The notes beneath the pieces are model-generated. The model was not told the DNA's origin. It made no database searches and saw only the letters and a list, made by a program, of their open reading frames with translations. DNA of 63,676 nucleotides, filler included, from Sphacelaria rigidula (taxonomy: Eukaryota), in assembly GCA_964200075.2 (NCBI GenBank). It is 4 parts of 4 records of this genome, joined end to end, with 100 filler letters (N's around TTAATTAATTAA, not from the genome) between each part and the next. Parts side by side here need not be neighbours in the genome. Positions count along the whole stretch, not along the records: positions 31,894 to 47,738 come from CAXNAA020001572.1; 3 more parts are not named here. The stretch is one strand, 5' to 3'. Made by a program: the position numbers and the translations under genes. This document shows positions 1 to 63,676 of this stretch, in pieces (positions within the stretch are counted from its first letter, which is position 1; the number at the start of each line of letters is the position of its first letter).

Positions 1-77
1 CACTTATACTAAAACCAAGTAATTTTCAGACGAATCATTATTTGTCCGATCCTTGAGTCAATCAATCAAGCAATCAG

Positions 78-3000
78 CCTTTGGTGTCCTAGGCGAAGTG
101 CGGATTGGCAGAGGTCAAATCGGCGTGAGTGCAGGTGCCGATGCGTGCTGCGAACGTCACTTGCAAGCCGGGCGAGAGCTTGGGACTGTGAGCCCCATAA
201 AGATCCGAATATGATCATCTACACTAGAGTCAATGATCTATTTAGCCATTGTGAGTATTTTCGCCGAACGGGGGTAAAAGCCTACTGGGCACATCTCTGT
301 CACTTCCTGCATTCTCCCTTGCTGTCCTGCCCTCCTTTGTTGGCATTTCTTTTTGTTCTCACTTCTCAAGGTTTATTCCGGTGTTTCTTTTCTTTTTTCA
401 TTCTTTTATTTTCTGTTTTTTATTATTCTCTCCTGTTTTCTTTAGTTGCTCTCCGCTTCACGCGTGGAAAATTCCGCCCTCTTCTGATAATATCTCTCCT
501 GCAGAACTGCATCTCATTGACATATTTTGGTATCGAGGCCTGGATGAGCCCACTCCTGCACCCCGCCTACTCTCATCAATTTATTATTTTTGTTTTTGCT
601 GCTACTTACGTACGTCCCCATGCTCTCTAACGACCGACCTTAAGTTCTGCTCAAGTGATTGATTGATTGAGTGTCGGACATTAACTGATTTCCGAGGGAT
701 ACAGTGGTCATTATCTACAAGATAGACGTACCGAAGGTAAGAAAAACATAGACGCTCGCCAGAGCAAAAACAAAAGTGGGGAAAACGGTGGAACAAACAG
801 GGTAAATTGAAAACAAAAAAAACGAGAAATGGAAAAATAAAATGAGAAAAAAACAAGCAGAACAGGAAAAAGGAAGGAACGGGGAGAAGAAAAAAACTAG
901 AGTGCGAAAAATAAATGAATAAAAATAATAAACGAAGTAAACCTAGAAATGGTCAGCCCCTGCAGCATGGCTTCAGGTGAAGAAGGCCATGCGCAAAGAG
1001 CACATTCACCCGTACACTAATCAAAGTAAAAAGACCGCGGGAGCAGACTGCGGCCCAGCTATTTCGGGCGTACTCTTTGGGCAACAGCTCTCACCCATGA
1101 GCCCTACGGAAGCAAAGCACCGAACTGCGGCTTGCGTACACCGGGAGGAAAAAAGAAACAGCGAGATGGGAGAGAGGAAGACAAAGGAAAAGGAATAACT
1201 GAGGACACTACGAAAGCGATGAAACCCAAGGACACATTACAGTAGAGAGCAACTACAAAAGCACAACCAGGGGATGACGCAAGATCACAGGCCAAGGAAA
1301 AAGCCAACACCCGATGAGAGAAGACAGGGATGGATCAGTTTCCGTGCTAGCCCAGCTCCCCCCATTCATCCCTAGTCTGGTACATACGGGACATTCTCTC
1401 GACCATTTCCATCCTGGATTCCTCACGAGCTATCGTTGTTGTTGCTGTTGTTGCTGTTGTTGTTGTGTCAGCGGTAACGACTCTTTGATTGACGTCTCTC
1501 GATGCAGGAATCTCTCATTTGTGGCGAAGGTCTGATCGGAGATTGTCTCCGCGTCGCCATATCTGGAAGATCGTATCTTTATGTTGGGATTCAAACCCCG
1601 CACCCTTTCACCCTAACTGATTGTTGGTGTGCCATTTTAATTCAGACCAATGGGTTCTCTGTGTAGGTAAAATCGAGATTGGAATTCGTGTTGCTCCGAG
1701 TATTATTGTACGAAATAATGGCATCCGCGGTATGTTTCTGGATGATGACACGCCGATTCGTTCCTCCGCACTACCTCTTCGCTTCGCCATTCTTTTCGAA
1801 GCCACACATTGTTTCCCTCGCCACATCACCCCGAAGCAGATGTGTTCTTCTAATTCATCCTCGAGCGTACAAAGATGTGGTTTGTTCGGGGTACATTCTA
1901 GCTTTCTCTGCGTTTATGCCGTACTCCGTGCTACCTTTCTAAGCATGGCTATCGCGTTTTACTCTCTGTGCGGAAGATTCTTGGTCCACGGGGTATGACA
2001 TGGCTTAGGTACACTCCTCACTTCGCCCCCTCCTCCCCCGAGATACATCTGTGGGTTCGGAAGCAGATATACACCTCAATAAGAACACTGTACTTGTACT
2101 ATTCTCACGCAAGTCTTGCTGCAGTATCGTGGGCCCTGTGTCGGCGCTGTAGTTGTAGAGTCTGGGTCCGTGGATATGTAGCAGTAGTGCGGAGCACACA
2201 CATATTGATGTAGTCCTAGATATATTTAGCCTCTCTCGAGGGACCAGACAGCGTGGAAACTGTTGGTCGTGGGGAATAACCTTTCGTGAATTTTGTTTAG
2301 AGGACCGGGATGACGAAACCCTAGGAATATCGAGATGCCATCTTCACACCGAGGTAGTATATATCCATGCTACTTCCTGATTGATCAGTTGAATGTGCGA
2401 CAGCCAACCAACCAATCGAACGATACATCGATCGACCAATTAACCAAGTCCCATCTGTTACTGTGGCAGATTTCGGCGTGGAACGATCCGGAACGCCTGC
2501 TGATGCTGCCGCCTGTAGCCCTGCTGGCGCTGCACTTTGTGTTGGTTCACCTCCCGGTCAAGCTGCGAAGCGTAGTGAACACGGCGGCGGTAGTACGAGG
2601 AACAATCGAACCTACCGAAGCCGCCGTCGACCGTACCCGACGACATCCGACGGCGTTGAGTGGCGACAACAACAGCAGTAACAGCAGCAGCAGAAACCTC
2701 AGCAACAATCAGGAAGATATTTTAAAAGCGTGGATCCCCGGATCCGGGGAGCAGGATCAGTTGAGCGGAGGGCCACCCGGTGGTGTCCGAGCGGGGCCGG
2801 GGTCAAGCGCGAGCAGTAACGGTGGGCGAGAGGCGACGGGGGAGCGGCATAGGCTGGATGGGGGTGGGAGTGGCGACGGACATCAACCCGGCACTGCTGC
2901 TGCTACGCCTTTCCAGAGGCCGTCGCACGTATTCGATGTTGTGCTGCCCGCCGATCCTGTTTTCGAGTCCGAGGTGCAAATTATCGAAGCGGCGGGGTAT

Positions 3001-6000
3001 ATTTTTTTCGGAAGGGGGGGCGGGGGGAGGGGGGAGTTGCTGCAGAGTAGTTGTGTCGTGATATGTTGTGTGTGTGTGTGTGTGTTTTTTTTTTTTCTTC
3101 GCGTCTGTTTGTTTCTCCGTGCTCTTCTTTATTTATGTTGTTGTGTTGTCGTGTTTCTGTCTGCGTTGTTTCGTTTTGTCACACCCTGAACCGGTCGCCC
3201 CGGTGGCTCAGTTGGTAACTCCGAAACCTTGTGACGGTTGGGTCGTGGGTTCGAATTTCGGGGCAGTCACACGATCTGGGATTTTTTCTCACACAATGCC
3301 CAACGATGGAGAGCGACTATGTCGTGGGTACACAAAATTCGACTGAACGGTCGACAAGGGAGAGGGACTGCTGAACCCCTCTCGCGATAAAAATCATGGG
3401 CAAACGCCGCAGAACGAAGGTGGAAAACTACAACAAATAAAAAGAAAAAACCTCCCGTGTTGGTCTTCTTCCTGTGTGACCCCGGCTGGTGCGCCCACAT
3501 ATATCGAATGGTGTAGACCGGCGTTTAGAACATATGGAATGGCCTCCCTTACACCTCCCTCTGTTCCCGGGGAAGCGTCTGTTGTTTCATGGAAGATGAA
3601 ACCGTGTTTGTCCCCGTGGCGTGCCTTGCCGTTTATTGTTGTCGATAATTGGAAGAATTCACGGTCTCCTTTCCTTGGGCCATGCGGCAGGGGTCTGCTG
3701 GATCTTACCCAATGTTTTTTTCTTGCTTTTCATTGTTTTCTTTCCTTTCCTTTCTTCTTTTCCCTCCTCTTTCTCCTCCTCTTTCTCCTCCTCTTTCTTC
3801 TTTTTTTTTTCTCTTCCTTTTTTTCATTTTTTTTTACTTCAGCCTGCTTTTTTTTGTGTTCTCTCGAGTTACCTTCAACGAGGAAACGTAAGTCTACCGT
3901 GTGACTGACGAACTGCGGCTGCATTCGTCGCGGACGAACCAATGTCTGACGACCGATCAATGAACCAATCAACCCATCGATTAATCAACCAATCAACTAA
4001 TAAATCAACCAGCACTCCCCCAGTCCGTCGGAGACTCATCGCGTTTTTTACTGTATTCGACAAGTCACGTTCTCACGTTGCCAAACGACGACAAAAATTA
4101 AACAAGAGAGGGGAAGAAAGACTCGCACTAATGTTGAAATTCCAAGCCATAACATCCGCCCTCCAAAACCCGTGTTATTTCCAAGTATCACGTTGGTCGA
4201 CCAACGGGCGCGGCAGCAGGCAATGTGGTGATTGTACTGCGCTGCCGCAGCCGAGTGGGCTCTGTCGGCCGCATGAACCTCGGGGAGTTCCTGGCCTCGG
4301 CATCGTAGATTTCACGCGTCGGACAGATCATGATCCGTCTGAAAATGACTCATTTTTAGTATACTGATCCGGATCATGATCTATTCTATAAAGATCATTT
4401 GGCCCCCCTTTCCCATGTTTGCTCCTCACAGCGCCGGACGCTGAGCACGCTGAATGGTGCAAAGGTTGCGCATTGGCTATTCTGACTCCGCGGTCACATA
4501 TTTTGTGTTTTTGGACGAACGGACTCGAGAGTCTTCTTTGGTTAGTTGTTGTAGACAGATCATGATATGTCCGACGTGTGGTAGGTTTGCAAGGAGTGAC
4601 CCATGTGGTGGGTCTTGAGGGGGGTGATCCGGCTGGATCCCGTGGAGATCAGTTGATGTGCGACAATCAATGAAAATCGTCAATCGATCCATGCTGTAGG
4701 CTTGCGGAGATAATGATCACCCGTGGAGCCTGGGGTGGTCACTTCTGTCCTTTATTTTTTGCACCTCGATGTTTTGTAAACGGCCATAAAGATCCTACAT
4801 TGCCGCAAGGTCCCGTGCTTGTGTTTGGATAGATATAGACGATCAACCTCCCAAGCGGAACGACGTTTATCGTGTCACCAATAATGGCAGCTCCTCAGCC
4901 CTGGGAAGAAAAAAAAGCAGTGCCTGTTTTTGTTTTGCAGCTCTGGGGGGGTGTTATCCACCGTACGTATTCTACGGTACCGACCCGAAAGTCTTGCTGA
5001 TCCGAAATTCGTGTATTCTACCATTGCCCCACAGGCCAGCTGCGGTTCTCAAGGAAATGAGAATAATGACCAATGACAACGCGATGCATCGGAGATCCTC
5101 CGGCGCCTGTACATACATGACAGTTTGCAAAAGGCCATGCAACGATGACGTGGCGAAAGTCGACAGACCAGTTGCCTGTACGAACGTGACAATATGCCTG
5201 AGGTCGTGCACCAAAATCATCCAGAAGAGGGTGTATATGTGCTGCCTGGTGTGTGTTTGCGATGGTGTGCATGTGCGGAGTTTTTTTCCCGATGGTCACA
5301 CACATCTTTATATCCGGTCGCCCCGACCCGCAGTACGCTGTGTATACTGTAGTACTGGCCCGCCTGCAGAGCATGTGATTTGGGTCGCGAAGGTTCGCAC
5401 AAGAGGCACCAACGCCCAATTCCTAGCGCATTCCCACCAAAAGATACGGACAACTCTTCCTTATTTTCCAAAATGACGGGAAATGCCTGTGTTACAGCTG
5501 ATGGCTATTTCAAAAATGTACAGTAGCGACCCGCCGGTTGAGAGCGCTCCTAGTGGGAACGGGACTCAAAATCTCATGTTTTGTGCCTCGCGCAAAATAA
5601 GAATTATCTTATTTTCAAATATACCAAAAATTGCATGGGCTCGGGAATTTAGCCGAATTTTCCTCTGCCCGGATTGCGTATTCATCGAAAGAAAACGAGT
5701 TTCGAATTTCTCCATCGTGTAGGCGCTCAGTTGCCGTACCCCTGCCCGATGGTCCCGCGAGGTTTTGGAGGATGGCTGCTGTAGGCGTAAATGGCTGCCA
5801 GTTAGTTGTTCGGGTGAGCGCTACTAGGTACTCGAATATCTGGCGGTATTTTGAAATGTTTTTCGACCAATCAAAGAAAAATTGCGACAATCTAGCTAGC
5901 TACGTAGGCCCATTTATGGTTTTTAGCGGGCGGGTTGGGGGTTGCTATCTATATTTTGTTTTGTTTTGTTTTCGTTCTCATTATGCATCATCAGCAATCT

Positions 6001-7731
6001 CAGCTGTGCCTAACTACCGAAGGGGGATTGTCATGTCAGTATGATGGCATCATCCGACTCACCCGCATGCATGTCGTGCTACATGCGCCGGTGGCGTGAT
6101 CAGCGCTGATGATGATCTCCAAGCGTCAGCGTTTGCAGTGCTTATCGTGGCCATGCACCAGTTTCTGCAAACACACCTCGTGCGTGGCATCGCACAATGA
6201 AGGAACACCCTGGTGGGCCTCGGGCGCCTCTGTTTATATGTAGGCGTTTTCTCTCCCACCGAAATCAATTATTAAGTCTGATTCCTCCCCAAAACAGGCG
6301 GTTGTCTGGTGATGCCTTGGCCGCTGAAAAAAGAGGTAAATACGGAAATTATCTGCGGCGGGCCGCTGCTGCACGCATATTTTAATTTGTCGGGAAGCGC
6401 TTGTACTCGTAGCTACTGATGTATATGTCTAATAGTAAACGTTCGGATATCTTTCACGTGTATGTATGGAAATATTTAGTTCGGGGCGTGTTTTTTCGCA
6501 TGTTGATGAGAATAAATACCTTTTGTACAACAGCTCAATATTATAGTCATAAATGCATGCATTTGGCCTTGTCTTCTATTTTTTTTTTTTTCCAATATCA
6601 ACAACAAGTATAAAAAAAATCGTGAAAAGATTCTTCAGTTTGTTGTTCTGCAATTTGATGGTACATCAGTATTTTGTGACTTCGTCCGGGACCCCAATGT
6701 ACCGATGTCAACTGGCACTAGGGAGCATGTTCTCCAACGTACATGTGCCGAAATCTGAGCGCGAGATGTTCGGTTATGGAACTTCATATTTATGCTTTCA
6801 AGTGGCAGTTTGCATCAGTCCATCGGGGTCCGGGAAGATGAGTTCACTGAAGTAGAGGCCGTATTGTGGTCCCTTCTATGTGGTGGTTCCCACAGTATAC
6901 GAGAATTAAAGTAGTCACAATTGAATACGCAGTATACGTGTTCGCAGGCACTCGATATCATGTATCTAGTTACTATTTGAACAACGTACGCATATCACTT
7001 TCAACTGCAAGTGCTCTTGTTAGTACCTGGTCATTATTACCGCAGGAAAACTTGAATATTTGTCTTTCAGTGTACATATTTTTGAAGTTGACCGGAAATG
7101 ATTCTTTTTCTGTGCGTACCTGGTTGGCATAAACAAAAACATGCACGTACTACTCGTACAGAAAAAAAAAAAACTTGTACCTTCATCTGTTATTTGAATT
7201 AAAAAATCGCTCCCCCTGCTCTTCCTGGGTACCACGTACGATAAATAACGCTTCGACTCAGCATCTCACATGTTTCAACATCCCCTCACGCTGTTTGCAA
7301 TATCTGGGTACACACAACAGCTGCAGAGACAAAAATCGAGTTGCTCTGTGTACCTAGGGCGCATGTGCTTGCCGTACGTAAGGCGCCTGATTTCCGGTCT
7401 CCAGGTTCGGGTAGGGAAAAACCCTGCGATAGATGAAAACACCGAACTAAAATGACGGCCATCATTTACTGCAAATATTACGTTACCCTGAGGGGTGGTC
7501 GGTGAGATGTTGGCCGTGAACGATTGTATTGACGGTGTGTTTGCTTCTCTATGTTTCTGACTGTACACATGCAGGCGGCGGAAGGCGGCTCTATGGTGGC
7601 GTACCACGGCTCCAGCCCAGAAAATTTTCACTCCATACTCAATAATGGACTGAGAGTAATGAGCGATACAAGGCTTATGAAAAATGGATCGGCCTTCGGC
7701 ACCGGCATGTGAGTGACAAGACATGACAGGA

Positions 7732-7770
<39 letters not shown>

Positions 7771-7793
7771 ATTGCTTTTATTATTACTATTGC

Positions 7794-7873
<80 letters not shown>

Positions 7874-9826
7874 TCTGTACATTAGCCCGATCTCTCGAAC
7901 CCGTGGTCGCAGGCGTAGGTCCGCTTTTCCAGAACCACCACTACTCCTACTTGTCCCCACGTGGGATAGAAGCGCTTGTTGAATATTTCGCGTACTTTAG
8001 ACCTACTTGCCCACGTTTCATACTGTATATGGGTACAGAAAGCTTTCTTTTTTCATTCCTTTTCTTCAAGATTGTTGTTGTTGTTGTTGTTGTTGCTGTT
8101 TTCACATTAAAAACCGTTCCGATATCTGCGCGGTACATTCGTACGGGGCATCTGATGCGGACGCCTTCCGCGGTCACCGGCTAGCTACCTCTAATAAGGT
8201 TTGAGGAAATCAAACAAAACAAAAAAGCAAGACAGACCTAGATTAAAACTCACGAAGCGCGATACAAGCAAAACAGGGATGAATAGTAAAGAAGGAAGAG
8301 AATACATATGGATAACCTCAGAAGATCCTGTGCCGCAGGTAGCCATTCGGGCTCCAGGGGGTAGCCCCGGCTTTCCAACTCGACGCACGACGCCAAGTAG
8401 AAATTAACAGTGGAACCAGCTCGTCCCCAACGTGCTTTTGTCGAAATCGGCGCCTGCGGCGTCGGTTTGAGGTCTGCCAACCCACACTTTGCCTAGGACA
8501 ACCTATGCACCCCCCTTGCCCGAGGGTCTCGTACGCCTTGGGTCGGGGTTAGGGTTAGGGTCAGGGTTAGCGTTATTGTTAGTTTGTTCGAAAACATCAA
8601 CCATATGTATACGACCAAAACTTTAGGTCGCCTCAAAATATAACGGCATGAGCGTCAAGTGAAGTGGGAAAGGGTTTCTTAATAATAAGACACACGCATT
8701 CATCACACTTGACACCATGTTCACCCAAATACAAACGCACCGCTAGTCGTGAGGTCGTCTGACACGCCTTTGAGCTACTGTTCTTCCTGGAATCACCCCC
8801 CCCCCCTATCGTAGCATTACTCCCCACTTTTCTTCATCATTATATACACACTTTTTGCCGCATCCCAAAACGTCAGTACGACAGTTTGGGCCGTTCATTT
8901 TATCCACGGTTGATATTACTTGATTTGAGCTTGAACACCGAGGTTTTTAGATATATTCAAGTGTGGAGCTAGCAATCCAATGTGCTCCCTGCGGTGGGGT
9001 ACGCAGGACGCTCCTTTTTTATTAATGCCAACGTACACTTTGCCTAGATCACCCTTCAACCCCCCCCCTTGCCCGAGGGTACTCATTATGTATGCATTGG
9101 GTTGGGGTAGGGTTTATCATCGTCATTTTTAAAATGTGCCGATCATGGATGTAATGGCCCCCAAGTGGGTCAACCCTACCTCAAAACGTCGACACTTTCG
9201 TTCAGTCACTTCATGCCCCCCCCCTATTGAAGAAAAAAAATGGAAGGATCATCCACAAGTAGTTTACTGTATGTACTATACACATGAAAAGTAATTTAAA
9301 GTTTTCGGGGGAAAAAATCTCGTTTCCCATACGTTAGTATGTACCATACATATGGAAAGTAATTTGAAGTTTTCGGGAAAAAAAACTCGTTTCCCATACG
9401 TTAGAAGAAGCAGTCGTCTCTCTTTTTTTCTTTGCCTTGTCTTTCCTTGTTTGGCCACTTTTTTGCCTCGTGCGTGTGTGCGTGTATGTGTGTGTGTGCG
9501 TGCGTGCGTGCGTGTGTATGTCTTGACCTTACGGAGTCATTGCCGTTGCTTTTGCTGCCGCTTCTTCGACTGGCACTCATCCCCACAAACACAACGCACG
9601 ACGCATGACTGCAGCTACCTCTCGACGAGCCACGATGTCGCGGCCAGTTTCGCTGCACGGGGCGATGGGAGCGGCACCACTGTATGGGGGCGCAGCAGTT
9701 TCGGAGATTCCAAGAAGCCCACCTCTTCCTGCTCCCCGACTGCCGCCGGTGTTGCTGCCGCCCCGCAGGGGTTTGGTCATCGGCTAGTGGCCAAGTGCCG
9801 TGTCTTGGTAAAGGATGGTGTCAAGG

Positions 9827-9828
<2 letters not shown>
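78..9828 (+). CDS. PARP16/PARP6/8-like mono-ADP-ribosyltransferase, spliced and partial. Exons: 78-124 (tentative), 2470-2973, 7575-7708, 9615-9828
   Basis: AG/GT-bounded exons join in frame (phases 0, 0, 2) to give ...PSHVFDVVLPADPVFESE|AAEGGSMVAYHGSSPENFHSILNNGLRVMSDTRLMKNGSAFGTGI|YLSTSHDVAASF...VWGRSSFG...RLVAKCRVL. This contains the PARP HGS, NFHSIL..GL and FG.GIYL signatures. The 5' and 3' ends are unresolved. Confidence 0.85.
3191..3523 (+). mobile_element. tRNA-derived SINE (~330 bp) in a PARP intron
   Basis: Head has A-box TGGCTCAGTTGG and B-box GGTTCGAAT. The whole body aligns by eye with 60999-61314. Confidence 0.75.
7575..7708 (+). CDS. PARP catalytic-core exon (YHGS...FGTGI)
   Basis: tgcag|GCG...GGCAT|gtgagt, 134 nt, translating AAEGGSMVAYHGSSPENFHSILNNGLRVMSDTRLMKNGSAFGTGI. 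Absent from the ORF track. Confidence 0.9.
7733..7872. repeat. Compound (GTT)n/(TAT)n microsatellite, probably a retroposon tail
   Basis: Visible trinucleotide runs abutting ACATTAGCCCGATCTCTCGAACCCGTGGTC, a close variant of which also flanks the 11.7-12.3 kb microsatellite. Confidence 0.9.
8405..8572 (+). repeat. Dispersed repeat ending in telomere-like (TTAGGG) units; relatives at ~9035-9115 and ~53511-53682
   Basis: Shared core CACACTTT...CCCCCTTGCCCGAGGGT...GGGT, with GGGTTAGGGTTAGGGTCAGGGTTAG at 8546-8570. Confidence 0.65.
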
Positions 9829-9863
<35 letters not shown>

Positions 9864-11700
9864 GTATGCTGTGTTCGTTATTGAAGAATGAATGACTCCC
9901 GCTTATGTGAAAATGAAGAAATTGATGGTTCTTCTGCAGTCGATGGTTTTAAACGATTGCTGCTGCTGCTGCTGCCGCTGCCGCTGTTGTTGTTAGTGTT
10001 GCTATTATTATCACTACTATAATACTACTATTATTATCATCATCATCTGCTTTACATTAATAGCGGAAATGTCTCTCCGCCCCATACTCTTAACCGCAGC
10101 AGACTGAAGCCTTTTTGCACACTCAATCCAAGTCAATTTTTCATGTATTTTGGAATGTTTCATTCCAATTCGCTCTGACTGTAGTAGGAACAAAGTGACT
10201 GTCAACCACTCTGTATGGGAACAGCGAGAAATTACCAAACCTCTCGATGGTCCAGTTGCTTCTATTTAGAACAAATATTGAAAAGCCCGTTCTCCCAGAG
10301 AAGTCACCCCCAGGCTGGCTCATCCATTGCATTTCCTATATCGATCCATTTTACAGGCGGTTGCAGGACCCCACCTACCCTGTTTCTGTTCCGCTCACCT
10401 CTAAGATACCATTCATCATGCCCTAGCGATATGTTTCGAAGCACAAGTGCCAAAACGGGTCTGATCAATAGCGTGCAAAATACTGCTCCGAGTATCAACC
10501 GATCGGGGTTCCAAAGGCCCGTTCTTACCTCAATTTTGAGAGTTGGGCTTTCAAATCTGGTATGGAGAATCAGCTAGGCATAATGAGAATAGTCTATATT
10601 CTTTTGCATAAATTGAGGTTGAAAATCAATTTCCAGTTTTCACTTGAATGTCCGCGAGTCATGAAGGAAAAAACACATCTGCTCTGTCCATTCACCAACT
10701 CTCGAAATTGAGGTGGTGATGGACCTGCAAAGTATAGATCCGCTCCTACGCTGGCCCAGCTCGTATGTCGTCGGCAACTTCCACAGACCACACCAAATGA
10801 CTTTATGAGCTAAATTTTCGGAACTTTGATTCGAAATTGATTATGGAGCGTCGCAGCGACATATTGATAATAGAAGTGTGCCTTTTTTTTTCGTTCATCG
10901 GCGATGTTTTTGCCAAACAAAATGGTACATACACTAACACGTCCTCAACTCATGAAAAAATAATTAAGGAATGACGCGTGCCATTTTTGTGAGCATCATG
11001 TGCTAGCGATCTCCCACACAAAATTTCAAAGTACAATCACCAAAATGTGGGTTGGTAATGACCCACAAAATTTTGTTCCGAATTTCGACCGGCCAAACTC
11101 CTAAATCTCAATTTTGAGGGTCGGACTGAGTCGTAAATTTCAAACTTCTTAAAGAGAATCGCTAGGGCATAATAATGAGAGAAAAAATGGGACCAAGAAG
11201 TATTTTTTTCATGAGTTACGGATATTTTACTGAAATCTGGACGGTCCTGCAACCTACAGATCCGCTCCTACGCTGGCCCAGCTCGTAGAACCCGTCTACT
11301 GTACCCTCGCGGCCAAGGGATCAAGTGACTGCAGTATTCGAATGTTGGTACTATAACACCGGTTATTACAGTGCAATGGAGGGAAAGTAGTTACTATTAC
11401 GTAACGAGTATGGATAGCATAATGCCATGCCCTCGATATCAATTAACGCTTTTGCGCTGCACTACCTCATTAAACGGCGCCTAAACCTTTTTGTAGTCGG
11501 GGGCGAAGAATTTTTTTTCTGCTGCAGCAAAGGGGAGGTGAGGTCTGAGCCCGATCGGCTTATACCAATAAGTGATGCTTAATATAAGGGTCATTTTAGG
11601 CTTCTCGCCATGTTGTTCAGAGCCTCCACGTATGTGAGATCCGTGCCGTTGATACCTGCGGCACTGCTGCCACGCGCGTCAGCCGTTGATCACCACTGGT

Positions 11701-11865
11701 GTTATTTGTTGTTATGATGATTATTATGACGATTACTATCATTATTATTATGATTATTATTATGGTGATGAGGATGATGATGATGATGATTATTACTATT
11801 ACTACTATTATTACTACTAGTATTATTACCATTATTATTATTATTACTATTATTATTATTATTAC

Positions 11866-11904
<39 letters not shown>

Positions 11905-12139
11905 GATTATTATGATAATGATAATGATTATTATGATTATGATAATGATGATTATTATTATTGTTATTATGATAATGATAATGATTATTATTATTATTAT
12001 TATGATTATTATGATTATTATGATAATGATAATGATTATTATGATTATGATAATGATGATTATTATTATTGTTATTATGATAATGATAATGATTATGATA
12101 ATGATTATGATAATGATTATCATTATCATTATGATTATC

Positions 12140-12174
<35 letters not shown>

Positions 12175-12324
12175 GAGTATTATTATATGAGTATTATTAT
12201 GATTATGATTATTATGATGATTATTATGATTATGATTATTATGATTATGATGATTGTTATGAGTATTATGATTATGATGATTATTATGATGATTATTATT
12301 ATTATGATTATGATTATTATTACT
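11701..12324. repeat. ~620-bp compound (ATT/ATG/ATC)n microsatellite
   Basis: Directly visible. It produces the spurious poly-Ile/Met ORFs. Confidence 0.95.
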
Positions 12325-12809
12325 ACACATTAGTCCGATCTCGCGAACCCGTGGTCACAGACGTAGGCTTGCCTTTCCAATACCATCCTTTCTATTCCTT
12401 ACCAGACACATTACCAACATGAAGAAAAAATAAGACGAGAGACGCCACGAAAACCGGTTAGAAGTAACTACGAAGTAAAATATTTCCAAAATGAAGATAA
12501 GAGAGACGCCAGGAGACGCCAAGAAGAACATGAGAAGTAGCTTCCCCTAGTTCAAAGGGGTGAAAGGAAAAAACGAACAAACGAACAAACTTCAGAGCTG
12601 CTAATAAAAGCACACCGACAGAAAAGGCAAACAAGAGAAAATACAAGAAAAGACAGATGACACAAGGTCATTAGCATGGCCACCGAGCGAGGAGCAATTC
12701 AAAATCAACCTCAGGCACCCTCATAGACAACCACCACAGCTGTTTGGAAAGATCGCGGATGTACTATAATAGTGAGTGTACTACTCGATGGACGACTGGT
12801 GGTTACTTT

Positions 12810-13491
12810 TTGGAGGTCTCGGGACCATTCGGACACATCTCGGGCAACTTGCGTCCAGGATGTCGCATTTATTCTGCTGATATTTCCGCCAAGGTCGAGG
12901 AACGACTCAACTTGATTGTACCTTTGGCCCGCTGCCTCAATCTCGATCGTATCCGCCTCCATGCTCGGGGAGGGCATGCGCATGGTGGCCGTCTTCTTTT
13001 CCGCCACGATGAGACCGAATGCCGCACATACTTCGACGACGGCCGTCGTCATCTTTGCCGGGCCTAACCGGAACCGTGAGGCGATGCCAGCATCGTCGGC
13101 GTATAGAATAGCCCACAGCACTTTGCCGAGTTCGTCCCTGGTCTTTCCCCCCCTTTCAGCGATGCGGATGAAGTCCTGCGCCACCGCTTTACTGATCGAG
13201 AAGCGGTCAAACGTTACCGTCGATCAGCACCACCGCGAAAAAGATACCAGATCAGGGGAAAGCACACAACCTTGGCGTAGGCCCTGGTTGGCGTTAGGGG
13301 CTCATAAAATCAGAAGTGCCCAAACTTATGAGACAGAGGAAGTATGCATTTCGGAGGTCGATGAAGCACATGTACAGAGGAAGATTCTTCTCTCTCGCCA
13401 GTTCTTGGAGCCTGCGCACAACGAACATCATGTCGACTGTGGACCGGCCCGGTCGGAAACCGCACTGTGCTTCTGCGAGGATTGCCCGCAA
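12810..13491 (-). mobile_element. Decayed non-LTR (LINE, RTE-like) reverse transcriptase fragment
   Basis: Minus-strand peptides EAQCGFRPGRSTVDMMFVVRRLQE...MCFIDL, QGLRQGCVL, LYADD, FGLIVAEKKT and LGGNIS, plus the C-terminal WTQVARDVSEW motif. Frameshifts and internal deletions are present. Confidence 0.9.
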
Positions 13492-14365
13492 TAACAGGAT
13501 TTGGGCAAATTGGAGTCAATACCTGTCGTTTCCCGATTTCGAGTCCCCTGATCTGCGTGTAGATCCGTTTTGTGACTGTCATACACACTACACACAATAC
13601 GATATGTGTACGGTCTTTAAACCGAGAGGGTCATCTGTATCATCCACACTTTTACAGGTGAAAATGATGCCGATTCAACAGATGACCTACTCTCGCCGTC
13701 TAGGGGTCAAATCATAAAACATTTGCATTGGTGGAGGTATCCTCTTCTGTAAATATTGGACCCCAAGGACTCCTCTCGCAGCTAAATGTTTGCCAGGCTT
13801 GTGAAGATGATTGACATGAATCTCACGAATCGCACACACCACGCGTCACCATCCCACAAACGTCCAATCTGAAAACCATCAAAAGTGGGCACTGTGGGGT
13901 GGGGGTGAGAAGGTTCATCTATAATACTGGTACACCAGGGTACCCCATATTCTGCGGGGACACTAGAAACTACAACTGTTCGCGCTTATTGTTCTGAATG
14001 TTTGCTTCCAAACCATTGTACTGGGGCACCTTTTCTCTCTCTTTTCTTATACAGCCAGATACAGCAATAATTAAATAACGGAAAAGCCTCTCCACATCAT
14101 TCAGCGTTCACTTTCGGCCAACACCAGGCGCCAGAATAAGCCGCGTACTGCAAGCTGCATACCCCAATCCCCTCATACAGGCCGTATCGTCGAGTGGTAG
14201 AGTAGCATTTCCCTCGCCTTGTAGTGTGGGGCAGAGAGTGCATCGGTGGGTGACCTTTCAAGGGGCAGGCGACCTAAACAGCAGGATGTATAGCAGTAAC
14301 CATGGAGGGACAAACAACGAGGCGCGGGACAGGGAAGCAGGTACGTACCGTATCTGAAGTGAGAC

Positions 14366-14476
<111 letters not shown>

Positions 14477-15847
14477 GTCTGTGCCATGCACCATGCCATA
14501 TCCGAAGTGCGACCAAGAACCCGCCTGCCTGCAAAATTCAAAGCCGTCTGGGCCTATTGCCCCCCCAATACCCCCATATGGCTCGACACCTGTGTCGTAT
14601 TCTACTGAGAGGCAAGCCATCTGTCTACTTTCGTATGTTTGTTTTGCGTGGGGTGGTGAAGTGGGCAACGCCCTTCATAGATTGCCTCTCAGGTGTAGCT
14701 ACTAAAAGTTGCGCAGCAAAACTACGGACCTACTGCGTTGTCGTATCGTCTAAAAGCGCAGTCACCAGACTTGCGACTTGCCAAACAATTCTTCGCGGCG
14801 TACGGTCCAAAGCCCCCCCCTCCTGGCTGCGTGCCACGACTCTGTTGTTACTCCGCTCTCTGCGCCTCCCCCTCTATTCATCCACGCCCCACAATAATGG
14901 TGGGATTTCATTAATCAGAGGGGTGTACGATTGGGGTGTACTGGAGATACTGCCGGTGCTTTCGTTGAGGACTACGTAATCTGCGCACACCTGACTAGCT
15001 GGGTGCTACATGACTGCTGTGTAATCAAGCCACAGTAGCAGTTTGGGAGTGTAAGCTAGGGTAAGCTAGGCTTCGGCATTGTCTTATCGAGACAAAGAAA
15101 GAAGCGAGAAACGAAACAAGCGTCCAAAAGCAGTACCCTGCTTAATCGCCCCGGTGGGTCTGTGGTTGTGCCGACTAATCAACATGCTGCTTTTGGGAAC
15201 TTGTTTCTTGTTTTGTCCTGAGCTTCTTTTTTTCGTCTCGGTGAGACACGACCGACGATCGGCAAACCCGTTGGCTCGAGTATCGCAAATCTGCAAATAC
15301 ATGCACCGTCGTGTACCCACTTGCAGCGCGTACGTTACAGTATAGACAGTACAGTACAGTATTGCACCACACCGAAGTCGCTTCTGCTACGCGTTGACCG
15401 CAGGCGGGGCTGCCCCGTTGTTTTTGTTATCACGGCCATGCGCGATTAGATTTTTTCAAAGAAATTGACGAGAGATGAGGCCAGCCCCACCTGTAGGGTA
15501 CAAGAACTCCTATTATCCCTTTCAGAACCCTCCCCATCCCGTCCCCGGGCCAGACGCCTCATTGTGAGAAGCCCTGACGAAGAAAAGAAGATGGAAACAG
15601 AAAAGACCGACGGCAACCGTGTTTACTGTGAAAGACCATAGAAGACTCTAGACGCACACGTCATAGATATACCGAAAATGAAACCCCGGAGCGGTCGGGT
15701 TGGGTTTGTCCAATGATATCACGCGACGGTCGAAGTGTGTCCAATTGTGTGCATCGACAAAACTCTCGCAAAACAGTACAAACTCCTACGAGCTGGGCCA
15801 GCCTAGAGGCTGCATGAACGTTTGCAGGCGGATGCGCCGGCCAATAT

Positions 15848-15947
15848 NNNNNNNNNNNNNNNNNNNNNNNNNNNNNNNNNNNNNNNNNNNNTTAATTAAT
15901 TAANNNNNNNNNNNNNNNNNNNNNNNNNNNNNNNNNNNNNNNNNNNN
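15848..15947. other. Artificial contig spacer (N-run with TTAATTAATTAA)
   Basis: 100-nt block whose central 12-mer has stops in all six frames. The same block recurs twice. Confidence 0.97.
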
Positions 15948-17101
15948 GCCCCCCCCCCCCCCCCCCCCCAATCGGCCCCAAATGGAAAAAAGTGAGTGTG
16001 GGTCCAGGGATATTTTTTCACCCGCCCTTGAACTCTACGGTGTGTTCTGGGTGAAGAAAATGTGTTCAAAATTTGCAGCTCGTGCTTGAACCATGCAGCC
16101 GCGCGGCCGAGAAAAGGTAGGTCTGTCCAAAAACGGCCATTTTTCGCTCGTTTTCCCAGGAAAGTACGATAGACCCGGGAACACGAAAAATCGCGAAAAA
16201 TGGTCCAAAAAAAGTGAAAATCGCGAAACCACTCTTGATTTTGAACATGTCCGTGGCATTAAGCTACGCACGCTCCATCCAACATTTGGTTAGCATGTAA
16301 TTGCTAGTGCTCGGCGTGAAAACGTCCAAAATCGGTCAATGGTGGGGGGAAAATGGATCAAAAAAGGTAAAAAAATGGGGTATATTACGACATAGTTTTA
16401 GTGATGAAAACAAGCTTTTTTCTCGTTTTTTTTTCATCAGCTTCGTCTGCGCTTTGCCTTTCCAACGAACCCAACCAAAGCATCGTCGCCACTACTGGCA
16501 TACCTGAACAATGTACCTTTACTTATGGGACAGAGGAAGTATATCCTACTTTGTACTGTACACTTAAATCCTTCTGATGGGCGTGCAATCTGTGAGCGTA
16601 CCTTTTCCCTGCGAAATCGTTTGAGCGTGAGTTCTTACCTCGCGTATCCATTACTCCCCATGTATCTACCGTTCGTTTTGTCCGAATTAACCATGGCGCG
16701 TGTGCGCAAGTGATGCCTCACCTGAGGCTGTTGACCGTCGATTCGCGCCCATGCCATCGGCACGCACAGTGGCGCGATAGCGTGCGCTTCCAGAAAATGG
16801 CGCTTGTTCGGTGTCGTCGCCGTGCTCTTACCATTGCCACAACGTTCACGAGCGATCAAGGTTCCTGCGCTACCGATATTCCCACGTGTCCCGTATCGCA
16901 TAGCACGGCGAACTGCCCTCCGGAAGTTTCTCTTATGACCCCGGCAGCGGTCGCCACAAGTCATACTCAATTAGCCGTTCTTTTGCACACACGACCACTC
17001 TCATTTCCAATGACACTTTGTTCGCCCGTCACTCCGTATGAACACTCATATATGTATTTTCTTCCCTACAATCATCCCCGCTCACATTTCATGTTACGTA
17101 G

Positions 17102-20100
17102 CACGTCGAACGGCGCTCCCGGACGCGCCCCTCGTGGCGAAGGACGTCGACCTAGCCTCAGCGGGGGAGCGCCGGCATGGGCACCTAAAGCCATCGTCCA
17201 CAGCACCTCCGACACGTCCGCGCGGCGGAGACCAAGCTTAGGGGGGGGATTGCCGCCGTGGGCCCCAAAACATAACGACACAAGAGAGAATGACGACGAT
17301 AAAGCAGCTGGTTCAGGAGATAGTGGAGGTGGTCGGAGCCGACGACCGAGCCTAGGGGGGGGTATGCCTCCCTGGGCGCCTACGAATAGTGGCGGCAGTG
17401 CCGTGGGGGTCGGTTCGAGTAGCAAGGGCGATCGCAGGCCGAGTCTTAGCGGGGGTATGCCAGCATGGGCGCCGAAGGCGCCTGCGGTGTCTGCTACCGA
17501 GAAGGGTGATTCTGCTGAGGACGTACGTGTGTCTGACGAAAGGGCACGGGAGTCAGCAGCAGGAGCGAGTTCGTCGGCGGTGTTGCCGGATTGGATAGCT
17601 GTGGCTACTAGGGCATCTCTTGGAAGTGTGAGAATCCTTCCTTGTCTCGAAGACAAGTCCGACCTGGAGGCGCAGTAGAGGGCGGGCGGGATTACGTACG
17701 AAGACTTCACTGTTCCCTCGTTATTGATGCAGCACGAGCTTCGATAAAATACTCCCATATCGTGTTCTTATTTCAATTCATCTCTCATGTCCCATGCAAT
17801 TCCCCATCTACCAACGCAGGCAGCTGAAACTTCAAGTGCTGTTGACGACAAGGGAGACGATGGCAGCGGCGGACTGGATTGGCTGGCCCAGGCAGCCATC
17901 GGATCGACAGCACGCCCAGCTACCGACAAGCTCGAGGCACCACCCGCCACCGCTGCAACCTCACAATCGGGAGAAACACCGACTGAGGACGGAGGTCTGT
18001 CATGGCTGACCGCCGCTATCACACCCGGGGGGGCTCAGACTAAGACCACCCGCGTGGATGACACGGCACCATATACTAACACTGTCAAACGCAAGAAATC
18101 TTCAACAGCTGCGGCGGTTTCTGGGGGGTGGATGACTTCCGTCAAGCTCGGCCTCGGTAGCGGCGAAGGGGGGATGGAGGACAATGATGCCGTGGGGAAA
18201 TCGACCGAGGATCGCGCACAGGGTCAGAACAAACCAAAAAAAGCAAAGAAAGATTCTCCGTCCGTGAGTGCGAGCGGTCCCGGAGGATGGCTGGTTTCTG
18301 GGGGTCACGAGATGTTCTTGGATCGCGAGAGTGATGTTGATGATCTTGAGGATGGCGGGGGTGGTTCTCAGGCTGCGGTGACCGTAGAAACTCAAACCGA
18401 AGACGATATTGAGGGGATCGTGAAAAAGGCGGCAGCTCCTAAACTCCCACCGTGGGCTAAGCCCTGGACTCCTCCCCCTCCTCCAGCGGAACCTGCTGTG
18501 GCTGAGGCAACCTCAGGGGGTGAGAAGGATGGGAAGGGGTCTGACCAAAAGGTGAGAGCTATGTCTGCTAATATATACATGTTAGAACGCGAGCGGTGAT
18601 CAGAACTACGGAAGTATCGGGCTCCACCCCTGCGTTCTTTATCATCAATACTTGCGTTGTGTGCCATCAGCACATGTGAGGGAGTCGTTGGGCACTTGTG
18701 GATACATGGGGATCGAATACCAACCGCACAACACCCGTACGATTGCGCGTGGGAGTAGAGGGCCTCGTGCTTCGAAACCGCGGTTCTTCACGTACAACGA
18801 TGCTTGACCGAGTTCCTTGTAGCCTTTTTGAAGCTTCAAGTGAAGGAGTTCCTGACCCTGGACTACCTCACGAGCACAAAGAGAAGTAGCATAACTCTGA
18901 GCCATCATCATATGAGCAATTGTGCACAGCGGAGTCCACGCGACTTTCAACAATTGTCTTCCTTCTATTTCTATCGACATGAACGATTTTACAAATGCCC
19001 ATAGGAATCCAAGGCCTCGGCTGCTCCTGACTGGATTCTCGCGTCAATCGGAGATAAAGTGTCTGGGGATGCCGAACAACTGATTCATGATTTTCCTCCG
19101 GACGAAGATTCCCTTGTTCCCACGAATGGTGGCGGGGGTGGTGATGGAGGAACCGACTGGCTTGCTCAGGCGGTACATCGCCGTTCGTCAGTTGACCGGT
19201 CTCCGAAAAAAGGTGAGTGACAATACTCCGGAGGAGGTTGCGAAGGTGTACTGTACCGTTGTATAAATACCAGCAAGGCGGTATGCGCGTTACGAGGGCT
19301 TCTTGCAATTGACAAGCCGTGAAGAGAAGACGCCTCTTCCAGAACGACGATCAATATTCGCGGTAGCTGTACGCCCCTTGAGACATCATGAGCCAACGCA
19401 CACAAGGCATTTTCCAACCATTGAGATTTTGTCCTGCGTCTTTTGGACCAAACAAGCACCGTTCTCACCCAACGTAGAGTTCACAAACCGGTGGCGATTC
19501 GCTCCATCCTACCATGTTGAAGATAAAACGCTCGTGCTTCTTTTACATGATCGACAGCAGTTTTGATGCCTCTCATTCTTGTGCCTGGTCCCACGGCATT
19601 TCCCTGCGTGCGTGTTCTATCTCAACCAGAGTCCACAGTGAGCACCGACGGAGATGATTGGCTGAAACAAGCCGCGGTTGGTGATCACAACAAACGAAAA
19701 TCACGAAAGCCAGGAGGTACCGTGACTGGTTCAAACTCCCGCCCTCTCCCCAAAACAACATCGGCATCTGCTCCCGCGTTGTCGTGGATGAGTAAGATGA
19801 AACGTCGCTCATCTATTGATTCTGACAAGGACTTCAAGGTTGACGACGACGATATCGCAGCATCCATTGCGCCGGCAAAGGCGGCAGCGGCTCCAGGGGG
19901 GTGGCTCAAAATGGGAGCACTAGGTGCCCCCGACGCCGTAGAAGAAGAAAAAGCGTTGGAGGAGGCACGGGCCGCAATTCCTCCGGTCAGGTGAAAGCAA
20001 GTTGTGACCCTGACTGCGAGGAGGGGGGCAGGGGGGCGGGTACACCGTAGCGGGAAGGGATCGCTAGTGACAAGGGATTAAAGTACATTCCACTTATTCA

Positions 20101-23100
20101 TGAAATCGGTTCTACCGCGCACTCCTTCACAAAAAAGGGAAGGCGTCATGGGGCGTGTTGTAAAGCGCAGAGGAGAGTCTATAGTGTACATGCTGTGCTG
20201 TCACGGGCACTCGCAAGGCCACAGCTCGCTACTGAGAATCGTTCGCTCGAACAGGTCACCCCTCGATCGTATCCGCCGCTTCCTATTGGCCCTCCTCTGT
20301 GCACTAACTTTTTCGTGTCACGTAGCACAGCGGTCTCTGTTCCTGACTGCGCCACCCGCGGAGGCCGTAGATCCAGCCTTGGCGGGGGAGCTCCGCCGTG
20401 GGCCCCTACAGCCGCCGCCGCAACCCCCGCCGCTCCCGGCGACCATGCGCCGAAGCGAAGATCAAGCTTAGGGGGGGGACTGCCACCATGGGCACCGCAA
20501 CGCAGAGGCGAAGGAGGCAACAACGATGCGTCACTCAGTTCGGAGGGTGATGGCAGTGGTCGGGCCCGGCGACCCAGCCTCGGGGGGGGTATGCCCGCCT
20601 GGGCGCCCCCGCGACCCGACGTGTCTGCCAAGCAAGGTCGTTCTACCGAGGAAGTGCATACTTCTGAGGGAGATCTAAAGAAGTCGGTCGGAGAGGCCTC
20701 TTCCGCGGGGCTGCCAGACTGGATAGCTGCGGCCACCGGGACATCGTTTGGAGATGTGAGAGTAGATATGCTTCCTCGATATCTGACTGGGAGAATAAGT
20801 TGTGAAGGGTGGGCGTAAATAATTTTGGTATGATTGTGAACGTTTTAGTTCGTTGCGGCTTTGGTTGCCCGTTGCATTGCCTCATACAACTCTGACTTCG
20901 TACCCCGTAACATCTCGATCTCTGTATACCAAAATGTAGGTAGCTACCGAACCAGAATGTGCTGTCAGCAGCACCGCCGAACCCGACAACAAAGGCAACA
21001 ACAAAAGTGGCGGATTAGACTGGTTGACCCAGGCAGCCACCGGACCGTCAGCAAGCCCAGCCACCTCCAGTACCACCCCGGCATCGACTTCGGCACCAAG
21101 TCAGAAAGGAGGACTCTCATGGCTGACGGCTGCTGCAATATCCGGTGGTACGCAAGGCCAGATCGACCGGCCACCTAGCACCCTAAAGCGTAAAAAGTCA
21201 TCGATAGCTGCGGTACCCGGTGGATGGATGACTTCTGGTAAGCTAGGCCTCGGCGGTGATGACATGGAGGACAGTAGTGATGTTGTCGCGGCTACTGATC
21301 GGGACGGCGGAGGGTCTAAACTGGGCAAGCGCCTCGCAAACCGTCGAGCCCAAAAGGGGGAAAAGTCACTGGCAGTCGCGCAGGGTACCAGCGGTTCCGG
21401 AGGATGGTTGACTTCCGGAGGTCTCGGGGTTGCCTTGGAATCTGATGATGATGGTGATGGTGATGGTGATGGCCGAGGGGATGACGAATGGAGTGGGAAG
21501 GTGCTTGTGACAATTGAAACTCAAACTGAAGAAGACATTGAGGGCATAGTGAAGAGGGGAGCAGCTCCTAGACTGCCACCTTGGGCAAAGCCGTGGGTTC
21601 CTCCTCCAACGGAGCCTACTGCGGCTGAGCCTGCTCCTGATGCGTCTCCAGATGAAAAGGATGGGGAGGGGTCCGATCAAAAGGTGATGAAAGATGTATT
21701 GACATTTCGGGCAAAACTAAGCAGCCGTGTATTTTACAGTGCTTGAGGATTTCTGCGTATGTGTAACATGGAGCTAGCCTTGGACCGCACAGTACCACTA
21801 GTATCAGTGTGCACGATGGACCCCTGCCATGAAGGGGTTGCGCAAGAAATGGGGCTTGCAACAGCCAAACATCTACTCGACGATATTCGCAGTGAGGAAA
21901 AAGAACAGTCGCAAGTCTGTGCAGTTTGTGAGCAAGTGCACATGGCCGAGGTTCTTGAATACCGCAGCAATGTTTACATGAAACAATGTTCGTGCCCCGT
22001 TAATCATTGGCGCGGATGGTTTGTCACAACATTTTCAGGGATCTACCGTTTCGGCTGCTCCCGACTGGATACTTGCGTCGATCGGTGGAGCCACTGAAGA
22101 AACCCTGGCCGAAGGTTCTGTCGCCCCAAGTAGCGGCAGCGTTGGTGGAATCGACTGGCTCGCTCAGGCTGTGCATCCCAGCGCGACAGCTCGGCCGACC
22201 GCGGCAGGTGAGGGCTAATCCGTAAGCGGTTGCGCACAAGAGAAGTTCATAGCTCACAAATACGTGTACCGTGGACTTTTGGGAATGTTTGACTGCGATC
22301 CGTTGGGTTCCAGACTCGTTTCTTCCAGTTCTGATGGACGAATCCGTACGAGCGGCGTGATCGTAACTGTTCGTGCTCTCAAGATCCGGGGGTGGGTCGC
22401 TGTCGCATACTACTCTTCTGCGAGGAACTCCGTTCACTAGAACGCACTCGTCTTTTGGTGCTGACGCGAAGGTGAAATATTGCACTAGCTTCAGAAGCTG
22501 CCTGCGTGCATTGTTATGTCTGAGGTATTGTTAGATCCAAACGATTGGTTCCGAGCAATATACTTCGCTCTTAAGGCAATCTACAGCCACGGCGATCCTC
22601 GCGCTCTGCGACGGTACGATTATACACTGCCTAAGATACTTGAATCTTGCATGGCTTTCAGTGGAAGCCGGAAGAAAGGTACGGCAACCTTACATTTACG
22701 TCACAACCTAGGAATGACAAGATTTCTCCCAGAGGCGGAATTTCCCAGATTCGCACCTGATTTCATGTGTCCTCTCCCCACGCGCACCCTGTCTCGAAAG
22801 GGATGCGTGGTCAATGGTCACACGACTAAGGCAACCAACAAATCAATATCCCCCCTCCCTCGTCGCGCATGCGCGTCCGCTTCCGGCAGGGAGCACGAAC
22901 GGAGCAGATTGGCTTACGCAAGCCGCCGTTGGTAGGAATCCTAACCGGAAGTTGAAAACGCCTGGAGCTGCGACTGCTCCTCCTCGCACTCGCCCCAAAA
23001 CAAAGTCAGAGCCGGCGTTGTCGTGGATGAGCAAGATGAAGCGCCGTTCATCCATGGACCTCGAAGACGAAGCGGTTGAGGCGGCGGCGGTGCAGGCCAA

Positions 23101-26100
23101 GGTGGCGGCGGCGGCAGCGGTACCAGGGAATTGGCTGAAGATGGGAACACTGGGTGCCCCCGACGCCGTAGAAGCGGACAGAGAACTTCAGGAGGCACGG
23201 GCCGCCTCATCCCATGTCAGGTGAATGGGGCGGCCCGTGAGGGAGGGTGCGCGGGGCGGGTTGTCCACTGCTCAGTCGAATCGTTCTAGCTCACGGTGCA
23301 GACTATCGTATTTGTTCTTCACTTCTGTGTAGATCTCATGAATCAAAATGATGGAATTAGGGCTTGACTTATATGCCAAGACAGAGTAGTATTCCGGGGG
23401 GGGGGGGTGACTGCTTGTTTTGTGGAGATATGTTTGTAATACGCTCGGAACCATGTGCAGGTGTTTTTGTGCGGAAGATTTCAATGTACAGTTGTAGCCT
23501 ACTCTGTAGAGATATGTGCCTCGATTTATAACCCCGTATTTGGTAACTAATAAGCGTGGGGCGAGCTTAAATTTGTTTCCCTAAATTCGTAGACCCACGG
23601 GTCGCTAGAGTAATGAAGATATTGTGTACCTCTGTCACGCGGGGCAGAAGTTCCAAAGCAAGACTACAGAATTTAGCGTAGTGTTAGTGCAGTGCTGTCT
23701 AAAATGTTTATTGTCTTCTGACGCCAGCAGGCCGCTAGTGATGCGGGGTTCCTAAGACGTTGTGTCGTTGGCGTACCTCAAGAGCGTGGTGGCTTTCCGC
23801 ATATAACTTTTATTCCTTTCCCCTTTTAGCCCTCTCTTCTCGGCCACCACACTTGATCTACAGCAGTTGTGTGAATACTACTACTGGACATTCAGGAGGA
23901 ACCTTGTCCTAGTTGGGTGGGGGTATCAGGTTGGGAATGATTTAAATGGGGTACGCGATCGCGCGCCAACACCGTGTCTATCGAGCTCTTGAGATGCTGT
24001 TCAAGAACCCGAGAACCAACTTCCAGGAACCTTCCGGAGAACCCTCTAAAACCGCCAGGCATAGTTGACTTCCACGGTACTCTACGTTTCACCTTATCCC
24101 CTTCGAATACATTCTACTTGCCTCTGAAGAATACCCACCCTTTAATCAACCATGCAATTTTGCATTCATCGGAGCCCCCACATGCTTGGCAAAAACCTTC
24201 AGGTCCAGGGACATGGGGATGATATCCGCATACTGTAACTGTTTCTGTGTGTCAACGTACATGACGCGGGTCTTTCCCTGCTTTATCGTGTGGCGGACAG
24301 TGTGATGTTTGACGCTGGTATGCCTCGTCCGGCGACTCGCGTGCTTGCTGATGGACAATTTTCATGCCTCCTTCGTTGTCTTTCCTGATGGTGATGGGGT
24401 AGGTCTTCAGCTCTTGAGTAATGAATTCCTGCGGACGACCCAGGATGAGTACTTCCTGCAGCTTCCATCGTGCCTGCAACGACCGTCGCTTGCATCCTCG
24501 AGAACCAGCTATGTGCTCCTCCCCCCAGAGGCACTGTGATTGCGAGCCTGGTCCGGCGAAAACCTGGCGAGCTCCGTCCCGGCTTCGTAGGGATGCGAGG
24601 TCAATGGTCTCATGGCTACGACATGCAAGATCATGAGCACACTCCAGTAGCACTGCTCCTCCTGTCACTGATCGTTTGCCGTCCGAGCACATGGCGTAGT
24701 CAGAATCAGCTTAGGCATTCATCTCGATGCCGCAGCATTCGTACCCCTCGTAGATGATGCTGAGGTCCTGAGTCCTTCGCAGGTGTTGCAGTTTTTTTCA
24801 CCACGGCCCTTCAGTGCTTTTTCCTGGGGTTTTCGCTTTTGCGACCGTACGGGCAGCGCTGGAGATGTCCAGCCTCGTCATAGTTGCAGCCCACATGATC
24901 GCCCCCACTACTTGGCGGTACGGGATATCCTGCATTTCCTTCTACTCCTTTGGAATCTTTCTATAGTGGCGGCCCGCTTGCCGTCGCTGATGCCATGGCT
25001 CGCGTCAACCACCCGAGGAGTCGCTGGTGCCGTTGCCGGTCGATCCTGTAGTGATCGTAGCTTCCGTGGCGGTGGGTAAACCACCCTCGACAGCAATGCG
25101 GATTCGTTCCCGCCTTTTCTGAGTCCATCTCTTCTCGCAAGTTTCTGCCTTGTGCTCCGGGCCCCCTCAGTTTAAGCACCGAGAGTTATTCTTCGGTGTC
25201 CTGCTGCGGCATTGATCTCCGCGATGTCCCCACTTTTCACTCTTCGAGCACTCGCCGTCGGAAAAAGAGCGGAAGCGGCTAACCCTGTTTTGCTTTAGGT
25301 TGAAGTACTGAGATTTTCGTTGAACCGACTTCGCCGCGGCAACAAGTCATTTCGCTCCAGCTTCGCTCTTCTCTCTCTGGAGTCGCTGGTATCAGTTGTT
25401 GAGCACTCCCTCGATGTGCTCCGGCGATGGCTCTTGGGCTTCTCATTTTAGCATTCGCCATTCGGTGGTGTACCCCTGCGTGAGTCCATTCAGGACGCCG
25501 ATATGTTTTGCGTCCTCGCCGACGTTTTTCCCTACTCGCCTCAGCTCGCTGGCGGCTTCGTCCACCCGCAACATGAACTTCGTGGGCTCCTCTCCCAGCT
25601 CCGCCTCAGTGCGGCAAACTCGGCCACCAGCGGCGCTTGTCCTTGAGGCCGCTCGTACGGTACCGCCGCAGCAGTTTTTTTCATGCCGTTCTGGGTGAGA
25701 CGATGCTCTATACTACTTTCTTCGCTTGGCCTTTAGATATAGAAATGAGAGCAAATCATGCTCATGATCCAGTTTTGATTCGTGCTGGGTCGGCTCCCTC
25801 GTCGTTGGAATTCTCCGCAACCTACATATCATTTCCTGTGGTAGCTCCGAAGCAAAACTCCAAATCCTCGCCTGCGCCAGGAAGGTATTATACCAGTCCG
25901 ACCGGTCCTGTTCTTCCCGAAGAAGGTCTGAAGGTCGACCTCGCAGTCCGTTTTTTCCCGAACGTTCGTAGTTGAGGTCGCTGCGTCGCCGGAGGCTGTT
26001 TTTGGAGCGGGAATCGGACCTGGTGGTTGCAGCATACTGCTGTGGAGCTACCACTACAGCTACATAATTTCTGCCACCTGTCTTCATTTTTCCCGACTCT

Positions 26101-29100
26101 CTCTTTGCTGTCTTGTCCATTTCAGCAGTCTTTCCACTCTTGCTTTAGGAGTATCGCGGCGTCGAATTGTACCGACGCAGCACCGACGTGTTGTGACGTA
26201 TTCGATATCATCTGACCCCAGCAGATCGCTGGAGGTACGGCTTCTCCAAGAATGTGTGTGTCGTTGTCGTACCACAAGAGTATGTGGTAGCTTCCCTCAT
26301 CAAACTCTCATTGGTTTCCCTTTCAGCCCTCTCTTGTCCGTCACCGCACGTGACCTGCAACGATTGTCTTAATACTACCGCTGGACATTCGAGGTAAACC
26401 TTGGCCTAGCTGGGTAGGGCACCAGGTCGGGATTGACTTAGATGGGATTCACGGTCATGCGCCAACACCGTATATGTTGTACTCTTAAGCTACTGCTCTA
26501 GAACCACCCTCTGAAAAAATTCCAGAGAACACTCGGGAACCACCCGCGGAATATCCCGCAGCTATTGTTTTGTGCAGAGCATCTTACTCGGAAGAAGCGG
26601 ATGGTTCTACGTTAGAATTGCACAACATACCGCACGGTCATTCCCGTCGCTGTTCATGGAAGGTCCGAACTCAGAGGGCTTTCCAGGCGTTTGATGCAGG
26701 ATCGTGCCTTCGTCAGCTTAACGAGTACGAGTTGTTGCGCAGCGCGTATTGTGTAGGAGGCGGCACGGACTTGTTCGGTCGGTCGTTAGCAATCTGCATC
26801 CCGTCCGTTGCTCCCGCCCTGTACTGAATAAGTCATACACTCAGCAGCATTCGCATGCATACCGGGGAGCACGATGTCCAGCGGAAGCAACCAGGCTCGA
26901 CTGGAGATGCCCACTCGCTTGCCTTAGTTTCAACGGTTGGCTGTCCTTTCTGCCCCGATACATGTTTCGAATACCTGTCCTTGCAGACAAATCGGCAGTC
27001 GAGCTCACCCCCTTGGATGATCATTTTGAGCCAAACACCGGCGCGGTTCATACTACCGCAGGCATGTCTGGAAGAGTACTGTTTGATTGATTGTCCGACA
27101 CTGACGTCTCCGTTCCGAATCCAATCATGGTCATAAAGTAAGCATATTCGAAGGAAACTGAAGAAAAATATAACAAGGTGACACAGACGCCGAGGTAAGA
27201 AGAACTAATGACCTCGAGGAGCCCCCGAACAGGGCCGTATCGGGGCGTTAGATTGGGGTACCGCACAAAAAGCAAGGTCTTGGAAGTACGTTGCGACTAA
27301 CCTATGTAGGGACCGCATTACCAATCGAAATCTCTCAATCTCCGGCTCTGCAGAGAGGAGGGGGCACAAACACCAATGCGACAGACGCGAAAATAATACA
27401 ACAAGGGAAGGAAAAAAGAAACCGAAGGTAGAAGACGGTACGTTCCCTTCAAACCGGCCGTTGGCAACTTAGGTCAAGTGGGTACAGTGAAAATATTGCC
27501 ATAGGGACAGCGTATATGATATCACAGGTACGCCACGGTTCGATGAATGCCCGCAGAACACACGCCGGCGTCTATCCAGCCAGGCGTTCAACGGTGCAGT
27601 GCTCGCTGAGGGCCAGGCGACAACAGTGGACTGCTGTGAGACATATTTTGTACGACATACCTGAAGTTTTCCTACAAATGGCCGAGCTGCCAGAGCCATG
27701 CAAACATGAGGGTACATTTGAAGGTTTATGACACAAACGACGTGTGACCCCTACCCATGAGAGGCAGAGTGCCGTAGTTTATATAATTTAGTGTGCGGAC
27801 TCTGTCCTAGCCAAGTGCGCTCATCCTATTGCCGGGGACAAGACGACGGCAGAAGCTGACTCACCTCGTGCCTCTCAAGTTGTCCCATTCTACCCATCCT
27901 CGCTTCACCTGTCTCACCGCTTGATCTCGTCTCCTGCCTTGCACGACGCACCTTTTATTCGACTTTCACGCCATACGACCTATCAAGAAAAAATTCAACA
28001 GCAACAACAAAACGCAGGTCGAGCTTCGAGGGAGGGCTGCCGTCATGGGCACCCGGCGCCGCTCACACCGCCGTGGTTTCCGGCCGTCGACCCAGCTTAG
28101 GTGGAGGAGCCCCACCGTGGGCTCCTACAGCCGCATCCACCACCCCCGCCGCCTCCGGTGATGACACGTCAAAGCGACGAAGGCCAAGCTTAGGAGGAGG
28201 ATTGCCGCCGTGGGCACCACAAACAGAAGATGCACCAGATGGTTCGGGAGATCGAGGGAGTGATCGAGGCAGGCGACCCAGCCTCGGGGGGGGCATGCCC
28301 GCCTGGGCCCCCAAGAGCGGCGACGGCGGTGCCAGAGCGTCGGGCAGTCCGGATAGCAAAAGCGACCGCAGGCCGAGTCTTGGCGGCGGTATGCCCGCAT
28401 GGGCGCCGAAGGTAGAGAAAAAAAAGGCGGTGATGGGTCAGGCGAGTGTCGAGGAATCGGAGAGGCCTCGGCGGAGTCAAGATGTGACCCTTGTGGTGCC
28501 CGACTGGCTTGCGGCAGTTGCGGACGGGGGGAGTCGAAGGGTAAGCGATTCATTAGGGAAGGATACGGATGATGTCGGTAATACGGTTCATTTCTTGGGG
28601 CCATATCAAGAATGGGTGGTAAGGCGTCAGGTGGGACAGTGCGGGATGAATGGTTCATGATATTCTGATGGATGGCAGCTCAAACTGTGTCGTGGCGATT
28701 CCAATGGAGCCAAATACGTCATGAGTCGTCAAAATTGCAAAAGAAGAAGTATCAGCTGCATGACGTCTTCCGTCGCAATTTCGGACGGTACTCTCGATGT
28801 TGCCTCATATTACAACAAGGTGAATTGAAGAAGATGCTCAAGGACGATCGGAAAAAAACAACACCTCTCAGATGACCACCAATGCGTAAGAGACCAAACA
28901 ACATGGCGCTTCGTTGATCCGTCGACCCTTCGATAACAGTGTTTGTCGAAACATGCGCCCGAATGGTAGTCGTAAAATACTCTCTTCACTCTGACCCGTC
29001 CCCGCCCCCCCGCCCACGGTGCGACTTTCTCGATCTCCTTGTGCTCCTCAAGAACAGGAGTTCCCCGCATCTACGAGCAACTCTGATGCGAATGACACTG

Positions 29101-31109
29101 AAGACGTCAACAGCAACAATGGCGATGGCCTCGATTGGCTCACCCAAGTCGCTTCCGGGTCGAAATCGAACAAACCGAAAGAGCCAGCGGCACCCGCCTC
29201 CCCGCGTGATCCGCCAGCAGCAAGCGGGGCAAATATAGCTAACGCTAGTTGCGAAGAAGATGGTATTATCACGCCGGGCGAACGTGTGGAAGGTCTGGAG
29301 TGGCTGTCGGCAGCAGCGTCGGTCAGGAGCAAGGGCGCAAAATCTACCGAACAGCGGAAGCGATCTTCTGCTCGCGCTGGTACAAAGATGAGTGCTCCAG
29401 GCGGATGGCTCCTTGCTGCTCTCGGCACATCCAACGCCCCTTCCAACGGCGTGTCGAGCGAAGCTGGCGAAGCTGGCGAAGCTGGCGAAGCAAGCACTGG
29501 CGCGCGCGATTCGAAACAATCCAATCCTCGACAGGGTAAAAAGACGTCTCCAAGAACAGCAGTCAGCAGAGCCACTGTGCCTAATAAGAGATCGAGCGCG
29601 AGCAAATCTGGTGGTTGGCTTGCCACCGCAGTTACACTCGGTCGCCTCGGAGTTCCTGGCGCCGAAAACGACGGGGAGGATGCCGATCGTCTCGAGGGTT
29701 CAAGTTCGCTTCTCACAGTGGAGATGGCAACACAAACGGAAGAGGACTGTGGAAAGGCCATCGAACCGGTCAGTCGTGATACCGGGGGAAAGCTGCCTCC
29801 ATGGGCTAAGCCCTGGACACCCCCTGTTGTCGAGGTCATGGAGGTTGCTCCTCCTTCCCATGGCAACACGAAGTCGTCAGTTGTGGATGAACGGCCGCAA
29901 GTGGACGCGAGCTCGAGTCGCGGGTTAGATTGGATGCATGAGGCCGTCAAAAATGCACGTGTAATGACACGCGAAGGTGATGGGTGAAGCATGAGTGTAG
30001 GGTCTTGCCGGGCCCGAATCTGAAGTGTCAACGGCAGCGGAAAATGTTACATAAATGCAGCGAACCTGCAACCCAGCGTCTACTCAGTCGTGCAGGGTGC
30101 CCGGTTCTTCGTCACACGTTCAAGTTTTAATAATTCTAGATGCTAACCTCACCGCTGTGGACAGCACGATTTTTCTACTTGCACTGATGTTCTCTCGCTC
30201 GACAGATTCGCCTCAGTACCTCTACTAAAGTTGTTGACGTACTCGACGTAACGGAAACGGCCCCTTCGTTTGCTGTAGGTGTGCACACAGATCGCGACAC
30301 GAGAAGTAGCGACGTGGATGACGATGCGAAGCGAGGAAAGAACGAAGGGCAGAGCTGGCTTCCTAGTGCAAACCCCGCAGAAGAAAACTCCTCCACCCCG
30401 GACGACATTCTCGCCGCTGCTCTAGCCGGGCGACCCATGACGACCGCTCGAATAGGCGGTCCGGGGATCATCTCAACATCAGAGGCGGCGCCCGACTGGC
30501 TAGCGGAAGCGTTGTCTGGTGAAAAAAAGAGTCGAGGTGCGAATCAATTGGTCTCAGCGTTGGCAACGAAAAGGCCTTCCCGAAAACAATCATCCGGGGG
30601 GGGGTGGCTAATGTCCGGCGCACTCATGCTGTCCACTGATGGTAGTAAGGATCAAGACATTGCGAAAGACGTGAAGAAGACCAAAGGTACGACCGATCGA
30701 AGACACCGAGATGACAAGGACGCAGGGGAAGCGGCCGCCCCGGGTATGACTCCAGACGTAAGGGGTGGTTGGCTGACCCTCGCAGCCACATCCGGGCATT
30801 TCGGCGTGCCAGGTGCAGATGATAGTGAAGGAGACCATTCCAGTGATTGCGAAGTTGAAGATGTGGGCATAACAGTTGAAACTCAGACAGACGAGAATAT
30901 CGGAGAAGCTGGCAAATCGGCCACCAGTAGTACAGCAGGAAAGTCCACGGGGAAGCTCCCTCCATGGGCCAAGCCATGGACACCTCCCCCGCTGCTGGAT
31001 AACGAGCGGCCGCTTGTTGTTGCGGAGGCGCCGCACGAGACAACCGCCGCGCCGGCGGCTGCAAGTATCGAATGGATAAACGGGACCGTGAACAAGTCAC
31101 CAACGCAAG
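17102..31109 (+). CDS. Large low-complexity modular repeat protein, partial (~1,900 aa). Exons: 17102-17627, 17820-18551, 19005-19212, 19630-19990, 20326-20755, 20940-21683, 22039-22207, 22890-23220, 28018-28540, 29058-29960 (or -29976), 30206 (or 30279)-31109
   Basis: All exons are AG/GT-bounded with compatible phases (2-0-0-1-2 cycle). Recurring motifs: RR[PS]SL[GS]GG[ALM]P[PA]WAP, G[LI]DWL, GGW, [EA]TQT[ED], LPPWAKPW[TV]PP, LSWMSKMKRRSS. No family recognised. Confidence 0.85.
23750..26570 (-). mobile_element. Old, internally deleted Ty1/Copia LTR retrotransposon in an intron
   Basis: Diverged direct repeats at ~23750-24070 and ~26245-26570. The minus strand has a Copia RNase H end (PITIRKDNEGGMK...SRRTRHTSVKHHTVRHTIKQGKTRVMYVDT...YADI) at ~24220-24410. 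Boundaries are approximate. Confidence 0.75.
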
Positions 31110-31793
31110 GTGTGATGGTTCACCACTGTGCGCTGATTGTGCTGCAGCTTCACTGAAGTCTTTGTACTGTATATATATTGCTGGGTAACACAATCGTGGA
31201 ACAAATGCAAATGCAACAAGAAGTAGGGTTGTTCGCGGGTTGGAATATCTAGAGCCCTCCCCCGTAGAGGAGGTATCAACGTTTGGGCATCCAATAATCG
31301 AAAACCGACGAAGTACTTTGGTATCTCGGTTGACGAGTGTTTCACGCATCCTTGCGTAGGACACGCGTCTTGTTCTTCTTTCAGTTGGTACGACTGGTTC
31401 GATTAAATGCCGACAAAACAAAATCATTGCCACATGAGCAACTCCAGCCGCCGTCATGATGCTTAGCCAGGCGCGCGACAGCTTGCGCTTATGGGTAACA
31501 GACCGACGGGGCTACCTGGCAATCTGCATCCAGTTCCGACGGTGCAGATTTTGAAGATGAACTAGCGTACTACGGCACTTACATCTTCATAAGCTTCGGG
31601 AGGTTGGGGTGTCAATGTGCGTGTCAGGGGTGATTTCCATCGACTGGTGCACCTCGAGATTCTGAAAAATAACTTCACGCACTCAAGGGCCGCAAATCGC
31701 TCTGGAAAACACCCCCCCCCCCCCACCCCCCCCACCCCCCCCCCCCCCCCCCCCCCCCCACCCCCCCCCCTCCCCTCCCCCCCTCCCCCCACC

Positions 31794-31893
31794 NNNNNNN
31801 NNNNNNNNNNNNNNNNNNNNNNNNNNNNNNNNNNNNNTTAATTAATTAANNNNNNNNNNNNNNNNNNNNNNNNNNNNNNNNNNNNNNNNNNNN
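31794..31893. other. Artificial contig spacer
   Basis: Same 100-nt N/TTAATTAATTAA block. Confidence 0.97.
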
Positions 31894-34674
31894 CGCTGAC
31901 GGCTTGCCTTACCCCTATTCTCAATCGTATCGAAGATTCTCAATCTCACGAAAACATTGTTCATTATGGAATGCGGTGTAACGAAATAATATATTGTTCT
32001 GCCAGCCATGTAATCAGATATTTCCATCCCCACTTGAGGCCCCCGGTGTAATCTTAGAGAACACCTAGCTTGAGATACCTCCAGTGATGAAGCGTCACGG
32101 TAAACAAAGTACCCGAGATGCATGTAGACTTATACCCGCATCTGCACATGGCGTCCAGTGGGGTGGGTGTCGATAATATGTACACGTGCCCATCATTCCC
32201 CACAAGTCCATGGCAGAAATGCATATCGGCGGGAACAGTGTTACCAGCGATGGATACGGATAGGGATTTTTTGAATTCCATATTATTGACTGGATATCGA
32301 CTCTAGCTCTTGTCTGCATTCTTCGGGTTTGCACATGTCGGACCCAGTCAGCAGTGCATTCCGACGCTTGATGCCTCATCCATCAGCACCACCCATTATG
32401 AAATGCCGTGAATACTGAAGAATATTTTGTTCTACCATCCTTGTAACCAGATATTTCCATCCCCACATGAGGCCGAGAAAACGTAGTTTGGATAAATGTA
32501 TATATATATACCATATAGCTCCACAAAAAAAAAAATGCCCTCACAACAACAAAAAACTCCCCGAGATGCAGACTCATATCTGCATCTGCACATGGGGAAC
32601 CGACAGGGTGGGTGCCGATAGTATACACATGTCCCTATCATCCCCCAGAGGTCCGTGGCCTTACATACGCAGGATCAACATGCAAGGCGTGTACCGGGGA
32701 GAGGTGGGCTAATCGCTCGAGACCGCGGACTGATCAAGCGGAAGAGGGGGGGGGTTGGAACTGGGACAAAATAGTGTGAAAGTGGGGTACAACACAAGGT
32801 GTGCTGATAACGTGGTAGCTCTTTAAACACAGGTTGCAATAAGTGATGCCCCTGCGACAAGTATACCTTCGATGGGGTAACACTGGATATCGACGAAGTC
32901 CCTTTGTTCTAGACGGACCGTTGTCCTCGGGAACGGCGATCAATGACTAACACATAATTCTGGTGCCTTGCCAATGCCATCAGTCACCATACGTCGATAT
33001 CAGTCCCAGTCCGCCTTGGTCATCATGAAAATAGACTATCGTGTCTGATTTTCTCGTATGTGGTCGTCTACCGCAGTGTGCATTGACGGAACCCTTTTAA
33101 ATTGTATTGGCATGGACCATGCATTTTGATGAAATAGTGCAAAATCCATCGCTACCGGCCATATCTATGGACATGTCAAACTCTTTTGTCCTCGGCCATG
33201 TATATCGATAGATCTCGATTCTATCAATACCAGAGCTATCGTTGCAGCAATTAACCATGGAAATATTCACGGGGACTGATGGGGATGCGAACCCCTCACG
33301 GAAATGTCTCGGCTCTTCCTGACAGTTTAAAACAAGTGACACACACTACCGCAGGCACACACACTGCCGCAGGCGCATTCCTCATGGCTGCACTGATGAT
33401 TGAGATGCCCACCCTGGGGGCGACTATAGACAAGGCCGAATTGAAACAGGGAGTACAACAACATGGTACAAAAACAGTACAAGTAGTACACTACAGTGCA
33501 CGAGCTGTGTGGTACAGTGCAACAGTGCATTCATGTCTCATTTCTCCCACCACCGCTTTCCTTCCCTTTTTCACTGGCGCTAAATGTGGTTGTATGGAGC
33601 CAAACAACAGGGTGAGCAGGATCTCTCTCTCTCCGTGCATTCCTACCTATTTCCCCCATTATCCGTGGGTAATACCGTGGAAAAAATCACAAACAATCTA
33701 GCTATGCACGTGAACCCTTGAGCCTCCACAGTGGGCAATCTGGGTACCGATCAGTTCGGTATTATCACCACACTACAGCTTCATGACGGCGCGAATATGA
33801 TGCACAGGCGAAAAGCCGCATGTGGCGGAAAAATGGACTTTACATAACGTGAAAACAGAAGAAAACGGGACGGTAATCATGGTGTAGTCTGTTCCGGTAC
33901 AGTCCCCAGAGCGTTTGAATACATACGCGACAGCATTTTCCCGTTCATATTCTCTCGGAATGCATCACACACGGACACATGACGCGACGAAAAACGTTAC
34001 TCCGGCTTGGACCTCTCCTCCCTTCTTGCTTCCCCCCTCCCGTTTACGTGCTGTATTTCATTTGCTCTTGTCGGGGACGATATGATGTTGAGGTGAGTCC
34101 ATCGATGAGTCGACTGGATCAGAGACAACCTAGTCGACCACGAGTGCGATTCAAGCGATTATATGTTGTGACCCCGCTTACCGGGGACATCCCACGTTCG
34201 GCACACCAGACGGCAATAAGTATTCTTGTAGATTTCAGGGGGAGTTGAAATAGTTGAGGAAAAACGTACTCATCTTGTAGTATATGTGTATGGCACCTGA
34301 ACACAAAGTTCGTTTCGCCGCACGATTTGCTCGTCTTGGTGATGTAGTGTTCAATCAAGTGTATCCACCTGAAACGGAGCGAACAACGAGGAGTCGTGTG
34401 TCCCCTTCCACGCGCGGGTGGCTCTCCAGTGACATTGGCGTAGTAAACGAACTCACGAGCGTCAGCTGCATGTACCAGAGATGATTGACCTCAGATTCCG
34501 TTCATTTCAAGGAGTGTCGTACCCAGGACATCACGCGGCGGCGCGGACTCCGCGACTTGGCCGGTGTATCTGTATGCGGCCTGTGCATCTTGGTAGGTTG
34601 GCCACGTCTTGTAGATCACTCGTAGCTAACGTGTCGTCTCTGCTCTGCTGGTCGCCTTTCCTCGACACCACAAG

Positions 34675-34746
34675 GATCCTGTCCGGGAACGATCTTACGA
34701 CCCTGCCGGTGGGGATCTTCGAGGGTCTCACGGCTCTGGAAACGCT
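34675..34746 (+). CDS. LRR exon 1: ILSGNDLTTLPVGIFEGLTALETL
   Basis: caag|72 nt|gtgagt, with CTAAC branch point upstream. Matches the 24-aa typical-class LRR consensus. Confidence 0.9.
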
Positions 34747-37700
34747 GTGAGTAGCAGTACAACACGCTTGTGGGTAGGTCGCGTTCCCGCATTGACTCAC
34801 CCTGCGCCAGGCAACAGAGTTCGTGAGGGTACTCTCGGTCTGCTGAGATATCGGTGCATTGCGCTCGATGTTGCGCTTCGGGTCAAAATCGTGACATCAG
34901 CAGTGGTTCAGCAGTGCTGGGCAGCGGATTACTATACACCAAGCGATACGACTAAAGAAGGCGGTAGGACCTGGTACTGTCATCTTGGCTCCATTGCTTC
35001 AATAGGCTGTAGAGGTGGTACGCAGTGGCACTCGCGAACCGATGGTCGTCAGATACCATCCTTGGACAGTCCTCGGGGCCATGAGGCCTTGATATGCTAC
35101 TTGTGGAACGCCAGGGACGGTTGCATTTTGTTTTGGAAGAAACCGCGTACCTTCGAGACCACCCCAAGGGTTCATTATTCGTCATGCCTCCCTCTCTCGT
35201 CTAGGCGTGGGGGCAACATCAACACTATCGAGGTGTATGTCGTGTAAAGTATGCCATTGTGTCTCAATACATGTTCAAAGGTGTGCGAGGTAGATGGAAA
35301 GATCAGGACGGGTACCCCAAACACCCGAGGTGTTTGGCTGTCGGGAACTGTTGGCCGAGGTGGCGTCGTCTTCGTATGTCGGGGTTCTTCTCCACCTTCG
35401 GGAACGCGCCCAAAAGTCGTTTTCCTCGTCACACGTTCCCTTGCACGCGCGGGTGGCTCTCCAGTGACATTGGCGTAGTATGGGAACTCACGAGCGTCAG
35501 CTGCATGTACTCGAGATGATTGACCTAAAAAAACGTTCATTTCCACGAGTGTCGTACCCAGGACATCACGCGGCGGCGCGGACTCCGCGACTTGGCCGGT
35601 GTATCCGCATGCGGCCTGTGCATCTTGGTAGGTTGGCCACGTCTCGTCGATCACTCCTATCTAACGTGTCGTCTCTGCTCTGCTCGTCGCTTCCCTCGAC
35701 ACCACGAGGTACTTGTCCGGGAACGATCTCACGACCCTTCCGGTGGGGATCTTCGAGGGTCTCACGGCTCTGGAAACGCTGTGAGTAGCAGTACGACACG
35801 CTCGTGGGTAGGTCGCGTTTCCGCATTAACCCCGCCCGCGCTGGGGAACAGAGTTCGTGAGAGTACTCTCGGTCTGCTGATATATTCGCGTACTCGCTGT
35901 CGCGTTTCAGGTCAATTTCGTGACATCAGCAGTGGTTCAGCAGTGCTGGGCAGCGGATCACCATACGCGAAGCGATACAAGTGTAGAAGTCGGTAGGGTT
36001 TGGTACTGTCATGTTGACGCCATTGCTTTAATGGGCTGTAGAGGTGGTACGCAGTGACACTCCCGAACCGATGGTCGTCAGATACCATCCTTGGACAGTC
36101 CTCGGGGCCATGAGACCCGTGTATGCTACTTGTGAAACGCCAGGGGTGGTTGCATTTCGTTCTCGAAAAAACCGCGTACCTTCGAGAACACCCCAAGGGT
36201 TCACTATTCGTCATGCCTTCCTCTCTCGTCTAGGCGTGGGGGCAACATCAACACTATCGAGGTGTCTGTCGTGTAAAGTATGCTATTATGTCTCAATACA
36301 TGGTCAAAGGTGTGCGAGGTAGATGGGAAGATCAGGACGGGTACCCCAAACACCCGAGGTGTTTTGCTGTCGGGAACTGTTGGCCGAGGTGGCGTCGTCT
36401 TCGTATGTGGGGGTTCTTTTCCACCTGGGAGAACGCGCCTAAAAGTCGTTTCTCTCGTCACATGTCTCCTTGCACCCGCGGGTGGCTCTCCAGTGACATT
36501 GGCGTAGTATGGGAACTCACGAGCGTCAGCTGTATGTACTAGAGATGATTGACCTCAAAATACGTTCATTTCCAGGAGTGTCGTACCCAGGACATCACGC
36601 GGCGGCGTGGACTCCGCGACTTCGCCGTTGTATCTGTATGCGGCCTGTGCATCTTGGTGGGTTGGCCACGTCTCGTAGATCACCCCCATCTAACGTGTCG
36701 TCTCCGCTCTGCTCGTCGCTTCCCTCGACACCTCAAGGTACCTGTCCGGGAACAATCTCACGACCCTTCCGGTGGGGATCTTCGAGGGTCTCACGGCTCT
36801 GGAACACCTGTGAGTAGCAGTACAACACGCTTGTGGGTAGGTCGCGTTTCCGCATTAAGCCCGCCCGCGCTGGGGAACAGAGTTCGTGAGAGTACTCTCG
36901 GTCTGCTGATATATTCGCGTACTCGCTGTCGCGTCTGGTCAATTTCGTGACATCAGCAGTGGTTCAGCAGTGCTGGGCAGTGGATCACCATACGCGAAGC
37001 GATACGACTGTAGGAGGCGATAGGACCTGGTACTGTCATGTTGGCCCCATTGCTCTAATGGGCTGTAGAGGTGGTACGCAGTGGCACTCGCGAACCGATG
37101 GTCGTCAGATACCATCCTTGGACAGTCCTCGTGGCCATGAGACCCGTGTATGCTACTTGTGATACGCCAGGGGCGGTTGCATTTTGTTCTCGAAAAACCG
37201 CGTACCTTCGAGACCACCCCAAGGGTTCATTATTCGTCATGCCTTCCTCTCTCGTCTAGGCGTGGGGGCAACATCAACACTATCGAGGTGTCTGTCGTGT
37301 AAAGTATGCCATATTGTTTCGTTACATGGTCAAAGGTGTGCGAGGTAGATGGGAAGATCAGCACGGGTACCCCAAACACCCGAGGTGTTCTGCTGTCGGG
37401 AACTGCTGGCCGAGGTGGCGTCGTGTTTGTTGTGGAGGTTCTTCTCCACCTGGGAGAACGCGCCTAAAAGTCGTTTTCCTCGTCACACGTTCCCTTGCAC
37501 GCGCGGGTGGCTCTCCAGTGACATTGGCGTAGTATGGGAACTCACGAGCGTCAGCTGTATGTACTAGAGGAGATAGTCCACAGATTCCGATTTTTTCCAC
37601 GAGTGTCGTACCCAGGACATCACGCGGCGGCGAGGACTCCGCGACTTCGCCGTTGTATCTGTATGCGGCCTGTGCATCTTGGTGGGTTGTCCACGCCGCG

Positions 37701-40700
37701 TAGATCACTCCTAGCTAACGTGTCGTCCCTGCTTTGCTCGTCGCCGTTTCGACACCACAAGGTACCTGTCCGGGAACAATCTCACCACCGTGCAGGTTAG
37801 GATCTTCGAGGGTCTCACGGCTCTGGAAACGCTGTGAGTAGCAGTACAACACGCCTGTGGGTAGGTCGCGGTTTCGCATTAAGCCCGCCCGTGCTAGGCA
37901 ACAGAGTTCGTGAGGGTACTCTCGGTCTGCTGAGATATCGGTGCATCGCACTCGCTGTCGCGTCTCGGGACAATATCGTGACATCAGCAGTGGTTCAGCA
38001 GTGCTGGGCAGCGGATCACCATACGCAAAGCGATACGACTGTAGAAGGCGATAGTACTTGGTACTGTCATGTTGGTCCCATTGCTTTAATGGGCTGTAGA
38101 GGTGGCACGCAGTGGCACTCGCGAACCGATGGTCGTCAGATACCATCCTTGGACAGTCCTCGGGGCCATGAGACCCGTTTAGACTACTTGTGGAACACGA
38201 CGGGCGGTTGCGTTTTGTTTTCGAAGAAACCGCGTACCTTCGAGAACACCCCAAGGGTTCACTATTCGTCATGCCTTCCTCTCTCGTCTAGGCGTGGGGG
38301 CAACATCAACACTATCGAGGTGTCTGTCGTGTAAAGTATGCCGAATTGTTTCGATACACGGTCCGAGGGGTGCGAGGTAGATTGAAAAATCAGCACGGGT
38401 ACCCCAAACACCCGAGGTGTTTTGCTGTCGGAAACTGTTGGCCGAGGTGGCGTCGTGTTTGTGGTGGACGTTCTTCTCCACCTTTGAGAACGCGCCTAAC
38501 AGTCGTTTTTCTCGTCACATGTCCCCTTGCACCCGCGGGTGGCTCTCCAGTGACATTGGCGTAGTATGGGAACTCACGAGCGTCAGCTGTATGTACTAAA
38601 GATGATTGACCACAGATTCCGTTTTTTTTCAGGTGTGTCGTACCCAGGATATCGCGCGGCGGCGCGGACTCCGCGACTTCGCCGGTGTAGCTGTATGCGG
38701 CCTGTGCATCTTGGTGGGTTGACCACGCCTCGTAGATCACTCCCAGCTAACGTGTCGTCTCTGCTCTGCTCGTCGCCTTCCCTCGACACCACAAGGTCCT
38801 TGTCCTACAACGAACTCACGACCCTGCCGGTGGGGATCTTCGAGGGTCTCACGGCTCTGGAACACCTGTGAGTAGCAGTACAACATGCTTGTGGGTAGGT
38901 CGCATTTCCGCATTGATTCGGCCCGCTCTAGGCAACAGAGTTCGTGAGGGTACTCTCGGTCTGCTGAGATATCGGTGCATCGCACTCGATGTTGCGTCTC
39001 TGGACAATATCGTGACATCAGCAGTGGTTCAGCAGTGCTGGGCAGTGGATCACCATACGCGAAGCGATACGACTATAGAAGGCGGCAGGACCTGGTACTG
39101 TCATGTTGACGCCATTGCTCTAATGGGCTGTAGAGGCGGTACGCAGTGACACTCCCGAACCGATGGTCGTCAGATACCATCCTTGGACAGTCCTCGGGGC
39201 CATGAGGCCTTGATATGCTACTTGTGAAACGCAAGGGCGGTTGCATTTTGTTCTCGAAGAAACCGCGTACCTTCGAGACCACCCCAAGGGTTCACTATTC
39301 GTCATGCCTTCCTCTCTCGTCTAGGCGTGGGGGCAACATCAACACTATCGAGGTGTCTGTCGTGTAAAGTATGCCATTGTGTCCCGAAACATGGTCAAAG
39401 GTGTGCGAGGTAGATGGGAAGATCAGGACGGGTACTCCAAACACCCGAGGTGTTTTGCTGTCGGGAACTGCTGACCGAGGTGATGTCGTGTTTGTTGTGG
39501 AGGTTCTTCTCCACCTTCGAGAACGCGCCGAGATGTCATTCACCTAGTCACATGTTCCCTTGCACGCGCGGGTGGCTCTCCAGTGACATTGGCGTTGCAT
39601 GGGAACTCACGAGCGTCAGCTGTATGCACTAAAGATGATAGTCCACAGATTCCGTTGTTTTCCAGGAATGTCGTACCCAGGACATCACGCGGCGGCGAGG
39701 ACTCCGCGACTTAGCCGATGTATCCGTATGCCGCCTGTGCATCTTGGTAGGTTGGCCACGTCTCGTAGATCACTCCTAGCTAACGTGTCGTCTCCGCTTT
39801 GCTCGTCGCCTTCCCTCGACGCCACAAGGTCCTTGTCCTACAACGAACTCACGACCCTGCCGGTGGGGATCTTCGAGGGTCTCACGGCTCTGGAACACCT
39901 GTGAGTAGCAGTACGACACGCTTGTGGGTAGGTCGCGTTTCCGCGGTAACCCCGCCCGCGCAGGGAACAGAGATCGTGAGGGTACTCTCGGTCTGCTGAG
40001 ATATCGGTGCCTATCGTGTAAAGGATGTGATTGTGGCCCGATACACGGTCGAAGGTGTGCGAGGTAAATTGAAAAATCAGCACGGGTACCTCAAACACCG
40101 GAGGTGTTTTGCTGTCGGGAACTGTTGGCCGAGGTGGCGTCGTGATTGTTGTGGACGTTCTTCTCCACCTTCGAGAACGCGCCGAAAAGTCGTTTCTCTC
40201 GTCACATGTTCCCTCGCACGCGCGGGTGGCTCTCCAGTGACACTGGCGTAGTATGGGAACTCACGAGCGTCAGCTGTATGTACTAGAGATGATTGACCAC
40301 AGATTCCGTTTGTTTCCAGGAGCGTCAAGAGTTCATTATCCGTCATGCCTTCCTCTCTCGTCTAGGCGTGGGGGCAACATCAACACTACCGAGGTGTCTG
40401 TTGTGTAAAGTATGCTATTATGTCTCGATACGTGGTCCGAGGTGTGCGAGGAAAATTGGAAGATCAGGACGGGTACCCCAAACACCCGAGGTGTTTTGCT
40501 GTCGATAACTGTTGGCCGAGGTGGCGTCGTCTTCGTATGTGGAGGTTCTTCTCCACCTGGGAGAACGCGCCGAGATGTCGTTTTTCTCGTCACATGTCCC
40601 CTTTCACGCGCGGGTGGCTCTCCAGTGACATTGGCGTAGTGTGGCAACTCACGAGCGTCAGCTGTATGTACTAGGGATGATTGACCACAGATTCCGTTGA

Positions 40701-43700
40701 TTTCAAGGAGTGTCGTACTCAGGACATATATGCGTAGACTTCGCGACTTGGCCGGTGTATCCGGATGCGGCCTGTGCATCTTGGTGGGTTGGCCACGCCT
40801 CGTAGACCACTTCCAGCTAACGTGTCGTCTCTGTTCTCTCGTCGCCTTCCCTCGACACCTCAAGGTACCTGTTCGAGAACAATCTCACGACCCTGCCGGT
40901 GGGGATCTTCGAGGGTCTCACGGCTCTGGAATGGCTGTGAGTAGCAGTACAACACCCTTGTGGGTAGGTCGCGTTTCCGCAGTGACTCGGCCCGCGTTAG
41001 GGAACAGAGTTCGTGAGGGTACTCTCGGTCTGCTGAGATATCGGTGCATAGCACTCGCCTAGTGTCTCGGGACAAATTCGTGACATCAGCAGTGGTTCAG
41101 CAGTGCTGGGCAGTGGATCACCATACGCGAAGCGATACGGCTGTAGGAGGCGGTAGGGCTTGGTACTGTCATGTTGACGCCATTGCTCTTATGGGATGTA
41201 GAGGTGGTACGCAGTGGCACTCGCGAACCGATGGTCGTGGGATACCATCCTTGGACAGTTCTCGGGGCCATGAGACCCGTGTATGCTACTTGTGATACGC
41301 CAGGGGCGGTTGCATTTTGTTCTCGAAGAAACCGCGTACCTTCGAGACCACCCCAAGGGTTCACTATTCGTCATGCCTTCCTCTCTCGTCTAGGCGTGGG
41401 GGCAACATCAACACTATCGATGTGTCTGTCGTGTAAAGTATGTGATTGTGTCCCGAAACATGGTCAAAGGTGTGCGAGGTAGATTAAGATCAAGACGGGT
41501 ACCCCAAACACCCGAGGTGTTGTGCTGTCGGGAACTGTTGGCCGAGGTGGCGTCGTCTTCGTATGTGAAGGTTCTTCTCGACCTCCGAGAACGCCCCGGG
41601 ATGAAGTGCTCCTTGTACGTACTGAAGTTGATCCACAACAGTCCGTTGATTTGAAGGAAAATGTACTGAGGTGATCAGGCGGCGACGCAGATCTCTCAAC
41701 TTGGTCGGTTTTTGGAATGCGGCCTGTGCATGGTGGGTTGGCCACGCCTTACAGGTCACCCCTAGCTCACATATCGTCTCTGCTCCGCACGTTGGCTTGC
41801 CTCGACCCTCTAAGGAGCTTTTCTTGGAACTTGAGTATCACGCCTCCAGGGATGTTCGAAGGTGTTTGGTTCTGCGAGTTATCGGCTCATAGACGCTGTG
41901 AACGACTTGGCGCAATCGCGGTGCCCCTGTATTCAGGTCTAACCGGCGTCAAGCTCTGTAAATCCTGGTACATATCGGGAACAATCGCGTTCGAATAACT
42001 GTTGCTACTTTTAATGAGGATTTCTAGTACAACGTGTGTTTCAAAACGACGCGGATGTGTTCGTGTAGCTACACTGAGGGGTCCGCGACCATGAGATTTG
42101 CTCGTGATATGGGTTCCATATAGGGATACCAGAAGCGTCAACACAACTGAGCAAAGTTTGAAATTGAAGGTGCAGAAGCCGGCCGCCCCGGTGGCTCAGG
42201 TAGCATCCGCGAAAATCTTTTGACGGTTGGCACTGAAGTGTGAATTTCATGAAACAAAACGCCCCATAATCCCCGCCTCCGCTATCGTAGAATTTTTCTA
42301 TCTCACCATCCTACCGGTTGGGATCTTCGATGGTCTCACGGCTCTAAAAATCCTGTGATCAGCAGCAAGACACTTTTGTGGTTAAGATGCTTTCCTGCAT
42401 TGGCTCAGCCTGCGGTAAAAATCTGAATCCATGGGAATATTATTGATCTGCTCATGTCGGTGCATTGGATCTGGTGCAATTTGCGAGAGTCCATGTTGAT
42501 ATCGACTAGGTGGTACAGGAATGCTGGGGAGTGTACCACTACGTTAGAAGCGCAGTTGTATTAGTCGGTAGGTCTTGTTGCTGTCCTATTCTCCCCATTG
42601 CTCTTGAATGCGGTGTGTAGTACACGTGCAACGGGTAAGTGATGCAATTCGAATGCTCTATGGTTCTGAGAATGATTGAACGGCGGTTCCGTTGACTGAG
42701 AATGGTCACCCTACCCAAAGTTCAACAAGTAGTTCGAGTCGGACACAGAATACTCACCGTGTAGAGCAAAACCACATCGCAGTATGTTGTCGTCGTCAAA
42801 GCTTATTCCCGCCCGCCAGGTAGCTAGAAGTTTAAAAAGAGGACGCTGCTCTCAATATCGTTGTATCATCCTCGTCGTTGCTTACAATGCAAATAGTTTG
42901 GGATTACGCGAGGCGTCTTTTCCACGGCATCAGATCACACCCATACGTGCCCCGTTCTTGCCGTTTTTACGCTGGCGAACTTCTCCCGGGGTCTGACGTA
43001 TAGGTGGCTCGATGGGAACTCACTGGAGTGTATGCCCGCCATCCCAACAACGTGAGCAACGCAAAATGATGGTCGATCTGTCGTCTCGAAATATTTTGTG
43101 TAACAAGTGGAAAATTTTGCACGTGTTTGGGAATCGGTGCAGCGCCACATATTCAGGTAGTCAATTATCGTGCCGAATACGGTTCGCTGACGCTCGCGAT
43201 ATCGAACGAATGCGATGTCCAGCAGCATTGCTTCTCGAAATGTTGGCCCAAATGTGACTTGCCGATCAAGGAAAGTTTCGACCTGCTTTTGAGCTCTCAC
43301 GTTGGCCATAACGTCGGGACTCACGATGAATTTATCCCTAGCATGCGTGAGCCCGTAGCAGAACAAGGAATGCACTTTATCTTCGATTGAATCTCGCCGT
43401 GTGCACAACAAAGGCCGGCTTTTTTCGGCATACTGTTTGCTTTGTGCCTTGCCCATTTTTCATCAATGCACTGCATTGTCGATCGGACACCACCTTTTCC
43501 TCAGACTGTACTGCTACTACTGCTTACTTCCGGTGACACACTTCGCAGGATGGACGCCAACGGGCTCGAAGTTGATGCGTACGGCGACGAATGTGGTGAG
43601 TGATTCTTGAGAAGGTGTACGGATGAACCTAAGCCTAACCCTTGAGCTCCGTAAGGACTCATCGGTATTGGGTTGCTTCCCCCGCAATCTGCCCACGCAG

Positions 43701-45079
43701 GTATCGAGTCGAATATGTCGCTCTTTCGATAAAGGTGTCAACTTGCAGTCTGTATCGGATTTCGATCTGCGCTCCATTCCCCGAATGGCGTCACGCCGCG
43801 CCTCTTTCGTGGTGAGCGGTGCACTGGTCCAGCGAAACGTTGCACGGCGGTACCCCTTATCCAGATAGTATCAATCATTTGCTCCCGCGTGCATTTTCAG
43901 GTCGCTCGGAAGGGCGGTCAGCTGTACCACGCCTCAAACATACACGTGTTACTGGTCGAAACGGTCCACCATGGATCTCGAGATTGATTCAGTTGCTTCA
44001 TGTAATCCGATAATGTGAAAGAGCCTGCAGCGCGGGATGAGTCCTACGGTGGTTGTTCCGTACTACCCACGGCTCTGTACCGTGTATGAAAAGCTTATAT
44101 AAAAAGCTCTCCAAAAGTCCGGTTCGCGCACGTCATAATCGGGCCAAAAGTGTATGTAGGCATGCTTTATTTGAGCGAGATGTGCTGGTACTGTTCTTCC
44201 CAGGCAACGCTAGTGTTCGTCCCTACACCGAGTAATAAAATGCATGTTACAATTCCAAGCGATGCCCTCACCGAGTAATAACATGCATGCTTCGAACGCT
44301 TCCAGGGTGTTCTGTTCCGGACGTGACCGATAACGTGTGCGGCCAAAAAACGTGCACTTCCGGACCCGAAGGATACACCTGTGGTGAGACAACGGCCCTG
44401 ACTGCGTCAAATATGATGATTCGGATTGACCCCCCTCCATCAGGGGCTTCAGTATTGGGTGAACTGACACTGTTCGATACTCGAAGTTTCACAGCTGACA
44501 CAAGTTGCCGCTCCTTGACATTTTTGGACGTAGTCGCAGCTCTCGACTTCCTTGTGCCCTCGGACGCGAGCTGCCACGAGTGTTGTTTTATTGTTCGAGT
44601 TGTGAGCCACTGATGCCGCTGTTTTGATGGCTTGTGAAAGCGGCGTGATCTGCATAAAGCACATGCACCGCGGTGTTGTAGACGGAGACAGCTAATTTCG
44701 ATAGTGTCCCGTACGTGCTAACCGTTTGGTTCCATACCCAGACGGATGTTGTTTACAAAGACGGCCTCGAGCAGGAGGGCTTCAGAAGTCTCATTTGTTT
44801 TGCCCACTCCTTCGGTGCACCCCTCCGAGCCACCGAACGAGGTGGTTCATCGCCTTTATTGCGTTGGTGTCCAGCTCATCTGGCTGGGGTTGGGTAAAGC
44901 ATAAGTTGACTTGGAAATGACCCGCGAAAACCCGCCGACCTGGTAACTCGCTGCATCGGCCACACTTGCGCCTGTGCCAGCACCCACGCCCACCGTTGAA
45001 GCGGAAGAGCCTGCATCGGCCTCCTCAGCACCCGAATCCGCGCCAGAACCTGCGCTGTCACCCAACTCAAGCGCAGAAG
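34675..45079 (+). CDS. Leucine-rich-repeat receptor-like protein, partial: 7 LRR exons, linker exon, Cys-rich exon, Pro/Ser/Ala stalk exon
   Basis: Phase-2 LRR exons splice in frame to 43549-43595 (phase 2 to 1), 44306-44383 (1 to 1) and 44981-45079 (1 to 1). The N-terminus and the region past the 45165-45174 gap are unresolved. Confidence 0.75.
35709..35780 (+). CDS. LRR exon 2: YLSGNDLTTLPVGIFEGLTALETL
   Basis: cgag|72 nt|gtgagt. Confidence 0.88.
36738..36809 (+). CDS. LRR exon 3: YLSGNNLTTLPVGIFEGLTALEHL
   Basis: caag|72 nt|gtgagt. Confidence 0.9.
37762..37833 (+). CDS. LRR exon 4: YLSGNNLTTVQVRIFEGLTALETL
   Basis: caag|72 nt|gtgagt. LPVG is changed to VQVR. Confidence 0.85.
38796..38867 (+). 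CDS. LRR exon 5: SLSYNELTTLPVGIFEGLTALEHL
   Basis: caag|72 nt|gtgagt. Confidence 0.9.
39829..39900 (+). CDS. LRR exon 6: SLSYNELTTLPVGIFEGLTALEHL (nucleotide-identical to exon 5)
   Basis: caag|72 nt|gtgagt. Confidence 0.9.
40865..40936 (+). CDS. LRR exon 7: YLFENNLTTLPVGIFEGLTALEWL
   Basis: caag|72 nt|gtgagt. Confidence 0.9.
41815..41865 (+). pseudogene. Decayed LRR exon (SFSWNLSITPPGMFEG), 3'-truncated
   Basis: Follows a diverged copy of the intron unit and taag acceptor. The 3' half and the gtgagt donor are lost. Confidence 0.65.
42179..42248 (+). mobile_element. Truncated head of the tRNA-derived SINE
   Basis: CCGGCCGCCCCGGTGGCTCAGG...TGACGGTTGG matches the start of the 3191 copy. Confidence 0.6.
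42301..42354 (+). pseudogene. Decayed LRR exon (LTILPVGIFDGLTALKIL), 5'-truncated
   Basis: LRR 3' part followed by gtgatc and a diverged intron-unit start. The nearest AG would give an out-of-frame 64-nt exon. Confidence 0.7.
43549..43595 (+). CDS. Linker exon of the LRR gene (MDANGLEVDAYGDEC)
   Basis: cgcag|47 nt|gtgagt, converting phase 2 to phase 1 as the model requires. Confidence 0.7.
44306..44383 (+). CDS. Cys-rich cap-like exon (GCSVPDVTDNVCGQKTCTSGPEGYTC)
   Basis: tccag|78 nt|gtgaga, phase 1-1. Confidence 0.75.
44981..45079 (+). CDS. Pro/Ser/Ala/Glu-rich stalk exon (APTPTVEAEEPASASSAPESAPEPALSPNSSAE)
   Basis: gccag|99 nt|gtaagc, phase 1-1. Confidence 0.7.
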
Positions 45080-45115
45080 GTAAGCGTGCTGACGTGCCGC
45101 TTTCGGTGTTGAGGT

Positions 45116-45146
<31 letters not shown>

Positions 45147-47468
45147 TACCCCCGCCCACCACCANNNNNNNNNNAAAGTGAACGGTGCGGACGGGCCCTT
45201 TTGGTGTTGGGGTTCCCCCCCCCCCCCCCCCCCGGAGAAATGCTCCGTCTCGAAACGGATGCGTGGTCAATGGTCAAACGACCAAGGCAAGCATTCAAAG
45301 AGTACGCTCTCATCTCCCCACCCCCGTAAAAACCACAGCGTCGAGAAGATCCCCGGGTTTTGTCCAAAACTGAATGGTCAGACCGCGGCCAATATTTCCC
45401 TGCACTGGGTGTACTCACGGTTATGCATGCCATAGTCATCAGGCGCACTCAAACTATAGCCCTGCTGGCAATTTTACAAACAAAAACTAGCAACAAGCAA
45501 GACATCTTCGCTGAAAAAGCCATGGTCTAAGTATTTGTAGGAGCAAGCATTCAAGGGGGAAATGTATAGGGGGAAGCAACTAGACCCCGCGTGTAGATGC
45601 TGAACACTAACCCTAACACTTGAACCAAGTACGACAAGAGATGGCGTGGTATATGCTTGAACCAAGTACGAACTATATCGGCACGTATCCTTTAAACTTG
45701 CATTTACGGTGAGGCATACCATTTTGTGTGAGTACGTAGCTGCATAACTGTATATACGCTATCATCACGCCCAGCCCTTTAAATCTCGTCGCCGCCATGT
45801 AAACAATGTCTAGCGGTGGTACCACGAAATGTACCGTCAAGTTTGATCCTTGTGCGCTGCAATGCGTGGGAAGACCGCGTGCTTAAAGGACCGTATCGTA
45901 GTTCAAAACACCCTAGGATCGATGTCTTTCAAACCCAATCGAGTCAGTCCCTACAGGAACTACGCCCCTGACCCCAACCCCAATACTAAAGCTAACGATA
46001 GGGGCGTTCAAACTCTGATGCGGTCCCCTAAGCACACGGTCCTCCCACGCATTACGTGCTCTCTACTGAGAGGATAACCGTAGTTGCCATCGATATACGC
46101 CTGTGCTCCCTCATATTGGTGTCCGTGCGTAAGGACGTCGTTCTCTCGCATGCGGGAGGCGAAACGAAGTTTTTTTCGCCTGACGCGCAATTCCAGGCTT
46201 CACATCTGATCGTTTCACCCGGTCAGGATACTGTCTCGGATATGTATAAATAAACCCAAGCGTACGCATGTTATCTCATACGCCTTATAAGGCTGAGAAG
46301 GGATTCAGGGCGAGGGAGCAGTGCTTGTAGGGCCTACTGGCGAAGCGATGCGACACCTTCTCTCGAGCCCGTGAGTAATCATTCAGCACCCATACAGCTA
46401 CACTGTTCATCATGTCCGTACCTGCAGCGACCCGAACATTGACAAATGCTTGTGTATCAATTGCCAGACCCTACTCTGGTTGTAGAATCAGCAGCGATAC
46501 GGCGTACGCGCGTGAACTCCGTAGCGAAGACTTCGCTTACTGTAGTGGGTGACTGAAATAGGAGTTTACACGCCACCATCCTTTGGAGTGAACTTATACC
46601 CGCAGCTCTTCTGTGAAACAGCAGCGAAGGCTTCTTTGCTTACTCACACCCCATTTTCCCACCATTACTGCTGCTACTCGTGGGCAGCAGCGCTTCCAGT
46701 AATGAGCTAGAAGTGTCTACTCCTTTCGCCGCAATATGTCGTGGTAACTGCACAGCTGCGCTTCTCTTATCCGCATTCTACTCGTGCAGTTGCAGCAGCT
46801 GCCGCGACGGTAAATCCGACGAATGTTCCCTCTTTCGCGAAGGCATCATACCGCCAACAACGAAGTCATCGCGACCGGCGTCCAACGACGACCCGAGCAC
46901 AGACGGGGAGCTAGACGTGGGCGACATGTTGGAGCGTATGAGAAAGTGCCTGCCGCACGACAGGACGTCTTTGATCCGTGTTGGCCCTTTAAGGAACTCG
47001 TGGCGCGGCATCGAGCCGTTCTCGTCGCACACAAGGCACCGTCCGCATGGGATATGAGAAATTGTAGTGCGAGTGTGGATGTTAGTACGTTCGTCAATTG
47101 ACATCCACTTCCCTTGCATAGCTATGGGAGGGGTGTATTGGATGAGCATTCATCAGTCCAGATGGATTTTATAAAAATCGAAAGTAGTTGAGGGAATGGC
47201 GGTTGACAGCCAGCGACCTATAATCTCGGCCACCGAGGAGAACCCGCCGGGGCCGGCAGCCAATTACTCGCGTGTATTTCTCCGTCTTGCATTATGCTTT
47301 GCTGGAGAATGTACTTGTAGTGCAGCCCCGTGATCACGTTGATATATCATTGATCAAGCGGGTCGATTTATGGAGTCAATTCCCGACATTAATGTTGGTG
47401 TAGTCATTGGTTTCCATATTCTTACTTTGTGAGCGCGCAGACAAGGCGAAAAGGGCTCGAAATACATG

Positions 47469-47566
47469 AGTGGTCAGTACACCACATTGTAGTTCGATTC
47501 TCGGATTGGTCAGTACACCACATTGTGGCTGTGGAAACCCTAGTTCGATTCTCGGATTGGTCACCA
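47469..47566 (+). pseudogene. tRNA-His(GTG)-derived head-to-tail dimer, 5'-truncated, with encoded CCA
   Basis: Anticodon arm CCACA-TTGTGGC-TGTGG, T arm CCTAG-TTCGATT-CTCGG and 3' ATTGGTCA-CCA. The 5' acceptor strand is missing. The upstream copy lacks 15 nt. Confidence 0.8.
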
Positions 47567-47738
47567 TGTAGTGGTCTAGCCACGAGGTGATATTGGTGTC
47601 ACTCTCAAGGATCATACCAGGCCAGCGGTGACACGAGGTCAGCGGCTGGCCGCAATGAACGATCGCAGTAAAGACGAGCGACCCTCGAACTCGTGACTAA
47701 CAGACCTTCGAGCCCGACCAGCACTGCATCGTAAGGCC

Positions 47739-47838
47739 NNNNNNNNNNNNNNNNNNNNNNNNNNNNNNNNNNNNNNNNNNNNTTAATTAATTAANNNNNN
47801 NNNNNNNNNNNNNNNNNNNNNNNNNNNNNNNNNNNNNN
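47739..47838. other. Artificial contig spacer
   Basis: Same 100-nt N/TTAATTAATTAA block. Confidence 0.97.
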
Positions 47839-48204
47839 CCGGAGGGCATTTTTTCGAAAATTGTCATGATTTTTTCGATATTTTTTTGTCAAGTTTGTCA
47901 CAAGGAATTGATCGCTGAACACTGTTTTGATCATTTCTGTTAATTTTGTTACAAGAAAATTATCGCTGAACGCTGACAATAACCGAAAAGTCTGATGGGC
48001 TTTGTGGGGTTCGTGTATCTGCTTCTGCTCCTTGCCCGTTCTGTCCCGATGACCTCAGATGCCGAAGGGCGTTTTTTCGACAATCAAAATTATCCTGATT
48101 TTTTTTTCCTGTTGACTTTGTTGCAAGAAATTGATCAATGAACACTGACAAAATCCGATAAGTTTGTGGGCTTGCGGGGTGTATGTTTGCTTCTGCTCCT
48201 TTAC

Positions 48205-48435
48205 ATATTTATATAATATATAATATAAGTATTGTATATATTTTAGCACATATATTTTCATATATAAATATATAACATGAATATATTGTATATAATATAA
48301 TCAGTATAGTATATATTAAGGAGAAGAATATGTATAATATAGATCAATAATGTAAACCTATTTATATGATATATAATATATAGACCTATGTTATATGATA
48401 TAATATATGAAATAGAATATATAATATAATACATA
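48205..48435. repeat. AT-rich degenerate (TA)n tract
   Basis: Visible low complexity. Confidence 0.8.
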
Positions 48436-51400
48436 CTGGTGTCTACGGCAGCTGACCGCATCCTCCAACGCTTCGGCAAAAAACCAGGGGACACACGGCT
48501 TGGTGTCCTCCCCCCCCCTCAAAAACTCTAATTTTTTATCTTGGGGCTTACGTGTCCCGATTTTTTTCGACTGCCCCTTGCTAGGCCCCTCTTTGTGGGG
48601 TGATGCAAAGTGCCCGCGACATGTGTAGGCGATTTTCCCTGTTTGGGGGTCGAAAAGTGGGTCAAACGTCCCAAAAGTGAACAATCCGTGGGCCAAAAAT
48701 CTGTTGATTCTAACATCCGTCCTAACTCACGAACAAGAAAAATCTGAGTGTCCCGCTTGACGTTTTTCACCCTGCCCTTTTCTTCGTACCAAACTTGAGA
48801 GTCCGGCAGACTGCATTTGGAGCGGGACAGATTCTCTTGGTAACCTACCAATCAGATCGCTCCATTTCGCTTGTGCGGTCTAACTCGTGGCGCGTTTCAG
48901 CCCAATACAGTATCATAAATAATACAGTGTTGTACACTGAAAACAATACAGTAGTACGGTACAGTACAGGTGCACAACGCACGTCACCAGCAGAAATGTC
49001 GCAGCAACGAACAGCGCGTTGTTCATCTTATTGAAGACGAAACAGTCAAGACACCCATGAAGCTTTCAACAGTGTGCAGCCAGCACTGCGTGCCGACTAA
49101 CATTGTTTTCTGCAGAGACGAACACAACGACGATATCTCAGCCCATGCAATCCAAACCGTGTTCGCAGTGCGTGAACGCACCACAACAGAACAGACAGTG
49201 GAAGCTCCGACACATGAGGGAGGCTGGAGTGTTTTTGCTGCGGTACAGTAGTGAAACAGGACATGTCCCATGCTCGAGTCCTCCCTCTGATAGTGGAGAG
49301 ATCCTCATTTTTTGGCCAGTGCCGAGTTTGAACACTCGGCCATAGTCGCGCTTCTTTCAATACACTTTGGGTTACCCTGATCTGTGTGTCAGAGGTTTGG
49401 CCTGAGATGCGGGCTTCGCCCGCTAATTTAATTAAGCAGATTCTGTCGCGGTACATCTTGATTTTGCCGAAAGTCCAACTCCCGGAAATGAGGTAAAGCG
49501 GGGGTCTGCAACCCACGAATTTGCGTCTAAACCGGCCCAGCTTGTACTTTACGTCAGTTTTGGAAGCTCACTCCCTATACCGTGAGACTCGGCGTCGAGA
49601 CAGTCATAATGCATATTTCATGAAGTGATATAGGTTGATGTACATCAACTTACGTGTTGTTTTCCGCTCTCATCATTTAAAGTTGACTCTCTAGTCATGG
49701 TTCTGACCCACCAAGAGTCCTGTCGAATGAAGGTTGGACGCGCATTTGTGCTTGATTTCGCGTCGCATTTCCGGTCATGGTTCTGACCCAACAAAATCGG
49801 TGCGGCCTGCAGGCTGGACGTGCACTGCCTTGATTCTATTTTTGTGCTATCAGCACGAAGTGGGTGCGACACTGCCCGTCGCTCGTCAACGTTGGGAATG
49901 ACGGTAGTAAGCTCCATCTCTCTTGAGGAATAAATGATCATAGTTCCTCCGCAGAATAATACCCATGAACATCCCCGAGCTTTGAGAAATGAAGAAAATT
50001 CCGATGTTATTCATCTTCGGTGGCATCATGAACTGCGACCAAATATTCGTCAGTACCAAGAAATCACGTTTTTGCTGTCCGTATGTCGTCGCCATCTTTG
50101 CAGCGTCACTCGCGGGAAGTCACGCAAGACGGCGAAGCCAGTGGTAAAATCGAAAGGACGCGCAAAAAAACGAAAATAGAGCTGGCGAATTTTCCTTGGT
50201 CGGTCCAACAGTCAGCTTCTCCGCACATTCGCGCCGCCGGGCCCGAAATCACTGGAATGTCATCTGCACGGGGCATCTCTCCGGGAAGGGAGATGGTAGT
50301 GGCATGGCACAAGAAAAAGCGACGAGAACCAAAAGTTGTGCAAAAGGAAGGAATGCGCACGATTTTGTACGGGGTACGTCTGGTGGTCGATGCTCGAAGA
50401 ATTAGTTGTTGATCGAGAGATGGATGCCACGTGATCAAACGGAGATATGCAATGGAATACATGGATCCGAGCTGTGGACAGGCGCATATGTTTATCATGG
50501 AATTTCAGAAAAATGCGGGAGATGCTGATTCCAGGCGACTGACTCCGTGGGAGGCCCTCCTTGCGAATGATGGAATGTCGAACGTCGGTGTGGAACACTG
50601 CGTCAGCGACGACGAACGACGAATCTGGAAGGACAAGCCGGGCCTTACTGAAATGAAAGGCAGCAAGGCTGAGCTCCCTTTTTGGAGACTGTGAAGTGTG
50701 CTTGGACGAGCCTTGTTTCTGCTGTATATAGTGTTAGACAGACACCTCTCGATTGGTACAGCCAGCCTCCAGCTGGCAACAGAAAATTCAGACTCCCTTT
50801 CGTCAGGGTCAACAATCTACTACTTGAGTAGCTGCCGTCGTGGTGCTGATTTGGCGTATTACTCCATGTGAAGAGACGTGGTGACCCAACAAGCAAAGAA
50901 AACTCGAGACTTGGAACAGAAACCTTGTACAATCTGCTGCAGCTGGAACAAGAGCAAGTGTTCCGCCTTGAGCTACTGAACCTCTTGACTTCCCTACTGT
51001 ACACAGTCGGGGCGCGAAAATTTTACTGCAGACAGTCCGTAGACCCAATCCCATTCGACTTGGAAGGTACGGACGAATGTACATACAACGACGTTTTCGT
51101 GATATCAAGAGTAGAGCGCTGACTGAGCGTGGATTTGATCCATCGCTTCAACTTAGCCGATCATTCATTCCGTGTGTGATTTCCTTTGCCTCCATCACTG
51201 GCGTGTGCTTACAGCTACACGTCGATATCCTACTCAGGGACATGAAGGGTTTCAGTGCCAAGCCACTACAGAAAGCATATTGGGTCTCGTGGAGGGGCAT
51301 TTCGGGACTGAAACGAATCATTCACTTATTGACCGCCTTTCACTCTCAATCGCATCCTTCACACTCCCAATAGAACCCTTGTTTTACCATGAAACGACGT

Positions 51401-54400
51401 GCAAGGCAGCAATGAGGCACGACCTGAGTCATTCCTCATATCCTCCTCCATTTTTCACCACCGTACAATGACGAGATACAGCTTCAACTCGATCTCCTCA
51501 GCAACTTGTATACGAACACCCTTTACAACTTTGGCCGCTTTATTTACATGGCTGGAGGCCGTGCGTGAACACAACCGCGATCTCAGGTTTGAACCGCCCG
51601 TCCCCATCCAGCAACCTACCGTTCCTCTTTTCTAATTCAACAACTAGATGCACAAACAATAGCTATTTAGATGCCTAAATCTCTTGCTAACGAGCAAACG
51701 ATCTCAGAATGAGCCTCATCACTTCACAAAATCACTACAGCAGCACTCTCGTCATGTGTCGAATTTAGAGAGCTCCGACAGACGGGTACGACGAACAGCT
51801 CCTTAACGTTCTCACCTTACTTGGTATCACTGCACGTATGACTCCCACATTTCACGGCACCACACATGAACCAGTATTTACACACGCATGCTGCCCTCCC
51901 CAACCCTGTGGTTTCCAACCCCGTCCCGGACGAAACGGCAAAGCAGACCACCACATGCATGATTTCGCGGCATAGAGTCCCGTCAACGAAAAACACTTGA
52001 AATATCCGCAGTTGTCCTGCTGTAATTCGTCGGCCCAATTACATCACTCAGTCCATCCGCCCCCGAGAGGCAGATAGATACCGGGAGGAAGGCGGTCACG
52101 CGCTTACTCGCTTCCCTCACGGAAGTGCAGTAGATGCAGCAGGACCTCCCGATCCCGAGTTCGGAGCCGTCGTGTTGAACAAGAAGTCTTCGTTGAACTG
52201 TGTGGTGCGAGGCAATTGGGAGTTGGGGAAGGGGTATAAGAGTATATTGGAAATTGAGATGAGACTGATGACCCAACCGACCGGTGGACAAACGGTCTTC
52301 ACCACATACTGTCTGTTCTGCTACCGCCAATATCGTGTAACCGGTAATATCGACGACATTAGTCACCCATTACTCACGTGCAGAAGTTAGTGATGTAGAA
52401 TTGGCGGTGTTAAAAATTTGACACTGTTGCTCCTGCAGTCTGCGTTCCCCTCGTTACTCTAGGCTCAAATTCCTCCACCACTGGAGCACAGGGCACCTTG
52501 ACTGCAAAATCACGCGTAGCGAGACCCCTCAACCTCGCCGTGCTTTCCATGAAGAGGATAAAATTCCCCGGCTTTTCCGAACGCGAAGGATAACCCCCCC
52601 AGAACATCACTACGCAAGGTGGCACTCCTCCAAGAATATTCCATGTCCCGAACCTGTAATGACCATTTCCCTTAGGAGTTGATCACGAGGAGATACCACT
52701 GAGGGAATCTGTAGTGCGGGCGATGACAGACCCCCACGGAGTTTCGATAACGGGATTGAGCACCCCCCCGAACCTTCCCGTGTTTTCATATTAGGAAACA
52801 TCCTCTTCCAGACTTTGTTCGATCATGGAGGACAAAACCCACCGCAAGGGAATGTAACCACGGGACGGAGAATTTGTTCTACATTTCGTCGAGACCGAAT
52901 TACGCTAACTCTCCTGAACCGTGATGGAGCATGCAGGACCGCCGACCGGATATCACGCGTTGATACGCAAGTGGGTGTGCTGTGAGGGAGGAATCAACGT
53001 ACTACATAAGTTTTAGCGACTGGAGGGCTGCGATATATATATCAGTCAGTAAGGTAGATATCGAATCACTATCCTGCGATATTCTTGCGGATCAACAGCA
53101 ACATGAAGAACGTGGAAATGGTTGATGTGATTGATTGCCGCATATCGACTGATCCCTGGGGGGTTCACCCGTGGTCAGAAGATGGGCCTACTAGCTAAGG
53201 TTAATCAAACAAACCCGCTCGAGGACACTCGAGAATGGAAACATGGAAGAAAATATGGAGCAAAGGACGTGAACTGAACAAAAACGAGAAGAACGGCAGA
53301 AAAATAAAGAAAAATTAAACTTACGGGAAGGAATGAAGACAAAGAATATGAACAACCGATCCCCACAAAAGCAACAAAGATGAAAACAGGGGGGGAAAGA
53401 CAGTAGATATACAGAAATGTACGTAAACAAGGGTTGGTACTCGATTTCACGTGGTTTTAGAATGAAAGTTCTGAGAAAATTCATGATTTGGGGCAGGTGA
53501 GCTGCGGTGAGCAGTAGACCCGGCTCGTCCAGAACGTGTTTTGGTCTGAAATCGGCCCAAAGGCGTCGATTTGAGCTCTGGCAACGCACACTTTTCTCAA
53601 GGAATACTTTGCACCCCCCTTGCCCGAGGGTTCTCGGTATGCCTTGGTCGGGTGAGGATTAGCGTCAAAGGTAGGGTTGGCGACATTTCCATAGTACCAA
53701 CTATTGTCATCGGACATTCCTTTAGGTCCCCTCCACGCAACGCTTGGATCTCCGCGACGAAGCGGAAGATTAGACTGCGGTTTCTTGCCTGCGCTTCCCA
53801 CACATGCAATCTATTGCCAGACAATACGTTTGTGCCTTTACGCGCAGTACTAAGCCACCAACAGCCCAAATATACAAAAATAAGGTGTTTTCGCCTTTCG
53901 AGGGCTTCTCTGGTCCGCTGTCGCGAATTGAGCGAAGTGTAACGTCTGCCCGTAGCTGTCGTGTGCATGCGGGGGGCTGTGAAGTGCCGTGGGCTGGCTT
54001 GCTTCTGTGTCGAGAACGGCGCGATCTCAAGTGCTATAACTGTCCCATACTAAACCAAATTAACCCATTGACCGCGAGGGAAGTTCACCTGCGGAATCGG
54101 CACCAATTTCACTTGAAAAAGTATGCGTGATCCAGAGGGACTACCCGCATCACGGTCTAAGGGATCATAAGTGATCAAGCGTGTATTTTGTTTGCGAGGG
54201 CCTCGGCACAGGTGCGATCACCTACTGACGTGATCATTACTCCTCCGCGTTTTTTACTACAGTATTTCTGTCAGGTGGATTTTGGTCGTAAAGCCCCCCC
54301 ATTCGAGGTGGGTGATCCCCATTCCGACCTACAACAGTCGCCACCGAGTCCCTTTGGTCTAAATAAAAGTGGTACAACCGGAACCGAACCGGAACCGGTT

Positions 54401-55032
54401 AGGGCAAATGATTGCGGGTTCGAATCTCGGCCGATTTTTTTCTTCTCTCGGAAGTATGTGGTTCCCGTGATGCTCGTTGAAAACGTGAGGACATGGGTAG
54501 CAAAGAAAGTATGTTTGCGAGAGTGGATGGGGTGCGAGAGTGCCAATCCAATCCGCAAGACCAAATGTAAGGCGTGCACCGGACGAGAGATAGGCTGATC
54601 CCTTGAGACACGGACATGTCCCGAGGAAGGGGAGGAGTTCAAAGTATGAACAGGGGAAAAACTAGCACCCGGTGTGCTGCTGTAGTTGTGTCCACTGTCT
54701 GGTGTTGCACGGAGGTGCTGGTTGTTTGGTTCAGGCTGATTCTATCAGTAGACCCAACGAAGTGACAGCCGATTGTTTACTTGCGGTTCGAGAGCTAGGA
54801 CCCTTTTTAGACAGAAGGGCAGCGACTCTTCAGAGGCCGTGGGTCTAGGCACGCTTCTATTTTTCTTCAGTGGCAGTGCGGTGCAGTGTGTGTGCTGTGC
54901 TGCGTGCCGCTATACCTCATCAGCCGCTGTACTTTATTTATGTACGGTCTGTACAGCTGGCTGCAGCGTGCTTGATGGGTGCTGCTTTTGATAAACCCGT
55001 CTTCGACGAATTTTGAACTTCCCAAAATAATA

Positions 55033-55268
55033 TCCAAGGGTCTACAAGTTATACTCGTGTCGTGTCACGTTTTGTCACGTTTCACGTCAAATTTTGAGCC
55101 AGGCTAGTACAGGTGGGGGGTGGGGACCACGCGGGGAGCCCTGTTCAAAAGTCAAGTCAGAGTAGGGCTCTCTCCGTGGTCTCCCACCGTAGTACTAGCC
55201 TGGCTTAACTTTTGACGACTTTTATCGTAAAACGTGAATGTAACGAGTGTAACGTGTAGACCCTTGGA
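55033..55268. mobile_element. Palindromic MITE-like element (236 bp)
   Basis: Ends TCCAAGGGTCTACA/TGTAGACCCTTGGA. Inner arms AGCCAGGCTAGTAC/GTACTAGCCTGGCT and GAGCCCT/AGGGCTC continue the fold-back. Confidence 0.8.
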
Positions 55269-56093
55269 AAGATCAATTCTGTCACTTTATGAACCCAGAT
55301 ACACCACGATTCAATCATCACGATGGGGGACGAGCCCTTTCCTTTCAACACGGGAAAGGGGAACCTGGATACATTTCACACCGCTGTAGACTTCGGCAAC
55401 TCAAGATCTCGGTCGATAAACACAAACGAAGCACATGAAGAGCTGGTTAATGGAGAGCTACGGGCGCGTTATCGCGGGTTTTGCGTTATCGCGGGTTTTG
55501 TCGAGCGCAGTGTACCTCAAGCGATCAATACATGGATGAGACCAGGGGGGTGTCATTTGAACATTTGAACGAGTGACAGAGGGGATGAGTTTCGCCGCAT
55601 TTTGCCGTTGTCCGTTTTCAATTGGCTGACAGCAGCCACGCCACAAGGTGTCATCGCTGAGACTGAACACTTGCGCCCGGTTGAAAAATAAATCGACTTC
55701 GTAACACACTGCAACGCAGTGAGGTGTCAGTTTCTTCTTTTGAATTGCACGAGTATAAAAATAGAACATCGCCTAGTTCACCACTACCCGTAGCCCGAAC
55801 GATAGCAAATGCGTCTAAATTTGACCTTCATTCTTCCCATCCTAGGCCACGCTCTCTCGGCTGACTGCGTTGTTGTACGTTGTTGTACGTACTTGAGGTG
55901 GGCAGAAAACGGCGAATTTAACAACGAGAACAAATAGCAAAACTTTCGAGGAGGTGCCCCGACGTTGAACAATTTGATAACTTCATGGAGTCCCTACACG
56001 TCCACACCGCTCAATTCATTCAAACCCGGCCACAGTGACCGTGCACTCCATCATGAAGGACGCAGAACACTAGCACTCGGAAAGAGCGTTCAC

Positions 56094-56408
56094 CTTCATC
56101 ATTGAGTAGGTGGAGGCATCCCTCTCGAACTGCCGCCACACGTGTCTCATAGCTTCCAACAACCCCCCGCCCTTATCGGTATCCTGTCGTGCAGCCGACA
56201 AAACCCGGCCCGTTAGACATTTCGTAGGTGCTACTCCGATTTGGTACCGTGAATCAGGCCAACGACTAGTGCTCGATGCTCGTGCTGGTTCTCTTCCAGT
56301 TGCTTCACCAGTAGAAGCTGCTCTCCCGGGTGCGCTCAGGAAACCATCAACGATAATCGTCACCATGGACGTCACCAGCATGGTGAGCAGCCAACAATAA
56401 CCCCGCAT
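56094..56408 (-). CDS. Probable first exon of an unknown gene with a signal-peptide-like N-terminus; possible second exon 55864-55826
   Basis: MRGYCWLLTMLVTSMVTIIVDGF..., ending AAG|gtgaac at phase 0. Candidate next exon cag|SAERAWPRMGRMK|gtcaaa. No homology recognised. Confidence 0.45.
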
Positions 56409-56912
56409 CGCCTCGTTGTTTGCAAATTTGAGAGCTCGCTCTCTTGTGCTGTAGTACGGAATAACACACGCCTGCTCCTCAATGGCAAGGTACAGGACAA
56501 AAACTGAGTGGGCGAAGCCGGGTACAATCACGACAGGGGAATGTGAGGAGATACGAGGTCAAAAGGTCCAAGTCGCGATACGTCAATACGTCACTAGCCC
56601 ACTAGTCAATCGTCACTAAAACTACCCGCACTCACGTTCAATCAATGGGGTCGCCCCGATTCTCATAACAACGCCTTTTTTTGGTGTCGTGATCCATCTC
56701 CTGTTATCGAAGCTGTCGTGATCCATCCCCTACCCCCCGGGTTTCATAAAGTTTCAACTTTTTTACGAAGATCGAACTTCATCGTACTAAGTACACCTAG
56801 CAGCCGCCGCAAACACGCTTCAAGCAGTGGAATCCTTGTGTTTGACACGACGGCCTGGACACTCCTCAGTCTACGTTTTCTCTTGTCTGAATACAACGAG
56901 CCACCAAAAACG

Positions 56913-59900
56913 ATGAAGTCTGCTATCGTTGCTCTTGCTCTTGGAGTGGCCGGCGTGAATGCGTTCGTCGCCCCTAACGCGGTGCTACGCTCGGTATCTC
57001 GGTCCTCCTCACAGGTACGTACAGCGGTCAGCGATCGACTTGTCTGTTTTGAACTTTTCGGGTTGAGATTGAAGGTTCGGGAGACGGAAAGGACTAGGCA
57101 CTGACTCCGTAATCCTGTTGTTGCCGGCTGATTCCGAAGAGCTATTGCTGTGTACACGGTAACCAAGTCCGCAAGTACTGCTCTTGTGACCCCAGTTTGT
57201 TCATGACAACGTGATGTGCACACATTTTCCGTGACTTGAACGGTGGCATGTCCCTTTTCTGGCCCTTCTTTGGTATTGGACTTCAGAGTTATTCTCGACT
57301 TCCAACGGAGTTTTCTCGAAAAGCATGAAACATGAACATCACTCACGGCAGGAGGCAGCCGGCTTTGTTCCAAGTTGCCCGGAAGTGAGGAGGGTGATTG
57401 GGGAGCAGCTCTCTACCCGTCAAGCAGTTTGTGTGTTTTGTCCATACTCCGGGTTCCGGAAGGAACAGAAGTGTGCTGTGCGCGCAGCAACAGCACGACA
57501 GTAGTACATCAGACTCTTGCGGTGTAGAACGTAGTCAGGTTGACCGTTTGTACATACTGTCTACTGGGCGATGAAATGTACATGCGCTGTCGTACTGTCT
57601 GTGGTGAGGGACTTCGGTCAACTTCAGCTACATGAGGCGAGTTGACTTCATGTTCCTGTCCTGGATTTACCCTCCCCGTTTCGATGAATGCCAGGAGTCC
57701 TGACGACTGATGTTCGTGGCTGCTCATTTTGAGCCCCGTGTTCCTCCCTGACCAGAACCCCGCGTACTGACCTCGGTATATGAACGTTTCCCTCGCCTTC
57801 TGAATCGCGTCTCAATATGTACGTATGCATCCTGTTGCTTTTTGTCGAACGCACTCGACTGGGGTGGGATCAGTTGAGGATGGCAGCAGACCCCGAAGCG
57901 TCAATTGCGCTGCCCTTTACCCCACGGCCGTCGAAGCTTACTGGCGAACTTGTGGGCGACGTTGGATTCGACCCATTGAACTTCAGCGAAGAGGTGCGTG
58001 TCGATGTTGTACAACTAACTCGATGAGGATTACATTTCTCTGTCCCCGTTGCGATGATGCAACTCGGGCGAAAAGAGTGGAAATCGAGGCGTCGCGATCC
58101 CCTGTTCGAACCGCATCTATGGTATGCTACTGGAAGGTGCTTGTCGTCCTACATACGTCACGTAGTGGTGTCGGTGTATCCTTGGTGGTACTCGCCCCGC
58201 TACACATGCGATATTCATGCCGTTGAATGACACGCTCACGTCATGTAAACCGTCGGTAATGTACATCATGCGGTGTTCGGTCACCCGGATACGTGGGACG
58301 TTCACGTGTTGGCACAGCTCTGAGACTTGATTTGACTCTCGACCCAACAGACTTGTCCCACTTCGCCTTGATTTTGTGCATTCCAGCTGTCAGGTCGTGA
58401 GGGAATTGTGATATAATGCACGACCCATGTACTGTAATCGAGTACCTTTACACCAACTTTCGGCATCACCGGCGCTTCTGCTCTGACTTGCCGCCGACCC
58501 CGCCAGTATTGCGTATGCTGATGGCTGGGTACTTTCAATCGACATGAATCGTCACGTCCCGGAGCCACGTCTTGTCAGTTTCCGGACGGCTGACGATACT
58601 GGAGCCTACCAGCTCTCGGCTGCGCTATAGTGAAACAAGTAGAGTAAATACACACATGACGTCATGTCAACTTTGCCCGAATGAGGAAACATGTAGCTGT
58701 GCAGCTCGTTGTCGTGCTTCGCGAAGACCCTGCAGCTAGCATGCCTGAGCGTGCAGATAACATGAGCTGCTTTAATTTTCATAACAAACTCATCGGGGTC
58801 TGCCAAAAGATCCCCATTTTTACAATTGACGGACCACTCTCCTACCAACATACGGCTGTCGAGACAAAAAAAATGTTCATCCACAAAAGATGGGTCTGCA
58901 GTTGCGGCGATCGATCAACCTGCTACTTTCGAACGAAGCTTGTTGCGCTCCCCACTTTCCTTCATCTATTTTCGCTTGTGGCAGATGAAACGTAAACTTC
59001 CACCAGTTTGATGTCCGCCTCAATTTCGTAAAGTTTCGAAGTGAGCTACTCTTTCCCTCGTTTTTCTCCACTTCTCGAGGTCGACCTTGCCATACACAGT
59101 TATGAGCTGATTTTTTTCGACGCAACATTTGACGAGACATGGTTTTTCACCATCCGCAAAACCGGTCGGACGAGTCAGTCAGGACCTTGATTTTCCTCAC
59201 TCCTTCATATATTATTTTCTCTCATCATTTCCAAACAGGGTGACCTCGCGAAGTTCCGCCGAGCAGAGCTCAAGCACGGCAGGGTTGCCATGCTCGCCGT
59301 TGTGGGTGCCATCTGGCAAGAGTTTTCTGTGCTGCCTGGTTTGGGCTACGAGCCAACCAAGAACCTTTTCCAGGCGGTTGCGGATGCGCCGTGGCTTGCC
59401 ATCCTTCAGGTGAGGCACTACGGAGCGTGCTTTTCTGGCCTAACACAGCATGTATCCAATTGATACCTGTCATCCGTTCCCGAACCACACGCATCTTGAA
59501 CTCATTTGCCCCCTTCCACGGATGTTTGACCCCTACCTCTTGGCTGAAGTTCTGCACATGCCCGTGTCCAAACGTCGGTCAGGTGAAAAAAAAACACGAT
59601 TGATCACTCTCCCGAAGATCGTGTGGCCTTCCCACGTTGAATACTTCTTTGGAACACCACTTTTCAGTGTTCCCGAACAGCTCTTTGGAGTTTCATAGGT
59701 TTTCTCGACCTCGAGAATCGAAGGATCCACTGTGGTGATGCCAGATCACATGACACCAATCATCTGTGTTGTATTCACGAGAACCACCTATTCACTCCTT
59801 TTCGTCTCCTTGTTTCCAGATCTTCATCTTCGTCGGCATCTTCGATCTTCAAAGTACCAAGTATGACAAGGAGCAGGGACGCGTGCCTGGCGACATTGGA

Positions 59901-60074
59901 TTCGACCCCCTCAAGCTATCCGCCGACGGTATCAACGAGAAGTGGGCGCTTTCAGAGCTCAAGCACGGGCGCCTGGCTATGTGGGCAATGGCTGCGATCC
60001 TCGTCCAACAGCTTCTTGTGCCGGACAAGTCGCCGCTTGAGCTTGCATACGAGTGGTCCACCCAGTTCAACTGA
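56913..60074 (+). CDS. Light-harvesting complex (fucoxanthin-chlorophyll a/c binding, Lhcr-like) protein, 215 aa. Exons: 56913-57014, 57874-57993, 59239-59409, 59820-60074
   Basis: Four exons with three phase-0 GT-AG introns. Signal peptide plus VNA-FVAP (ASAFAP-type) motif, two GFDPL motifs, and helices [12 protein letters not shown] and [12 protein letters not shown]. The Lhcr subfamily call is by eye. Confidence 0.95.
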
Positions 60075-60998
60075 GAGAAAACCCACAGTTTAGCTTATTT
60101 TGGAGTTATTGGGTCGGGCCGGTGGCTGGTCTGGGCTTTTTGACGTCTTGATCTCCGGCATGTTTCGACTCAGTTTCGGCGAGGACCAGTGGATATGACA
60201 TGATATAGGAAGGTGGGAGATTGAGGCTTCCACTGGACACTGTCGCTGGCTTTCCTAATACGTGGTGTCGTCCTCCTAGGGTGTTGCTTTTTTATTCCCG
60301 CAACCAGTATACGCCATGTGGCGTCCCATTACTTCCCTTGGGTTCTGGAGCATCCCCGCCCTTCCCCCCCCCCCCCCCCCCTTGGTCTCCGGTTGGTGAA
60401 ACCGTGAGATGGAGTATCCTCCCGGTTATGGACGGCAGACACATGACCCTGTTCCAGGCAGTTTTTTGTGTGTAGTACTGGCGCTCGGTCTGCTCCTCTT
60501 CGTCGTATCATGTAGCAGCGTTTGAATCGTACGCGTGGATCGAGTGTACACCGTCGAACTGCCTGAACGCTACGTGAAGGTCACCCTTGATGTACTGTGC
60601 TGCGCGTGCTCTTTCCTATCCCATCTTTCCACACCGGGTAAAACACCGTAGAGTTTTGCTTCTTGTGTACCCAACGCGGTTCTGATTAGACAGCAAACAG
60701 TGGGATTTTGCGACTGTACTGCATTAGTTTTGTGGCGTAGAACACTGTTGCCGTGTATTGTGATGGTTCGCAGTTTAAGGGAGGGCGCGCGTCTCGTGCG
60801 TATGTTGACGCATTTTAATAACATCCGGCCGTGGTGTGCAGAGTCGCCGCCCCTCATTCGTACTTGACGAGCTCTTCCTCTGTCCCGGAGTGATCTGGTG
60901 GGATTTTCCTAAAACTCGCTGGAGTGTTATCCCGCGTGAAGCAAGAGCATCAACGTATCAAATTCCTGCATTAGTTCTTGTGACAGACACACAGGCGG

Positions 60999-61314
60999 CC
61001 GGTCGTCCCGGCGGCTCAGGTGGTAACCTCGTAACCTTCTCGTGGCTGATTCGTGGGGTTCGATTCCCGGAGCGATCTGAGGTATTTTCTTAAACCATGC
61101 CCAAGTGAAGAGCGACCACGTCGTACGTACACGATATTCAACTTGACGATCGGCGAGGGAGAGGGACTGCGGAACCCCTCTCACGAAAAAGTGAAGGGCA
61201 AGCACCGCAGAAGCAAGATGGGGTACTAATAATGAAGGAAGAAAAGGTCCTGTGTTCACCTTCCGTGTGACCCCGGCTGATGCGCCCACATATTCCGAAA
61301 GGGGTAGGCTGGCG
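60999..61314 (+). mobile_element. tRNA-derived SINE, second full copy
   Basis: Shares GGGAGAGGGACTGC..AACCCCTCTC and GTGTGACCCCGGCTG.TGCGCCCACATAT with 3191-3523. Confidence 0.75.
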
Positions 61315-62772
61315 CCCAGAAAAAGTGGGACAACACACTTGTGATCACTTTGGTTACCCTGAGCCTTCCATGAAATCGGGAAGAGTTGACAACGAACGCT
61401 TTAAAATTTGGTATCGACGAAGTGGTGTGCAAGAATGGATATGTGGGCTTTGACCCTCCAGATGAATTGTTGCCATTACATCAACCGCATCGAGACCCAT
61501 GTTGTCATCCCTGTGCTCGAGCATCCGGTGCTGACGTCGTCCGTGGTCGTAATGTGCACGAACTGGTTTTCAATCATTTGATACACAGCGAAGTATCCAT
61601 GACCGTGATTGATACATTGAACTTACGAATTTGCGCCTTTTGTTGGCGTTCTGTGCGGGACGGTGTCATGACTGATGAGCATGAACGTCTGAGGGCTGGA
61701 TTCCCACGCCGTACCCCCGCGGAAATTTTTTCTCGGGATGACATGACACCCGAGTTCATGGACGTGAGACACTTCGGGTCCTCAGTATGTGAGGGAAAAT
61801 CGCAAAACCTTCACCGTTACTCGAACCATCACTTCCTGATGGAAGAAAAACTTCCAGTGACGCAAATCAACGATTCCAACCGAGTAGGGGTGAGCGTAGG
61901 ACTCCATCTTACAGGGTGCAACTTGGTCGAGAAGGTCTGTTAACAGAAGTCAGGGTCGGGGCAGCTACAGTGATGTAAAACAACGAAAGATGTGGACCCT
62001 CCTGTCAGAAAACCAACTTCTCGAAGGGGGGAGAAATACTCAGCTTGCCGTCCCCTAGTTTCTTGCGGAGGGATTATTGTACGCGGTGAGCTTGAGGGTA
62101 CAGGAATCCCTGGCATGGAGATTGCTGAGATGACGGTTATACTACCCTTCCAACTCGTATCATCTACCATGTCGTATGCCCTGACTTCTCACCATCCAGT
62201 CCGGGCAAATTATGTTGATGCTTCTGAAATGCTAGAGGCTGTCGCTACCGTGCGCACGCGCATTGTACGCGAATGCCTTTAGAACGCTGCCGACATCTGA
62301 AGTCACCGGGACAAGGCGGACAAGGAGCTAAATCAAAAATATATATACGAATTTTGGAATGCCCACCAGACTCGTCGGCTTTTGCGAAGTGTTTGTTGAT
62401 CATTTTCTCTCAACCGTAACTGTAGTATCAATAAAAAAAATCATGATAATTTTCGAAAAACTGCCATCAGGGAGGGGCGGGGGGGGGCGTTGGCTCCGTG
62501 CCTGAAAATCGTGTCTCGACGGACCCGTAACGTAAGTCATATTTTCAAAAAACTAGGAAATTGATGTCGGAAGGTAGCACAATATCAAAAATGGAGCGGG
62601 ATGAAATCGAGCAACATCGTGTAACCAAAGTCAACACGCATAAATAAGAACCGGCATAATGAGTAACATTAGGGCCTATTATTGGCCTAGTGTAGGCGTG
62701 TGACGAGGTAAAGCTAAATAGTTTTCACGAGTTTTTCATAACGCGGCGAGGCATGGGTCCTAATAAGCTCTG

Positions 62773-63199
62773 AAATTTTGCAGGGAGGGATACGTGACAC
62801 TTGAAAAAACCGGGGAAAACGTAACTTTGGGTCATTTAACGCTACGTAAGGTATGCTTTATTAGACGGAACAAATGCAACGTAACATGATGTAACATGTG
62901 GACCTTGAAGCATTGTCTCTTTGTGTTTTCCATATGTAAAAAAGGCTGCTTTTTTTTTTAATTTCGAACGTGAAACGTGACATTCACGAAAACAAGCAGA
63001 GTTTTTCTCACATTTGGAAAGTAAAACGCAATGTTGAGGTTCATGCGAAGGACCACACGTTATTATATCACGTTACGCTACATATGTCCCATCCAAAAAA
63101 TCAAATTTTACGTAGCGTTAAATGACCCAAAGTTACGTGTTTTCGGATGTGTCACGTTAAAACGTCACGCATCATGCACGTATTCCTCCCTGAAATTTT
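62773..63199. repeat. Inverted repeat (MITE/foldback-like)
   Basis: Perfect 31-bp arms at 62819-62849 and 63108-63138, with imperfect outer arms. Confidence 0.8.
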
Positions 63200-63592
63200 G
63201 CATCAACTTCCATTAGATCACGAGGACTACGAAAATACACCTTTTTTCAGTTGGTCATTGTGGTGGTGGTGAATTAGTCACGATTAAGTGGGTAAATCTG
63301 GGCAAAATTCGCTTCCTCCACGAGCCCCCCGAGAACAATTCAAGCCCCTCCGAATCGTACGGAAATTTCAGGGGGATGGCTGCAGTATTGCTGAACGAAT
63401 ATCCGGAGTCAAAAATGAAAACCAAACATTTCTGCGCAACTTATGCCCCTTCAACGTTTATGCAACAAAGTGGGGAAAACCTGGGATGACACTTCGATGA
63501 CAGTGTAATATCCCTTACCCGGGCATACGTCCACATACATGTTGATTCAAGCTCTACAAACTGTGTGCTACGGTATTTTTGGATCGAACAGC

Positions 63593-63676
63593 CAATCATC
63601 TATGTTGAGGATGGTGCTTTTGATTGAGGATGAGAACCCGGAGGATTAAAAGCACCATCCTCAACATAGATGATTG
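63593..63676. repeat. Perfect 29-bp-stem hairpin at the contig end
   Basis: 63593-63621 is the exact reverse complement of 63648-63676. Confidence 0.9.

Follow-up and report, generated by a model that had tools for sequence, protein, structure and literature searches.

A tandem array of one-repeat LRR exons in a receptor-candidate gene of the brown alga Sphacelaria rigidula

Organization of the locus

The window, the whole stretch of 63,676 nucleotides analysed here (assembly GCA_964200075.2), consists of four pieces of approximately 15.8 kb separated by spacers of the form N44-TTAATTAATTAA-N44, and only positions 31894-47738 (15.8 kb) provide genomic context for the LRR gene. A scan of the plus strand of this piece for AG + 72 nt + GT, with the frame open at offset 1, returned 36 candidates, seven of which are LRR exons (Table 1). 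An eighth match to a loose pattern, at 32984, is not an LRR and was rejected.

All seven exons share the acceptor ...caag/G (or cgag/G) and the donor CT/GTGAGTAGC, where the slash marks the splice site. Each is made of one base, 23 codons and two bases, and is thus in phase 2 at both ends, with the split codon CT/G at the junctions encoding Leu. Single exons are recognized by Pfam LRR_8 in four of four cases submitted (15-18 bits each; 15.5 bits for U1), and a profile built from the 13 repeats of a Cladosiphon protein described below, applied to the locally spliced model, detects seven repeats (25-47 bits). The units recur at intervals of 1024-1037 bp, start to start, and are now ~87-93% identical. 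When the unit at 36405-37440 was compared with the whole window by BLAST, five further full-length copies (89-93% identity) were recovered along with an internally rearranged copy (unit 6, 39496-40547) and decayed pieces at 41614-41815 and 42300-42616; no copies were found outside 34399-42616. These results confirm the observation, made in an earlier note on this DNA, of seven 24-residue LRR exons in ~1.03-kb units followed by an in-frame tail. That note had also called all seven exons intact. The frame of U4 is indeed open and its splice sites are good, yet its sequence is TTVQVRIF where TTLPVGIF is expected; against the Cladosiphon profile it scores only 25 bits, whereas the other six exons score 44-47 bits. 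Given its three framework replacements (L10V, P11Q and G13R), U4 may be decaying.

Downstream of the array, and before the tail exons, are two decayed cassettes that were missing from the earlier note. The one at 42291-42354 lacks an in-phase acceptor that would give a 72-nt exon. Together the two cassettes would add 111 nt and preserve the frame.

Table 1. Features of the LRR gene and its surroundings, in window coordinates
Feature	Positions	Strand	Basis
Speculative start exon, ATGATGTTGAG/GTGAGT	34082..34092	+	ATG, phase 2, consensus donor
Tandem array, seven exon-plus-intron units of ~1.03 kb	34399..41573	+	spacing, BLAST
LRR exon U1, 72 nt, phase 2/2, ILSGNDLTTLPVGIFEGLTALET + split Leu	34675..34746	+	exon scan; Pfam LRR_8
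LRR exon U2	35709..35780	+	exon scan
LRR exon U3	36738..36809	+	exon scan
LRR exon U4, open, splice sites intact	37762..37833	+	exon scan
LRR exon U5	38796..38867	+	exon scan; LRR_8 18 bits
LRR exon U6	39829..39900	+	exon scan
LRR exon U7	40865..40936	+	exon scan; Pfam
Decayed cassette, SFSWNLSITPPGMFE, acceptor retained, only donor weak GTGTTT	41815..41861	+	BLAST, exon phasing
Decayed cassette, ...LTILPVGIFDGLTALKI, 64 nt	42291..42354	+	BLAST, exon phasing
Half-repeat exon, 48 nt, start of cap, WLDGNSLECMPAIPT, phase 2/2	43004..43051	+	frame; Cladosiphon homology
Cap exon, 47 nt, MDANGLEVDAYGDEC, phase 2 to 1	43549..43595	+	frame; Cladosiphon alignment; donor used in X6
Intron, GT..AG ends, 710 nt	43596..44305	+	spliced out in one X6 contig
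Cys-rich cap exon, 78 nt, CSVPDVTDNVCGQKTCTSGPEGYTC, phase 1/1	44306..44383	+	frame; X6 joint; Cladosiphon homology
Predicted Pro/Ser/Ala/Glu-rich linker exon, 99 nt, phase 1/1	44981..45079	+	splice sites, open frame only
Assembly gap, 10 N, poly-C either side	45165..45174	.	hides sequence beyond linker exon

Four tail exons continue the frame of the array whether the decayed cassettes are included or left out, which bears out the earlier description of linker, Cys-rich and Pro/Ser/Ala exons. The half-repeat and Cys-rich cap exons are 62% and 57% identical to residues 784-799 and 814-841, respectively, of the Cladosiphon protein (tblastn). The Cys-rich exon belongs to no Pfam family, and the cap as a whole matches none, LRRCT included, with its best PDB match reaching only E 0.48. 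For the linker exon we found no counterpart in the Cladosiphon protein, no RNA coverage and no Pfam family, and the assembly gap lies a short way 3' of it.

Of the segments in the 2.8 kb of upstream sequence, the speculative start exon is the only one that opens with ATG, is in phase 2 and has a consensus donor; it has neither RNA nor homology support, and a product initiated there would lack a signal peptide. The same 2.8 kb yielded no exon for a signal peptide, an LRRNT or any other N-terminal part, and the 2.6 kb downstream yielded no TM or GPI segment and no additional domain, so that the search for signal-peptide and TM or GPI exons suggested in the earlier note came up empty within the 15.8-kb piece. 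The gene may be whole or just the 3' two-thirds of one.

A homologue in Cladosiphon okamuranus

One named homologue is g15705.t1 of the brown alga Cladosiphon okamuranus (EukProt; P0085), a protein of 841 aa whose 13 repeats belong to the LRR subtype seen here (NxLTTLPxGxFEGLTxL); individual repeats reach 85-90% identity to those in the window over 20 residues. In both, a terminal half-repeat is followed by a six-Cys cap: the C-terminus of the Cladosiphon protein is identical to the three cap exons at 31 of 59 columns, with all six Cys aligned, and it alone carries the cap motif among the 164 proteins fetched. The two differ in that the 13 Cladosiphon repeats are diverged, whereas the window repeats are far more alike, and in that only the window has a Pro/Ser/Ala-rich exon after the cap, which is the end of the Cladosiphon protein. 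The latter also begins with a segment that, judged by eye, resembles a signal peptide, within ~470 N-terminal residues that include two Cys-rich repeats and Pro/Thr linkers; the protein has no kinase. This 470-residue part has no match anywhere in the window (tblastn). The Sphacelaria product is plausibly extracellular, since the only named eukaryotic homologue sharing the cap starts in this manner and has modules rich in Cys and in Pro/Thr.

Transcript and read evidence

Contigs from four sequencing runs were compared with positions 40640-45164. Runs X1, X2 and X4 are DNA, and X6 is probably an RNA run, although its RNA nature is a guess. One X6 contig (89 nt, depth 2.4) joins 43595 to 44306 and thereby skips 710 nt; no contig of X1, X2 or X4 has this joint, and both borders are covered collinearly in those runs. 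The spliced contig may stem from an allele or paralogue, given that it differs from the window at three of 61 nt. A second X6 contig (40923-41073) crosses the U7 donor unspliced, and no LRR exon-to-exon joints were seen within the region compared. The LRR gene is real and at least partly spliced, with at least one tail intron removed; the earlier note had raised the prospect that spliced transcripts would be lacking altogether. X1 and X2 contigs match the window without differences over 41538-44980, and a loose end in X1 at 40877 represents an additional cassette variant, located elsewhere in the genome or on the other allele.

Selection and gene conversion

We compared codons pairwise among 15 unit pairs, leaving out unit 4, and treated 18 framework codons separately from five variable codons. 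The framework has dN = 0 in all 15 pairs with dS ~0.10, close to the upstream intron K of ~0.13. A dN of zero alongside a normal dS indicates that the LRR exons behave as coding sequence under protein-level constraint up to the present. By comparison, mean dN in the five variable codons is ~1.05 with dS 0.13. In the introns of five cleanly aligned units, 190 of 905 columns vary, versus three of 57 framework columns (Fisher p = 0.002) and 11 of 15 columns in the five codons (Fisher p = 2.5e-5).

Apart from those in U4, all amino-acid changes are confined to five positions of the concave face (LRR x3, x5, x7, x8 and x10), which are also the most variable positions in the 13 Cladosiphon repeats. 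Positions judged exposed a priori are variable in five of six cases versus none of the 18 others (p = 1.4e-4, U4 left out), or three of 18 when U4 is included (p = 0.007). If the exon is left unpartitioned, dN (0.14), dS (0.14) and intron K (0.13) are about equal; the signal is visible only after a partition that is partly post hoc, yet agrees with structural expectation. The rate of change at the five concave-face residues exceeds that at synonymous or intron sites many times over, and this restriction of repeat variation to the ligand face supports the earlier reading of a diversifying recognition receptor.

The U5 and U6 exons are identical at 72 of 72 nt while their upstream introns differ (K = 0.13). 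The identical tract spans 93 nt, from -7 to +85 relative to the exon start, and shows that one of these exons was copied over its neighbour by conversion.

Nature of the gene

We lean towards an ordinary brown-algal germline gene, present whole or as its 3' two-thirds, that encodes a ligand-binding LRR protein with one LRR per 72-nt exon. A 1.03-kb exon-plus-intron unit was amplified in tandem to seven copies, and unequal crossing-over, short-tract conversion and possibly exon skipping could change repeat number and content without a frameshift. Given the signal-peptide-like N-terminus of the homologue and the Pro/Ser/Ala-rich linker, the product would be secreted or held at the cell surface. 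It is probably extracellular, and might bind a variable ligand derived from pathogens or cell walls. Its diversity would arise in the germline over generations rather than somatically.

A truncated or decaying LRR-only locus, a reservoir or pseudogene that lacks secretory N-terminal exons and supplies cassettes to other LRR genes, would account for the missing signal-peptide exon and N-terminal homology, for the replacements in U4 and the two decayed cassettes, and for the further cassette variant at the X1 loose end. In the sections of PMC11378527 and PMC3341825 that treat them, most non-ROCO loci with shuffling LRR exons are LRR-only and may likewise be reservoirs. We nevertheless consider this unlikely: the framework is constrained in all 15 pairs, the frame is maintained across the four tail exons, one tail intron is spliced, and N-terminal exons could lie beyond the piece, since it holds only 2.8 kb of upstream sequence. 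We give less credence still to the possibility that the array is the ectodomain of an LRR receptor kinase whose TM and kinase exons lie beyond the gap or the end of the piece. It was in seven Ectocarpus LRR-kinases that exons of this register were first reported (PMC3341825, in its account of type II exons), brown-algal membrane receptor kinases with LRR ectodomains are reported in the relevant parts of bioRxiv 10.1101/2024.02.19.579948 and PMC8307928, and a TM exon could well be placed where the linker meets the gap. However, there is no Pkinase match and no TM-like segment in any frame of 45175-47738, nor any kinase elsewhere in the 15.8-kb piece, the sole cap-sharing homologue ends at its cap without a kinase, and the type II kinase loci, as presented in PMC3341825, lack recent exon duplication.

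Two further readings strike us as very improbable. LRR-ROCO genes are the best-known brown-algal genes with recombining arrays of 72-nt phase-2 LRR exons (PMC3341825; PMC11378527, in their treatment of these arrays), and the array might belong to one whose ROC-COR exons lie outside the piece. The register here is nonetheless type II rather than the ROCO type I (GxxPxxLxxxxxLxxLxLxxNxLx), two types that PMC3341825, where it defines them, holds not to be mixable in one domain; the repeats are followed by a Cys cap and Pro/Ser/Ala-rich linker instead of a linker-ROC arrangement; and no Ras/ROC or COR match occurs among the 128 + 146 ORFs scanned. Somatic assembly or exchange of cassettes to produce clonally diverse receptors, as in a VLR-like system, has in its favour the architecture only (symmetrical cassettes, cap and stalk-like exon) and the exon-scale U5/U6 conversion tract, a tract that on the present data is germline. 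Against it, every cassette has the same orientation within an ordinary intron-exon gene whose splice sites fit the consensus, contigs of X1 and X2 are the same as the window over more than three kilobases, and neither a deaminase nor any other such machinery is seen. No result here points to lamprey-style somatic assembly.

Comparison with known systems

In lampreys and hagfish, VLRs use the 24-residue 'typical' LRR class with variation concentrated on concave beta-strand positions, have, after a C-terminal cap that contains Cys, a stretch rich in Pro, Ser and Thr, and derive from an incomplete germline gene with flanking cassettes. The convergence on VLR architecture proposed earlier holds for the one-repeat symmetrical exons, concave-face variation, Cys-rich cap and Pro/Ser/Ala-rich exon, but not for LRRNT, a signal peptide, TM or GPI, none of which was found in the 15.8-kb piece. 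Nor does it extend to sequence, in that the cap is not recognized as LRRCT and the Cladosiphon homologue, when compared with solved LRR structures, matches VLRA (E 6e-37) far less well than IGFALS (1e-65), LRRTM, LRRC15 and LRRC32. The VLR analogy is superficial.

Among the best 150 of 3796 matches to a 30-residue query, giant LRR surface proteins of marine bacteria predominate (for example P0001 and P0017, the latter named 'fibronectin type III domain-containing protein, Candidatus Palauibacter sp.'). Their NxLTTLPxGxFDGLTALxxL repeats are 50-67% identical to those in the window. Unlike the window, they are prokaryotic and free of introns, and have a CDRTPxVRDAI-type N-cap and FN3 or Calx-beta modules; among the 164 proteins fetched, 13 have an NPFNP-type sorting tail and none of the bacterial proteins has the six-Cys cap.

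Brown-algal LRR-ROCO genes, as characterized in the relevant parts of PMC3341825 and PMC11378527, resemble the array in that each 72-nt phase-2 exon encodes one LRR, exons are duplicated in tandem and recombine, and the concave face is under diversifying selection; alternative splicing of their LRR exons is also reported. They differ in their type I boundaries, plant-type GxIP repeats, ROC-COR output and cytoplasmic location, whereas the array has a Cys cap and linker and no ROC-COR within 15.8 kb. This last result agrees with the earlier proposal of a separate family, but the register had already been published, in what PMC3341825 says of it, as the Ectocarpus 'type II LRR exon' (xLxxNxLxxxxxGxxxxxxxLxxL, 72 nt; seven LRR-kinases and eight other loci; Zambounis et al. 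2012). Length, boundaries and L/N/L/L/L positions match in seven of seven exons here, and the Gly at position 13 in six of seven, with Arg in unit 4. Sites 3 and 23, given there as positively selected, belong to the five variable sites of the array. The passages on type II exons in PMC3341825 report no duplication, inactivation or reshuffling, whereas this array is a young tandem amplification in which one conversion on the scale of an exon has occurred and two or three cassettes are decaying. Phase-2 LRR exons of 72 nt are on record in both sources (PMC3341825; PMC11378527, in the parts concerned). The one-LRR-per-exon gene design is thus already described in brown algae, and this locus is a further receptor-candidate gene of that kind.

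A tandem array of single-repeat LRR exons

The third of the four pieces (31894-47738) was scanned for 72-nt stretches between AG and GT that are open in frame offset 1, and seven of the 36 candidates returned are LRR exons (U1-U7), carried by tandem units spaced 1024-1037 bp apart. Each of these exons consists of one base, 23 codons and two further bases, which places phase 2 introns on both sides. The acceptor is pyrimidine-rich in 7/7 exons and ends (c/t)(a/g)ag before the exonic G, the donor reads CT followed by GTGAGTAGC, and the codon split between CT and G encodes Leu. The earlier note had described seven intact 72-nt exons of one repeat each, followed in frame by tail exons. The scan recovers this arrangement with two amendments, namely that U4 reads VQVR where the other exons have LPVG, and that two decayed cassettes lie between array and tail. 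The tail keeps the reading frame of the array both with these cassettes and without them, and its last predicted exon is rich in Pro/Ser/Ala/Glu and is followed by an assembly gap.

Positions of the exons, sequence breaks and other features of the locus and its surroundings
Feature	Position	Remarks
Spacers between pieces	15848-15947, 31794-31893, 47739-47838	N44-TTAATTAATTAA-N44
Long poly-C	31712-31790	beside a spacer
Long poly-C	45117-45157	beside the 10-N gap
10-N gap	45165-45174	piece three, poly-C on flanks
ATG-initiated segment	34082-34092	ATGATGTTGAG followed by GTGAGT; phase 2
LRR exon U1	34675 (start)	72-nt AG..GT scan
LRR exon U2	35709 (start)	72-nt AG..GT scan
LRR exon U3	36738 (start)	72-nt AG..GT scan
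LRR exon U4	37762 (start)	72-nt AG..GT scan; aberrant copy
LRR exon U5	38796 (start)	72-nt AG..GT scan
LRR exon U6	39829 (start)	72-nt AG..GT scan
LRR exon U7	40865 (start)	72-nt AG..GT scan
Decayed cassette	41815-41861	between array and tail
Decayed cassette	42291-42354	between array and tail
First tail exon	43004-43051
Second tail exon	43549-43595
Third tail exon	44306-44383
Fourth tail exon	44981-45079	predicted
Intron block	36477-36505	29 nt
Intron block	37246-37282	37 nt

When one unit was compared with the whole window by BLAST, five further full-length copies (89-93% identity), one rearranged copy (39496-40547) and two old remnants of about 70-77% identity (41614-41815 and 42300-42616) were found, with no match outside 34399-42616. 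Likewise, a pattern scan of all six frames of the window revealed no LRR exon beyond the array. The rearranged copy, unit 6, retains its first 510 nt, after which come three short pieces of unit ends (40006-40159, 40150-40326 and 40326-40547), and looks like the outcome of a local intronic deletion and duplication.

Single exons were submitted to Pfam, and 4/4 match LRR_8 at 14.9-18 bits, which is below the 27-bit cut-off, as expected given that one exon amounts to one third of the 61-position model. The Cladosiphon okamuranus homologue g15705.t1 (P0085) reaches 264 bits with the same family, and a profile made from its 13 repeats gives the seven repeats of a locally spliced window model 25-47 bits each. 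Judged by their fit to the LxxLxLxxNxL core and to the LRR_8 profile, the repeats can be assigned to the 24-residue 'typical' LRR class.

Two intron blocks are invariant across all seven units, being as conserved as the exon core at 36776-36804; the invariant 29-nt exon core itself had 0 matches among JGI metagenome contigs. For the shorter intron block (29 nt), a pairing with 42990-43050 is computed at -36.5 kcal/mol. This value is reached by 6/150 shuffled blocks and was the best of six block-by-flank tests, and a Dscam-like docking/selector pairing was therefore dropped as not significant. Inverted repeats inside one unit are limited to a single weak pair. Long minus-strand ORFs within the units were also set aside, as they are not kept across units and belong to no Pfam family. 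A non-repetitive open frame of 174 codons, beginning MGKAQSK, lies on the minus strand at 42938-43459, antisense to the first cap exon and its intron, and has no Pfam or PDB match.

Selection and conversion among the units

Taken as wholes, the exons are no more conserved than the introns, with mean pairwise dN and dS both 0.14 and an upstream intron K of 0.13. Because the array is so young, seven open copies alone are no proof of function. The changes are distributed very unevenly, however, when the codons are considered separately. With unit 4 left out, 18 framework codons have dN = 0 in 15/15 pairs and a dS of about 0.10, near the intron rate, and the five codons at exon positions 1, 3, 4, 6 and 23 have a mean dN of about 1.05 against a dS of 0.13. 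These five are wholly replaced between units, as in GGG/TAC/GAG or ACG/CAC/TGG. Across the five cleanly aligned units, 190/905 intron columns vary, compared with 3/57 framework columns, all three of them synonymous (Fisher p = 0.002), and with 11/15 columns in the five codons (p = 2.5e-5).

Exon positions 1, 3, 4, 6 and 23 correspond to x5, x7, x8, x10 and x3 of the LxxLxLxxNxL strand. In LRR proteins, x3, x5, x7, x8 and x10 form the solvent-exposed concave face. The same mapping has been given for brown-algal LRRs (PMC3341825, PMC11378527). Among positions designated as exposed a priori, 5/6 vary versus 0/18 of the others when unit 4 is omitted (p = 1.4e-4), and 5/6 versus 3/18 when it is included (p = 0.007). 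The exposed positions are also the most variable ones among the 13 repeats of the Cladosiphon protein. We read this pattern as purifying selection on the LRR fold combined with diversifying selection on the binding face, under a codon partition that is partly post hoc. Given that the distribution of changes is decisive, the array exons are read as real coding exons.

Between exons U5 and U6, a tract of 93 nt (-7 to +85) shows no difference at all. Their upstream introns differ at K = 0.13, and other pairs of units have closer introns. Identity of the exons despite diverged introns points to the copying of one cassette over another in a short tract.

Splicing and run evidence

A run search returned eight sequencing runs. 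Much of the stretch is present in X1-X4, which come from one study and are of uncertain kind, and a small share in X5, labelled 'algae metagenome'. No run listed for the stretch is marked as RNA. X6-X8 are only guessed to be RNA; X7 and X8 contain almost no words of the stretch. Contigs of X6 and of the DNA runs X1, X2 and X4 were compared over 40640-45164. One X6 contig (89 nt, depth 2.4) joins 43595 to 44306 and skips 710 nt with GT..AG ends; the skipped segment coincides exactly with the intron expected between tail exons two and three. No such joint occurs in the X1, X2 and X4 contigs, which run collinear across both borders. Splicing of one tail intron is observed here in a single contig of depth 2.4, from a run only guessed to be RNA. 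The contig has three mismatches in 61 nt, one of them also present in X1, and may therefore come from a different allele or from a paralogue. The U7 donor is read through unspliced in a second X6 contig (40923-41073).

At the U7 exon, contig depths add up to about 15x the local baseline, and a loose end of X1 at 40877 carries a different cassette start (D-L-E-G before Asn). Together these show that cassette-like copies beyond those in the window exist, elsewhere in the genome or on another allele. The X1 and X2 contigs break at 43215-43302, where depth rises, so that part of the 174-codon minus-strand frame is repeated in the genome. Contigs of X1, X2 and X4 share a loose end before 42030, with 102-255 letters unlike the window, and other contigs back the window's arrangement at this point. 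The loose end looks like the edge of a dispersed repeat in the intron region between the decayed cassettes.

Relatives and the cysteine-rich cap

When a 30-residue stretch (34658-34747) was compared with 1.84 billion representatives in a full HMMER search, 3796 matches were obtained at E up to 1e-3, the best 150 of which are mostly 1000-7000 residues long with 10-60 repeats. The ten clusters examined comprise eight without a name, a Candidatus Palauibacter protein named for fibronectin type III and the Cladosiphon protein (EukProt, 841 aa), the only named eukaryotic relative among the ten. The other inspected relatives look bacterial, with CDRTPxVRDAI-type N-caps, and NPFNP-type tails are present in 13/164 fetched proteins. 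In this search the NxLTTLPxGxF(E/D)GLTALxxL subtype is most abundant in giant proteins resembling marine bacterial surface proteins (P0015-P0163), and a single named brown-algal protein is found among the best 150 of the 3796 matches. A word-based protein search with the exon-bearing ORF gave no candidate at the 'near' setting; at the 'longer' setting, among 22 candidates, it gave only P0001 and P0002, which are bacterial-looking metagenome proteins.

The Cladosiphon protein begins with what resembles, by eye, a signal peptide (MPLALLLLLALCG...), continues through some 470 residues that include two Cys-rich repeats as well as Pro/Thr linkers, and then carries 13 repeats of the motif NxLTTLPxGxFEGLTxL. 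Its C-terminus aligns locally with the three cap exons of the window gene at 31/59 identical columns and with six Cys in register, and tblastn of the cap pieces gives 62% and 57% identity. Both proteins share the cap motif, in which a half-repeat LxLxGNxLECxPA is followed by GDECGCS...CG...C...GYTC; among the 164 fetched proteins, the six-Cys cap is present in the Cladosiphon protein alone. Pfam recognises only LRR families in that protein. The cap exon and the 58-residue Cladosiphon cap have no Pfam match, to LRRCT or any other family, at E up to 10, and the best PDB hit of the cap (E 0.48) falls on the half-repeat only.

Ends of the gene and composition of the window

The spacers recur once every ~15.95 kb, and the four pieces of about 15.8 kb each have GC fractions of 0.46, 0.54, 0.53 and 0.49. 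Given these recurring spacers, the window is four separate pieces rather than one contiguous locus, and the adjoining pieces cannot serve as gene context. The positions of the long poly-C tracts indicate that the assembly probably breaks at such homopolymers.

Pfam detected no kinase, ROC, COR, NB-ARC or other convincing domain in 128 ORFs of at least 110 aa from the whole window, nor any of these in the flanks (31894-34700 and 42300-47738), where the two strands supplied 146 ORFs of 35 aa or more. Only the 15.8-kb piece bears on this gene, and short exons could be missed by such scans. The three plus-strand frames of 45175-47738 contain no convincing transmembrane (TM) segment, the sole 19-residue window above 1.8 carrying Asp and Arg, and no hydrophobic tail suited to a GPI or TM anchor occurs before the end of the piece. 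TM or kinase exons may lie past the 10-N gap or the piece end.

Upstream of the array, only one ATG-initiated phase-2 segment has a consensus donor (34082-34092), and translation from this start would enter the first repeat at once, so that the product would lack a signal peptide. No ATG exon of hydrophobic character ends at a consensus phase-2 donor in 31894-34674, residues 1-470 of the Cladosiphon protein find nothing better than E 0.38 in the window by tblastn, and neither the upstream scan nor tblastn of the window with this protein revealed an LRRNT-like exon. Exons for a signal peptide and for the Cys-rich and Pro/Thr parts may lie beyond the piece. The gene may thus have its 5' end and its true 3' end outside this piece of DNA.

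Neither Rfam at gathering threshold nor a tRNA scan detected anything in the window. In the first piece, the long 'ORFs' at 11620-12354 and 14278-14976 are microsatellites rather than genes, in which trinucleotide runs are read as poly-Ile/Asn and a (TG)n run as CVCV. Three tandem paralogous sets of long plus-strand ORFs (255-360 aa) are located at 16596-18596, 20051-21743 and 27860-31153. These have repeated RRPSLGGG(M/L/A)P(A/P)WAPK and GGLDWL(T)QAA motifs, a conserved end (KLPPWAKPWTPPP) and no Pfam family. Their 12 relatives are all Logan or ENA records, the best at 98% identity and the others at 30-39%.

Interpretation and comparison with known systems

Unequal crossing-over between the 1.03-kb units, along with short conversions, would insert, delete or swap repeats in the germline while keeping the frame, and exon skipping could have the same effect on the RNA, as reported for ROCO genes. 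The predicted product would be a curved LRR solenoid closed by the cap, with a Pro/Ser/Ala-rich linker tethering it to whatever follows the gap. This solenoid would probably lie outside the cell and bind a fast-changing ligand. The earlier note had likewise placed the receptor probably outside the cell and proposed a search for signal peptide and TM/GPI exons, which yielded none in the third piece. On the strength of the Cladosiphon homology and the Pro/Ser/Ala-rich exon, rather than of the locus itself, the product is probably, though not demonstrably, extracellular. We consider it quite improbable that the array is a diversity generator for an extracellular brown-algal receptor in the full sense, with cassette number and content differing among individuals through unequal crossing-over and exon-scale conversion, with transcripts using differing subsets of the seven symmetrical exons, as reported for ROCO genes, so that one locus yields many binding surfaces, and with a repeat module that may share ancestry with giant marine bacterial LRR surface proteins, its nearest relatives among the 1.84 billion proteins searched. 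To our knowledge, NLR- or TLR-type receptors are absent from brown algae. If the full-length product proves extracellular, the gene would represent a candidate family for cell-surface or apoplastic recognition in brown-algal immunity or cell-wall sensing, and its seven cassettes would offer a compact locus for direct tests of alternative exon use and of polymorphism in copy number.

From Ectocarpus, Zambounis et al. (PMC3341825) describe LRR exons of 72 nt and 24 residues in two kinds. Type I exons (GxxPxxLxxxxxLxxLxLxxNxLx) undergo intense shuffling and are found in ROCO genes, in some kinases and at 46 further loci. Type II exons (xLxxNxLxxxxxGxxxxxxxLxxL) occur in seven LRR-kinases and eight further loci; according to the authors they show 'no tangible sign' of shuffling, and sites 3 and 23 of the exon are under positive selection. 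The window exons have the offset of type II, with 72 nt, L2, N5, L7, L21 and L24 in 7/7 and G13 in 6/7 (Arg in U4), and sites 3 and 23 are both among the five variable sites of the array. Teng et al. (PMC11378527) confirm 72-bp phase-2 LRR exons in four brown algae, and state that the tandem LRR exons of Ectocarpus ROCO genes are alternatively spliced and that non-ROCO loci with shuffling LRR exons mostly contain LRR motifs alone.

An LRR-ROCO gene would be expected to show the type I register, which is not matched here, and no ROC or COR domain is found downstream of the repeats in the 15.8-kb piece; the distinction from ROCO genes drawn in the earlier note stands. Brown-algal receptor kinases with LRR ectodomains have been published (bioRxiv 10.1101/2024.02.19.579948; PMC8307928), whereas the window gene has neither a Pkinase match nor a convincing TM segment in piece three (45175-47738). 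The VLR architecture that had been proposed fares less well. No LRRNT-like exon is present among those found, and the cap is unlike LRRCT by Pfam and PDB sequence search. The VLR germline is an incomplete gene that is finished by copying in flanking cassettes somatically, whereas the window has the layout of a normal exon array in one orientation. The repeat is of the 'typical' kind, as the earlier note had it, but the solved LRRs nearest to the Cladosiphon protein by sequence are IGFALS (1e-65), LRRTM, LRRC15, a Leptospira LRR protein and LRRC32, with VLRA at 6e-37, and the repeat is thus of the general 'typical' class rather than specifically VLR-like. The resemblance is an analogy of parts and not of mechanism, and nothing supports somatic, VLR-type assembly. 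In listings and abstracts that cover part of the literature, no paper deals with this family of caps or with anything VLR-like in algae.

The gene fits best among the brown-algal receptor-candidate genes already known to have one LRR per exon, with the type II register and a lineage-specific cap. The separate family that the earlier note proposed is not supported, given that the one-LRR-per-exon design, including the non-plant-type register, is already in print (PMC3341825). The locus shows tandem amplification, conversion, a fixed framework and fast change of the ligand face in a register reported as static in Ectocarpus, and so exhibits the same mode in the other register without opening a new kind of mechanism. 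What appears to be new is a type II array that is still being amplified in tandem and shows conversion at exon scale, a very clean separation of a frozen framework from a hypervariable face, and a link to a cap-bearing, apparently secreted Cladosiphon family.

Follow-up and report, generated by a model that had tools for sequence, protein, structure and literature searches.

Tandem 72-nt leucine-rich-repeat exons with variation at concave-face codons in the brown alga Sphacelaria rigidula

Exon-per-repeat LRR systems and the Sphacelaria array

The type II leucine-rich-repeat (LRR) exons of Ectocarpus LRR-kinases are 72 nt long, follow the pattern xLxxNxLxxxxxGxxxxxxxLxxL and show positive selection at sites 3 and 23; in the part of the report drawn on here, no reshuffled or inactivated exons of this type were found (Zambounis et al. 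2012, PMC3341825). Type I exons, found in brown-algal ROCO genes, have the register GxxPxxLxxxxxLxxLxLxxNxLx in the sections used of both sources (Zambounis 2012, PMC3341825; PMC11378527). The two registers differ, and the types therefore cannot be mixed.

The window analyzed here comprises 63,676 nucleotides of S. rigidula DNA, filler included (assembly GCA_964200075.2). Its positions 31,894 to 47,738 represent the 15.8-kb contig CAXNAA020001572.1, on which seven LRR exons were located between 34675 and 40936. All seven are 72 nt long and in the type II register; six have every fixed residue, whereas in exon 4 the fixed Gly is replaced by Arg. As in the Ectocarpus type II exons, as far as these are described in the portion consulted, one 72-nt exon encodes one 24-residue repeat in the same register, which puts the exon boundary within the beta-strand; the selected sites 3 and 23 both vary, and the nearest named homologue is an Ectocarpus LRR and kinase protein. 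Unlike those exons, by the same partial description, the array units are 71-93% identical including introns, with a rearranged intron and two relics, sites 1, 4 and 6 vary too, the host is Sphacelaria, and the contig is without a detected kinase domain.

With the type I ROCO exons, as characterized in the material used from PMC11378527, the array shares the 72-nt exon-per-repeat design, intragenic tandem duplication and relic exons in introns, and it varies at the concave face, whose residues are under positive selection in those genes. A ROCO gene (LRR-Roc-COR GTPase) was considered as a candidate and rejected: the register is type II and not type I, and the homologue P0005 is a kinase without Roc. 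No Roc-COR domain was found, and inspection by eye revealed no Roc-like ORF among the + strand ORFs of the contig.

Brown-algal receptor kinases are treated as their own family in the section available of 10.1101/2024.02.19.579948. The array is like plant LRR receptor kinases, RLPs and NLR LRR domains in that solvent-exposed beta-strand residues are hypervariable in a conserved framework, and like plant LRR receptor kinases in overall receptor kinase design; unlike the plant systems, it has strictly one exon per repeat, and the repeat is of the 24-residue LxxLPxGxF type, with a modelled fold that appears closest to animal ectodomains.

VLR diversity is generated by somatic copying of cassettes into an incomplete germline gene, next to which the non-spliceable donor cassettes lie. 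The array resembles VLR in its 24-residue typical LRR modules, its concave-face diversity and its intra-module junctions, which give chimeric repeats, and hagfish VLR (2o6q) ranks 11th (E = 2.3e-12) among the fold matches of the model of homologue P0004. Unlike VLR, the array exons are all in-line, spliceable and germline, with splice sites intact in 7/7. Somatic assembly left no evidence in this analysis, which drew on Logan contigs that are unable to show rare somatic variants.

Since the pattern has already been described for Ectocarpus, the array is a further example and no new kind of system, and it points to no new mechanism. It is an independent occurrence, in another and distantly related brown alga, of the pattern published for LRR receptors with one exon per repeat and hypervariable concave-face residues, and adds, modestly, type II exons with recent tandem exon-plus-intron duplication, inter-unit recombination and exon decay.

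Anatomy, homologues and splicing

The features of the array are as follows.

34399..34674, + strand: incomplete first unit with no more than the 3'-terminal ~275 nt of its intron, up to the acceptor of exon 1
34675..34746, + strand: LRR exon 1, 72 nt, phase 1; ILSGNDLTTLPVGIFEGLTALET(L)
35709..35780, + strand: LRR exon 2, YLSGNDLTTLPVGIFEGLTALET(L); spliced-contig joint at 35780
36738..36809, + strand: LRR exon 3, YLSGNNLTTLPVGIFEGLTALEH(L)
37762..37833, + strand: LRR exon 4, YLSGNNLTTVQVRIFEGLTALET(L)
38796..38867, + strand: LRR exon 5, SLSYNELTTLPVGIFEGLTALEH(L)
39829..39900, + strand: LRR exon 6, 72/72 nt the same as exon 5
40865..40936, + strand: LRR exon 7, YLFENNLTTLPVGIFEGLTALEW(L); last intact LRR exon
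41815..41897, + strand: decayed LRR exon relic, SFSWNLSITPPGMFEGVWFCEL..., inside the long last intron
42283..42354, + strand: decayed LRR exon relic, IVEFFYLTILPVGIFDGLTALKIL; acceptor AG absent, Asn lost, core with 3 mismatches

A 27-nt core is present in seven exact copies on the + strand (34715, 35749, 36778, 37802, 38836, 39869, 40905), as the earlier note had stated, and in an eighth copy with 3 mismatches at 42323; zero copies are expected by chance (100 shuffles). In 7/7 exons (34675-40936), the core lies between an AG acceptor and a donor of sequence GTGAGTAGCAGT (AG/GTGAGTAG conserved in all seven), and the exons are in phase 1, with a Leu codon split CT|G. Each encodes one leucine-rich repeat of 24 residues, and L21-x-x-L24-x-L2-x-x-N5-x-L7 recurs at the 24-residue period of an LRR solenoid in all seven; a single exon matched Pfam LRR_8 with E = 0.0033 and 17.6 bits, a score under the 27-bit cut-off, which is to be expected of a 24-aa sequence. 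No LRR exons were found on the opposite strand (no minus-strand nhmmer match with E < 1). The first relic extends for 83 nt before the next GT, so that the frame would break, and is preceded by unit homology at 71% (41614-41810); the second scored 45.5 bits, compared with 77-84 for intact exons (nhmmer).

The exon peptides, in order, are ILSGNDLTTLPVGIFEGLTALET, YLSGND..ET, YLSGNN..EH, YLSGNNLTTVQVR..ET, SLSYNE..EH (twice, identical in DNA) and YLFENN..EW. Repeat positions 1, 3, 4, 6 and 23 vary; elsewhere variation occurs only in exon 4, in which the framework replacements L10V, P11Q and G13R and two synonymous changes are clustered within ~20 nt. The variants listed in the earlier note (I/Y/S, SG/SY/FE, D/N/E and T/H/W, the last as ACG/CAC/TGG) are correct, and the peptides agree with LPVG>VQVR in exon 4 as the sole exception. 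The same note had placed the intron inside L-x-x-L|x-L-x-x-N, where it is indeed found, and had proposed that each beta-strand is split between two exons. The AF2 model of homologue P0004 supports this proposal: beta-strands are predicted at repeat positions 23-24-1-2-3 with a 24-residue period (pLDDT of the LRR part 65-94 in 10-residue blocks), which would place the exon junction (codon 24) in mid-strand. Fold matches of this model include LRRTM2, Toll, VLR and the Nogo receptor.

The array consists of tandem ~1.03-kb exon-plus-intron units, 85-93% identical with introns included, except for unit U6 (71-75% identity to the other units); in the intron of exon 6 (39901-40864), unit positions 1-177 are followed by 553-874 and then by 486-1029. 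Positions 34399-34674 correspond to positions 755-1029 of unit 2 at 90.6% (blastn search of the contig with unit 2), and the array starts in mid-intron. The claim that the invariant core is special did not hold. Invariant runs in the introns reach 37 columns when all seven units are compared and as many as 46 for U1-5, compared with 29 columns for the exon core; the probability that the ~7 neutral core sites are all invariant by chance is 0.02-0.23, depending on the units counted, and windows of 27 intron columns are invariant throughout in 1.3-5% of cases. Identity of the core at synonymous sites is unremarkable because whole units are 85-93% identical and the introns have equal or longer invariant runs; recent unit duplication or homogenization accounts for it. 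Informative-site splits are incompatible with one another along the whole unit, and the site patterns show that the units are recombining mosaics.

Downstream of the array, the following features were annotated.

43004..43051, + strand: C-terminal cap exon A, (L)WLDGNSLECMPAIPTT; aligned with P0005 and P0002 by tblastn, frame-preserving AG/GT model
43549..43595, + strand: cap exon B, MDANGLEVDAYGDEC; tblastn to P0005, frame model, spliced contigs
44306..44383, + strand: cap exon C, GCSVPDVTDNVCGQKTCTSGPEGYTCG; 3' end a candidate GT donor only
44947..45164, + strand: Pro/Ala/Ser-rich open frame from the ORF list; exon limits not defined

The best named homologue is P0005 of Ectocarpus sp. 6, with Pfam LRR_8 (153 bits) and PK_Tyr_Ser-Thr (186 bits); homologue P0004 has LRR_8 at 219 bits. 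A brown-algal LRR receptor kinase comprises a signal peptide with an N-terminal cap, LRRs, a Cys-rich C-terminal cap, a transmembrane segment and a cytoplasmic protein kinase; of these, the LRRs and the Cys-rich cap are present and align to P0005, and cap exon C matches its residues 381-407 with 70% identity (tblastn, E = 1e-7). Exon 7 and the three cap exons form an open frame with zero stops, and frame and splice sites are retained through ten consecutive exons. The Pro/Ala/Ser-rich frame, interrupted by a 10-N gap (45165-45174), is possibly a P0005-like extracellular stalk, given a composition like that of P0005 residues about 410-480, to which it has no significant alignment. No N-terminal, signal-peptide, LRRNT, TM or kinase exon was found on the contig at E <= 1 (second search, all E > 0.3); as the contig is only 15.8 kb long and has a gap, such exons may lie outside it.

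In contigs of sequencing runs X1, X6 and X7, the end of an LRR exon is spliced to the cap exon; cap exons A and B, cap exons B and C, and successive LRR exons are likewise linked. Joints in X1 and X7 contigs lie at 34746/35780>43013 and 43052>43551, and one X1 joint (43594>44305) is of GT..AG type with a short side of 23 nt; no spliced joints were seen in the DNA-like run X2. The predicted splice junctions are used in these spliced contigs, from runs that are probably RNA (the label is an automated guess). The spliced contigs are mostly 90-95% alike to the array, with differing letters at the cap acceptor, and may originate from paralogues; two X1 contigs without differing letters are unspliced, one intronic and one extending over the donor of exon 7. 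Other x residues in the spliced contigs point to paralogues.

Variation at the x codons and its explanations

Amino acids vary at 5/6 x positions defined a priori and at 3/18 others (Fisher p = 0.007), which bears out the concentration that the earlier note had described. Its further proposal, diversifying selection, stands in part: the six x codons, with pN 0.368 and pS 0.128 (pN/pS 2.87, pooled over 7 recombining copies, with site 3 S/F and site 23 T/H/W), are about 3-fold above synonymous sites and 2-3-fold above introns, and selection would be the cause inferred from this excess. The 18 framework codons are under purifying selection (pN/pS 0.20), and pS (about 0.12-0.13) is near intron pi. 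The x-codon pi of 0.30-0.32, against 0.11-0.16 in flanking introns, was matched by 0.45-0.57% of 884 same-layout intron placements, a sliding control that is autocorrelated, and by 0.02-0.06% of draws of 18 random columns. Across 29 repeats of three homologues, entropy is highest at these six positions (2.3-3.6 bits, compared with <= 1.8 at the unconstrained remainder). The excess fits diversifying selection, in a comparison of n = 7 copies with 21 non-independent pairs, in which recombination among the mosaic units violates tree-based reasoning.

The array is probably the ligand-binding part of a brown-algal receptor-like gene of the LRR receptor kinase family, which has grown in tandem and diversified at its x codons; the receptor function and a kinase tail would follow from the homologues. 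Growth would be recent and due to unequal crossing-over at intronic breakpoints, which duplicated ~1.03-kb exon-plus-intron units in tandem, and recombination or gene conversion among units would hold introns, framework codons and the 27-nt core alike. The solvent-exposed concave-face codons (23, 1, 3, 4, 6) would have become ~3-fold more diverged than neutral sites despite this homogenization; such an excess over a homogenized background suggests that selection favours new residues or preserves old differences, and so diversifies the binding surface.

Relaxed constraint only, in which the x positions drift beside a framework under purifying selection and the excess is small-sample noise or consists of old differences that escaped homogenization by chance, is considered unlikely. 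It draws on the seven copies with their non-independent pairs, on the 5' part of the exon being no outlier when treated as a simple block of 40 nt (intron windows are equally diverse in 9-51% of cases), and on clustered multi-nucleotide differences in introns too (e.g. the block +173 to +183, common to units 2 and 3). However, drift is unable to raise pN above pS and intron pi, the minimum allele count gives 14 changes in the 18 nt of the x codons and 8 in the 51 nt of the others, and a separate PAML result, in the published part referred to, is in the same direction (Zambounis et al. 2012, PMC3341825).

Import of cassettes, i.e. transfer of variable exon ends from diverged paralogous LRR loci by short-tract gene conversion, with or without selection, is likewise improbable. 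Codon swaps that alter 2-3 nt together (ACG/CAC/TGG, GGG/TAC/GAG) and the apparent paralogues with other x residues are in its favour, as is the independent assortment of the 5' and 3' variable ends (H23 is common to exons 3, 5 and 6, the 5' block only to exons 5 and 6); intergenic recombination has also been traced for type I exons, according to the portion used of Zambounis et al. 2012 (PMC3341825). Imported tracts should, however, bring synonymous and intron differences, whereas pS at and around the x codons equals the background and the directly flanking intron shows no extra divergence.

It is unlikely that the array is a decaying fragment, i.e. what is left of a pseudogene truncated at its 5' and 3' ends, on a small unplaced contig, with variation that has no present function. 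The contig has no N-terminal or kinase exon, two LRR exons are decayed, exon 4 is atypical, and the array begins in mid-intron adjoining a high-copy repeat (read depth 482 in X2 for bin 33900-34275, compared with 62-82 for unique contigs); against this, ten exons in a row have kept frame and splice sites, the framework pN/pS indicates purifying selection after duplication, and exons lacking from a gapped contig of this size may lie beyond it. An assembly artefact, in which one or two real exons were mis-assembled into repeats, is suggested by the small unplaced contig and by a repeat period longer than a short read, but is extremely unlikely since differences of 7-15%, indels private to single units and a rearranged intron separate the units, which are therefore not collapsed or duplicated copies, and X2 contigs, perhaps of the source sample itself, span 30/30 bins (105/181 pieces >= 99% alike).

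If the array is the ligand-binding part of a receptor, it is still highly doubtful that it acts as an active combinatorial diversifier beyond the record of past duplication. The earlier note had proposed that new exon pairings create new binding surfaces; the mosaic site patterns show that the units recombine, but no different exon order was seen in any transcript or haplotype. Since the exon boundary splits the beta-strand, any new neighbours among type II exons give chimeric concave-face strands, and neighbours could change by unequal crossing-over in homologous introns, exon skipping or somatic recombination. With such activity, the hypothesis of "brown-algal adaptive-like immunity" put forward by Zambounis et al., as worded in the part cited, would also apply to the LRR-kinase class, in which these authors had observed no shuffling. 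Type II LRR receptor genes are candidates for the rapid-repertoire evolution proposed for ROCO genes, and the array is a compact locus for copy-number and splice-isoform variation.

Exon array and repeat unit

The 27-nt core is present in seven exact copies on the plus strand, spaced about 1030 bp apart, and a further copy, with 3 mismatches, lies at 42323; chance alone would give no copies. Each of the seven cores, without exception, is embedded in a 72-nt exon that is preceded by AG and followed by GTGAGTAGCAGT. All are phase-1 exons, the final Leu codon being split between CT and G. The encoded 24-residue repeats vary at positions 1 (I/Y/S), 3-4 (SG/SY/FE), 6 (D/N/E) and 23 (T/H/W); exon 4 alone carries, in addition, VQVR in place of LPVG, and exons 5 and 6 do not differ from each other. 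The seven cores, the variant residues and the exception of exon 4, as listed in the earlier note, were all found correct when the sequence was rechecked.

The true repeat is an exon-plus-intron unit of about 1.03 kb (U1-U7), not the exon alone. Whole units are 85-93% identical, apart from U6 (71-75%), whose lower identity is due to a rearranged intron. In this intron (39901-40864), unit positions 1-177 are followed by 553-874 and then by 486-1029, i.e. positions 178-485 are absent and 486-874 are partly doubled; the layout is the footprint of unequal recombination within the intron. The array starts in mid-intron, at 34399, and ends with two decayed units that contain relic exons; no further exon copies were found on either strand of the window. 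A search of the array contig against Rfam gave 0 matches at gathering thresholds, hence the conserved intron blocks represent no known RNA family.

Relic exons at the array end
41815-41897, frame-breaking
42283-42354, acceptor absent and Asn lost

Directly upstream of the array, the region 33900-34275 is high-copy in the DNA-like sequencing run X2 (bin depth 482, compared with 62-82 for unique contigs downstream). In the runs X1, X6 and X7 it is represented by short pieces, 90% alike, both ends of which are loose. The region is probably a fragment of a transposon or else a dispersed repeat.

Variation at the x positions and the predicted fold

Over all 24 codons, pN (0.119) and pS (0.118) are both equal to the intron diversity. 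For comparison, the codons were sorted a priori into x codons and framework codons, according to the LRR consensus L21-x22-x23-L24-x1-L2-x3-x4-N5-x6-L7.

Diversity of codon classes among the seven exons (non-independent copies)
six x codons: pN 0.368, pS 0.128, pN/pS 2.87
18 framework codons: pN 0.023, pS 0.116, pN/pS 0.20

Amino-acid variation was found at 5 of the 6 x positions and at 3 of the 18 others (Fisher p = 0.007), the latter three all in exon 4. At the nucleotide level, the x codons have a diversity of 0.32 (0.30 without U6), compared with 0.157 (0.111 without U6) for the introns. When the same 18-column layout was slid through the intron, 0.57% (0.45% without U6) of 884 placements reached the x-codon value, as did 0.06% (0.02%) of random draws of 18 intron columns. 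The 5' part of the exon, taken as a plain 40-nt block, is no outlier relative to the intron. Parsimony-informative sites define mutually incompatible splits along the whole unit, and thus the units are recombinant mosaics. The variable exon ends assort independently: H23 is found in exons 3, 5 and 6, and the 5' block is common to exons 5 and 6 only.

The diversifying selection proposed in the earlier note is therefore retained in part: it is favored by the pN/pS of the x codons, but is weakened by the inconspicuous 40-nt block and by a sample of seven mosaic copies. There is moderate support for selection that either generates diversity in the codons of the concave face or maintains it while the units are homogenised around them. 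A bolder reading, in which the re-pairing of exons is itself an active mechanism of diversification, goes beyond what the window locus directly supports, and we regard it as very improbable.

The identity of the core, synonymous sites included, is exact in all seven exons as had been noted, but it is unremarkable: the introns resemble one another as closely as the exons do and hold longer invariant runs (37 columns when all seven units are compared, and as many as 46 within U1-5). Fully invariant 27-column windows make up 1.3%-5% of those in the intron, and the probability that the approximately 7 synonymous sites of the core all remain unchanged is 0.02-0.23. A miRNA target site was considered as a possible explanation of the core, but Zambounis et al. 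2012 (PMC3341825, Table 1) mark LRR-kinases as without predicted miRNA regulation.

The homologous LRR protein P0004 was modeled with AlphaFold2 in single-sequence mode (pLDDT of the LRR part 65-94 in 10-residue blocks). The predicted strands are located at residues 355-359, 379-383 and onward with a 24-residue period, and the repeats begin at residues 357, 381 and onward; each strand would thus comprise repeat positions 23-24-1-2-3, with the codon-24 junction in mid-strand. Mapped through the exon register of the window, this model agrees with the proposal that the intron splits the binding strand. Fold matches of the model comprise the ectodomains of LRRTM2, Toll, LGR4, hagfish VLR, LINGO-1 and the Nogo receptor. 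Positions 23, 1, 3, 4, 6 and 22 have the highest entropy in a set of 29 repeats taken from P0005, P0002 and P0004.

Gene identity, splicing and known exon classes

A word search with one exon retrieved 10 proteins at E <= 1 among 40 candidates, of which only P0005 (Ectocarpus sp. 6, 1155 aa) is named to an organism. As read from its sequence, P0005 comprises a signal peptide, an N-terminal cap, LRRs of the LTTLPxGIFEGLTALExL type as in the window exons, a Cys-rich cap, a Pro/Thr/Ala-rich stalk and a TM segment; Pfam assigned LRR_8 (153 bits) and PK_Tyr_Ser-Thr (186 bits). Its cap matched the window (tblastn) at approximately 42993-43040, 43556-43597 and 44305-44385, and the frame stays open through an AG/GT model that joins the last LRR exon to three cap exons:

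40865-40936 (+), LRR exon 7
43004-43051 (+), cap exon A
43549-43595 (+), cap exon B
44306-44383 (+), cap exon C

No N-terminal or kinase exons were found in the array contig, all matches being noise (E > 0.3), and a stalk-like ORF is broken by a 10-N gap. The ORFs 42938-43459 (minus strand, 174 aa) and 44239-44610 gave no Pfam family; the former, which overlaps cap exon A, is probably spurious.

Residues 169-194 of P0005 align at about 40-50% with an in-frame intron end at 35616-35708 (also 37715-37761), i.e. the last approximately 90 nt of the intron, with ..DTxR ahead of the exon. The gene model of P0005 thus seems to include the end of an intron as coding sequence; the likeness could reflect an intron 3' end kept between genera, or pyrimidine-tract composition. 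The proteins P0001, P0003 and P0006-P0010 are metagenome-derived (560-1850 aa), with LRRs 63-78% identical to the window exon, and several also contain cadherin-type Pfam domains. Metagenome matches to the degenerate pattern FEGLTAL[ED] (120 loci, all single) were dismissed as chance hits; the best reached 19 bits in nhmmer, compared with 77-84 for the window exons, and none is exon-like.

Three runs, X1, X6 and X7, are guessed by the search tool to be RNA (none is on record as such); their contigs contain spliced joints that are absent from X2.

Spliced joints
34746 or 35780 to about 43013, LRR exon end to cap exon
43052 to 43551
43594 to 44305, GT..AG ends
35782 to 40868, LRR exon end to LRR exon start
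40938 back to 40870, exon-to-exon, 72-nt periodic

Most spliced contigs are alike at only 90-95%, with differences in the cap acceptor, and therefore may derive from paralogues; none spans the whole array. The joints show that the predicted junctions are those used by the LRR gene family, the exon count per transcript being outside the reach of the contigs.

In Ectocarpus, type I 72-nt LRR exons are described in ROCO genes (Zambounis et al. 2012, PMC3341825), a case extended to three more brown algae in 2024 (PMC11378527). A ROCO identity, our initial guess, was ruled out by the exon register. The type II 72-nt exon (xLxxNxLxxxxxGxxxxxxxLxxL), described from seven LRR-kinases and eight other Ectocarpus loci, is reported to have an offset boundary, with its sites 3 and 23 under positive selection (PMC3341825). 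Its register, as described there, fits the window exons, with exon 4 as a VQVR variant. The interpretation for this exon class is essentially published already; a full-text literature search for "type II LRR" and "Ectocarpus" returned the 2012 paper only. In the Ectocarpus account (PMC3341825), type II exons show neither signs of shuffling nor inactivated copies, whereas the window array exhibits duplication, recombination and relics. Recent tandem exon-plus-intron duplication, inter-unit recombination, intron rearrangement and relic exons in a type II array are a modest addition, such features having been reported, in the sources available, for type I exons only. In the Phaeoexplorer preprint (10.1101/2024.02.19.579948), LRR receptor kinases are handled as a family of the brown algae, and the term "exon shuffling" is absent from its available text.

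Window layout and other features

The window consists of four unlinked contigs of about 15.85 kb (15,847, 15,846, 15,845 and at least 15,838 bp, in descending order, as unplaced scaffolds sorted by size would be), with joints of the form N44-TTAATTAATTAA-N44. Gene neighborhood across the joints is therefore meaningless, and neighboring genes were ruled out as context for the array, which is located on the third contig (31894-47738).

Filler and gap
15848-15947, joint filler
31794-31893, joint filler
47739-47838, joint filler
45165-45174, N10 gap in the array contig

Long poly-C tracts lie next to the N10 gap and at the ends of contigs (15948-15970, 31712-31790, 45117-45157 and 45215-45235), and are probably points of assembly break. 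In contig 4, two exon-like ORFs at 59191-60071 (plus strand) encode a light-harvesting protein (Chloroa_b-bind, PF00504; motifs ELKHGR[VL]AM) with 98% identity to a Sphacelaria rigidula protein and 89-90% to those of Ectocarpus and Scytosiphon. Contig 2 contains long open frames (16596-31153, plus strand) for an Ala/Pro/Ser-rich low-complexity protein with the recurrent motifs GG(L/I)(D/S)WL(T/A)(Q/A)A and RRPSLGGG(L/M)P(P/A)WAP. In contig 1, an ORF at 12714-13223 (minus strand) carries a YADDAGI motif, which we take to be of the reverse-transcriptase type, and is probably a retroelement fragment.
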